Assembly: GCA_023245565.1 (NCBI GenBank)
Contig: JAHFKB010000007.1
Coordinates: forward strand, 2,379 to 34,378
Length of the DNA stretch: 32,000 nucleotides
Reading direction: 5' to 3'
Source of the DNA: an archaeon
GTDB lineage: Archaea; Nanobdellota; Nanobdellia; SCGC-AAA011-G17; GW2011-AR18
In this document: positions 1 through 32,000 of the stretch, piece after piece
How positions within the stretch are numbered: position 1 is the first letter of the stretch
How the letters are laid out: each line of letters begins with the position of its first letter
The notes under the pieces: generated by a model
Seen by the model: only the letters and a program-made list of their open reading frames with translations
Told to the model about the DNA's origin: nothing
Database searches by the model: none
Program-made: the position numbers and the translations under genes

Positions 1-8
1 CTATATAG

Positions 9-16
9 TTTATAAA
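9..16 (+). promoter_or_regulatory. Putative archaeal TATA box for the AsnB-fusion gene
   Basis: 'tttataaa' is centred about 25 nt upstream of the ATG at 38, the spacing expected for a leaderless archaeal mRNA. Such matches are common by chance in DNA this AT-rich. Confidence 0.25.
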
Positions 17-37
17 GTTTTTTGATTTGATTTTAAT

Positions 38-2086
38 ATGTGTGGAATAGTTGGAGTTTATGGTAGAGAGAATGGTTCTGAATTAACTAGAAAAGGATTA
101 AATTTAATAAAATATAGAGGTTTAGATGGTGAAGGATTTTTTGAAAAAGATAACTTATTTATAGGACATTGTTTGCATTCTGTTGTTAGTAATATTAAAC
201 AGCCTTTTATTGGTAAAGGTGTTTTTGCTATAAATTGTGAGATTTATAATTGGGAAGAATTAGATAATAAATATAATTTAAATGCTAGAAATGATGCTGA
301 ATTATTTTTTTTATTATTAGAGAATTATGGTGTTGAAAAAACTTTAGAATTAATTGATGGAGATTATTCTGGAGTTTATTTTAAAAATAATAAAATTTAT
401 TTATTTAGAGATTTAATTGGTGTTAAACCTATTTGGTATAGTTTAGAAAATGGATTTGTTTTTGCCTCTGAGAGAAAAGTTTTAAGAGATTTAAATTGTA
501 ATGAGGTATTTGAATTAAATCCTAGAGAATTATTAATTTATGATATTAAAGAAAAGAAATCAGAAATAATTAATAGAGAATTTGGTTTTCCTTCTTTAAG
601 TAAATTAGATTATAAAGATTTAAAAAAAGAACTTATAGGATATTTAACTAATGCAATTACTAAGAGAATACCTGATGTTAAATTTGGATTATTATTTTCT
701 GGTGGAATAGATTCAACTATAATTGCTTTTATTTTGAAAGAACTTGGATTAGATTTTAAATGTTATTTTTGTTGTGCTGAAGGTGTTGGAGAAACTAAAG
801 ATTTATTTTATGCTGAAAAAATTGCTAAAGAATTAGATTTAGATTTAGAAGTCATTAAAGTTAGATTAGAAGATATTGAAAAAGAATTGGGAAATGTTTG
901 TAAATTAATTGAGTCTAATAATGTTACTAAAGTTTCTGTTGCTTTGCCATTTTATTTTTCTTGTAAAAAAGCTAAGGAAGATGGAGTTAAAGTTATTCTT
1001 TCTGGTTTAGGAAGTGAAGAACTATTTGCTGGATATGAAAGACATAATAGAAGTGTGGATCTTAATAAAGAATGTTATTATGGATTATTAAATATTTATG
1101 AAAAAGATTTGTATAGAGATGATGTTGTTACTATGTATAACAATATAGAGTTAAGAGTTCCTTTTTTAGATCTAGATTTAATAAATTTTGCTTTATCTAT
1201 AGATGGGAAGTATAAAATTAATGATGAAGATAATAAACTTATATTAAGAGAAGTTGCTTGTGATTTAGGTTTAAATAAAGAATATTCTTTTAGGAAAAAA
1301 GTTGCTGCACAGTATGGAAGTGGTTTTCTAAAAGCCATAGATAAATTAAGCAAAGGGAAAAGTAAATCTGATTATTTAGTTAATTTTTTTGATGAAGGAA
1401 ATGTGAAATTAGCTTCTTTATTTAGTTCTGGTAAAGATAGTTGTTATGCTATGTATATTATGAAAAAACAAAATTATGATATTAGATGTTTGGTTACAAT
1501 TAAGAGTAAAAATAAAGACTCTTATATGTATCATACTCCAAATATTGATATTGTTAAACTACAAGCTGAAGCTTTAGATATTCCTTTAATAATGCAAGAT
1601 AGTTTTGGAGAGAAAGAAAATGAATTATTAGATTTAGAGTTGGCATTACTTGAGGCTAAGAGAAAATATTTTATTGAAGGAATAGTTTTAGGTGCTTTAT
1701 TTTCTAATTATCAAAGAGAAAGATTTCAGATAATAGCTACTAAATTAGGATTAAAAGTTTTTGCACCTTTATGGCATAAAGATCAATTAGTTTTATTAAA
1801 CCAAATTATTTCTAATAACTTTGAGGTTATATTAGTTCGTGTTGCAGCTGATGGATTAGATAGGTCTTTTTTAGGTAAAAAATTAGATAAGGTTTTGATA
1901 GGTAAATTAATTGAATTAAATAATAAGACTCAGATTAATATTGCTGGAGAGGGTGGAGAATATGAAAGTTTAGTATTAGATTGTCCAATGTTTAAGAAAA
2001 GAATAGAAATTAAAGATTCTGAAGTCATTATAGATGGATCTAGTGGATTACTTAATATTAAAGATGCTAGGTTGGTTGAGAAGTAA
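38..2086 (+). CDS. Fusion protein: class-II (Ntn) glutamine amidotransferase + asparagine-synthetase-type PP-loop domain + C-terminal Dph6/MJ0570-like (DUF71, diphthine-ammonia-ligase-type) PP-loop ATPase
   Basis: Continuous 682-aa ORF. It starts 'MCGIVG', giving the catalytic Cys2 of Ntn amidotransferases. 'SGGIDS' at 698..715 is the AsnB PP-loop, and 'LRVPFLDLDLINFA' is an AsnB C-terminal motif. A second PP-loop 'SSGKDS' lies at 1424..1441, and 'GEGGEYES' at 1946..1969 is typical of DUF71/Dph6-type ATP pyrophosphatases. Confidence 0.85.
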   Translation: MCGIVGVYGRENGSELTRKGLNLIKYRGLDGEGFFEKDNLFIGHCLHSVVSNIKQPFIGKGVFAINCEIYNWEELDNKYNLNARNDAELFFLLLENYGVEKTLELIDGDYSGVYFKNNKIYLFRDLIGVKPIWYSLENGFVFASERKVLRDLNCNEVFELNPRELLIYDIKEKKSEIINREFGFPSLSKLDYKDLKKELIGYLTNAITKRIPDVKFGLLFSGGIDSTIIAFILKELGLDFKCYFCCAEGVGETKDLFYAEKIAKELDLDLEVIKVRLEDIEKELGNVCKLIESNNVTKVSVALPFYFSCKKAKEDGVKVILSGLGSEELFAGYERHNRSVDLNKECYYGLLNIYEKDLYRDDVVTMYNNIELRVPFLDLDLINFALSIDGKYKINDEDNKLILREVACDLGLNKEYSFRKKVAAQYGSGFLKAIDKLSKGKSKSDYLVNFFDEGNVKLASLFSSGKDSCYAMYIMKKQNYDIRCLVTIKSKNKDSYMYHTPNIDIVKLQAEALDIPLIMQDSFGEKENELLDLELALLEAKRKYFIEGIVLGALFSNYQRERFQIIATKLGLKVFAPLWHKDQLVLLNQIISNNFEVILVRVAADGLDRSFLGKKLDKVLIGKLIELNNKTQINIAGEGGEYESLVLDCPMFKKRIEIKDSEVIIDGSSGLLNIKDARLVEK

Positions 2087-2202
2087 TTTATATTTCCCTC
2101 TACTAATTGTTTTAATTAACCCTATTTTCTTATACCTTGACAAATATGCTGAAGGACTTTTATAACCTAAAATAATATAAATCTAAAAATTCTAAATATA
2201 CC

Positions 2203-2712
2203 ATGAAACTTAATGTTCCCTTAATTAAACAAGAAGGAAAATTAGATTGTGGATTTATTGCTTTGAGAATGGTTTTAGAATATTTTGGAAAAAATATCAG
2301 TTCTAAGGAAATAAGCAAGTTTACTGGAGGATTAAAATCTTATGGAAATAGTACTATCGAACTTGCTGAATTTGCTAGATCTATTGGTTTTGATGTTGAT
2401 TGCTTTACTTATAATAAGAAAATGAGTAATGGTAAAGCAGAATTTAGAAAACCTTCAAAAAAAAATATTATTGGTTTTTTAAATAATAAAATTCCAGTTA
2501 TTATAACTCTGCGTTCCTTTTTATTATTTGATAATAAACCTTCTAGTTCAGGACATTTTATTGTTATTAATGGATATTCAGATCATATGTTTTATTATGT
2601 TGATCCTTACGATGGTAAAGAACATGAAATTGATGAAGATAAACTTTTATTTGCTTGGCATAATAATATATTGAACTCAAGTGCTTATTTGTTAGCTATT
2701 AAATTTATTTAA
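2203..2712 (+). CDS. Stand-alone C39-like papain-fold cysteine peptidase
   Basis: 169 aa. Gln (2230..2232) and Cys (2248..2250) in 'QEGKLDCGFIALRMVLEYFG', His (2554..2556) in 'SGHFIVINGY', and 'VDPYDG' reproduce the Q/C/H/D layout of peptidase C39 / C39_2 domains. No fused ABC-transporter domain. Confidence 0.6.
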   Translation: MKLNVPLIKQEGKLDCGFIALRMVLEYFGKNISSKEISKFTGGLKSYGNSTIELAEFARSIGFDVDCFTYNKKMSNGKAEFRKPSKKNIIGFLNNKIPVIITLRSFLLFDNKPSSSGHFIVINGYSDHMFYYVDPYDGKEHEIDEDKLLFAWHNNILNSSAYLLAIKFI

Positions 2713-3054
2713 TTAGAAAGGTAAGTCATCTTCTGGGGATAATTCTTCTAAATTTCTACTAGGTTGATTTGAACTTGGAGGTGATCTATCAATCCCTTCA
2801 ATACTATCAACTGCATTCCTTAAATCAATAAAATAATTAGTAAGCATTACTGCATAAGGCGTATCTTTTCTTTTAGCATATTTATCTATAAATTCTTCTC
2901 TAATTTTGTTATCATTAGAATACTTAATTTCTTCATCAGATACTCCCTCTAAATATTTTAATAATTCATGATTTTTGCCATGGCTTTCTAATCTTTTATA
3001 TTCTTCAACTATTAATTCAATAGCTGCATCATGATCACTTGCCAAATCTCCCAT
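2713..3054 (-). CDS. Hypothetical small acidic protein with C-terminal '...SPEDDLPF' tail
   Basis: 113-aa ORF with no competing ORF, last in a minus-strand gene string. Predicted helical body followed by a Pro/Ser-rich linker and an acidic-hydrophobic C-terminus. I recognise no family. Confidence 0.45.
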   Translation of the reverse strand: MGDLASDHDAAIELIVEEYKRLESHGKNHELLKYLEGVSDEEIKYSNDNKIREEFIDKYAKRKDTPYAVMLTNYFIDLRNAVDSIEGIDRSPPSSNQPSRNLEELSPEDDLPF

Positions 3055-3107
3055 ACTTTTGGTTTGTTAACTTTATTTATAAATTTTGTTCTGCTATTAT
3101 GTATATT

Positions 3108-3380
3108 TTAAACTAAACTAAAGAAAGCTTTTTGTCCTAGATATATTAGGACTATTGTTGTTGGAATCCAGTGTGCAAAACTAAAGGCAGCTAATATTAA
3201 ATAAAATCCACAAACACTATCTAAGAAACTTATTATATTTCTATATAGTAAAGTAAAAACTAAACCTTTAATTATTAAATATAATCCCATTAATATTATT
3301 ATATTTTGAGGAAGTAAACTAGAACCTAATAAAGCAATTATTGCTAAGATATCTGCTATTGCTAGAATTTTAATTATCAT
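3108..3380 (-). CDS. Hypothetical small membrane protein (about 3 hydrophobic spans)
   Basis: 90-aa ORF made almost entirely of hydrophobic helices ('ILAIADILAIIALLGSSLL', 'IIILMGLYLIIKGLVFTLL', 'FYLILAAFSFAHWIPTTIVLIYL'). Confidence 0.45.
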   Translation of the reverse strand: MIIKILAIADILAIIALLGSSLLPQNIIILMGLYLIIKGLVFTLLYRNIISFLDSVCGFYLILAAFSFAHWIPTTIVLIYLGQKAFFSLV

Positions 3381-3424
3381 GAAATTAAATTTTAGAATTT
3401 ATTTATAATGATTGTTGTGGTTCT

Positions 3425-3772
3425 TTATAATCTTCTGTAAACTCTTTCTAGATGGTCTATAATATCTTTTATTTTATCTAAACCAACTGCATTTAATCTT
3501 CCAGGAGGGGTTTCTTTCATTTTAGTTATATTATTATAGGAATCTGGAATTTCTCTTTCTAATCTCATTATTGGTCTTTCTGAAGGTTCATTTCTTAATA
3601 AAGCTTCGATCGCACTTATTATATTTTTAATATTGTGATTGAATAATTGTTCTTTAGAAATATTAGTTATACTCATTCCATCTTTTTCTAATTGTTTTTC
3701 TGTTTCTGATCCTAAATTTCTTAATTCTTTTATTTTATCTAATACTTCTTGACTCTTATTTTGCATAAACAT
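3425..3772 (-). CDS. Hypothetical protein
   Basis: 115-aa ORF, charged and helical, same strand as prs and 33 nt downstream of it. No recognisable motif. Confidence 0.45.
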   Translation of the reverse strand: MFMQNKSQEVLDKIKELRNLGSETEKQLEKDGMSITNISKEQLFNHNIKNIISAIEALLRNEPSERPIMRLEREIPDSYNNITKMKETPPGRLNAVGLDKIKDIIDHLERVYRRL

Positions 3773-3805
3773 AATGTATTTTTATGATTTAAATATGTTT
3801 GGTTT

Positions 3806-4669
3806 TTATTTTAAAGAATTAGCTATTAAATTACTAATATCTATTTTAGCATGTGGGTTTTCTATTGTATTTGTTGTGTAAATTGTTGAATATTTTTTAA
3901 TTTCTTGATAAATTTTTTTATCTGCAAATATTCCATGTATTCCTATTACAGTTATAGATTTAGGTTTATGTATTTTTAAATTCTTTATAGCTTCTAATAT
4001 TGTATGTCCTGTTGAAATTATATCATCTATAATAATAATATCTTTATTTTTTACATCTATTGGAGATTTTAAAATTACTCTTACTTTTGTTGAAGAAAAT
4101 CTTTTTTTCTTAAATATAGCAGCATGTGCACCTATAGCTAAAGCAGTCTCTCTTGCCCATTGATAGCTTTCTTCATCAGGGCCAATTATTATTGGATTTT
4201 TAAATTTTTTAGCAATGAATTCTTCTATTAATCCATTACTTGTTAATTTTAATGTTTGAGTGTGAAATACTTCTTTTAGAGATTTAAATCTGTGCAAATG
4301 TGGATCAATTGTTATAACTTTATCAAATATTTCTAATAATTTTCCAACTATTTTACTTGAAACTGCTTCTCCTGGATTAAATCTTTTATCTTGTCTTATA
4401 TAAGCTAGATAAGGAGTAACTAATATTATTTTTTTTGCTTCTAATTCTTTTGCTGTGTGAGCTGCTAAAATTAATTCTAATATTGCTTCATTACTTGGAT
4501 GTAATGTTTGTATGAAAACTAATTCTTTATTTTTTATCTCAGTTTCAAACTTTATGTATAACTCACTATCTGGAAATTTTTTTACTGTAAGCTCAGAGTA
4601 TTCTACCTTTAGAATTTTAGCTATGTTTTTTGCTAAAATCCTTGAATTTGAACAGCCTATTATTAACAT
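3806..4669 (-). CDS. prs: Ribose-phosphate pyrophosphokinase (PRPP synthetase)
   Basis: 287 aa. 'VTPYLAYIRQDKRF' and the PRPP/ribose-5-P binding loop 'IIIIDDIISTGHTILEA' are hallmarks of Prs. The ATG (4667..4669) is separated by a single nt from the stop (4671..4673) of the upstream GT-C gene. Confidence 0.9.
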   Translation of the reverse strand: MLIIGCSNSRILAKNIAKILKVEYSELTVKKFPDSELYIKFETEIKNKELVFIQTLHPSNEAILELILAAHTAKELEAKKIILVTPYLAYIRQDKRFNPGEAVSSKIVGKLLEIFDKVITIDPHLHRFKSLKEVFHTQTLKLTSNGLIEEFIAKKFKNPIIIGPDEESYQWARETALAIGAHAAIFKKKRFSSTKVRVILKSPIDVKNKDIIIIDDIISTGHTILEAIKNLKIHKPKSITVIGIHGIFADKKIYQEIKKYSTIYTTNTIENPHAKIDISNLIANSLK

Positions 4670-4670
4670 T

Positions 4671-6161
4671 TTATTGTAGTTTATTATATTCTATTTCAAA
4701 CACTGCTAGTATTAAAGCGTTTCCAGATTGATAAACTTTCATTGGTTTTAAATAATTATATTTTAATACATTGTTAATGTAATTTGGATTTCCTGTAAAC
4801 ACAGATATTAAAATGTATTTTGGTTTTTCTTTTTGAATTAATGATATTAATTCTTCTTCTTTTTCTGGGAATGAAATTATTTTTCTTTCTGAGTAATATA
4901 ATAAGATTGGAGTATTACTTGTTAAAATTTTATCCTCTGAATTTGAATTTTCTTTTATCCAAATACCAGCTTCTTTTAATTCTTTGAAACTTTCAGCTTT
5001 AGGTTTTATTATATCTTCTGCTTTTTTTAATTGGGTGAATGAAATTACTAATAATAATAAAATAATTACTGCGTAAATTACACTTCTATTTGATGGTTTT
5101 ATAATTTGTTCTTTTATTTTATATATCCCTAAGGAAGAAATAATGAATAAAGGTATAAATGTTGGCATTATATATCTATCTTCAAAGTGACCAACGATTT
5201 TTATTATAACTAAAAAAGAGATTAATAACCATAGAAATATAAATAATTCTTTTTTTGTTTCATTATTTGGATTCTTTATTATCAAATCAATTCCTATTAT
5301 AAATTTTATTACTAATATAACTAAACTAATAATGAAGATTGCTAATAATAAATTTCCTAAATAAAATGGAAGATATTTTAAATATATTAAAATATTTTGT
5401 GAATAATTTGCAGTGCTGAAATTACCAACACTTAATCCTGTATTTACAAATTCTATTGGGTTTTTATATAATATTTGGTTTAATATAAAGTTAGGTATAA
5501 AAGTTATTATTGCTATTAGTCCAAAAATATAAAATCTTTTTTCTTTAAATAAGTTTAATCTTTCACTTATTAAAAGGAATATTAAATATAATATAAAAAT
5601 ACCCATAGTTTGATTATAAAACATTATACCTATAGATCCGAAGAAGGCAGAAAGATAGAATTTTCTATTATCTTTTTTATTTATGTATCCTTTTGTAAAA
5701 AAATAAATTGAAATTACCCAAAATGTTGGGGCTATTGAATCTAGAAGTATTCTTTCTGTATAAAATAAATTTAAGTAAAAAACAGACAATAATAAAGTAC
5801 TAACTATTCCAACTTCTTTATTAAATAATTCTTTTGTACTTAGATAAATAAAGACTAAACCTAGAGAAGAGATTACTATTTCTATTAATCTAAATATTAT
5901 TTCATAATTTAAACCAATTTTCATAAAAAATGCTAATATTATTGGAAGTAGTAAAGGACGAGAAGCTAGTAAGTCTATAGATCTAATTCCTGTAGCAAAA
6001 TATTTTGCCATTAATAAATATTCAGCTTCATCCCACCATAAAGGCTGAGCATAGGTTACTATTAAATAATAAATTCTTACTAATATACCAAATAAAATAA
6101 TTAAAACTATAGTTAGATTTGTTTTATCTTTTAAGAAATTTTTTATTTTATTTAAATTCAT
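4671..6161 (-). CDS. GT-C fold membrane glycosyltransferase, ArnT/PMT-like (GT39/GT83-type)
   Basis: 496 aa, polytopic. 'PLWWDEAEYLLMAKYF' directly after the first TM helix is the Asp-Glu first-loop motif of ArnT/PMT_2 enzymes. Soluble C-terminal region of about 110 aa. Confidence 0.7.
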   Translation of the reverse strand: MNLNKIKNFLKDKTNLTIVLIILFGILVRIYYLIVTYAQPLWWDEAEYLLMAKYFATGIRSIDLLASRPLLLPIILAFFMKIGLNYEIIFRLIEIVISSLGLVFIYLSTKELFNKEVGIVSTLLLSVFYLNLFYTERILLDSIAPTFWVISIYFFTKGYINKKDNRKFYLSAFFGSIGIMFYNQTMGIFILYLIFLLISERLNLFKEKRFYIFGLIAIITFIPNFILNQILYKNPIEFVNTGLSVGNFSTANYSQNILIYLKYLPFYLGNLLLAIFIISLVILVIKFIIGIDLIIKNPNNETKKELFIFLWLLISFLVIIKIVGHFEDRYIMPTFIPLFIISSLGIYKIKEQIIKPSNRSVIYAVIILLLLVISFTQLKKAEDIIKPKAESFKELKEAGIWIKENSNSEDKILTSNTPILLYYSERKIISFPEKEEELISLIQKEKPKYILISVFTGNPNYINNVLKYNYLKPMKVYQSGNALILAVFEIEYNKLQ

Positions 6162-6185
6162 ATATATTTTATTATTTTCTAGCTT

Positions 6186-7313
6186 TTATATTTTCTTATT
6201 TAATAATTCTTTATATACTAATTCTAATTTTCTAGCTATTTTATCCCATGTGAAGTTTTTCACTTTTTTATATCCTTTTTCTTGTAATTCTAGTCTTAAT
6301 TTGTTATTATTTATTAATAAAGATAATTTTTCTTTTAAATCATTTAAATCATTGTCTTTGAATATTAGGCCTGCTTTTTCTACAACCCATGGAAGGCCGC
6401 CTTGGTTAGTTGTTATTACTGCACATTTTTGCGAAAATGCTTCTAATAATGTTATTCCAAAAGCATCATAATGACTAGGATGAATGAATATATCAGCAGC
6501 ATTAAAAGCTTCCATTTTTTCTTTATCTGTTATTTTTCCATAAATAAATTTTATATTTTTTATATTTCTACCTTCTGATTTTAAATTATTTAGTTCTGGA
6601 CCATTTCCCATTATTATAAATTTTACATTTGGAAAGTATTTACTAATTTTAATAATTTGGTCAACACCTTTACTTTTATGTAACCTTCCAAAATAAAGAA
6701 TTAATAATTCATTTAATTTAAAATTATATTTTTTTCTAAAATTATTTCCATTAAATTGTTTAAGTTGCTCCTTTGGTATTCCATTTGGAATTAATTCTAT
6801 TTTTTCTTTTCTAATTTTAAATTTATTTTCCAACCATTTTACTTCTGGTTTAGCAACAGCTATAACTCTATCATATTTATTTATTAAGAATTTTCCTAAT
6901 GTTTTATCAAATAGAATAATAAAGATATCTAACCATTTTTTTCTTAATCCTTTGTATTCTGGCCAGTGAGTAGTTATTAATGTTGGTTTTTTTGTTATTA
7001 AACAAGCTAAATTATGTGGGTGTCTATAAGCATGAATATGAATAATATCTGCATCTGATTTTTTTACTTCTTTGAAAAATCCTGGGAAAAAAGAACTAAG
7101 ATCTCCAATCTTAAACCAAGTACTTAATCTTTTTATTTTTATTTTTTTGTATATTTCATCTGTTTTTTCTAATTTCCCTTCTCTGCTTAAGTTTGAAGTT
7201 ATAACTTCTATTTTATGACCTAATTTTATTAGTTCTTCACTTAAGTATAAGACGTGTTTTTCCATTCCTCCTTCTACAGGATAAAAAAATGGAGTTATAA
7301 ATTTTATTTTCAT
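6186..7313 (-). CDS. GT4-family (GT-B, retaining) glycosyltransferase
   Basis: 375 aa. It has the N-terminal 'FYPVEGGMEKHV' glycine-rich start and the E-x7-E region 'HPSHYDAFGITLLEAFSQKCAVITTNQGGLPWVV' typical of Glycos_transf_1. Confidence 0.85.
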   Translation of the reverse strand: MKIKFITPFFYPVEGGMEKHVLYLSEELIKLGHKIEVITSNLSREGKLEKTDEIYKKIKIKRLSTWFKIGDLSSFFPGFFKEVKKSDADIIHIHAYRHPHNLACLITKKPTLITTHWPEYKGLRKKWLDIFIILFDKTLGKFLINKYDRVIAVAKPEVKWLENKFKIRKEKIELIPNGIPKEQLKQFNGNNFRKKYNFKLNELLILYFGRLHKSKGVDQIIKISKYFPNVKFIIMGNGPELNNLKSEGRNIKNIKFIYGKITDKEKMEAFNAADIFIHPSHYDAFGITLLEAFSQKCAVITTNQGGLPWVVEKAGLIFKDNDLNDLKEKLSLLINNNKLRLELQEKGYKKVKNFTWDKIARKLELVYKELLNKKI

Positions 7314-7373
7314 ATTATCTTATTTTAATTATCTATTTTTAAAACTAGTGAATTCATTGGAAACATATTTAAA

Positions 7374-8246
7374 TTGTTAAATTTAGAAATTTCTATGGTT
7401 TTTGAGAATTTAGTAAAGCCTTGGGATGCAAAGAGGTTTCCATCAAAATTATTCTTCTTTGGAATTGTATTTTCTTTATTAGCTGTTGCTTTTAGTCTTT
7501 GGATATTTCCAGAACAAGTAAGTTTGGTTATGGTATTTTTGGTTGTTTTGATGACTATTCCTTTAATGTATTTTACTTTAATTGAAGAAGAGCAACAAGA
7601 TTTTAGGACAGATAAAGAGTTATGGTTATTAAGAGAACATGGTAAATCAATAAGATTTTTGATGTATTTATTTTTAGGTTTAGTAGTTGGTTTTTCTCTA
7701 TTTTATATTTTTTCTCCAGAAACTTTAGTTAATAAAGTTTTTAGTTTACAATTAAAAACTATTGAGAATATAAATAGTAATCCTGTAAGCGGTGGTGTAA
7801 TTTTATCAGATTTATTTTTATCTGTACTTACAAATAATCTTAAAGTTTTATTCTTTTGTTTATTATTTGCTATTTTCTTTGGAGCAGGTGCAATATTTAT
7901 TTTAGCTTGGAATGCTTCTGTTATAAGTGCTGCTGTTGGAACTTATGTTAGAAATGGTTTAGCTAAATCTGCTGCATTATTTGGTTTTAGTTCTATAGCT
8001 TATCATTTTAATTTATTTGTTGCTGGATTGTTAAGATATATGTTGCATGGTATTTTTGAAGTTGGTGCATATTTTATTGCTGGTTTAGCTGGTGGTATTA
8101 TTTCTATGGCAATTGTTAATAAAAATGTAAGATTAATAAAACTTAAAATAGTTGTAAAAGATTCAATTTTGTTAATTGCTATTGCTATAATTTTATTAGT
8201 TATTGGTGCATTAGTGGAGGTTTTTATTACACCTTTGATATTTTAA
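7374..8246 (+). CDS. SpoIIM/DUF95-family integral membrane protein
   Basis: 'LTNNLKVLFFCLLFAIFFGAGAIFILAWNASVISAAVG' and 'HGIFEVGAYFIAGLAG' match the conserved NN...G / HGxxE signatures of the stage-II-sporulation-protein-M family, which is common in archaea. The track start at 7374 is TTG. The in-frame ATG at 7395 (MVFENL...) is the more likely start. Confidence 0.7.
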   Translation: MLNLEISMVFENLVKPWDAKRFPSKLFFFGIVFSLLAVAFSLWIFPEQVSLVMVFLVVLMTIPLMYFTLIEEEQQDFRTDKELWLLREHGKSIRFLMYLFLGLVVGFSLFYIFSPETLVNKVFSLQLKTIENINSNPVSGGVILSDLFLSVLTNNLKVLFFCLLFAIFFGAGAIFILAWNASVISAAVGTYVRNGLAKSAALFGFSSIAYHFNLFVAGLLRYMLHGIFEVGAYFIAGLAGGIISMAIVNKNVRLIKLKIVVKDSILLIAIAIILLVIGALVEVFITPLIF

Positions 8247-8247
8247 A

Positions 8248-10881
8248 ATGGATAAAGAATTTGAAATTAGAAAAGAGAAGATTTTTAAGTTTTTGAAAAA
8301 CCATAAAGATTGGATTCAGTATATTTTATTATTTATTATTTTATCTCTGGCTGTTTATATTAGAATTCAAAATCTAGAATTGTTAAAAGATGTTACAACT
8401 GGGGAATATATTTCTTTGGAATTAGATTCTACTTTATTTTTAAGATATGCTCAATATATTGTAGATCATGGTAAATTATTTACTCTTGATACAATGAGAA
8501 ATTTTCCTGTTGGTGCAGATATTAGTGGTATTGGTATATTTACTTCTTATTTTGTCGCGTATTTATATAAATTTTTACATATTTTTATTTCTTCTATAAC
8601 CATTCAATATGTAGATATTATTTATCCAATATTTGCTACAGTTATTGGTTCTATATTTTTATTTTTATTAGTTAGAAGACTCTTTGATTATAGGGTTGGT
8701 TTATTATCTGTTTTATTTTTAGTTACTGCACCAACTTTTTTATTTAGAAGTATATCTTCTGATCATGATATATTAGGATTAATGTTTATATTTATGACGC
8801 TTTATTTCTTTATTGTTGGCTGGCATTGTAAAAAGATTAAAAATAATATTATATTTGGATTATTAGCAGCATTTACTAGTGTTCTTGCTTATAGTACTGC
8901 AGGAAATGTTAGAATATTTTTTGTAATGCTTGCTTTGTTTACTTTATTTCATGTTACATTAGATTCAGTTAAAAAAAGTGATTTATATGTATATCCTGTT
9001 TGGTATTTAGGGACTTTTATAACACTTATAATTTTAGGAAGAATTGATTTTAAATTTCTTTTATTAGATTATGGTGTTGCTTTACCAGCTACTTTAGCTT
9101 TCTTTAGTTTGATTGTTTATATTATATTTAAAAATAAAAATATTAGTAATTATTTGTCTTCTAATAAATTTATTTCTAAAATTCCTCGTGGATTTCTTGT
9201 ATTATTTTTAGTTTTTTTTATAGGTTTTTTATTTTTACTTATATTTTTTGGATTTTCCTTGATTTCTTATATAATCTCTAGTTTTATGACTTTATTTTCT
9301 TCAGGTTTATATGTTAATCGTTGGGCTTCTACAGTGGCTGAGAATAAAAGAGTATTTGTTGATGATTGGATAGGAAATTTTGGTTTAATTTTATTTTGGT
9401 CTTTTATAATTGGTTTAGTCTTATTAATATATAATTTATTTAAAGATATTAAAGATGGTAAGAATTTGTTTTATGTTTATTCAGTTTGCATACTTGCTTT
9501 TATATTTTCTAAATATTCTCAAAATTCTATATTAAATGGTTTATCTACATTATCTAAATTTTTATTTTTTGGATCAATTCTTATTATGATTATTTATACT
9601 CTTTATTATTATTTTACAAATTATTATCAATATAAAGAACAAGGTAAACATTTTACTATGGATCTTAATTGGAGATATACTTTTCTTTTAATTATAGCTC
9701 TTGTTAATGTTATTATAGGAACTACTGCTATAAGATTATTTTTTGAATTAGCACCATTTGTAGTAATATTTTCTTCTTTTACATTTATTTTTATTTTAGA
9801 TTATTTTTTATCTCTTAAATTAAAATATGTTAATTATATTGCTGTATTATTTTTGTTCTTGTTTTTGTTTAGTCCTTTTTCTTTTGCTAAAGGAATTGTA
9901 TATACTGATGCTGTTAATTCATATAATTCTGTGAAATTTAGTGGTCCAGGTTATAATCAACAGTGGCAAGTAGCAGGTAAATGGGTAAGAGATAATACTC
10001 CTAAAGGTGCTGTTTTTAATCATTGGTGGGATTATGGTTATTGGGTGCAGTCTGGTTTTGAAAGACCAACTGTAACAGATGGTGGTAATTTATTTGGATG
10101 GTGGAATTATTTAACTGGAAGACATGTATTAACTACACCTAATGATGAGACTGCTATGAAGTTTTTTTATGCTCATAATGTAAGTTATTTGTTAATTGTT
10201 AGTGATGAGATAGGAAAATATCCTGCTTATTCTTTAATAGGTTCTGATAAAAGTCTTGATAGATATTCTTTTGTTAATTTTATGGGTTTAAATCCTACTT
10301 TAACTAAAGATACTAGAAATGGTACTTTGTTAGTTTATACTGGAAATTATCCTTTAGATGAGGATTTAATATTACAAGGGAAAATTTATCCCAAAGGAAC
10401 ACCTATTTTAGGAGTTGTTCTTCCTGCTCAACCAATTTATAATGATAAGAGTGAAGTTATAGGAAATAATATAATGCAGCCTATGATAATTTTAGGCACA
10501 CAAGATGGACAAATACAATTACGTATGAAATGTGTTTATATTGATAGATTATATAATTTTGAATCTTATGATTATGGCGGTTGTATTAGGATTATACCAA
10601 ATATACAAAATGGTCAAGTTAGTAATGTTGGGGCTTTAGTATTTCTTTCTAAAAGAGTTGCTGATTCACTATTTGGAAGATATTATTTATTAGAAGAAAA
10701 AAATAAAAATATAGAACTAGTTTATACTGATGAGAAGAGTTTTCCTTTAGCTATATATAATGGCCGTGGGATCGGTCCTATAAAAATTTGGAAGATTAAT
10801 TACTCAAAAGGATTTAGTGTAAATAAAACTGAATATGATTATTTTACCTCTACTGGTTATTTAGACTATGGTGCTGTTTGA
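8248..10881 (+). CDS. aglB: Archaeal oligosaccharyltransferase AglB (STT3 family)
   Basis: 877 aa with a large polytopic N-terminal half and a soluble C-terminal half. Canonical 'WWDYG' lies in 'NHWWDYGYWVQ' (nt 10024..10038). It starts 1 nt after the SpoIIM-like stop. Confidence 0.9.
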   Translation: MDKEFEIRKEKIFKFLKNHKDWIQYILLFIILSLAVYIRIQNLELLKDVTTGEYISLELDSTLFLRYAQYIVDHGKLFTLDTMRNFPVGADISGIGIFTSYFVAYLYKFLHIFISSITIQYVDIIYPIFATVIGSIFLFLLVRRLFDYRVGLLSVLFLVTAPTFLFRSISSDHDILGLMFIFMTLYFFIVGWHCKKIKNNIIFGLLAAFTSVLAYSTAGNVRIFFVMLALFTLFHVTLDSVKKSDLYVYPVWYLGTFITLIILGRIDFKFLLLDYGVALPATLAFFSLIVYIIFKNKNISNYLSSNKFISKIPRGFLVLFLVFFIGFLFLLIFFGFSLISYIISSFMTLFSSGLYVNRWASTVAENKRVFVDDWIGNFGLILFWSFIIGLVLLIYNLFKDIKDGKNLFYVYSVCILAFIFSKYSQNSILNGLSTLSKFLFFGSILIMIIYTLYYYFTNYYQYKEQGKHFTMDLNWRYTFLLIIALVNVIIGTTAIRLFFELAPFVVIFSSFTFIFILDYFLSLKLKYVNYIAVLFLFLFLFSPFSFAKGIVYTDAVNSYNSVKFSGPGYNQQWQVAGKWVRDNTPKGAVFNHWWDYGYWVQSGFERPTVTDGGNLFGWWNYLTGRHVLTTPNDETAMKFFYAHNVSYLLIVSDEIGKYPAYSLIGSDKSLDRYSFVNFMGLNPTLTKDTRNGTLLVYTGNYPLDEDLILQGKIYPKGTPILGVVLPAQPIYNDKSEVIGNNIMQPMIILGTQDGQIQLRMKCVYIDRLYNFESYDYGGCIRIIPNIQNGQVSNVGALVFLSKRVADSLFGRYYLLEEKNKNIELVYTDEKSFPLAIYNGRGIGPIKIWKINYSKGFSVNKTEYDYFTSTGYLDYGAV

Positions 10882-10919
10882 TTCATTAATTTTATAAATT
10901 AATTAATTTTCTTTATTTT

Positions 10920-12398
10920 GTGAAAACTATTAATGATAAGTGGTTATATTTTCCTATAGTTATTTTATTTATTTATTTTATCTATAGATTGATAGATCAG
11001 TCTCAAATTATCTATTATTTTCCTTTTGATTATATTAATGACGTTAGTTCTTATATGGCACAATTGCATTTTTTAAAAGTATGTGGTTTTCATAATTATT
11101 GTCCTTATTGGTATAATGGATTTATTGCTTTTAATTTTACTTCACCAGCTTTGTTTTTCTTTGCTTTGCCTTTTTATTATTTATTTGGAGATGTAAAAAT
11201 TGCTTTGTATACTACTACTATAATCTCTTTTATTTTAGGATTTTTATTTATTTATTTTTTAGGAAATAAATTGAGTTTATCTAAAATGCAGAGAATTGCC
11301 TTTTTTATTTTCTTTTTTGGAACTGCAAATTCAATTGGTAATTTTATTAGGTTGGGAAGAGCACATGAATTATTTGCTTGGGTTTGGTTTATTCCCTTTG
11401 CTTTTTTAATGATTCATTATATGAATAAAAATTTAGATAGATATTCTTTATTTATTATCCCTCTTTATAGTTTAGTTATTTTTTCTTATTTGAGTGTTGG
11501 AGTTCTAGCTTCTTTATTATTTCTAGGTTTATTTTTAGTTAAAAATAAAAAAGAGAAATTATATGTTATTTTATATTTTATTGCTTCTTTATTATTAATT
11601 TCTTTTTGGTTTATTCCCTTTGCTTTGAATGTTTTTAAATCTAGTAGTATTCCTTCTATGTTACAAGGAAATTGGATATTGGATTTTAGTACTAATTTAT
11701 TATTTAGTCATATTGCTATTTTTTTACTTCCTATAATATTCTTTACTTTGTTTTATTTTTATTGGAGATCTGTTAATAAAGATAAGAAGGTATTATATTT
11801 TTATTCTCCAGTTTTGATTTTATCTTTAATTTTATTTTTAAGGTTAATTCCATTTGTTCCTGTATTTAGAAATATATTTCCAGATCCATATATAACTTTC
11901 TTTTTGTTTTTTTCAATATTATTTTTTTTAGGAATTGATTATAGGTTATTTGTTAGACTTAGTAAATTTATTCCCTTTTTACTGATAATATTATCTTTAA
12001 TTAGTATTTCTGTTAATTTAATTCATACTCCTAATTTTGTTATTCCTGATAAAAATTTAAAATTTGATTTAGATGGTTTATTTTCTGAATTTAATGGAAG
12101 TTTCTTGTTATATGGTAATTATCCTATAACTTTATATGAAAAAGCAGTTTATTCTTATGCACCAATTTATTATAATCTGTCTACTCCTTTTGGTTGGTAT
12201 CCTGAAGTTAAAGATCCTAATTATATTAAGAAATTTTCTGAAATTGATTTAACTAATTGTGATAATTTTAAAAGAGATTTAAAATACTTTAATACAACAC
12301 ATGTAATTGGTTATACTGATTTTTGTGATAAAATTAATTCGTGTAGTTTTAAATTTATTGATAAAAGGAATGACTTTTGTTTGTATAAAATTAACTAA
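10920..12398 (+). CDS. Polytopic membrane protein of unknown function (possible GT-C-like enzyme)
   Basis: 492-aa ORF with a GTG start and more than 10 hydrophobic spans, followed by a soluble C-terminal domain of about 120 aa. That architecture resembles GT-C enzymes, but I found no WWDYG or clear D-E first-loop motif. It lies 38 nt downstream of aglB on the same strand. Confidence 0.5.
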   Translation: MKTINDKWLYFPIVILFIYFIYRLIDQSQIIYYFPFDYINDVSSYMAQLHFLKVCGFHNYCPYWYNGFIAFNFTSPALFFFALPFYYLFGDVKIALYTTTIISFILGFLFIYFLGNKLSLSKMQRIAFFIFFFGTANSIGNFIRLGRAHELFAWVWFIPFAFLMIHYMNKNLDRYSLFIIPLYSLVIFSYLSVGVLASLLFLGLFLVKNKKEKLYVILYFIASLLLISFWFIPFALNVFKSSSIPSMLQGNWILDFSTNLLFSHIAIFLLPIIFFTLFYFYWRSVNKDKKVLYFYSPVLILSLILFLRLIPFVPVFRNIFPDPYITFFLFFSILFFLGIDYRLFVRLSKFIPFLLIILSLISISVNLIHTPNFVIPDKNLKFDLDGLFSEFNGSFLLYGNYPITLYEKAVYSYAPIYYNLSTPFGWYPEVKDPNYIKKFSEIDLTNCDNFKRDLKYFNTTHVIGYTDFCDKINSCSFKFIDKRNDFCLYKIN

Positions 12399-13087
12399 AT
12401 TAAACCCAATCTATATTTTATTATATCTATTATAAAATCAAATATTATTCTGGTTTTTACATTTGATTTTCCTTCATACCTATTTAAAACTTTTACTTCT
12501 ACTGATCCAATTTTAACTTTATTTTTTATGCATTTAATTAAAATTTCTGAATCTATAAACCATTCTTTTGATTTTAAATTTAATAGTTCATATGTTTCTT
12601 TTTTCATAACTTTTGGTTTTGCATTAATATCTTTTATATATTTAAAGAATAGGCTTGTAAATATTATATCAAATATATGAGAAACTATTTTTCTTTGGAT
12701 TGTGCCGTGTTTTTCTTTTCTTTGTCCTTTACATAATTCCACTTTAGGATGTTTTCTTAAATAGTTTAAACATGAAATAACATCTTCTGGTCTAATTTGG
12801 CCGTCACCATCAATATATCCAATGAATTTTCCTTTTGCAGTTCTTAATCCATTTATTATTCCCCAACCATATCCTTGATTTATTTTTACATAAACTCTTT
12901 TTAATCTCCTATTTTTTTTTATTAATTGTTTAATGTATTTATCTGTGTTATCTTTAGAGCCATTATTTACAATAATTATTTCATAATCAATTTTATTTTT
13001 CTGTAATTCTATTACTAAATCGTCAACAGTTTTTAATATTGTTTTACCTTCATTGTATATTGGCATTGTTATCGAAATTTCTGGCAT
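12395..13087 (-). CDS. GT2 glycosyltransferase, dolichyl-phosphate-sugar-synthase (DPM1)-like
   Basis: 230 aa. 'ITMPIYNEGKTI', 'VNNGSKDNT' and 'GYIDGDGQ' (DxD) give the GT-A fold signature. The short soluble size is typical of polyprenyl-phosphate hexose synthases. Confidence 0.8.
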   Translation of the reverse strand: MPEISITMPIYNEGKTILKTVDDLVIELQKNKIDYEIIIVNNGSKDNTDKYIKQLIKKNRRLKRVYVKINQGYGWGIINGLRTAKGKFIGYIDGDGQIRPEDVISCLNYLRKHPKVELCKGQRKEKHGTIQRKIVSHIFDIIFTSLFFKYIKDINAKPKVMKKETYELLNLKSKEWFIDSEILIKCIKNKVKIGSVEVKVLNRYEGKSNVKTRIIFDFIIDIIKYRLGLI

Positions 13088-13152
13088 ATTTTTATTAAAA
13101 AAATCCTCTATATAAAGCTTTCTTTATAATTTATAGATCTTAAATTAATTAA

Positions 13153-13160
13153 ATTTAAAT
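13153..13160 (+). promoter_or_regulatory. Putative TATA box for the nucleotidyltransferase-SDR-SDR operon
   Basis: 'atttaaat' is centred about 26 nt upstream of the ATG at 13183, inside a 95-nt divergent intergenic region. Weak evidence in AT-rich DNA. Confidence 0.25.
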
Positions 13161-13182
13161 ACCCTTTTATGACTGAGATGTT

Positions 13183-13917
13183 ATGACTCAAATGATTGTA
13201 CTGTGTGGTGGTAGAGGAGTAAGATTAAATCCCGCTACAGAAGTAATACCTAAGGCTTTAATACATGTTGCTGGAAAACCAATAATTCAACATATAGTTG
13301 AGATTTATTCTAAAAAAGGAATTAAGGATTATATTTTTTGTATAGGTTATAAAGGTGATAAAATTATAGATTTTTTTCATGCAAATAAAATTAATTTTAA
13401 TGGTTTAAATTTTGATTTTGTAGACTCTGGAGAAGAAGCTTCTATGTTAGAAAGGATTTATCAAGGATTTAATAAAATTGATGATGAAGCAATAATTACT
13501 TATGGAGATACTATTAATCCAAATCTAAATTTTGATAAATTATTAGAAGAGCATAGAACGAAAAATAGTGGCTTGACTTTAGTGAAAGCTAAAATTATGA
13601 ACCCCTTTGGAATATTAAATTATGATGATTCAGGAAGAGTTTTAACATTTAAAGAAAAACCAGTTTATGATTATTATATAGGGACTTTTGTATCTAATAA
13701 TCAGATTATGAAAAAGTATGTAACTAGTGATTTAAGACAAGCTAAAGATGCTATTGGATTAATTAAGTTTTTTGATGATGTAATAGCTCGTGGAAATGCT
13801 TATGTTCATTCTTATGAAGGCAAACAATTGACTTTTAATACAGAGTTAGAAAGAGGTTCTGTTGAAAGTGATATAATTGAGTTTTATACTTTAAATGAAG
13901 CAGAAAATGGAAGATAA
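13183..13917 (+). CDS. Sugar-1-phosphate nucleotidyltransferase (glucose-1-phosphate cytidylyltransferase-like)
   Basis: 244 aa. It has the N-terminal 'LCGGRGVRLNPATEVIPKALIHVAGKPII' (GxGxRL signature) and an 'IGYKGDKIIDFF' region resembling RfbF-type enzymes. Confidence 0.8.
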   Translation: MTQMIVLCGGRGVRLNPATEVIPKALIHVAGKPIIQHIVEIYSKKGIKDYIFCIGYKGDKIIDFFHANKINFNGLNFDFVDSGEEASMLERIYQGFNKIDDEAIITYGDTINPNLNFDKLLEEHRTKNSGLTLVKAKIMNPFGILNYDDSGRVLTFKEKPVYDYYIGTFVSNNQIMKKYVTSDLRQAKDAIGLIKFFDDVIARGNAYVHSYEGKQLTFNTELERGSVESDIIEFYTLNEAENGR

Positions 13918-14896
13918 AAGGATTTTAGTTACTGGTGGAAGTGGTTTTATACCTTCTCATTTAGTTAAAAGATTAATTTCTCAAGGAGCAGAGGTAGCTA
14001 TAATTACAAAATATAATAGTGTTTTTGATAATATAAGATTGGCAGATGTTTGGAATAAAGTTAAAATTATTGAAGCAGATATTAGGAATCAAGATTCTTT
14101 AAAACAAATAAAGAAATTTGAACCTCAGATTGTATACCATATGGCTGCTTATAATCACGTTGGAGATAGTTTTACTCATGTCTCAGAGAGTTTTGATGTA
14201 AATGCGAAAGGTACTGCAAATGTTATTGATGCATACGATGATTATGAAAAATTTATTTATATTTCAACTTCAGAGATTTATGGATTTCAAGAAAAGGTTC
14301 CATGGGCTGAAGATTTTAATCCTTCTCCTCTTTCTCCTTATTCTGTTGGAAAATATGCTGGAGAATTATATTGTAGAATGAAAATTAAAATGAATAATTC
14401 TCCCATTTCAATTATAAGACCATTTAATGCTTTTGGACCTTATCAAAGTTCTAGAGCAGTTATTCCTGAAATTATAAATAATTGTTTATTAGGAAAAGAT
14501 GTTCTAGCTACATGGGGAAAACAAACTAGAGATTTTAATTATGTAACTAATTTGATTGATGGACTTGTTCTTGCTGCTGAAAAAAAAAGCGCATTAGGCC
14601 AGATAATAAATTTAGGTAGTGATGAGGAGATTCCTATAAAAGATTTAATATTAAAAATACATCAACTTACAAATTCTAAATCCAAATTGAGAATGGGAGA
14701 TTTAGAGTATAGGCCAACCGAAATATGGAGAATGAGGGCTTCTAATCAAAAAGCAAAAGAATTACTTGGATGGACTCCTAAAATTAATTTTGAAAATGGA
14801 TTAATTAAGACTATTGAATGGTTTAAAAAATATAAAAATTTATTTGAAGATGATAATTCTTCGTTATTTAGGTTGAATAAAGATGCATACTCGTAA
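13895..14896 (+). CDS. Extended-SDR NAD-dependent sugar epimerase/dehydratase
   Basis: 333 aa. It has the Rossmann motif 'VTGGSGFIPSHL' and the catalytic 'YSVGKYAGE' (YxxxK). It overlaps the upstream gene by 23 nt. Confidence 0.85.
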   Translation: MKQKMEDKRILVTGGSGFIPSHLVKRLISQGAEVAIITKYNSVFDNIRLADVWNKVKIIEADIRNQDSLKQIKKFEPQIVYHMAAYNHVGDSFTHVSESFDVNAKGTANVIDAYDDYEKFIYISTSEIYGFQEKVPWAEDFNPSPLSPYSVGKYAGELYCRMKIKMNNSPISIIRPFNAFGPYQSSRAVIPEIINNCLLGKDVLATWGKQTRDFNYVTNLIDGLVLAAEKKSALGQIINLGSDEEIPIKDLILKIHQLTNSKSKLRMGDLEYRPTEIWRMRASNQKAKELLGWTPKINFENGLIKTIEWFKKYKNLFEDDNSSLFRLNKDAYS

Positions 14897-15734
14897 AGTT
14901 TTAATTACAGGTTCTAATGGATTTATAGGATTTGGATTTAGAGAATATTTATTGAGTAAAGGATTATCTATTATTGAATATAACGAAGACATAACAAAAC
15001 CAATAGTTTTAGATGAAAAAATTGATTTAATATATCATTTAGCTGCTAAAACTTCAGTTCAAGATTCATTAAGAGATCCTTTTCTTACAATGCAGACTAA
15101 TTTTTTAGGTACTTTCAATGTTTTGGAGTTTGCTAAGAAAAATGCTGCTAAAGTTATTTTTCCTTCTGCAGCAGGAGTTTATGAAAGGTCAAATTCTTTT
15201 TATGCTAATGAAACTGATTCTTTAAATCCTAAAAATCCATATGTAGAAAGTAAATATTTATCTGAGCAACTTTGTGATTATTATTCTAAAAATTATAATG
15301 TACAATCTATTGCTTTAAGAATATTTAATGTTTATGGTGGACGCCAAACTGGTGGTTTTTTAATACCTACTTTAATTAATGGTGCGTTAAAAGATACTAA
15401 AATAGAATTAAATTCTCCTCACTCTGTTAGAGATTATATTTATATAAAAGATGTTTATGAAGTTTTATTTAAAGCTTTAGATTATGTTCCTAAAACTGGT
15501 TTTGAAATATTTAATGTTGGCACTGGTGTTGGGATTAGTGTTGGAGAAATGGTTTCTTACATTTCTAATATTTTAGATAAACATCTAGAAGTTGTGTATA
15601 CTAATTTTAGAAAAAATGAAATTGATAAAATAATTGCAGATATAACTAAAATTAAAAATGCTTTTAATTGGAATCCTAGTTTTAATATTAATCAAGGATT
15701 AATAGCAACTATCAAAGAATTTAATAAATTCTAA
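14883..15734 (+). CDS. Extended-SDR NAD-dependent sugar epimerase/reductase
   Basis: 283 aa. It has 'ITGSNGFIGF' and 'YVESKYLSE' (YxxxK). It overlaps the upstream SDR gene by 14 nt. Confidence 0.8.
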   Translation: MHTRKVLITGSNGFIGFGFREYLLSKGLSIIEYNEDITKPIVLDEKIDLIYHLAAKTSVQDSLRDPFLTMQTNFLGTFNVLEFAKKNAAKVIFPSAAGVYERSNSFYANETDSLNPKNPYVESKYLSEQLCDYYSKNYNVQSIALRIFNVYGGRQTGGFLIPTLINGALKDTKIELNSPHSVRDYIYIKDVYEVLFKALDYVPKTGFEIFNVGTGVGISVGEMVSYISNILDKHLEVVYTNFRKNEIDKIIADITKIKNAFNWNPSFNINQGLIATIKEFNKF

Positions 15735-16308
15735 CCTTAATTACATTTGTAAATAAGTCTGCTTTTTTTAAATCTATAATATTAAAATCATTTTTTTCTA
15801 ATAAACTAATTAATTTTTTATTAAATAATTTTATTTTTATCCCATGTAATATAAAATGATACATAAAATATATTATTCCAAATAAAGATCTTCTTGGATA
15901 TAATAAAATAAATTCACAATTTTTCTTAAGATGTTTCTTAATGCTTTTTACTGCATTTTCTTGATTTTGTAAAAATTCAAATGCACCCACACATAAAACC
16001 TTATCAAACTTTTTATTTAAATTAAAATTTTCTAAGTTTGCTACTTCGCCTTTAATATTATTTTTCTTTAAATTTTCTATCATTTTTTTTGATAGATCAA
16101 TACCATAAGGTATTCCTTTAAGATCTTTTATTATTTTAGAATATAAACCAGAACCGCAACCTGCATCTAAAATTTCTTCATTTTTTTTAACGTCAAGCAT
16201 TTTTAAAATTAATTTCATTTCTTTATTTGCAAAATACCCATGAATTCCAGAAGTTCTATTTTTGTTATAAGTTTGTGCTACTGAATCAAAGTATTCATTT
16301 GCTTTCAT
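15721..16308 (-). CDS. Class I SAM-dependent methyltransferase
   Basis: 195 aa. It has motif I 'ILDAGCGSGLYS' and post-I 'GIDLS'. An ATGA start/stop overlap (16305..16308) couples it to the upstream deacetylase gene. Confidence 0.8.
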   Translation of the reverse strand: MKANEYFDSVAQTYNKNRTSGIHGYFANKEMKLILKMLDVKKNEEILDAGCGSGLYSKIIKDLKGIPYGIDLSKKMIENLKKNNIKGEVANLENFNLNKKFDKVLCVGAFEFLQNQENAVKSIKKHLKKNCEFILLYPRRSLFGIIYFMYHFILHGIKIKLFNKKLISLLEKNDFNIIDLKKADLFTNVIKVRIY

Positions 16309-17105
16309 TTTTTTAAAAATCCACTTATTGTATTAAATTCATATTTTTTATTTTTACACCAATTAATATATTCTTCTATTATTTTGATAAATTCATCACC
16401 TGTTTTTCTTAATATTAATTTTGACATATATTTTTTGTTTATTTTATTATCTATATCTATTAATTCCCAAGGATGAATATAAATATGAGTAAAATTCATA
16501 TCTAGAAAATTAATTTTTGTTAGTAATTTTTCGTAAAATAAACCAAAGTTTCTAAACCATAACCATGCCATAGGGAATCTTACTATTGGGGCAACTGATA
16601 ATGGTATTTCTTTTAGATTTTTTCCTTTAATTGTAATTTTTCTAGTTTCTGAAAGATTGTTATAATAACCTGGAATCCATGCAGGATGTAATGAACTATC
16701 ATAAATAAAACCTACTTTTTCTATTATCTCATATTTTGGTTTACTCATTTGTGGTGCTCTAAATCCTTTAACATTGAAACCTAATTTTTTCATTCCATCT
16801 AAAGATTTTTTTAAATTACTAAAGGCTTCTTTTTCACTCATTTTATTATATCTATGATTATGATTAAAACCATGAGAAGCAATTTCACAACCTAGATCTT
16901 GCAATTCTTTAACTATTCTTTTATATTTTTTTGCAAATTCATATGTTACAAAACAGGTTATTTTAATTTTATTTTTCTTAACTATATTTAAAATTTTTTT
17001 AGTTCCCTCATACCCCAATTTATACGCTTCGTCTTTATTTATTGGAATATTAAATTCTTTAGCAGGAAATTCTTCTATATCAAATGTTAATAGGATTGTT
17101 TTCAT
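16305..17105 (-). CDS. Polysaccharide deacetylase (CE4-like)
   Basis: 266 aa. It has 'LLTFDIEEF' (a variant of the TFDD metal/acid motif, as in the TxDxED subfamily) and 'ASHGFNH' (an HxxxH-type His motif). Confidence 0.7.
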   Translation of the reverse strand: MKTILLTFDIEEFPAKEFNIPINKDEAYKLGYEGTKKILNIVKKNKIKITCFVTYEFAKKYKRIVKELQDLGCEIASHGFNHNHRYNKMSEKEAFSNLKKSLDGMKKLGFNVKGFRAPQMSKPKYEIIEKVGFIYDSSLHPAWIPGYYNNLSETRKITIKGKNLKEIPLSVAPIVRFPMAWLWFRNFGLFYEKLLTKINFLDMNFTHIYIHPWELIDIDNKINKKYMSKLILRKTGDEFIKIIEEYINWCKNKKYEFNTISGFLKK

Positions 17106-17174
17106 ATAATTTGTTAATTTTTGAACTTTTTATATTCTTTTATATATTTTATGAATCTTATTATTATAGAAACC

Positions 17175-17182
17175 TTTTTAAT
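17175..17182 (+). promoter_or_regulatory. Putative TATA box for the aglH-flippase-GT2 operon
   Basis: 'tttttaat' is centred about 26 nt upstream of the ATG at 17204, inside a 98-nt divergent intergenic region. Weak evidence in AT-rich DNA. Confidence 0.25.
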
Positions 17183-17203
17183 TGATTTTTTTGTCTTTAA
17201 ATC

Positions 17204-18205
17204 ATGAATTATTTTATATTAATATATGGATTAATTAGTTTTTTTATAGTCTTATTATTAACTAGTTGGTTGATTAAATACCTGAGAAAAATTGGTTTGA
17301 TTGTTAAAGACCAGAATAAGAAAGACAAACCATTAATTCCTATTTCTGGAGGATTAACTGTATTAGCAGGAATATTTGCTGGATTATTTTCTTTTATTTT
17401 TGTTAGAACTTTTTTTGGAGATGGCTCTAATTTTATAATAAATGATCATAACTTAATGTTATTATTTGCTGGAATGACTTCTTTGTTAATAATAACTTTA
17501 GTTGGATTTTTAGATGATATTTTAATTAATAAATCTCATGATAGTTCTATAGGATTAAGACAATGGCAAAAACCCTTGATAACTTTAACTGCTGCAATTC
17601 CATTAATGGTTGTTAGTGCTGGTACAACATTTATGCACTTTCCTATTTTAGGAAGGGTTGAATTTGGAATTCTTTATCCATTATTATTAGTTCCTTTAGG
17701 AGTTGTGGGTGCTTCTAATATGGTTAATATGTTAGAAGGTTATAATGGCTTAGCTGCTAGTATGGCAATAGTTTACATTGGTATGTTAGGATTTTATGCT
17801 TATTTTAATAATAGATATTTAGCAGCTTTAATTGCTATGGTTATTTTCTTTTCTTTATTAGCATTTTATTATTATAATATGTATCCTGCTAAAATATTTC
17901 CAGGTGATTCTTTAACTTATTTACTTGGAGCTAGTATTGCAGTTATTGCTGTTTTAGGTAATATAGAAAAAGCTGCGATTATTAGTTCAATTCCATTTTT
18001 TATTGAGTTTATATTAAAAGCTAGAAGTAAATTTAAGGCACATAGTTATGGATATGAAATTAATGGAAAAATAAAAGTAGATTATGAAAAAATATATTCT
18101 TTGCCACATATATTTGCTAGAAGTGGGAAATATACAGAAAAACAAATTGTTTTCTTTATGATATTAATACAGATTTTATTTAGCTCTTTAATATGGTTTA
18201 TTTAA
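17204..18205 (+). CDS. aglH: UDP-GlcNAc:dolichyl-phosphate GlcNAc-1-phosphate transferase (MraY/WecA/ALG7 superfamily, AglH-like)
   Basis: 333 aa, about 10 TM. 'NMVNMLEGYNGL' is the archaeal version of the NxxNxxDGxDGL motif. 'FLDDILI' is a DD motif after TM3, and 'FPGDSLTYLLG' is also present. Confidence 0.75.
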   Translation: MNYFILIYGLISFFIVLLLTSWLIKYLRKIGLIVKDQNKKDKPLIPISGGLTVLAGIFAGLFSFIFVRTFFGDGSNFIINDHNLMLLFAGMTSLLIITLVGFLDDILINKSHDSSIGLRQWQKPLITLTAAIPLMVVSAGTTFMHFPILGRVEFGILYPLLLVPLGVVGASNMVNMLEGYNGLAASMAIVYIGMLGFYAYFNNRYLAALIAMVIFFSLLAFYYYNMYPAKIFPGDSLTYLLGASIAVIAVLGNIEKAAIISSIPFFIEFILKARSKFKAHSYGYEINGKIKVDYEKIYSLPHIFARSGKYTEKQIVFFMILIQILFSSLIWFI

Positions 18206-19470
18206 AGAAATTTTTAAAATATACAAAAGAGGATAGTTTGATTAGAGATAGTTTTATACTTTTTATAGCAACAATGATAATGAATCTTGGTGCTTTTTTT
18301 TATCATTTTGTTATTGGAAGAATGTTAGGACCTAGTGATTATGGTGTTTTAGGTGTTGTTTTATCTTTATTTTATATTTTATTAGTTCCTTTGTATGTTA
18401 TACAAACTTCTTTATCTAAATTTGTTGCTGAATTCAAAGCTAAGAAAAATATTAAAAGTATAAGTACTCTTTTTTTTAAATCTATTAAAAAATTAATAGT
18501 TGTTGGTTTAATATTATTTGTTTTATTTTTAATTATTTCTTTTTTCCTTGCAGATTTCCTTAATATTCCTAAAAGTCTTCTTTGGATTGTAGCTTTAGCA
18601 GTACCATTTGTATTTTTATTGCCTATAGACAGAGGGATATTGCAGGGCTTACAGAATTTTAAAATTCTAGGTTTAAATTTTGTAATTGAATCTTTTACTA
18701 AATTTTTAATTGGAATTGGTTTAGTATTTTTAGGATTTGGAATTTATGGTGCTGTATTTGGAATTGTTGCTGCTTATATAACTGCTTTTGCTTGTGGTTT
18801 TTTCTCACTTAGAAAATATTTTAAAAATTATAAGAAAGATATTAATACTAAATCAATCTATAGTTATTCTTGGCCTGTTTTTATTGTTTTATTAACTTTA
18901 ACTTTATTTTATAGTTTAGATGTAATTTTAGTTAAACATTATTTTGATTCACTTAATTCTGGTTATTATGCTGCTTTTGCTATTCTAGGAAGAATTGCTT
19001 TTTTTGCTTCTTTTTCAATAGTCTTTGTTTTATTTCCTAAAGTAGTTGAAACACATGCTTTGGGTAAGTCTAATTTTAATCTTGTAAAAAAAGCTTTATT
19101 ACTTGTTACTATAGTTTCTGTTGGTTTAATATTATTTTATTTATTATTTCCTAAATTAGTTGTTTTAATCTTATTTGGAAAAGAATATTTATATATTACT
19201 AAATATTTAGCTCCATTTGCTTTAGTTATGAGTTTATTTTCTTATGTTTATATTTTATCATTTTATAATTTATCTATAAATAAGACTTCTTTTGTTTATT
19301 ATTTATTTATATTAGATATATTAGAGATTTTATTATTGGTTAAATTCCATAGTAATTTATGGCAAGTTATAATTGTTTTGTTAGTTTTGATATCAATAAC
19401 TTTAATATTTATGTTATTTTATACTTTTTATAAAAATGGTAAATTTATCAATAATAATTCCAGCTTATAA
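18193..19470 (+). CDS. MOP/Wzx-type oligosaccharide flippase (polysaccharide biosynthesis protein family)
   Basis: 425 aa with about 12 hydrophobic spans throughout and no soluble domain. It sits between aglH and a Dol-P-hexose synthase, overlapping them by 13 nt and 35 nt. Confidence 0.65.
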   Translation: MVYLKKFLKYTKEDSLIRDSFILFIATMIMNLGAFFYHFVIGRMLGPSDYGVLGVVLSLFYILLVPLYVIQTSLSKFVAEFKAKKNIKSISTLFFKSIKKLIVVGLILFVLFLIISFFLADFLNIPKSLLWIVALAVPFVFLLPIDRGILQGLQNFKILGLNFVIESFTKFLIGIGLVFLGFGIYGAVFGIVAAYITAFACGFFSLRKYFKNYKKDINTKSIYSYSWPVFIVLLTLTLFYSLDVILVKHYFDSLNSGYYAAFAILGRIAFFASFSIVFVLFPKVVETHALGKSNFNLVKKALLLVTIVSVGLILFYLLFPKLVVLILFGKEYLYITKYLAPFALVMSLFSYVYILSFYNLSINKTSFVYYLFILDILEILLLVKFHSNLWQVIIVLLVLISITLIFMLFYTFYKNGKFINNNSSL

Positions 19471-20137
19471 TGAGCAAAATAGAATAGCAAGTAGGCTTGA
19501 AGAATGTTTGAGATACTTTAGAAAACAAAAATATAGTTTTGAAATTATTGTTGTTAATGATGGAAGTACTGATAAAACTATTGATGTTGTTAAGAAATTT
19601 AAAGATATTAAACTTGTAAATTATTTTCCTAATCATGGTAAAGGATATGCTGTAAGAACTGGAGTATTAAAAGCTAAAGGTAAATATATTTTATTTTCTG
19701 ATGCTGATATGTCTACTCCAATTGAAGAATTAGGAAAACTTATTGGTTTTATTAGAGATTATGATTTAGTTATAGCTTCTAGGGCATTAAAAGAATCTAA
19801 AGTTAATACTTTAGGTTATAGAAAATTTCTAGGGAGAATTTTTAATTTATTTGTTAATTTATTAGTTGTTCCAGGAGTTAAAGACACTCAATGTGGTTTT
19901 AAATTGTTTAAAAGAGGAGCTGCTTTAAAACTTTTTAATAAACAAAGAATTGAACGTTGGGCATTTGATGTTGAGATATTATTTTTAAGTAAAAAACTTG
20001 GATATAAAATTAAAGAAGTTGGTGTAGAATGGAACCATTTTGATCATAATGGTGTTACTCCTACTGGTGAAAGTTTTAAAATGCTAAAAGAGATATTTAA
20101 AATTAGATGGAATTGGATTCTTAGGAGATATAAGTAA
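19436..20137 (+). CDS. GT2 dolichyl-phosphate beta-hexosyltransferase (ALG5/AglK-like)
   Basis: 233 aa. 'IIIPAYNEQNRI', 'VNDGSTDKT', 'FSDADMSTP' and 'DTQCGFKLFKR' closely follow the ALG5-type Dol-P-Glc/GlcNAc synthase signature. Confidence 0.85.
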   Translation: MVNLSIIIPAYNEQNRIASRLEECLRYFRKQKYSFEIIVVNDGSTDKTIDVVKKFKDIKLVNYFPNHGKGYAVRTGVLKAKGKYILFSDADMSTPIEELGKLIGFIRDYDLVIASRALKESKVNTLGYRKFLGRIFNLFVNLLVVPGVKDTQCGFKLFKRGAALKLFNKQRIERWAFDVEILFLSKKLGYKIKEVGVEWNHFDHNGVTPTGESFKMLKEIFKIRWNWILRRYK

Positions 20138-20221
20138 TTACTCTTTAATGATAAATAAATAGTAAGTTTTATAAATTCTAAATGTTTTTATTTTATTATT
20201 GATTATTAAGTAAAAACAAAA

Positions 20222-20980
20222 ATGGAAAATCAAACGATTCAAGTTGTAAGAGATGTTTTAAAGAGTGTACCTAGTGGAGTTTATTTTCAAAAAGTTCCAA
20301 AAGATCCAACTAAAATATTTTATTCACAAGGAAATAATGGAGTAGCTGATTCTTTAGAATCATGTAGTAATGAAGGTTATCAAGCTTTATTTATGCCAGA
20401 ACTTGCTAAGGTAAGAATAGGCAGTCAAGAATTATGGAAAAATTGGTTTTTAACTCCTAGTTTAAGAGCTACTGGAACAACTAAACAAGGTTCTAAAGTT
20501 GTAGTTTATGCTCATATTCCTAATTATTTTAGTAATCCAGCAAATATAAGAAATGCTGTAGATGGTAAATTAAATAATGGTGCTGGACCTATGCCTCAAG
20601 AAGAGTTTAACAGACTTGAAGCTTTAAACGGAAATGGAAGGGTATTTGTAATTCCATATGAAACTTTAAAACAATCTAGTTCAGGAGTAATAAAAGTTGA
20701 TGATGCTTTAGAACACCCTCAAACTATTCCATTTTTAGGACTTGGAAGAGAAGGTGCTGAAAAATATTTAGCTAAACATAGAGAAGTTTATGGATATAAT
20801 ATTGGTATTTGGCATAGTGATGATTTTAATAAGAAAGATCCGCTTGGCCGTGTGCTGTGCCTTGGCGACGGCTACCTCAACGGCTTGCTCGGCGGCGACA
20901 TCCTTGACTACGATGGTCGAGTGTTCGGAGTAGTAGTGCCGGAGGCGCTAGTAGCGCAAAATTTAGAATCAAGAATTTAA
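20222..20980 (+). CDS. Hypothetical soluble protein whose last ~40 codons lie in a GC-rich island
   Basis: 252-aa ORF with its own 84-nt upstream gap. I see no TM or signal sequence and recognise no family. Its amino-acid composition is less Lys/Ile/Asn-biased than its neighbours. Confidence 0.55.
   Translation: MENQTIQVVRDVLKSVPSGVYFQKVPKDPTKIFYSQGNNGVADSLESCSNEGYQALFMPELAKVRIGSQELWKNWFLTPSLRATGTTKQGSKVVVYAHIPNYFSNPANIRNAVDGKLNNGAGPMPQEEFNRLEALNGNGRVFVIPYETLKQSSSGVIKVDDALEHPQTIPFLGLGREGAEKYLAKHREVYGYNIGIWHSDDFNKKDPLGRVLCLGDGYLNGLLGGDILDYDGRVFGVVVPEALVAQNLESRI
20840..20958. other. Compositional island: about 120 nt at 62 % G+C inside a roughly 20-25 % G+C context
   Basis: Hand count gives 74 G+C in 20841..20960. 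The flanking 60-mers give 15/60 (20761..20820) and 11/60 (20961..21020). In the reading frame of the host ORF, 27 of 39 third codon positions are G/C. GGC is used 6 times, and CTC, CTG, CCG, GCG and GAC also occur. Confidence 0.9.
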
Positions 20981-20981
20981 T

Positions 20982-21863
20982 TTATTTTGTACTTTCTATT
21001 CTATTCCAAATTTTTGAGAAACTTTGTTTTCTTAATTTTATGTTTATAAAAATATCTAACCATAGATATAATCTTAATATTATTAAAATAAGAGTCCAAT
21101 ATATTTCTTTAATTGTTTTTGGATATTTTAATGCTCTTAAAACTTCTTTACTTTCTTTTATGAAAGAACGCATTTCATCTTTGCTTTTTATTATTTTTTT
21201 CATTTGTGAATAACCGCCAGCACTTCTTCTTTTTTGTTTAATCCAATCTCTTAATGTTGTTGGGAATTTTACATAGACTTTTGCTTCTGGAGTATATTTT
21301 ATTTTATAATTCTTTAAGTAAATTAAATTACTTATAACTGCATCATCAGCTAGAGAAACTTCTGGAATTTGTTTTATTATTTTATTTCTAATTGCCATTA
21401 AATATCCTGAACATATTAGATATTTATTTTCTTTATTTAATTTTAATCTTGTTTCATGTGCTCCTTCATCTGTTAATAAATGACTAAAATATCCTAACAT
21501 ATTATTTCTTGGATTTAAAGACATTGGACGTCCACTTACTGCTCCTATTTTTTTATCTTTAAATGGTTTTATTATTTCATTGATTGAATTATCTGATATA
21601 TACACATCACCATCTGTTAATATTAGGATATTTCCCTTTGCTTTTTTGAAAGCTATATTTAATGCTGAAGGTTTTCCTTTACCTTCATCTTGATAAATCT
21701 TTAATTTTTTATCCTTTATTTTCTTAGCTGCATTTAAAGTTTCTTTATCTGGAGCAAATACTAAAAGTTCATATTTAATATTTGTTTTTTGTTTTAGAAT
21801 TGATTCTATTGCTTTACCTATTGTTTTTGGTTCTTTAAATGCTGTTATAATTATTGAGATCAT
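20982..21863 (-). CDS. Membrane-anchored GT2 glycosyltransferase
   Basis: 293 aa. It has 'ISIIITAFKEPKTIGKAIESI', 'LTDGDVY' (DxD) and 'WIKQKRRSAGGY' (a QxxRW-like region), plus a C-terminal hydrophobic helix 'IYWTLILIILRLYLWLDIFI'. Confidence 0.8.
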   Translation of the reverse strand: MISIIITAFKEPKTIGKAIESILKQKTNIKYELLVFAPDKETLNAAKKIKDKKLKIYQDEGKGKPSALNIAFKKAKGNILILTDGDVYISDNSINEIIKPFKDKKIGAVSGRPMSLNPRNNMLGYFSHLLTDEGAHETRLKLNKENKYLICSGYLMAIRNKIIKQIPEVSLADDAVISNLIYLKNYKIKYTPEAKVYVKFPTTLRDWIKQKRRSAGGYSQMKKIIKSKDEMRSFIKESKEVLRALKYPKTIKEIYWTLILIILRLYLWLDIFINIKLRKQSFSKIWNRIESTK

Positions 21864-22294
21864 TTTTCTATTAAGTATTCACTAATCCATCCTTTGTATT
21901 TATTTTTTATCTCTTTAGGAAGTTCTTTATAAGATTTTATGAATTTTCTGCAATTTGGACTTTTACAATTGCATTCCACTTCATGTTTGTGTCCTATTGT
22001 TGTTGAATAATCTATTAATATTTCTTCACCTAGTTTAATATTTTTCATTGCTGTAATTTTGTTTAGATTTTTTATTCCACAATTTGGATCACATGAATGA
22101 TTTAAAAATTCTCCTGGATTATTTTTATCTGGATTTATAAATTTATTTTTCCCAATTTGTAAACTTTTATAATTAGCTTTTGACCAATTTATTATATTCC
22201 CTGAAAAAGTAAAAACTAATTTGTTTTTTTTAAATTTCTTATTTGCAAAAATACCACTACCTTCTTTTTCTGAATTTTTAATTATCCAATTCAT
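21860..22294 (-). CDS. SET-domain protein (putative protein-lysine methyltransferase) with Cys-rich post-SET
   Basis: 144 aa. 'GEFLNHSCDPNCG' (NHSCxPN) and 'GEEILIDYS' (ELxxDY-like) are the SET core, and 'CNCKSPNCRKF' is a post-SET CxCxxxxC. An ATGA overlap links it to the downstream GT2 (21860..21863), and it overlaps the upstream GT4 by 17 nt. Confidence 0.85.
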   Translation of the reverse strand: MNWIIKNSEKEGSGIFANKKFKKNKLVFTFSGNIINWSKANYKSLQIGKNKFINPDKNNPGEFLNHSCDPNCGIKNLNKITAMKNIKLGEEILIDYSTTIGHKHEVECNCKSPNCRKFIKSYKELPKEIKNKYKGWISEYLIEK

Positions 22295-23432
22295 TGTAAA
22301 TCCTGTTTAGTTTTTTAGATATTTTATCCCATGTAAATTGTTTTGCTTTTTCAATATTTGTTTTTTGCATTTTTTCTCTTATATTTTTATTTTTTATTAA
22401 GTAAGATATATGGTCTTTTAATTTTTTAGTATTATTAAAATTATATAGTAAACCATTATTTTTACTTATTAAGAATTTTCCACCTTCTGTATTTGTAGAT
22501 ATTATTGCATTACCTTTAGCCATTGCTTCTAAAATTGTTATTCCAAAAGCTTCCCATTCGCTTGGCATTATATATATTTCAGATAATTGAAGTATTGAAT
22601 CTCTATCCTCATCATTACAATTAGTTAAAAATAATATATTTTTTTCTAATTTTAGTTTTTTTGTTTTTTCTAATAGTATTTTATAATATCCTGCATCTTC
22701 TCCTATTGCTATAAATAATATCTTTTTATTTCTATTTATTATTTCTGGTAGAACTTCTATTATATTTTGTACTCCTTTGTATTCGTGTAATCTTCCTATA
22801 TAGGATAAAATAAAGCGATCTTCTAAATTGTATTTTTTAATTACTTTATTTGTATTTAATTTTTTAAATATCTCTTTTTTTATCCCATTTGGAACATAAA
22901 ATATTTTATTTTTATTAAAACCATAGTCTTTTCTTAACCAAGAATCTTGGAATGTATTTACTTCAATTACTGCGTTATATACTTTGTTTGTTAATATTAT
23001 TAAATTATTTACAATTGATCTCAAGAATTTCTGCCATAAAGGATAAGATTTAAGTGTCATGAATGGGCCATGAGGAGTTATTACAAATCTTGTTTTTCGA
23101 GAAAATAATTTTTTTATTAAAATACAAAAATCATGCCATAAAAAACCTAAAGAATTTACATGTATTATGTCTAGGTCATATTTTAATAAATTTGTTAATA
23201 AAGATGGATAAAATGCAACATAATATTTAAATCTAAATAATGTTTTAGATCTATGGATAAATATATTTCCTAACTTTTCTTCTTTTTTCTCAATTATTTT
23301 ATTATTTTTTCTATCAGAACTAAATATATGTATTTCATGATTCTTTGATAGTTCTTTTGCAAGATTTAATATGTTTACTTCAACCCCTCCCGGGAAAGGA
23401 TAAAAATAAGTAGTGACTATGCCTATTTTCAT
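22278..23432 (-). CDS. GT4-family (GT-B) glycosyltransferase
   Basis: 384 aa. It has 'YFYPFPGGVEVNI' at the N-terminus and the E-x7-E region 'MPSEWEAFGITILEAMAKGNAIISTNTEGG'. Confidence 0.85.
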   Translation of the reverse strand: MKIGIVTTYFYPFPGGVEVNILNLAKELSKNHEIHIFSSDRKNNKIIEKKEEKLGNIFIHRSKTLFRFKYYVAFYPSLLTNLLKYDLDIIHVNSLGFLWHDFCILIKKLFSRKTRFVITPHGPFMTLKSYPLWQKFLRSIVNNLIILTNKVYNAVIEVNTFQDSWLRKDYGFNKNKIFYVPNGIKKEIFKKLNTNKVIKKYNLEDRFILSYIGRLHEYKGVQNIIEVLPEIINRNKKILFIAIGEDAGYYKILLEKTKKLKLEKNILFLTNCNDEDRDSILQLSEIYIMPSEWEAFGITILEAMAKGNAIISTNTEGGKFLISKNNGLLYNFNNTKKLKDHISYLIKNKNIREKMQKTNIEKAKQFTWDKISKKLNRIYNELDN

Positions 23433-23505
23433 AGAACTTTATCTAAATAATCATTTATTATATTTGTGATTTTATTGTTCATCTTTTTATTTGTAATTAA
23501 CTCTT

Positions 23506-24147
23506 TTAGAATTTTTTCTCTGTTATCTGTACTATTACTCCATATCTATAATAATAAAATATCTTCTTAAGATCTACCCTGTTGTCTATCAAAGCATTAA
23601 GTCTTTTTTGTGTGAAAAATTTCTGTTTTGTCCAAGGCCATAATTTTCTTAGTAGTTTAGGCCTAGTTATTATATACCAGAGTTTGTGAAATGAAAAAGT
23701 TGCAGGGACGATGGTTATTATATACCCATTTTTTTTAGTTGTCCTTATTGCTTCATTCATTATCCCCTGCGGGTTATCGAAATGCTCTAAAAGTCCCTGA
23801 CTCCATACAATGTCAAATGAGTTGTCTTTAAATGGTATGTGAAAGCAGTCTCCCTTTACGAATTTTGCATTTTTTACATTGAGTTTTTTTGCGTTTAACT
23901 TTGATAGACTCAGTGCTTCATTTGATGTATCTAATCCAGTAAATTGTTTTATCTTAGGGGCAATGTATAATGAAGTTGTGCTTGAACCACATCCAAGTTC
24001 AAGAATTTTTGTATTTTTATTAATATAAGGCTGGAACACTTTTTTATATAAAGATTCTGTAAAGATCTGCCTCATATTGTCTAATATTTTCATTAGAATT
24101 GACTTTGACTTCCATACTTGGTCCCAGTCTTGTGCAGTAACTTTCAT
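23506..24147 (-). CDS. Class I SAM-dependent methyltransferase
   Basis: 213 aa. It has motif I 'ILELGCGSSTTS', 'GLDTS', and 'FDIVWSQGLLEHF' (Methyltransf_11-like). An ATGA overlap (24144..24147) couples it to the upstream GT2. Confidence 0.8.
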   Translation of the reverse strand: MKVTAQDWDQVWKSKSILMKILDNMRQIFTESLYKKVFQPYINKNTKILELGCGSSTTSLYIAPKIKQFTGLDTSNEALSLSKLNAKKLNVKNAKFVKGDCFHIPFKDNSFDIVWSQGLLEHFDNPQGIMNEAIRTTKKNGYIITIVPATFSFHKLWYIITRPKLLRKLWPWTKQKFFTQKRLNALIDNRVDLKKIFYYYRYGVIVQITEKKF

Positions 24148-24827
24148 GAGAATAGTGATTTTAGATAATAATAAATCACTTTACCTCCAAGTTTTGATTT
24201 TCCCTTACTTCTTAATCCAAAGTCATAATAGACTCCAGTTGTACTGATGTTTCTCATATTTTTTAATAAGTCAAATAATACTTTGTAACCATGCATCTGA
24301 AATGATTTTTTATTTTTGTTTATTATACTTACTGCTTTTTTTCTGTCCATCCCAAAAAAGCCAGACATTATGTCTTTGCAGTTAACTTTATGTATCACCA
24401 ATTTTAAATTTCCTAATAATATTGCAGATTTTGAAATCATTTTTCTATGCCAAGGCCATGGAACAATAACTTTTCTTCTTATACCAACAACAATGTCTGA
24501 TCCATTCTCTAAAGCTAATGATATCTCTCTTATTTTTTCAGGAGGATGCTGCAAATCTCCATCTATGACAATAAAAAATTTTGTTTTTGTATAAAGTATT
24601 CCATCAATAACACTTGCAGTAAGTCCCTTTATCTTTTCTTTTTTTCTATCAAGGAAATAAGTGCCGGGATATTTTTTTACAATATTTTTTGTTTTGTCTT
24701 TTGAACCATCATCTGATACAATAATTTTTATTCCTGGATAATTTTTCGTTATTATACCAAGAACTTTTCCTATGTTCTTTTCTTCGTTTAATGTTGGAAT
24801 TATTATTGTGAATTTTTTATATTTCAA
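24144..24827 (-). CDS. GT2 dolichyl-phosphate mannose synthase (DPM1/GtrB)-like glycosyltransferase
   Basis: 227 aa. It has 'FTIIIPTLNEEKNI', 'VSDDGSKDKT' and 'IVIDGDLQHPPEKI', the DxDLQHPP hallmark of polyprenyl-phosphate hexose synthases. Confidence 0.85.
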   Translation of the reverse strand: MKYKKFTIIIPTLNEEKNIGKVLGIITKNYPGIKIIVSDDGSKDKTKNIVKKYPGTYFLDRKKEKIKGLTASVIDGILYTKTKFFIVIDGDLQHPPEKIREISLALENGSDIVVGIRRKVIVPWPWHRKMISKSAILLGNLKLVIHKVNCKDIMSGFFGMDRKKAVSIINKNKKSFQMHGYKVLFDLLKNMRNISTTGVYYDFGLRSKGKSKLGGKVIYYYLKSLFS

Positions 24828-24881
24828 GTTTCAGCCTCTAAAAATTTTGTAATATTGATATTTATAAATCTGTTGCAATTC

Positions 24882-25988
24882 CTATACAGCAAAATTAATT
24901 GTCCAGTGATGCTGAGTGACAATAGAATAGTAATGGAATAATACAGTCAACCATAGAATGATTATTATTAATAGCAATATTTTTCCAATAATAGTCTCGT
25001 GATTTTTACCTATAAATAAAACATATAATGGCAATAAAAATGATACATATTTGAAAGAATATATGGGGAAAAATAATGTTAATATTATTAATAATAAAAT
25101 TGGTAAAATAAAATTTGTAAGAATGAAAATAGTTTTTCTTCTGTCTTCCTTCCAAAATCTCATTATCCCTATTAAAAATACTAAGAACACTATTGGTGCA
25201 GTTATGATTAAGTATGGTGCAATTTTTGGTGTTGAAGAAATATCTAACATTGTAGAAAATTTATATATTGGATAGAGTGCAGTTTGAAGTGTAACTTTAC
25301 TGCCTGTTACAAGATTGCCTTGAGGGAGTAAATAATTATATTGACTTATAAAATAGGGAATTAATGGAAGTAATAAAATTAAAGCGATTGTTCCAAAAAT
25401 GAAAAAACTTTTTATTATTTCTTTATTCTTTCTATTTTCTATTAAGAACCATATTAATTGTGTTAAAACAAAAGTACCAGAAAGGTAATGCAGATATATT
25501 GAAATCACGTAAATTATAAATAAATATATTAGGTACTTTTTTTCTTTTGTTTCTCTTAATTTAATAAATATAATCAGTGATAGTATGTAGACTAACATTA
25601 GTAATATGTAAACTCTGATATGTTGAGAGAATAATACATGCATTGGATTTATACTTAACAAAAAAGCAGAAACCAAAGCTGTTTTCTTATTTGTTAATTT
25701 TGAGACAAGAATATAAAATAATATTATGTTTAATAACCCTATTATTACCATAAATGTTTTTAATACTAATATGGACTTTGTTAAAGCTAATAAAATTCCT
25801 AATAAAAAAAAGAATAAAGGGGGATTGCCAAATTCACTCATATATGTAGGCCCTTTTTCTATAATTACTCTTGCATTATTTATGCTAGCACTTTCATCTG
25901 TGCCATAAGCTTTATCGTATAGGTGGATTGATCTGAGGAGTATTGTGATAATTAATATTATCATTAAAATTTTAATTTCTTTCTTCAT
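24882..25988 (-). CDS. GT-C-like membrane glycosyltransferase (short ArnT/PMT_2-like)
   Basis: 368 aa, polytopic. 'YDKAYGTDESASINNARV' follows the first TM helix, placing a D-E motif in the same position as in the other two ArnT-like paralogues. No large soluble domain. Confidence 0.55.
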   Translation of the reverse strand: MKKEIKILMIILIITILLRSIHLYDKAYGTDESASINNARVIIEKGPTYMSEFGNPPLFFFLLGILLALTKSILVLKTFMVIIGLLNIILFYILVSKLTNKKTALVSAFLLSINPMHVLFSQHIRVYILLMLVYILSLIIFIKLRETKEKKYLIYLFIIYVISIYLHYLSGTFVLTQLIWFLIENRKNKEIIKSFFIFGTIALILLLPLIPYFISQYNYLLPQGNLVTGSKVTLQTALYPIYKFSTMLDISSTPKIAPYLIITAPIVFLVFLIGIMRFWKEDRRKTIFILTNFILPILLLIILTLFFPIYSFKYVSFLLPLYVLFIGKNHETIIGKILLLIIIILWLTVLFHYYSIVTQHHWTINFAV

Positions 25989-26112
25989 TATATTTATCGC
26001 AGGCCAATATCGATTAATAAATTTTATCTTTTTATATTAATTTTAATGATTTTTTCTATAATTTATTGTGTTATTTTAAATATCTTGAATAGAGCTCAAA
26101 TTCACAAAAGTC

Positions 26113-26120
26113 TTATATAC
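26113..26120 (+). promoter_or_regulatory. Putative TATA box for the radical SAM gene
   Basis: 'ttatatac' is centred about 25 nt upstream of the ATG at 26142. This supports 26142 rather than 26046 as the start. Confidence 0.3.
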
Positions 26121-26141
26121 CATTTTGATTATTGTAATCTT

Positions 26142-27584
26142 ATGAAGATATGTTTTGTAATGCCGCCGATGGCTAGCGGTTACTGGAAAAAATTAGGTAA
26201 AAAAGTTGGTCCTCAGTCTGAGCCTTTAAGTTTATGTTATATAGCTTCATATTTAAATTCTAAAGGTTATAAGGCAGATATAATAGATTGTATAGCAGAA
26301 GATTTAACAGAAGAAGAAATAGAACAAAGGTTAAGAGAGGGAAAATATGATATTGTTGGTGTAACTATGCTTACTTTAATGTATACTCAGGCATTAAATG
26401 TGTGTAAAATTGTTAAGAAGATTAATCCAAAAACTTATGTAGTAATAGGTGGTCCACACCCAACAATTGCAGCTTCTGCGACATTGCAAAATGAAAAGGA
26501 TATAGATTTTGCAGTTATTGGTGAAGCTGAAATAACATTTTATGAACTTTTAAAAGCATTAGATGGGGAAATAAAACTTAGTGCTGTAGATGGTTTAGCT
26601 TATAAAACAAATGATGGCAAAGTGATGTTAAATAATCAAAGAAAGCTGATTGACGATTTAGATATATTACCCATGCCAGATAGAAGTCTATTAAAAATGG
26701 AACTTTATAGGCCTTCTGTTTCTTATTACAAAAGATTACCAGCATACATAATATTAACAACTCGTGGTTGTCCTTATAGGTGCACTTTCTGCTCTAAAGT
26801 CTTTGATAAGAAATATAGACAGAATTCTGTTGAATATACAATAAAAGAAATGAAGTATTTAATGGAAGAATTTGGTGCAAAAGAAATAGTTTTTAGAGAT
26901 GATACTTTTACAATGAAATTTCCTTGGGTTACTGAATTTTGTAATAAACTTATTGAAGAAGGCCTTAATAAAAAAATTAGATGGAGTTGTATGACTCGTG
27001 TAAATCTAGTTAACTTAGAAATGCTTAAACTAATGAAAAAAGCTGGATGTTGGGGAATTCATTTTGGAGTTGAATCTGGAAATCAAAGACTATTAAATTT
27101 AATAAAGAAAGACGTTACTGTACAACAAATTAAAGATGCTTTTAAGTGGTGTAAAGAAGCAGGAGTAGAGACTAGGGCCTTTATGATGCTTGGGCTTCCT
27201 ACAGAAACTAAAGAGGAAAGTCTTGAAACCATAAGATTTGCAAAAGAACTTGATCCTGATTGGGCTCAGTTTACTATTACTACTCCTTATCCAGGAACAG
27301 AACTTTATAAACAAGCTAATGAACATGGTGAACTTAAATCTATTGACTGGAATAACTATCAAACATGGGCAGGATTTTCTGAAAATGATTTGGTCTGGAC
27401 CACAAATGGTAGAGAATCTTCAGAGCTTAAAGCGTTGCAGAGAAAGGCATTAAGGGAATTTTATTTCAGACCTAAATTTATATTAAAGAAATTAGTTCAT
27501 ATAGATAATCTGCCAATATTTAGAAAATATGTTTTAGGAGCATGGGCACTTCTAACAACTGGAGAAGGCAGAGCTATGGAATAA
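26142..27584 (+). CDS. Cobalamin-binding-domain (class B-type, COG1032-like) radical SAM enzyme
   Basis: The N-terminal Rossmann-like B12-binding module has 'MKICFVMPP...', 'DIVGVTMLT' and 'VVIGGPHPT'. The radical SAM cluster motif is 'TTRGCPYRCTFCS' (CxxxCxxC at 26769..26792), and 'GVESGNQRLL' is also present. The ORF track starts at 26046, but the first 32 codons are hydrophobic/AT-rich and contain the candidate TATA box. Confidence 0.85.
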   Translation: MKICFVMPPMASGYWKKLGKKVGPQSEPLSLCYIASYLNSKGYKADIIDCIAEDLTEEEIEQRLREGKYDIVGVTMLTLMYTQALNVCKIVKKINPKTYVVIGGPHPTIAASATLQNEKDIDFAVIGEAEITFYELLKALDGEIKLSAVDGLAYKTNDGKVMLNNQRKLIDDLDILPMPDRSLLKMELYRPSVSYYKRLPAYIILTTRGCPYRCTFCSKVFDKKYRQNSVEYTIKEMKYLMEEFGAKEIVFRDDTFTMKFPWVTEFCNKLIEEGLNKKIRWSCMTRVNLVNLEMLKLMKKAGCWGIHFGVESGNQRLLNLIKKDVTVQQIKDAFKWCKEAGVETRAFMMLGLPTETKEESLETIRFAKELDPDWAQFTITTPYPGTELYKQANEHGELKSIDWNNYQTWAGFSENDLVWTTNGRESSELKALQRKALREFYFRPKFILKKLVHIDNLPIFRKYVLGAWALLTTGEGRAME

Positions 27585-27601
27585 TTTTTGTAGATAATTT
27601 T

Positions 27602-29164
27602 TTATATTATTTCATATATAAAAGCTTGATTTTTGAAATTCTTAACTTCCTTTAATGGAAGACTTTTATATATCTGACATATATATTGATCTTTTGTAAT
27701 CTCTTCTTTATGTATAATTAAGATTTTTGATTTTAATATAGCTTTAAAATATTCTTCATTACATCTTGATTCTTGCAATATTACAATTGGGATTTTTTCT
27801 CCTTTATAAAATACTAAAGTATTTAGTGAACTAGTCATTACGGGTGGGTTGTTTCTTGAATTTAATTCATTTAATATTGAATCTGGTATTTCTTTATCAA
27901 AATTATTTTCGTAAAATCTTTTTCCCAAACCTAAGTTACTATATTCCCAAGTGCTATATGGAAAATTTGGAATTACTTGAACTATATTTATTATTAAAAT
28001 TAAAATGAAAACGTATTTCAGTACTTTGTATTTACTTATTAATTTTGATATTATTAATCCTGCTAATAAGAAAACTGAAGCGTAAAAAGTTATATTGTAC
28101 ATATGTCCCGAGCCTAATCGTGTTAATCCTATGCCAAAAAAACTTACAGCTAAAAATATTATCAAAACTGATTTTATATCTTTATTTTTTGTAAAATTAA
28201 GGAGGTTTACCAGTCCGCTTTCTTTATCAGATTTATTTTTATTTATTAAATAATAAATGAAACTTATCACTATTAAGATAAATGTTAATGAAAATATGTA
28301 AGAATTTCTTGTTAATGCAAAAACTATCATTGATGGAAAAGTAAATCCAAGTAATTGGAATGGTGATTCTGCTTGTAGGTGTTGCTGAGCAAATGCTTTT
28401 GCTTCTGAAGGGTATGTATAATAAAATACAAATAAAAATGAGGCAATTATTAAACCTGTTACTATTAGATTTTCTTTTAATTTATTTTTTTCCCTATTAA
28501 TGAAGAATTGAGAAATAATTAATGTAGGTATAATAAATAATGGATCAAAATTTCTTGATCCTATTGCAAATGTCATTACTAAGATTGTCATTCCTAAGTA
28601 TAACCATTTTTTATCTTCTGATTTTTCAGACAGATACTTTATGTAAAAAAATAAAGTTCCCAAAACTAAAGATATTGAGATAATTTTCATTAATATTTCA
28701 TGTCTGCTGTAAGCGATCATGTCTGGAGATATTGCCATAATGGCTGCACCCCATAATGCTGCTTCTTTATTAAATAATTTCTTCATAATTAAGTAAATGA
28801 ATAAAATTGCTAAAGATCCTAAAATTGCATTCATTATTCTTATTGCTACATAATTTTTAGTTACTGCCTCATATCCAATAAAAGCCCAAGTAAACATATT
28901 TGGACCTAAAGCATTAATTGGTGCATAATTTGCTGAAATAAAATTTACTGGAAGAGCAACTAACCATTTTCCTAAACCTGGGTGTTCTTGAAAGTACATT
29001 ATTCCAGATTTTAGATCTTGGCTGTGAATTTTTATTGCGCTAACAAAAGAATATTGTTCATCAGACCATATATATTCACTTGGTAAACCATAGAATCTTA
29101 GGAATATGCCTAATAATATTAATAAAATTAACATATAATTAACTATATTTTCTTTTTTAATCAT
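27602..29164 (-). CDS. GT-C fold membrane glycosyltransferase, ArnT/PMT-like
   Basis: 520 aa, polytopic. 'PSEYIWSDEQYSFVSAIKI' after TM1 is the D-E first-loop motif. Soluble C-terminal domain of about 120 aa. Confidence 0.7.
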   Translation of the reverse strand: MIKKENIVNYMLILLILLGIFLRFYGLPSEYIWSDEQYSFVSAIKIHSQDLKSGIMYFQEHPGLGKWLVALPVNFISANYAPINALGPNMFTWAFIGYEAVTKNYVAIRIMNAILGSLAILFIYLIMKKLFNKEAALWGAAIMAISPDMIAYSRHEILMKIISISLVLGTLFFYIKYLSEKSEDKKWLYLGMTILVMTFAIGSRNFDPLFIIPTLIISQFFINREKNKLKENLIVTGLIIASFLFVFYYTYPSEAKAFAQQHLQAESPFQLLGFTFPSMIVFALTRNSYIFSLTFILIVISFIYYLINKNKSDKESGLVNLLNFTKNKDIKSVLIIFLAVSFFGIGLTRLGSGHMYNITFYASVFLLAGLIISKLISKYKVLKYVFILILIINIVQVIPNFPYSTWEYSNLGLGKRFYENNFDKEIPDSILNELNSRNNPPVMTSSLNTLVFYKGEKIPIVILQESRCNEEYFKAILKSKILIIHKEEITKDQYICQIYKSLPLKEVKNFKNQAFIYEII

Positions 29165-29216
29165 GATCTTAACTTAATAGAAAGCCTTAATAAAATTATC
29201 TATATATCTTAAAATT

Positions 29217-30284
29217 ATGGTTAGCAAAGTTTATGTTTTAAAAACTAAACCAGAGAATGTTATTAAAGATTATTCAAAATTATTAGAAATCTCTAATTAT
29301 AAAAAATATATTTCTAAAGATATTAATACAATTTTGAAACTTAATTTATCTTGGAGTAAATATTTTCCTTCATGCAGCACAGAACCATGGCAACTCGAAG
29401 GTGTAGTAAATAAACTTAAAAAAGATGGATATAAAAAATTAATTCCTGTTGAAAATAGAACTGTAGTTACTGATGTCTGGAAAGGTGCTGCAGGAAATAA
29501 GTGGCTTCCAATATTAAAAAAATATAATTTAAAGTATAATCCGTTAACTGAAACTGAATGGGTAAGTTATAAACCTAAACATGATATGCTTGCGATGGAT
29601 AAAATTTTTAGTGAAGGGCATAAAATTCCTAAAATATTTATTGGATCTAATGTTATACATTTGCCTTCTGTTAAAACACATGGGCATACATCGATGACTG
29701 GTGCTATGAAAAATGCATTTGGTGGTTTAATTACAGAAAAAAGACATCATTGTCATAAAATGATACATGAAGTTTTAGTTGATTTATTGCAAATTCAAAA
29801 AGAGATTCATAAAGGTATATTTGCAGTTATGGATGGAACTGTTTGCGGTGATGGTAATGGTCCAAGAACAATGATACCAAAAATAAAAAATTATATATTA
29901 GCTAGTTCTGATCAAGTTGCTATTGATGCCATATCTGCTAAAATGATGGGCTTTGACCCTATGAAAATTAAATTTATTAAAATTGCTCATGATAAAGGAT
30001 TAGGCAATGGAGATATTGATCAAATAGATATTGTTGGAGAAAATATAACAAATGTAAATTTCGGGTTTAGTACTGGTAAAAGTCCTGTTATATTTTTTGA
30101 TCAATTATTTAGAAAAGGAAGCTTTAATTTTTTAGAACCTTTATTATTTCATACTGGGCTGTTTAATTTATGTATTTTTGGAAGTGAATTTTATCATGAT
30201 TTCTTGTGGTACAATACTATAGGTAAATATAGAATAAATAAATTTAAACAGACTGACTGGGGTAAATTATTTGATAAGTACTAA
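29217..30284 (+). CDS. DUF362-family protein
   Basis: 355 aa. 'LPSVKTHGHTSMTGAMKNAFGGL' and 'MDGTVCGDGNGP' match my recollection of the conserved K-T-H...G-x-x-K-N-x-F-G and DG...G.GP blocks of DUF362 (COG2006). No ferredoxin Cys cluster is fused. Confidence 0.65.
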   Translation: MVSKVYVLKTKPENVIKDYSKLLEISNYKKYISKDINTILKLNLSWSKYFPSCSTEPWQLEGVVNKLKKDGYKKLIPVENRTVVTDVWKGAAGNKWLPILKKYNLKYNPLTETEWVSYKPKHDMLAMDKIFSEGHKIPKIFIGSNVIHLPSVKTHGHTSMTGAMKNAFGGLITEKRHHCHKMIHEVLVDLLQIQKEIHKGIFAVMDGTVCGDGNGPRTMIPKIKNYILASSDQVAIDAISAKMMGFDPMKIKFIKIAHDKGLGNGDIDQIDIVGENITNVNFGFSTGKSPVIFFDQLFRKGSFNFLEPLLFHTGLFNLCIFGSEFYHDFLWYNTIGKYRINKFKQTDWGKLFDKY

Positions 30285-31143
30285 AGTTGAAATACAATAG
30301 CATAAATGTTACTAATAACCATAATAAAAGTCCAATTAATAATTCTTTATCTTTGTATAAAAGGTTTGGCTTTCTTGCAATTTTAGATTCACTATAAATT
30401 AAGTATACATATCTGAATATTACATAAATTGCAAATGGTATTGTTAATAATAACTTTTTGTGTTCACCTAAGAAAGCATATAATGAATATGAAATCAATA
30501 ATAATGTGGTGGATATTATAATTAAAATACCATTTATTTCTGGAGTATAATTTTTTAGTACTTGTTTATGATTTACTGCATTTTTTCCAAGCAACCTTAA
30601 GTCTCCGTGTCTTTTACCTACAGCTAAAAATAAAGCTAAGAAAAATGGACAAAGAATTAACCACGGTGATAATGGTTTATTTATAATGAAAGTTCCTGAT
30701 ACAGATCTTATTACAAAATTTATAGAGATAATTATTATATCCAAGAATAATATATGTTTTAGTTTGAAAGAATATAATAAAGTTAACACTAATAAAAATA
30801 TTACAGATAGTAAAAATATTTTTGATAAATTATATGCTATAAATAAAGATATTATGGTTATTATTAATGCTATTATAATTGCTTCGTAGATTTTAATTGA
30901 CCCATAGGCTATAGGTCTTGTTTTTTTCTCTTGATGTTCTTTATCTTTTTTTCTGTCTAAAATATCATTTATTATGTAATTTGTAGAAGATATCAGACAA
31001 AGACTTATCAATCCCAAGGTTGTTGCAATGAACAATTCTTTATTGAATAATGAATTTGAAAATATTAAAGCTAGATATATAACTAAATTTTTATACCATT
31101 GATGTATGCGCATTAATTTTATTATTTCTATGAGTTTTTTCAC
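30244..31143 (-). CDS. UbiA-superfamily polyprenyl-phosphate phosphoribosyltransferase-like enzyme (DPPR-synthase / Rv3806c-like)
   Basis: 299 aa, about 8-9 TM. 'MRIHQWYKNLVIYLALIF' resembles the RxxQWxKN N-terminus of this subfamily. 'NDILDRKKDKEHQEKKTRPIAYG' follows NDxxDxxxDxxHxxKxxRPIAxG, and a second Asp-containing loop is present. The track start is GTG (31141..31143, a GTGA overlap with the upstream gene). An alternative ATG lies at 31113. Confidence 0.75.
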   Translation of the reverse strand: MKKLIEIIKLMRIHQWYKNLVIYLALIFSNSLFNKELFIATTLGLISLCLISSTNYIINDILDRKKDKEHQEKKTRPIAYGSIKIYEAIIIALIITIISLFIAYNLSKIFLLSVIFLLVLTLLYSFKLKHILFLDIIIISINFVIRSVSGTFIINKPLSPWLILCPFFLALFLAVGKRHGDLRLLGKNAVNHKQVLKNYTPEINGILIIISTTLLLISYSLYAFLGEHKKLLLTIPFAIYVIFRYVYLIYSESKIARKPNLLYKDKELLIGLLLWLLVTFMLLYFNFSTYQIIYPSQSV

Positions 31144-32000
31144 AATTTTTTCACCATATTTGCCACTATTCTTCCTGATTCAAGAGCCACATTCATATTT
31201 CTAATTTTTGGAAATGTTACTTGTATTCCTGAATTAAAAAAATAATGTATTGGTGTTCTATATGTTGGTGCATAACTTAAATAATCTTTATCATAAATTG
31301 GTTCTGCATATTTCTCTCTAAAAACATAACACCAGTTTAACTGCATATTTGGGAAGTATTTCTTTAATATTTCTAAATACATTTTTTTAATTTGTTCGTC
31401 TGGAAGTCTGATATCTTCTTCACTACCACCATATCTTACACACCAGGTTACTTTACTTTTATATTTATCTATTAACATTGAATGCTGATATATCACATGG
31501 ATTCTTTCTTTTATTAGATTTATCCAATAATTCTTTTTATCCAAGAAATTTTTAGTTCCAAAACATAATCCTACTACTGGAACATATCTTAATTTTTTTA
31601 TTTTTTCTATATAAGTCTCTGGAAAATTTTTTGTAAATTTTAATAACTCTGGTACTGGTATTGTGTTGATCAATATATCGAATTTTTCTTCTTTTGATTT
31701 TTTATTATTTATTTTATATTTAATTTTTTTATTTTTAATGTCTAATTCAATAATGTCTGTTCTTATGTTTATTCTTCCTTTTCTTTTTAAAATATCTTTT
31801 TCTAAACCATTAATCATTCCTTGTAGGCCTTTAGTTGGGAATGTAAAATCATCATAACCTTCTTTTTCAAATAACCTATTAGCAAATTGTTTTGCTGAAA
31901 TTTTCTCTAATTCAATGTTAAATTTATTTCTTGCATATAATTGATACCATATTTTTTCTGTTACTTCTTTTCCTGCATATTTTAAAAGCCAGGTTTTTGC
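31140..32000 (-). CDS. FAD/NAD(P)-dependent oxidoreductase of the amine-oxidase / protoporphyrinogen-oxidase / UDP-galactopyranose-mutase-like fold (5' end beyond window)
   Basis: My hand translation shows the frame stays open from 31817 up to the window edge ('AKTWLLKYAGKEVTEKIWYQLYARNKFNIELEKISAKQFANRLFEKEGYDDFTFPTKGLQGMINGLEKD...'). The 'FPTKGLQGMINGL' and 'VFREKYAEPIYDKDY' blocks are typical of this flavoenzyme superfamily. The N-terminal dinucleotide-binding motif would lie outside the window. Confidence 0.65.
   Translation of the reverse strand, partial: AKTWLLKYAGKEVTEKIWYQLYARNKFNIELEKISAKQFANRLFEKEGYDDFTFPTKGLQGMINGLEKDILKRKGRINIRTDIIELDIKNKKIKYKINNKKSKEEKFDILINTIPVPELLKFTKNFPETYIEKIKKLRYVPVVGLCFGTKNFLDKKNYWINLIKERIHVIYQHSMLIDKYKSKVTWCVRYGGSEEDIRLPDEQIKKMYLEILKKYFPNMQLNWCYVFREKYAEPIYDKDYLSYAPTYRTPIHYFFNSGIQVTFPKIRNMNVALESGRIVANMVKKL

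Follow-up and report, generated by a model that had tools for sequence, protein, structure and literature searches.

The window, a stretch of 32,000 nucleotides from a DPANN archaeon, carries an AvpA-like gene, P0001, that ends in a short segment of sharply different composition. The open reading frame runs straight through this segment, encoding the peptide quoted in the first-pass annotation. The island is made up of the last 6 nt before the variable repeat, the repeat itself, an IMH-like motif and a hairpin region. The features of the locus are as follows.

20222 to 20980, + strand: AvpA-like DGR target gene P0001 (252 aa), encoding a predicted C-type-lectin-fold variable protein; assigned from its open reading frame and homology.
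20840 to 20958, + strand: GC-rich, A-poor island, 63.0% G+C against 24.8% for the whole window.
20846 to 20932, + strand: variable repeat (VR), 87 nt or 29 codons, GRVLCLGDGYLNGLLGGDILDYDGRVFGV, homologous to the repeats that form TR/VR pairs in relatives.
20925 to 20932, + strand: 3′-terminal IMH-like motif of the VR, TCGGAGTA, a variant form of canonical YGGGGTA.
20934 to 20950, + strand: GC-rich hairpin or cruciform, TAGTGCC-GGA-GGCGCTA, with a 7-bp stem, in which one pair is T.G, and a loop of the GRA type, within the coding sequence.
20945 to 20957, + strand: palindrome GCGCT-AGT-AGCGC, an alternative hairpin pointed out in the first-pass annotation and not conserved in relatives.

P0001 has more than 120 DPANN homologues, and its relationship to the solved structure of AvpA (PDB 5IOO), the variable protein of nanoarchaeal diversity-generating retroelements (DGRs), is clear. 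Residues 31-236 of P0001 align with AvpA residues 9-208 (phmmer, E = 7.9e-60), and the 5IOO sequence matches the family profile at E = 3.5e-95. Prior work has identified GxxVVVYAH, HPxxxPFxG and RFxGV as conserved AvpA motifs (Handa et al. 2016, PMC5006420) and has placed the AvpA VR and IMH within the CLec (C-type lectin) fold (PMC5006420). The first two motifs read GSKVVVYAH and HPQTIPFLG in P0001. The third is RVFGV, in which the R, G and V are kept and the F has moved one position. The island segment can be aligned to the VR in the crystal-structure sequence, and across the family alignment a conserved scaffold, P-GRVL-LG...GL-G...L...GRV-GV, alternates with hypervariable positions. By homology to AvpA, P0001 would adopt a C-type-lectin fold. 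The gene probably takes part in how an episymbiotic archaeon recognises its host or partner. A convergent glycosyltransferase gene comes after the AvpA-like gene, and the source contig also bears a paralogue, P0016.

The island stands out sharply from its surroundings. Positions 20841-20960 hold 74 G/C in 120 nt, and the island as a whole (20840-20958) is 62-63% G+C. In 120-nt windows across the stretch, G+C averages 24.8% (SD 5.3%) and peaks at 62.5% in the window that starts at 20837. This lies ~7 SD over the mean and is the sole such peak, the runners-up reaching just 41-42.5%. The earlier claim of a sharp GC-rich island is thus borne out, including the downstream flank count (11/60 G/C); the upstream flank, previously given as 15/60, holds 16/60 on recount (20781-20840). 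Third codon positions follow the same pattern, with 27 of 39 being G/C inside the island, in agreement with the earlier count, and 16/206 (8%) in the remaining ORF. Adenine on the + strand is at its lowest in the window here (11-14%; window mean 33%, SD 6.7%). The short direct repeats previously listed are present (CTTGGC at 20843 and 20861, ACGGCT at 20868 and 20880, GGCGAC at 20864 and 20894). They are not separate features, because the VR reiterates a GGC/xAC codon structure. The 5-bp hairpin proposed at 20904-20920 is real as well. It includes one wobble pair and spans mutable codons, and no sign of conservation was found for it.

A switch of composition this sharp could mark an assembly chimera or a contaminant insert, as had been suggested, and ENA assembly contigs do end near the AvpA-like gene. 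However, contig k141_2855621 (L070), from an independent ENA assembly, spans window positions 19334-21034 at 99.9% identity and so crosses both island borders. Its two mismatches to the window, at 19863 and 20041, are far from the island. The reading frame is unbroken, with homology along its full length. The ENA contigs break near the gene because alleles co-exist. An artefact of this kind is extremely improbable.

The same module recurs throughout the family. In 53 related DPANN loci the AvpA-family C-terminal module forms a GC island, against background G+C of 26-51%. This bears on the proposal that a 3′ coding module was recently grafted from a high-GC donor, for which the abrupt composition borders and the mosaic character of the gene relative to its relatives would speak. 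The module is family-wide, in frame, at the same position and always GC-enriched, and its nearest relatives at the DNA level are VRs and TRs from other AT-rich DPANN genomes, not sequences of high-GC organisms. A recent graft is accordingly very unlikely. The first-pass annotation had also suggested comparing homologues from equally AT-rich relatives. Those in genomes of 25-30% G+C use GC-rich codons here (43-70% G+C), which favours a role at the DNA level. The further idea that the ORF is open merely for want of stop codons does not hold, as the segment aligns with the AvpA VR and is translated in frame in more than 120 homologues.

In AT-rich genomes, GC spikes often mark RNA genes. The island might then be, or hold, a structured non-coding RNA gene with an incidental ORF, and a short conserved hairpin is indeed present. 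Searches for such an RNA gave no support. Rfam returned nothing at the gathering threshold and chance-level matches at a relaxed threshold (E >= 4.5), and ARAGORN found no tRNA or tmRNA. Folding energy was no better than that of shuffled sequences on either of the two strands (z = +0.33 and -0.37). The segment also stays in frame across the homologues and matches the VR in the sequence of the AvpA structure, leaving very little probability for an RNA gene. A likeness of the Gly/Asp-rich peptide to Ca-binding GGxGxD repeats was likewise abandoned. No Pfam family matched at E up to 1, HemolysinCabind included, and the Gly/Asp-rich residues occupy mutable VR positions, which vary from one homologue to the next.

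In 19 of the related loci a second repeat copy, the template repeat (TR), lies ~400-450 nt downstream on the same strand. Across these 19 pairs, 223 of 257 mismatch or gap columns coincide with adenines in the downstream copy, and just 6 with adenines in the upstream one. In individual loci the bias can be complete, with all mismatches at template adenines in L033 and L041 (15/15 each) and in L054 and L058 (14/14 each). The ORFs that follow these TRs are reverse transcriptases (RTs; PF00078, E ~1e-22), with YVDD and LGNLTSQ motifs. Non-A positions of the TRs are 60-76% G+C in every genome examined. Two further genes, P0005 and P0010, differ within the VR and are otherwise identical. An apparent target-RT fusion, P0104, was rejected as a natural arrangement. 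Its 'VR' has TR-type GGAATA and Asn codons and the gene lies 96 nt from a contig end, so the most likely origin is an assembly that jumped from the VR into the TR.

Fifteen TR/VR pairs of relatives were used to set the boundaries of the window VR, with GGNCGN at the start and GGGGTA (VR) or GGAATA (TR) at the end. The VR so delimited lies at the 3′ end of its ORF. In it, an invariant scaffold alternates with AAY-templated mutable codons. Its variation is confined to codon positions 1 and 2, and the third-position C is kept. YGGGGTA closes nearly all VRs of the AvpA family and GGAATA the TRs. Nanoarchaeal DGRs have been described with TGGGGT as IMH and TGGAAT as IMH* (Paul et al. 2015, PMC4372165). 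The IMH GGGGTA and IMH* GGAATA of the relatives, together with their GRA-loop hairpins, agree with that description. The window motif, TCGGAGTA, falls between IMH and IMH*, with GGAG in both the window and L071, a paralogue-like gene.

Directly after the VR, the hairpin at 20934-20950 is position-homologous to GCGCC-GRA-GGCGC of relatives; a hairpin of this kind has been described for nanoarchaeal DGRs (PMC4372165). In 36 of 53 loci the stem is perfect over 5 bp or more and closes a 3-nt loop, against 2.8 loci expected. The covariation score of the hairpin is 0.215, compared with 0.094 for shuffles, and none of 500 shuffles reaches the observed value. Five of the seven pairs are altered on both sides. 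The 13-nt palindrome noted earlier does exist at 20945-20957. It is nevertheless distinct from the conserved hairpin, which lies 11 nt upstream and overlaps it. The two structures are mutually exclusive because the GGCGC arm is common to both. The palindrome's counterparts are imperfect in L073 (GCGCCAGTAGCGC) and absent in L071 (GCGCAAGTCGCA).

Taken together, the island is very probably the VR, the cis-acting IMH-like motif and the target-recognition hairpin of an AvpA-family DGR target gene in a DPANN archaeon. The AvpA-like variable end is a real, functional feature of an already described kind. Established here are family membership, the VR/IMH/hairpin anatomy, the adenine-specific TR/VR pairs and RTs of relatives, and the absence of TR and RT from the window. 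Among the suggestions of the first-pass annotation, a nucleotide-level element over the ORF end, such as a recombination or attachment site, came closest. The segment is a retrohoming target composed of VR, IMH and hairpin. It is also protein-coding, and the ORF is not open by accident.

In the mechanism that is established for DGRs, TR RNA is reverse-transcribed by the DGR RT, which misincorporates opposite template adenines. The mutagenised cDNA then takes the place of the VR, guided by the IMH and the downstream hairpin. As a result, some 12 AAY-templated codons are randomised on the ligand-binding face of the C-type-lectin fold. Several probable reasons can be given for the measured composition of the island. 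VR scaffold codons measurably avoid A, and may be A-poor so as to escape mutagenesis. A-to-N rewriting would strip most of the leftover adenines. The non-A template positions are GC-rich, and the IMH and hairpin, GC-rich themselves, would add to the G+C of the island. Set into a genome of 25% G+C, such a GC-rich VR module appears as a spike.

Neither a TR nor an RT accompanies P0001. For the TR, the 32-kb window gave nothing in a direct-repeat search, in an ungapped scan of both strands with adenine as wildcard, in gapped blastn-short searches with the island and with the inferred TR, or in a scan for the GGAATA plus AAY signature. For the RT, the best tblastn match of seven family RTs to the window had E = 0.36. 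The window copy is therefore an 'orphan' VR. No adjoining TR or RT was found at the closest fetched relatives either (P0002, P0003, P0004, P0006 and P0012), and in 30 of the 49 AvpA-family loci with enough downstream sequence there is neither near the VR gene. A TR acting in trans is predicted to contain the scaffold GGCCGTGTGCTGTNCCTT...GGTCNAGTGTTCGG. The cognate form is predicted as GGCCGTGTGCTGT-A-CCTT...GGTC-A-AGTGTTCGGAATA, with A-to-N differences only relative to the VRs of the window and of P0003. Two IUPAC scaffold patterns had 0 matches in the JGI metagenome and IMG/VR collections. RT ORFs that open with TR-encoded peptides were searched as well, and of 694 RT relatives, none of the 120 that were listed had a GRVL...G[RQ]VFG scaffold.

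The orphan VR may still be subject to templating, or it may be a relic. The comparison with L071 bears on this. The VRs of the two genes differ at 15 positions, all of them codon positions 1 or 2 and none a third position, and 12 of the 15 coincide with consensus TR adenines (p = 1.4e-5). At non-mutable VR positions the two are identical (58/58). The flanks, in contrast, are 82% (upstream 100 nt) and 83% (downstream 48 nt) identical. Complete scaffold identity between flanks that have diverged this far argues for recent templating in trans. The rival reading is a fossil VR, in a descendant of a DGR target that has lost its cognate TR and RT, with the island as a remnant that is no longer rewritten and a protein now changed by ordinary mutation and recombination. 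The same possibility has been raised for RT-less VR sites (Paul et al. 2015, PMC4372165). The missing TR and RT, in the window and beside the five closest fetched relatives, agree with it, as does the single VR variant known for P0001, recovered from two assemblies. The IMH carries a synonymous G-to-A change (GGAG), as AT pressure would give, and the hairpin a T.G mismatch; both could reflect erosion. L074 and L076, paralogues of one genome, differ at a few non-adenine scaffold positions. However, an old relic should carry scaffold and synonymous drift. The island has kept G/C at 27 of 39 third positions in a 25% G+C genome, against 8% elsewhere in the gene, and all 15 differences from L071 are of the adenine-templated type. 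A fossil is thus a possible but rather unlikely reading. From these comparisons we infer, with some preference, that a TR in another part of the genome serves, or very recently served, as the template for rewriting the window VR in trans.

Whole-gene exchange may act alongside templating. In one metagenome, two alleles of the AvpA-like gene, the window type and the L073 type, sit in a backbone of 99.6-100% identity but are just 81% identical to each other, and the 3′ half of the window allele matches a gene from a different locus. Tentatively, the orphan AvpA genes P0001-P0006 and P0012, none of which adjoins an RT, could be dispersed trans-targets of one remote DGR with a non-canonical IMH (GGAG/GGTG), with whole genes also swapped between alleles or paralogues. 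If true, an ultra-small archaeon would be diversifying a surface or ligand-binding protein on two tiers, by cassette exchange and by retroelement hypermutation. The strong allelic divergence in a near-clonal population makes the locus a reasonable one for studying the upkeep of orphan DGR targets. More generally, in very AT-rich DPANN genomes, and probably in CPR genomes, a DGR VR can be recognised by a sharp, A-poor, GC-rich spike of ~90-120 nt at an ORF's 3′ end. This signature works even where the contig holds neither RT nor TR, the majority case in the AvpA family. Since a known mechanism explains the compositional anomaly, there is no reason to follow it up as a novel RNA or foreign DNA.

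The architecture resembles that of the Bordetella phage BPP-1 DGR (mtd VR, brt, avd, TR). In both, the VR lies at the 3′ end of a gene for a CLec-fold ligand-binding protein and ends in a GC-rich IMH, and TR-to-VR differences are adenine-specific, here in the relatives. A GC-rich inverted repeat just downstream of the BPP-1 VR promotes homing (PMC5758913, PMC4372165). Here the GRA loop of the hairpin is 3 nt long, and the hairpin sits within the ORF, not downstream of it. P0001 has no sequence similarity to Mtd, AvpA and Mtd themselves being 15% identical (PMC5006420), and its VR is about half as long. No consistent Avd-sized ORF was seen in the 200-250 nt between target gene and TR of relatives. 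The host is also archaeal and the gene chromosomal, unlike in the phage system.

As a VR gene without a nearby TR or RT, P0001 resembles the remote DGR targets known from Treponema denticola, Legionella and elsewhere (Wu et al. 2018, PMC5758913), as well as the nanoarchaeal VR sites that lack an RT (Paul et al. 2015, PMC4372165). For the remote targets in the literature, the cognate TR has been identified and differences are adenine-only, whereas remote targeting is suggested here by the scaffold identity with L071.

The closest known system is AvpA itself, from the DGR of Nanoarchaeota SCGC AAA011-G17 (PMC4372165, PMC5006420), which corresponds to locus L065 in our set. AvpA is followed ~420 nt downstream by a TR and then an RT, while the window gene has neither. 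The window IMH has GGAG instead of GGGG, its hairpin contains the T.G pair, the protein reads RVFGV for RFxGV, and the C-terminal tail past the VR is 15 aa compared with 46 aa in AvpA. In other respects the two match. Homology extends over ~205 residues, and the VR has the same position and length (87 nt or 29 codons, IMH included). Both share the scaffold GR-L--G...GL-G...R--GV, the AAY-templated mutable codons, a DPANN host and a GC-rich GRA-loop hairpin in the coding sequence directly after the VR.

The GC-rich island at the 3' end of the ORF is a real feature: it is, with high confidence, the variable repeat (VR), the IMH-like motif that ends it and the hairpin of an AvpA-family target gene of a diversity-generating retroelement (DGR). 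The composition reported by the first-pass annotation was reproduced, with G or C at 74 of the 120 nt in 20841-20960 and 63.0% G+C at 20840-20958, against 24.8% for the window. Among 120-nt windows (mean 24.8%, SD 5.3%), the richest starts at 20837 (62.5%) and all other peaks are at most 42.5%. Nowhere in the window is adenine on the + strand scarcer than here (11-14% A versus a mean of 33%). As described earlier, the ORF (20222-20980, + strand, 252 aa) stays open across it; G or C fills 27 of 39 third codon positions inside the island and 16 of 206 elsewhere in the ORF. The short direct repeats and the 13-nt palindrome (20945-20957) are likewise all in place. Other local G+C maxima (40-42.5%) occur only at 9941-10085, 23741-23860 and 27144-27278. 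These lie within long ORFs and appear to be ordinary coding sequence, and none of the three is VR-like.

The window protein matches no Pfam model. It has more than 120 homologues in Woesearchaeota, Pacearchaeota and Nanoarchaeota, all hypothetical or unnamed. In their alignment the C-terminal segment is in frame and family-wide, which rules out the previously suggested graft from a high-GC donor as a one-time event. An invariant scaffold (P-GRVL-LG, GL-G, L and GRV-GV, often followed by APEAQ) alternates with positions that nearly always differ. The family profile has one match among solved structures, 5IOO 'AvpA' (E = 3.5e-95), which the window protein alone also matches over residues 31-236 (E = 7.9e-60). 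In a nanoarchaeal DGR, AvpA is the variable protein; it has a C-type-lectin fold, its VR comprises 27 residues, 12 of them variable, and the IMH encodes strand beta5 (Handa et al. 2016, PMC5006420). Two of three AvpA motifs, GSKVVVYAH and HPQTIPFLG, are exact in the window protein, and RFxGV appears as RVFGV. The AvpA locus itself is L065 in our set (Nanoarchaeota SCGC AAA011-G17). A proposed resemblance to Ca-binding repeats found no profile support, and the residues in question are mutable VR positions.

Species-representative genomes, when scanned, yielded 67 loci encoding the family, 53 of them with a module that could be anchored. The first-pass annotation had asked whether relatives encode this C-terminus in AT-rich codons. 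Because the homologous 120 nt is GC-enriched in all 53 anchored loci (43-70% versus backgrounds of 26-51%), that comparison favours constraint at the nucleotide level. A second copy on the same strand, ~400-450 nt further downstream, accompanies the module at 19 loci and matches it with 74-92% identity across ~57-91 nt. Mismatch and gap columns number 257, of which 223 fall at an A of the downstream copy and 6 at an A of the upstream copy. The homology block opens at the Gly-Arg codons of GRVL and ends in GGGGTA upstream and GGAATA downstream, and the downstream copy has AAC or AAT at every hypervariable codon. ORFs 3' of it are reverse transcriptases (RTs; PF00078, E ~1e-22) with YVDD and LGNLTSQ motifs. 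An adenine-biased second copy, or template repeat (TR), distinct IMH and IMH* ends and an RT together define a DGR.

No consistent Avd-sized ORF was found in the 200-250 nt separating target gene from TR in these relatives. Short conserved motifs flank the TR, RGGCTAC directly upstream and GCTGGGAC or CCAAGAC downstream (loci L003, L006, L010, L019, L023, L025, L027 and others), and possibly belong to the DGR RNA, where priming or recognition by the RT would need them. In many relatives (L003, L027, L033, L037, L054 and L058) the TR shares the reading frame of the RT, or gene callers place the start of the RT ORF further upstream, so the N-termini of database 'RT' proteins (P0121-P0237) are Asn-rich peptides encoded by the TR, such as GNNHNNNLNGNNNLNNNARFLGI. 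These peptides are of several different types, which would imply that other target families exist. L007, L014, L031, L034 and L035 have an RT-like gene 3-10 kb away from the VR and no matching TR detected beside it; such loci may have a non-adjacent target, or a DGR that serves another one. One seeming AvpA-like/RT fusion, P0104 (L001 6001-7263; L001/L048, JACPLT010000006.1, Pacearchaeota), was rejected as not natural. Its 'VR' is full of Asn codons and ends in GGAATA as TRs do, the gene stops 96 nt before the contig end, and the assembler most likely collapsed VR into TR.

Homology to these relatives defines three elements in the island:

20846-20932, + strand: VR, 87 nt, 29 codons, GRVLCLGDGYLNGLLGGDILDYDGRVFGV; from relatives' TR/VR pairs
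20925-20932, + strand: IMH-like motif, TCGGAGTA; from relatives' TR/VR pairs
20934-20950, + strand: hairpin, TAGTGCC-GGA-GGCGCTA; from relatives' hairpins

The aligned loci show that conservation of the hairpin is genuine. At 36 of 53 loci, versus 2.8 expected from shuffles, a Watson-Crick stem of 5 bp or more, free of mismatches, closes a 3-nt loop (chiefly GAA, GGA or AGA) no more than 70 nt from the IMH. In 30 aligned position-homologous hairpins 84% of cells pair, and five of the seven pairs have changed in both arms (GCGGC/GCCGC and GTGCC/GGCAC among them). Covariation, computed on rows preselected for having a stem, scores 0.215 against 0.094 in shuffles, and none of 500 shuffles scored as high. 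The palindrome shares the GGCGC arm with the hairpin and is not kept in the closest relatives.

An RNA gene, suggested by the first-pass annotation, is rejected as the identity of the island. Rfam gave no matches in the whole window at gathering thresholds and only chance-level ones (E >= 4.5) in 20600-21200 at relaxed thresholds, and ARAGORN found no tRNA or tmRNA. Folds of 20830-20970 on both strands are no more stable than dinucleotide shuffles (z = +0.33, -0.37). Assembly chimerism fares no better: an independently assembled ENA contig (L070, k141_2855621) spans 19334-21034 and reproduces both island borders, its two mismatches being at 19863 and 20041.

The GC-richness probably originates in the templates. 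TRs carry 21-29 A per 84-87 nt, nearly all within AAY codons; G and C make up 60-76% of the remaining, non-A positions in all genomes examined. Most template adenines would be lost from the VR through A-to-N rewriting, with extra G+C contributed by the IMH and hairpin. The scaffold avoids A, presumably since any A would undergo mutagenesis, and T is also scarce. Strong G:C pairs at invariant positions might stabilise pairing of mutagenised cDNA with its target. DGRs in general have high G+C in the IMH, in an inverted repeat and in the segments flanking the mutagenic region (Wu et al. 2018, PMC5758913).

The window itself contains no TR by repeat search, adenine-wildcard scan of both strands or gapped search with the island and inferred TR, and no RT. 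This orphan state is typical of the family: among the 49 loci with 700 nt or more past the VR start, 30 have no adjoining TR, and neither TR nor RT lies near the five closest relatives retrieved (P0002, P0003, P0004, P0006 and P0012). The gene lies within a cell-surface glycan gene cluster (18193-23432), with these neighbours on its 5' and 3' sides:

18193-19470: Polysacc_synt flippase-like gene (5')
19436-20137: GT2 glycosyltransferase gene (5')
20982-21863: GT2 glycosyltransferase gene, convergent with the AvpA-like gene (3')
21860-22294: SET-domain protein, 144 aa (3')
22278-23432: GT4 gene (3'), Pfam assignment via the gene on the syntenic contig L073

A second family member (P0016, 263 aa, 56% identical) is recorded beyond the window, on a contig equal in length to the source contig (34,380 nt). 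Its VR is two residues shorter with more Asn, and ALGTQ replaces APEAQ, so the hairpin is probably lost.

Paul et al. 2015 (PMC4372165) consider two readings of RT-less sites, fossils and targets diversified from afar, and other DGRs have documented remote targets (Wu et al. 2018, PMC5758913). We consider it fairly probable that the window VR is templated in trans now or was very recently. One comparison is with L071, the locus of P0003, found in the same metagenomes in another genomic context. All 58 non-mutable VR positions are equal between L071 and the window, despite flanks of only 82% (100 nt upstream) and 83% (48 nt downstream) identity. Their 15 VR differences all fall at codon positions 1 or 2, none at third positions; 12 are on consensus TR-adenine positions (p = 1.4e-5), and L071 has A at the remaining three. 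This pattern, and the synonymous G/C kept within a 25% G+C genome, argue against a fossil that is no longer rewritten, a reading we regard as rather unlikely. P0005 and P0010, of the same subclade as the window gene, also speak for recent templating: they match at all 213 N-terminal and all 48 C-terminal residues and differ in the VR alone. Their VRs differ in length by five residues, which is unusual, as DGR rewriting normally keeps VR length. Decay would fit the synonymous G-to-A in the window IMH (GGAG, common to L071), the GGTG or GGGA of other related orphans, and the T.G pair in the hairpin from a GCG-to-GTG change. It would also fit L074 and L076, paralogues of one genome that differ at a few non-adenine scaffold positions, and the single VR sequence known for the window gene. 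Nor was a cognate TR found in JGI metagenome or IMG/VR collections, or among the 120 listed of 694 related RT proteins.

Templating in trans may not be the only source of variation. L073 (ERZ27280021, k141_2049575), which shares its ENA assembly with L070, matches the window at 99.6% identity between 20981 and 25490 and at 100% from ~21560. Across the AvpA-like gene identity falls to 81%, and to 60% in the VR bin, and comparison with both contigs marks the gene as a divergence hotspot (20163-21560). The L073 VR has a different scaffold and is shorter by one codon. L070 stops 54 nt past the gene and L073 begins 60 nt ahead of it; thus two whole-gene alleles share one backbone and assemblies break there. 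The 3' half of the window allele is nearer to L071, at another locus, than to L073, which suggests that paralogue or allele exchange adds to DGR mutagenesis.

The kind of system is already known, and the window gene is a newly found, unannotated, orphan member. Nanoarchaeal DGRs have IMH TGGGGT versus IMH* TGGAAT and GRA-loop hairpins within the target gene (Paul et al. 2015, PMC4372165), and the elements in the relatives agree with these published systems in both respects.

Follow-up and report, generated by a model that had tools for sequence, protein, structure and literature searches.

The 32,000-nucleotide stretch of archaeal DNA analysed here (the window) ends in what we take, with a probability of roughly 0.6, to be the core of a lipid-linked pentofuranose donor system of a Woesearchaeota-like DPANN archaeon. 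It would correspond to the decaprenyl-phospho-ribose/arabinose pathway of mycobacteria and to the "three-component" pentofuranose glycosylation systems of bacteria. Judging from the encoded proteins, this tiny-celled archaeon would attach ribose from PRPP to a membrane lipid with an archaeal form of machinery known from mycobacteria and other bacteria, and such machinery lets surface sugars be added outside the cell. The archaeal cassette also includes two conserved helper enzymes, a flavoenzyme and a DUF362 protein, which have not been characterised by anyone. As the preliminary description of this DNA had supposed, no characterisation of an archaeal lipid-linked pentose system was found in the literature, nor was any report of Ribf or Araf in archaeal glycans.

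The central gene (30244..31143, minus strand) encodes a 299-aa UbiA-superfamily protein, assigned by profiles, PDB match and residues as a polyprenyl(dolichyl)-phosphate 5-phosphoribosyltransferase of the PPPRS/DPPRS type. The reading frame starts with GTG and contains both motifs reported earlier, "HQWYKNL" and "NDILDRKKDKEHQEKKTRPIAYG". The plus strand reads tcac at 31140..31143, that is, GTGA on the minus strand, and hence the GTG of the UbiA gene (31143..31141) overlaps the TGA (31142..31140) of the upstream gene. This 4-nt stop-start overlap, already pointed out in the preliminary description and read directly in the sequence, is also kept in three related loci (L002, L003, and L005).

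With regard to family placement, the protein scores 91 bits against Pfam UbiA and 234.4 bits against NCBIfam NF008977, "decaprenyl-phosphate phosphoribosyltransferase", just reaching the cutoff of 234, while the best NCBIfam family outside the DPPRS/PPPRS group gives 61 bits. The family matches have E-values of 1e-26 to 1e-69, far beyond chance. The nearest solved structure is Rv3806c (PDB 8j8j, E=1.4e-32), compared with E=1.5e-4 for AfUbiA. Over 267 columns the protein shares 28.5% identity with Rv3806c, about the level that links the biochemically proven Citrobacter ORF15 to the mycobacterial enzyme (31%). Eleven of 13 catalytic or substrate-contact residues of Rv3806c are identical (R22, K28, Y70, N73, D74, D77, D81, K87, R90, Y138, and K143), and the protein departs from Rv3806c at Y157, which is Phe, and at the ribose-O3 contact Gln135, which is Thr here and has a Gln one position later in most relatives. 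The residues that bind Mg2+, pyrophosphate, and ribose 5-phosphate, established in Rv3806c by structure and mutagenesis, are kept and do not vary across 40 relatives; contacts to the 5-phosphate through K28, Y70, and Y157 mark phosphoribosyltransferases specifically. Profile scores, structure match, and contact residues agree with the earlier placement beside Rv3806c and away from DGGGP synthase, UbiA, and MenA, so that, by sequence, the protein is of the PPPRS/DPPRS type and not a DGGGP or quinone prenyltransferase.

The upstream frame remains open for 286 codons from 31140 to the window end (31140..32000, minus strand) and encodes the C-terminal part of an FAD-dependent oxidoreductase of about 427 aa, translationally coupled to the UbiA gene and belonging to NCBIfam PRK07233, an entry that reads "hypothetical protein". 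The fragment matches Pfam Amino_oxidase (6.6e-13) at profile positions 151-440 of 443 and its homologues have 423-430 aa, so that some 140 residues at the N-terminus, among them the FAD-binding GxGxxG, must lie outside the window. The family model NF005560 gives 131 bits for the fragment and 256-263 bits for full-length DPANN homologues (cutoff 252). Eleven UbiA-anchored loci preserve the linkage to UbiA, and reverse look-ups starting from the flavoenzyme found a UbiA gene within 1.2 kb in four of four cases, in line with the earlier view of a real functional partner. In every case the flavoenzyme is also coupled to DUF362a or an extended SDR of the sugar type, often with overlapping stop and start codons.

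The same flavoenzyme family occurs on four proteobacterial plasmids (Agrobacterium, Rhizobium, Burkholderia, and Rhodobacteraceae), where HAD-PPPRS, DprE1-like, DprE2-like, SDR310, PRK07233 flavoenzyme, and GtrA genes form a single, uncharacterised operon. The Agrobacterium flavoenzyme scores 510 bits against NF005560, and its SDR310 is 41% identical to that of a DPANN-type locus (L086). The flavoenzyme family and, in L086, the coupled SDR310 are thus common to both settings; on the other hand, the proteobacterial operon has DprE1/DprE2 homologues and a fused phosphatase, both of which the window-type archaeal cassette lacks, and in this cassette DUF362 proteins take the place that SDR310 has in other DPANN loci. 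The operon may be related to the D-Araf cluster PsPA7_6245-6251 of P. (para)aeruginosa PA7, whose genes 6250 and 6251, labelled "hypothetical", are not needed for pilin glycosylation. The reverse look-ups, together with membership in the proteobacterial operon, indicate that the flavoenzyme is a pentose-pathway accessory. Since a single operon holds both it and homologues of DprE1/DprE2, it would be an extra tailoring enzyme in Proteobacteria, and its reaction there would not be the known 2'-oxidation. It is thus probably not a simple DprE1 substitute, and the earlier suggestion of a DprE1 replacement or a mutase needs revision.

Convergent with the UbiA gene, and overlapping its 3' end by 41 nt, lies a gene for a 355-aa DUF362 protein with a LarA-like fold (DUF362b; 29217..30284, plus strand; Pfam DUF362, 100.6 bits). 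It is the commonest partner of the UbiA gene in archaeal loci, adjoining it in 22 of about 62. Its sequence identity is 56-86% among DPANN and methanogens, and 44-45% with Asgard members. No sequence similarity to any solved structure was detectable for DUF362b, and the only significant Foldseek matches of the DUF362 model were LarA-type racemases, with TM-scores of about 0.4. We know of no DUF362 member whose function has been established. The preliminary description had passed over this gene, the most conserved partner. DUF362 and LarA (lactate racemase) have been assigned to the same Pfam clan, CL0471 (PMC11770544).

A context census of 84 UbiA-anchored loci was carried out, with 80 GT-C-anchored DPANN-like loci (610 kb) as a control, and UbiA, flavoenzyme, and DUF362 genes, DUF362b included, were found in none of the 80. 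Phosphoesterases of four unrelated folds (PAP2, DUF212, PHP, and metallophosphoesterase) directly adjoin the UbiA gene, differing by lineage, which argues for a phosphorylated product. Flippase candidates of ArnE/F, GtrA, or MprF type also stand beside it, and ArnE/F-like 4-TM pairs, GtrA, or a TIGR00374 "flippase-like" protein are recurrent. GT-C, GT2, and SDR epimerase genes occur in 13, 21, and 18 loci, respectively. One relative (L169) has the order SDR>flavoenzyme>SDR<UbiA>PAP2<GtrA<. An orthologue of the VAO-fold DprE1 was found in none of about 89 UbiA-anchored loci. The related loci supply the parts list of bacterial three-component pentofuranose systems. In the 32-kb window itself, a search for the PAP2 phosphatase suggested in the preliminary description found neither PAP2 nor any other phosphatase; no dedicated small flippase was detected there, and the sole flippase is of the Wzx/MOP type, 11 kb away.

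Four GT-C proteins are encoded in the window. The one nearest the cassette (27602..29164, minus strand; PMT_2 55 bits, PMT 42 bits) is a candidate user of the lipid-linked pentose and scores 465 bits against a model of the UbiA-adjacent GT-C cluster (13 loci). A second, shorter PMT_2 protein (24882..25988, minus strand; Pfam PMT_2, 48.7 bits) reaches 202 bits with the model of UbiA-linked GT-Cs and is syntenic with the second GT-C of L002 and L005. The others lie at 4671..6161, between prs and a GT4 gene, and at 8248..10881 (STT3/AglB). The co-localisation of GT-C enzymes noted earlier was borne out and extends to relatives, where a GT-C adjoins the UbiA gene. Between the first two lies a class B, HpnJ-like, B12-binding radical SAM enzyme (26046..27584, plus strand; Pfam B12-binding and Radical_SAM), whose 239 bits against NCBIfam HpnJ are well under the cutoff of 578. 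Its family is found near the UbiA gene in L002, L010, L041, L045, L047, and L085; it is a recurrent neighbour, and its membership in the system is uncertain.

The preliminary description had also drawn on a prs gene and two SDRs. The prs gene for ribose-phosphate diphosphokinase (PRPP synthetase; 3806..4669, minus strand; TIGR01251 227 bits, cutoff 113) does lie inside a glycosyltransferase operon, directly after the GT-C and GT4 (6186..7313) genes, so the organism can make PRPP, the presumed donor substrate. Its linkage to the cassette is not conserved: prs is absent from the 84 UbiA loci, one bacterial locus excepted, and no relatives but the two closest (L088 and L089) have it next to a GT-C gene. 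Two extended SDRs are likewise present (13895..15734) but are not supported as cassette parts, being 15 kb off, after a nucleotidyltransferase gene, and absent among the matches listed for the model of the flavoenzyme-coupled SDR. Of the earlier case for a dolichyl-phosphate-ribose/arabinose-type donor system, the UbiA type, the flavoenzyme partner, and the GT-C adjacency are therefore retained and the arguments from prs and the SDRs dropped.

Other readings concern mainly the flavoenzyme and the fate of the product. UbiA could make lipid-phospho-ribose while the flavoenzyme saturates or desaturates an isoprene unit of the polyprenyl/dolichyl carrier, as a phytoene desaturase/HpnE/CrtI-type enzyme. 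Lipid scavenging is generally presumed for DPANN archaea, which makes carrier remodelling plausible, and in structure the flavoenzyme comes closest to rice phytoene desaturase (5mog, TM 0.81, 18% identity), followed by protoporphyrinogen oxidases, with HpnE the second-best NCBIfam model (73-88 bits); the substrates of all three are lipophilic and non-sugar. However, identities to these enzymes are 13-19% and all HMM scores fall far under the cutoffs, the flavoenzyme keeps its constant sugar-type SDR or DUF362a partner, and in Proteobacteria, which use ordinary undecaprenyl phosphate, the PPPRS operons place its gene between those for sugar epimerases and GtrA. We regard carrier remodelling as unlikely; a phytoene-desaturase-type lipid enzyme had been named earlier as evidence against a glycan role, and the top match does fall there, but in this sugar-chemistry context and at 18% identity the resemblance is superficial. 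It is distinctly unlikely that the lipid-phospho-pentose is instead an end product (a membrane or surface glycolipid, or an anchor), with neighbouring GT-Cs serving ordinary dolichol-phosphate-hexose glycosylation. GT-C genes are missing within 4 kb in many archaeal loci, those of type V (UbiA>PHP>flippase-like>DUF362), and the window GT-Cs are generic PMT_2 proteins whose best PDB match, a Dol-P-Man protein mannosyltransferase, is weak (E=0.003), and they could use another donor (Dol-P-Man or Dol-P-Glc). Against this stand the 13 loci of several lineages with a GT-C directly beside UbiA, the orthology of the window GT-C to that cluster, and the role of the product as GT-C donor in every characterised PPPRS system.

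A non-redox role for the flavoenzyme, as a UDP-galactopyranose-mutase-like ring mutase on a lipid- or nucleotide-linked sugar, is very improbable. The two share the broad two-dinucleotide-binding-domain flavoprotein fold and there are weak N-terminal UGM matches, but the UGM model gives 24-31 bits against a cutoff of 304, confined to the FAD-binding N-terminus, and no UGM is among the best 50 structural matches; the UGM-like part of the earlier fold assignment therefore does not stand. Ring contraction would also be unneeded, since PRPP already delivers a furanose. There is scarcely any room for UbiA being a membrane-lipid or quinone prenyltransferase (DGGGP synthase, UbiA/MenA, or heme O type) beside a geranylgeranyl-reductase-like flavoenzyme. 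The superfamily is shared and some sources call relatives "4-hydroxybenzoate polyprenyltransferase", but the DGGGPS (27-30 bits), UbiA (48), and heme O synthase (38) models fall far below the DPPRS score, Rv3806c leads the structure matches by 28 orders of magnitude in E-value, the contacts to the 5-phosphate of PRPP are kept, and the neighbours are glycosylation, phosphatase, and flippase genes, not lipid or quinone genes.

In the pentofuranose donor pathway that we favour, the UbiA-type membrane enzyme would, by homology to characterised enzymes, transfer 5-phosphoribose from PRPP to polyprenyl/dolichyl phosphate at the cytoplasmic face. The later steps are suggested by conserved neighbourhoods. 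A phosphoesterase, of one of the four types seen in relatives, would remove the 5-phosphate, and the flavoenzyme and a partner would tailor the lipid-linked ribose in the cytoplasm. The partner is predicted here to be a second DUF362 gene just past the end of the window; other lineages have an orthologous extended SDR of 310 aa instead. The DUF362 protein at 29217..30284 may act on the same lipid-linked substrate, and the helper chemistry would most likely be ring-hydroxyl oxidation/reduction, that is, epimerisation. The product would then be flipped across the membrane, and the GT-Cs at 27602..29164 and 24882..25988 would add the pentofuranose to surface glycans or glycoproteins.

Several known systems invite comparison. 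The LarA superfamily of nickel-pincer-nucleotide racemases/epimerases shares its Pfam clan with DUF362 and resembles it in structure, at TM-scores of about 0.4. The DPA pathway of M. tuberculosis comprises Rv3806c (UbiA/DPPRS), the PAP2 phosphatase Rv3807c, DprE1/DprE2, the GtrA-like Rv3789, and the Emb/Aft GT-C enzymes. Its first enzyme is of the same family as the window UbiA, with catalytic and PRPP-binding residues conserved, and the logic appears alike, from PRPP through lipid-P-ribose-5-P, dephosphorylation, cytoplasmic tailoring, and flipping to GT-C; L169 likewise has PAP2 and GtrA beside the UbiA gene. The archaeal cassette differs in having the amine-oxidase-fold flavoenzyme and DUF362 (SDR310 elsewhere) and no VAO-fold DprE1, and in its archaeal host, whose lipid carrier would presumably be dolichyl phosphate or some other polyprenyl phosphate of archaea. 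Bacterial three-component pentofuranose systems consist of a PPPRS, a flippase, and a GT-C (GT136), with optional epimerases; archaea are not mentioned in the paper describing them or its supplement (Kelly, Duong, Nothof, Lowary & Whitfield, PNAS 2024, PMC11127046). Unlike in these systems, the window PPPRS is unfused to a HAD phosphoribose phosphatase and has no adjacent MATE flippase, the GT-C is of the PMT_2 type, and the PRK07233 flavoenzyme and DUF362 fall outside the systems described. Common to both is a UbiA-family PPPRS adjoining a GT-C and optional tailoring enzymes, to which the relatives of the window add phosphatases and small flippases, as in the three-component systems.

The window, with a G+C content of 24.8%, is a glycosylation island of a DPANN archaeon. 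It carries AglB/STT3 (8248..10881), two GT-C genes (24882..25988 and 27602..29164), several GT2 and GT4 genes, methyltransferases, one B12-radical-SAM gene, prs (3806..4669, behind GT-C and GT4 genes), a nucleotidyltransferase followed by two extended SDRs (13183..15734), and a Wzx/MOP flippase with a weak MatE match (18193..19470). The gene context outlined in the preliminary description (prs, GT-C genes, and the SDR pair) agrees with what gene annotation of the window shows. The UbiA-superfamily ORF (30244..31143, minus strand; 299 aa) contains both motifs cited there. Its GTG start shares 4 nt with the TGA stop of the upstream frame, the flavoenzyme gene (31140..32000, minus strand), which is open to the window end, and this overlap is also kept in three related loci (L002, L003, and L005). 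A public protein, P0001, is 100% identical to the UbiA product, and the closest relatives that carry a name are from 'Candidatus Woesearchaeota archaeon'; an exact-sequence search with the 299-aa product returned nothing because this public gene call begins at Met11. A DUF362 gene (here DUF362b; 29217..30284, plus strand), not remarked on in the preliminary description, converges on UbiA, and the 3′ ends of the two genes overlap by 41 nt (30244..30284), a length identical in loci L001-L005. There is thus no space for a terminator between the two genes, and the overlap suggests that their ends co-evolve under constraint.

Other genes of the window include a 682-aa protein (38..2086, plus strand), in which a GATase_7 + Asn_synthase module is fused to Diphthami_syn_2 (226 bits), an unusual architecture for the diphthine-ammonia ligase step, and a 144-aa SET-domain protein (21860..22294, minus strand; 49.5 bits) located between glycosyltransferase genes. 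In addition, a very hydrophobic 492-aa protein without a family match (10920..12398, plus strand) lies directly downstream of AglB/STT3; it may be a further unclassified GT-C, or else a membrane protein that partners the oligosaccharyltransferase.

The subfamily of the UbiA protein was assigned by curated HMM scores. It marginally passes the cutoff of NF008977, 'decaprenyl-phosphate phosphoribosyltransferase' (234.4 bits, cutoff 234), and scores 158-159 bits with NF008978 and the HAD-fused NF006088. The best score with a family outside the decaprenyl/polyprenyl-phosphate 5-phosphoribosyltransferase (DPPRS/PPPRS) group is 61 bits, with UbiA at 48, heme O synthase at 38, and DGGGPS at 27-30 bits; identities as a DGGGPS or a quinone prenyltransferase were dismissed on these scores. 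Among all PDB sequences, the nearest is Mycobacterium tuberculosis Rv3806c (8j8j; E=1.4e-32, 116 bits), while the archaeal prenyltransferase AfUbiA (4tq3) reached E=1.5e-4 and 24 bits. The window protein shares 28.5% identity with Rv3806c over 267 columns, a level comparable to the 31% by which Citrobacter ORF15, proven biochemically, matches the mycobacterial enzyme.

Cryo-EM of Rv3806c has assigned the residues binding Mg2+, pyrophosphate, ribose, and ribose 5-phosphate (PMC10994848), of which R22, K28, Y70, N73, D74, D77, D81, K87, R90, Y138, and K143 are identical in the window protein. The Mg2+/pyrophosphate site (N73-D74-x-x-D77, D81, R22/K87/R90/K143, and Y138) is fully identical, being formed by N59, D60, D63, D67, R12, K73, R76, K129, and Y124, and each of its residues is either invariant or conserved to at least 90% across 40 archaeal relatives. 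The phosphoribose contacts K28, Y70, and Y157 correspond to K18, Y56, and F143; UbiA enzymes that transfer prenyl groups do not conserve these contacts (PMC10994848), and Phe occurs at the Y157 position in some mycobacteria as well (PMC10994848). The ribose O3 contact Gln135 is absent from the window protein, where the aligned residue is Thr121 of a 'TLLY' motif; in most relatives the motif reads 'TQxY', which places Gln one residue further on, and the Q135A variant of Rv3806c retains about 30% activity (PMC10994848). HMM scores, the nearest PDB structure, and residue conservation all bear out the earlier view that this protein is Rv3806c-like and not of the DGGGP synthase or quinone type. As far as sequence can show, it belongs to the phosphoribosyltransferase family, together with Rv3806c, the P. 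aeruginosa PPPRS, and Citrobacter ORF15-C; the assignment is probably correct, and the protein would be predicted to catalyze PRPP-dependent phosphoribosyl transfer to polyprenyl phosphate.

With each GTDB species represented by one genome, a scan recovered at least 568 species with a UbiA relative. The best 80 loci belong to Woesearchaeota, Nanoarchaeota, Pacearchaeota, Aenigmarchaeota, Micrarchaeota, Parvarchaeota, and Altiarchaeota, to Methanobacterium, Methanolobus bombayensis, Thermoprotei, and Thor- and Hermodarchaeota, and, within Bacteria, to Paenibacillus, Chloroflexota, and others. In a neighborhood census of 84 UbiA-anchored loci, ORFs were called, all ORFs within 4 kb of UbiA were clustered, and the largest clusters were annotated. 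The neighbors comprise DUF362 (23 loci), GT2 (21), extended SDR epimerases (18), PMT_2-type GT-C (13), the flavoenzyme and a PHP phosphoesterase (11 each), ArnE/ArnF-like 4-TM proteins and a TIGR00374 'flippase-like' LPG_synthase_TM protein (9 each), PAP2 (7), DUF212, a divergent PAP2 of Paenibacillus (6), and calcineurin-type metallophosphoesterases (L018, L027, L072, and L083). Phosphoesterases with four unrelated folds directly adjoin UbiA, differing by lineage, as expected if the transferase product bears a phosphate that needs removal, as DPPR does. One locus, L169, with the order SDR>flavoenzyme>SDR<UbiA>PAP2<GtrA<, holds an almost complete mycobacterial parts list. In Methanolobus bombayensis DSM 7082 (L048) the order is GT2-DUF362b-GT-C-UbiA-flippase-like. 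As a control, 80 DPANN-like loci (610 kb) anchored on an unrelated GT-C contained neither this UbiA type nor the flavoenzyme or DUF362.

Several other features of these loci were observed. The B12-radical-SAM gene of the window (26046..27584, plus strand) encodes a class-B (B12-binding) enzyme whose best model, HpnJ (239 bits), scored far below cutoff; its family occurs within a few kb of UbiA in at least six other loci (L002, 3697..5127; L010; L041; L045; L047; and L085, at its end), and the enzyme may methylate or rearrange a sugar or lipid. In the same L085, an Aenigmarchaeota glycosylation island, an RVT_1 reverse transcriptase (12040..13110) lies a few kb from the UbiA/DUF362/flavoenzyme cassette. 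Many TPA_asm MAGs titled 'uncultured Methanosarcinales archaeon' (L006, L007, L012-L015, and others) have proteins and synteny like those of Woesearchaeota/Nanoarchaeota, and L030, labeled 'Nomurabacteria bacterium', shows the Woesearchaeota-type UbiA>PAP2 ... HTH< order; the labels or bins of these loci look doubtful.

With regard to the remaining parts of a donor pathway, the preliminary description had raised a PAP2 phosphatase; no window ORF matched the neighbor-derived phosphatase models (PAP2, DUF212, PHP, and metallophosphoesterase), and no phosphoribose 5-phosphatase was found among these ORFs. In three-component pentofuranose systems the phosphatase is fused or adjacent, and many relatives of the window have one beside UbiA, whereas that of the window organism may be encoded elsewhere in the genome. 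Similarly, neighbor-derived models found no small flippase (ArnE/F-like, GtrA, or LPG_synthase_TM) in the window; dedicated flippase-type genes adjoin UbiA in relatives, and the window has only the Wzx/MOP gene 11 kb away. The flippase of the three-component type is a MATE protein, and the mycobacterial and Pseudomonas systems use an SMR/GtrA-like one. A GT-C gene is located 1 kb from UbiA in the window, and GT-C genes are syntenic in relatives and of PMT_2 types. The inclusion of prs in the cassette did not hold, as it lies next to GT-C only in the two closest relatives and is missing from the other GT-C loci (80 tested) and from 84 UbiA loci, except one bacterial locus; its presence indicates no more than a capacity to make PRPP. 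The two window SDRs had also been counted as part of the donor system. They lie beside an NTP-transferase and, being absent from the matches listed for the SDR310 model, are not orthologues of SDR310, a 310-aa extended SDR found with the flavoenzyme elsewhere, and on these grounds a role of the pair as DprE2 analogue was dismissed; they belong to a nucleotide-sugar module.

The window holds the C-terminal 286 codons of the flavoenzyme, and its 5′ part was inferred from homologues up to 81% identical (423-430 aa), the source-named ones being from DPANN-type archaea. Two full-length homologues, P0123 (79% identical to the window protein over the fragment) and P0129, scored 256 and 263 bits with NF005560/PRK07233 ('hypothetical protein', cutoff 252 bits), and the truncated window protein scored 131 bits; the next-ranked models for the full-length homologues were HpnE (about 74 bits) and PRK07208. 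The UGM-like nature proposed for this enzyme had to be abandoned: the UGM model TIGR00031 gave 24-31 bits against a cutoff of 304, matching the N-terminal FAD-binding part only, and there was no UGM among the top 50 Foldseek matches of the homologue model. The AlphaFold model of P0123 (pLDDT 95) best matched rice phytoene desaturase (TM 0.81, 18% identity), with further matches to protoporphyrinogen oxidases, two uncharacterised archaeal structural-genomics proteins, and amine oxidases. By its predicted fold, the enzyme is a generic PDS/PPOX/MAO-type flavoprotein, a fold that leaves its substrate unsettled.

The co-localization of the flavoenzyme with UbiA was upheld, both by the 11 UbiA-anchored loci and by reverse look-ups, in which UbiA lay within 1.2 kb of the flavoenzyme in all four divergent homologues used as starting points. 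In the archaeal loci, the flavoenzyme is always paired either with SDR310 (L006, L008, L009, L013, L045, L076, L086, L168, and L169) or with DUF362a, a 347-aa paralogue of the window DUF362 protein (L002, L003, L005, L018, L027, and L085). The window is of the DUF362a type, and by synteny DUF362a is predicted in the 2.4 kb of contig past the window end. The flavoenzyme/SDR310 module is accompanied by two polytopic families that match nothing in Pfam or NCBIfam and look like unclassified GT-C transferases: one of 577-590 aa with a conserved 'YYGGDLYAHHG' loop after TM1 (L008, 4897..6636; L086, 12767..14539; L168, 10573..12306) and one of about 445 aa with at least 8 TM (L045, 5314..6651; L169, 4699..6024).

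One explanation for the flavoenzyme is that it replaces the epimerizing pair DprE1/DprE2. A model from four DprE1-like proteins had no match in about 89 UbiA-anchored loci, and a DprE2 model gave two weak matches only in this set. The pair consists of a VAO-fold FAD oxidase and a classical SDR, whereas the window flavoenzyme has an amine-oxidase fold. A tblastn search against plasmids detected seven proteobacterial records, and all four inspected (L170-L173, from Agrobacterium, Burkholderia, Rhizobium, and Rhodobacteraceae) share one six-gene operon. It encodes, in this order and with scores for Agrobacterium, a HAD-fused PPPRS (NF006088, 532 bits), a DprE1-like oxidase (NF053785, 373 bits), a DprE2-like SDR (161 bits), SDR310, the PRK07233 flavoenzyme (510 bits), and GtrA. 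In the DPANN-type L086, the SDR whose start overlaps the flavoenzyme stop shares 41% identity (E=4e-80) with this SDR310. Since DprE1 and DprE2 both coexist with the flavoenzyme in Proteobacteria, a mere replacement is improbable, and the flavoenzyme is probably more than a simple substitute for them. The operon appears to be an uncharacterised D-arabinofuranose-type system plus two extra enzymes, and PPPRS operons of both domains carry the flavoenzyme family as a conserved but uncharacterised accessory. That it acts on the sugar, as a redox enzyme or an epimerase, is plausible but tentative, the chances falling slightly short of even. The proteobacterial operons are located on plasmids and chromids and adjoin large hypothetical membrane proteins. 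In the D-Araf cluster of Pseudomonas aeruginosa PA7, loss of the 'hypothetical' genes 6250 and 6251 left pilin glycosylation visibly unchanged.

DUF362b is more conserved than the UbiA protein and immediately adjoins UbiA in many of its loci. Across the 120 best clusters it is 68-86% identical; the values are 56-69% for the loci of Methanobacterium, Methanolobus, Micrarchaeota, and Aenigmarchaeota and 44-45% for those of Asgard archaea. Numerous His, Lys, and Cys positions are invariant within the family, as in KTHGH and RHHCHK, and it has a C-terminal helical tail rich in aromatics. When DUF362 was searched against the PDB by sequence and by profile, no match was returned. The significant Foldseek matches of the DUF362b AlphaFold model (pLDDT 90), including the top 7, were solely LarA-type racemases/epimerases (E 1e-4 to 1e-3, TM about 0.4). 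DUF362 and the LarA N-terminal domain are both members of Pfam clan CL0471 (PMC11770544), and a relaxed Pfam scan found no Lar_N in DUF362b; of the sequence, profile, and fold searches, it was the fold search that linked DUF362 with LarA. Fold and linkage point to DUF362b as a candidate hydride-transfer or epimerase-type enzyme acting on a lipid-linked pentose.

Taken as a whole, the lipid-linked pentose donor pathway is given a probability of about 0.6. A wider proposal is that DPANN archaea, methanogens, and Asgard archaea make PRPP-derived dolichyl/polyprenyl-phospho-pentofuranose donors. These would be tailored by LarA-fold DUF362, as a new epimerase/redox type, and by the PRK07233 flavoenzyme, which acts with DUF362a or SDR310 and forms the extra module of bacterial D-arabinofuranose-type operons, giving surface Ribf, Araf, Xylf, or Lyxf; in this full form it is speculative and rather unlikely. 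To our knowledge, Lyxf has never been observed, the DUF362 and PRK07233 enzyme types have never been linked to sugar chemistry, and lipid-linked donors of pentofuranose have been described in just two settings, the cell walls of Corynebacteriales and, since 2024, the decoration of O-antigens and pilins in bacteria. The NCBI pipeline labels some Woesearchaeota/Nanoarchaeota relatives 'decaprenyl-phosphate phosphoribosyltransferase', so the homology itself is already on record. Literature searches found no paper describing or testing such a pathway in archaea, in line with the earlier statement that no archaeal system of this kind had been characterized, and none tying DUF362 or PRK07233 to it.

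If shown in archaea, such donors would be a new class for archaeal glycobiology, and over 560 species representatives carry the UbiA type, among them cultured species of Methanolobus and Paenibacillus as well as Asgard MAGs. The pathway, if true, would also provide the first functional context for two large orphan families, DUF362/PF04015 and PRK07233, DUF362b alone having more than 8000 close relatives. For host-dependent DPANN cells, attachment likely proceeds via surface glycans. The flavoenzyme/SDR module is unexplained in the DprE1/DprE2 operons of plant-associated and opportunistic Proteobacteria, and one solution would inform both domains.

Among known systems, the three-component type consists of a PPPRS, a flippase, and a GT-C, with epimerases being optional (Kelly et al., PMC11127046), and its GT-C belongs to family GT136 (PMC11127046). 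The census neighborhoods fit this type, for example in Paenibacillus, where the order is UbiA>ArnE/F-like>DUF212>large polytopic proteins. The core logic of the pathway is known; its novelty lies in the domain, the probable carrier lipid, and the accessory enzymes.
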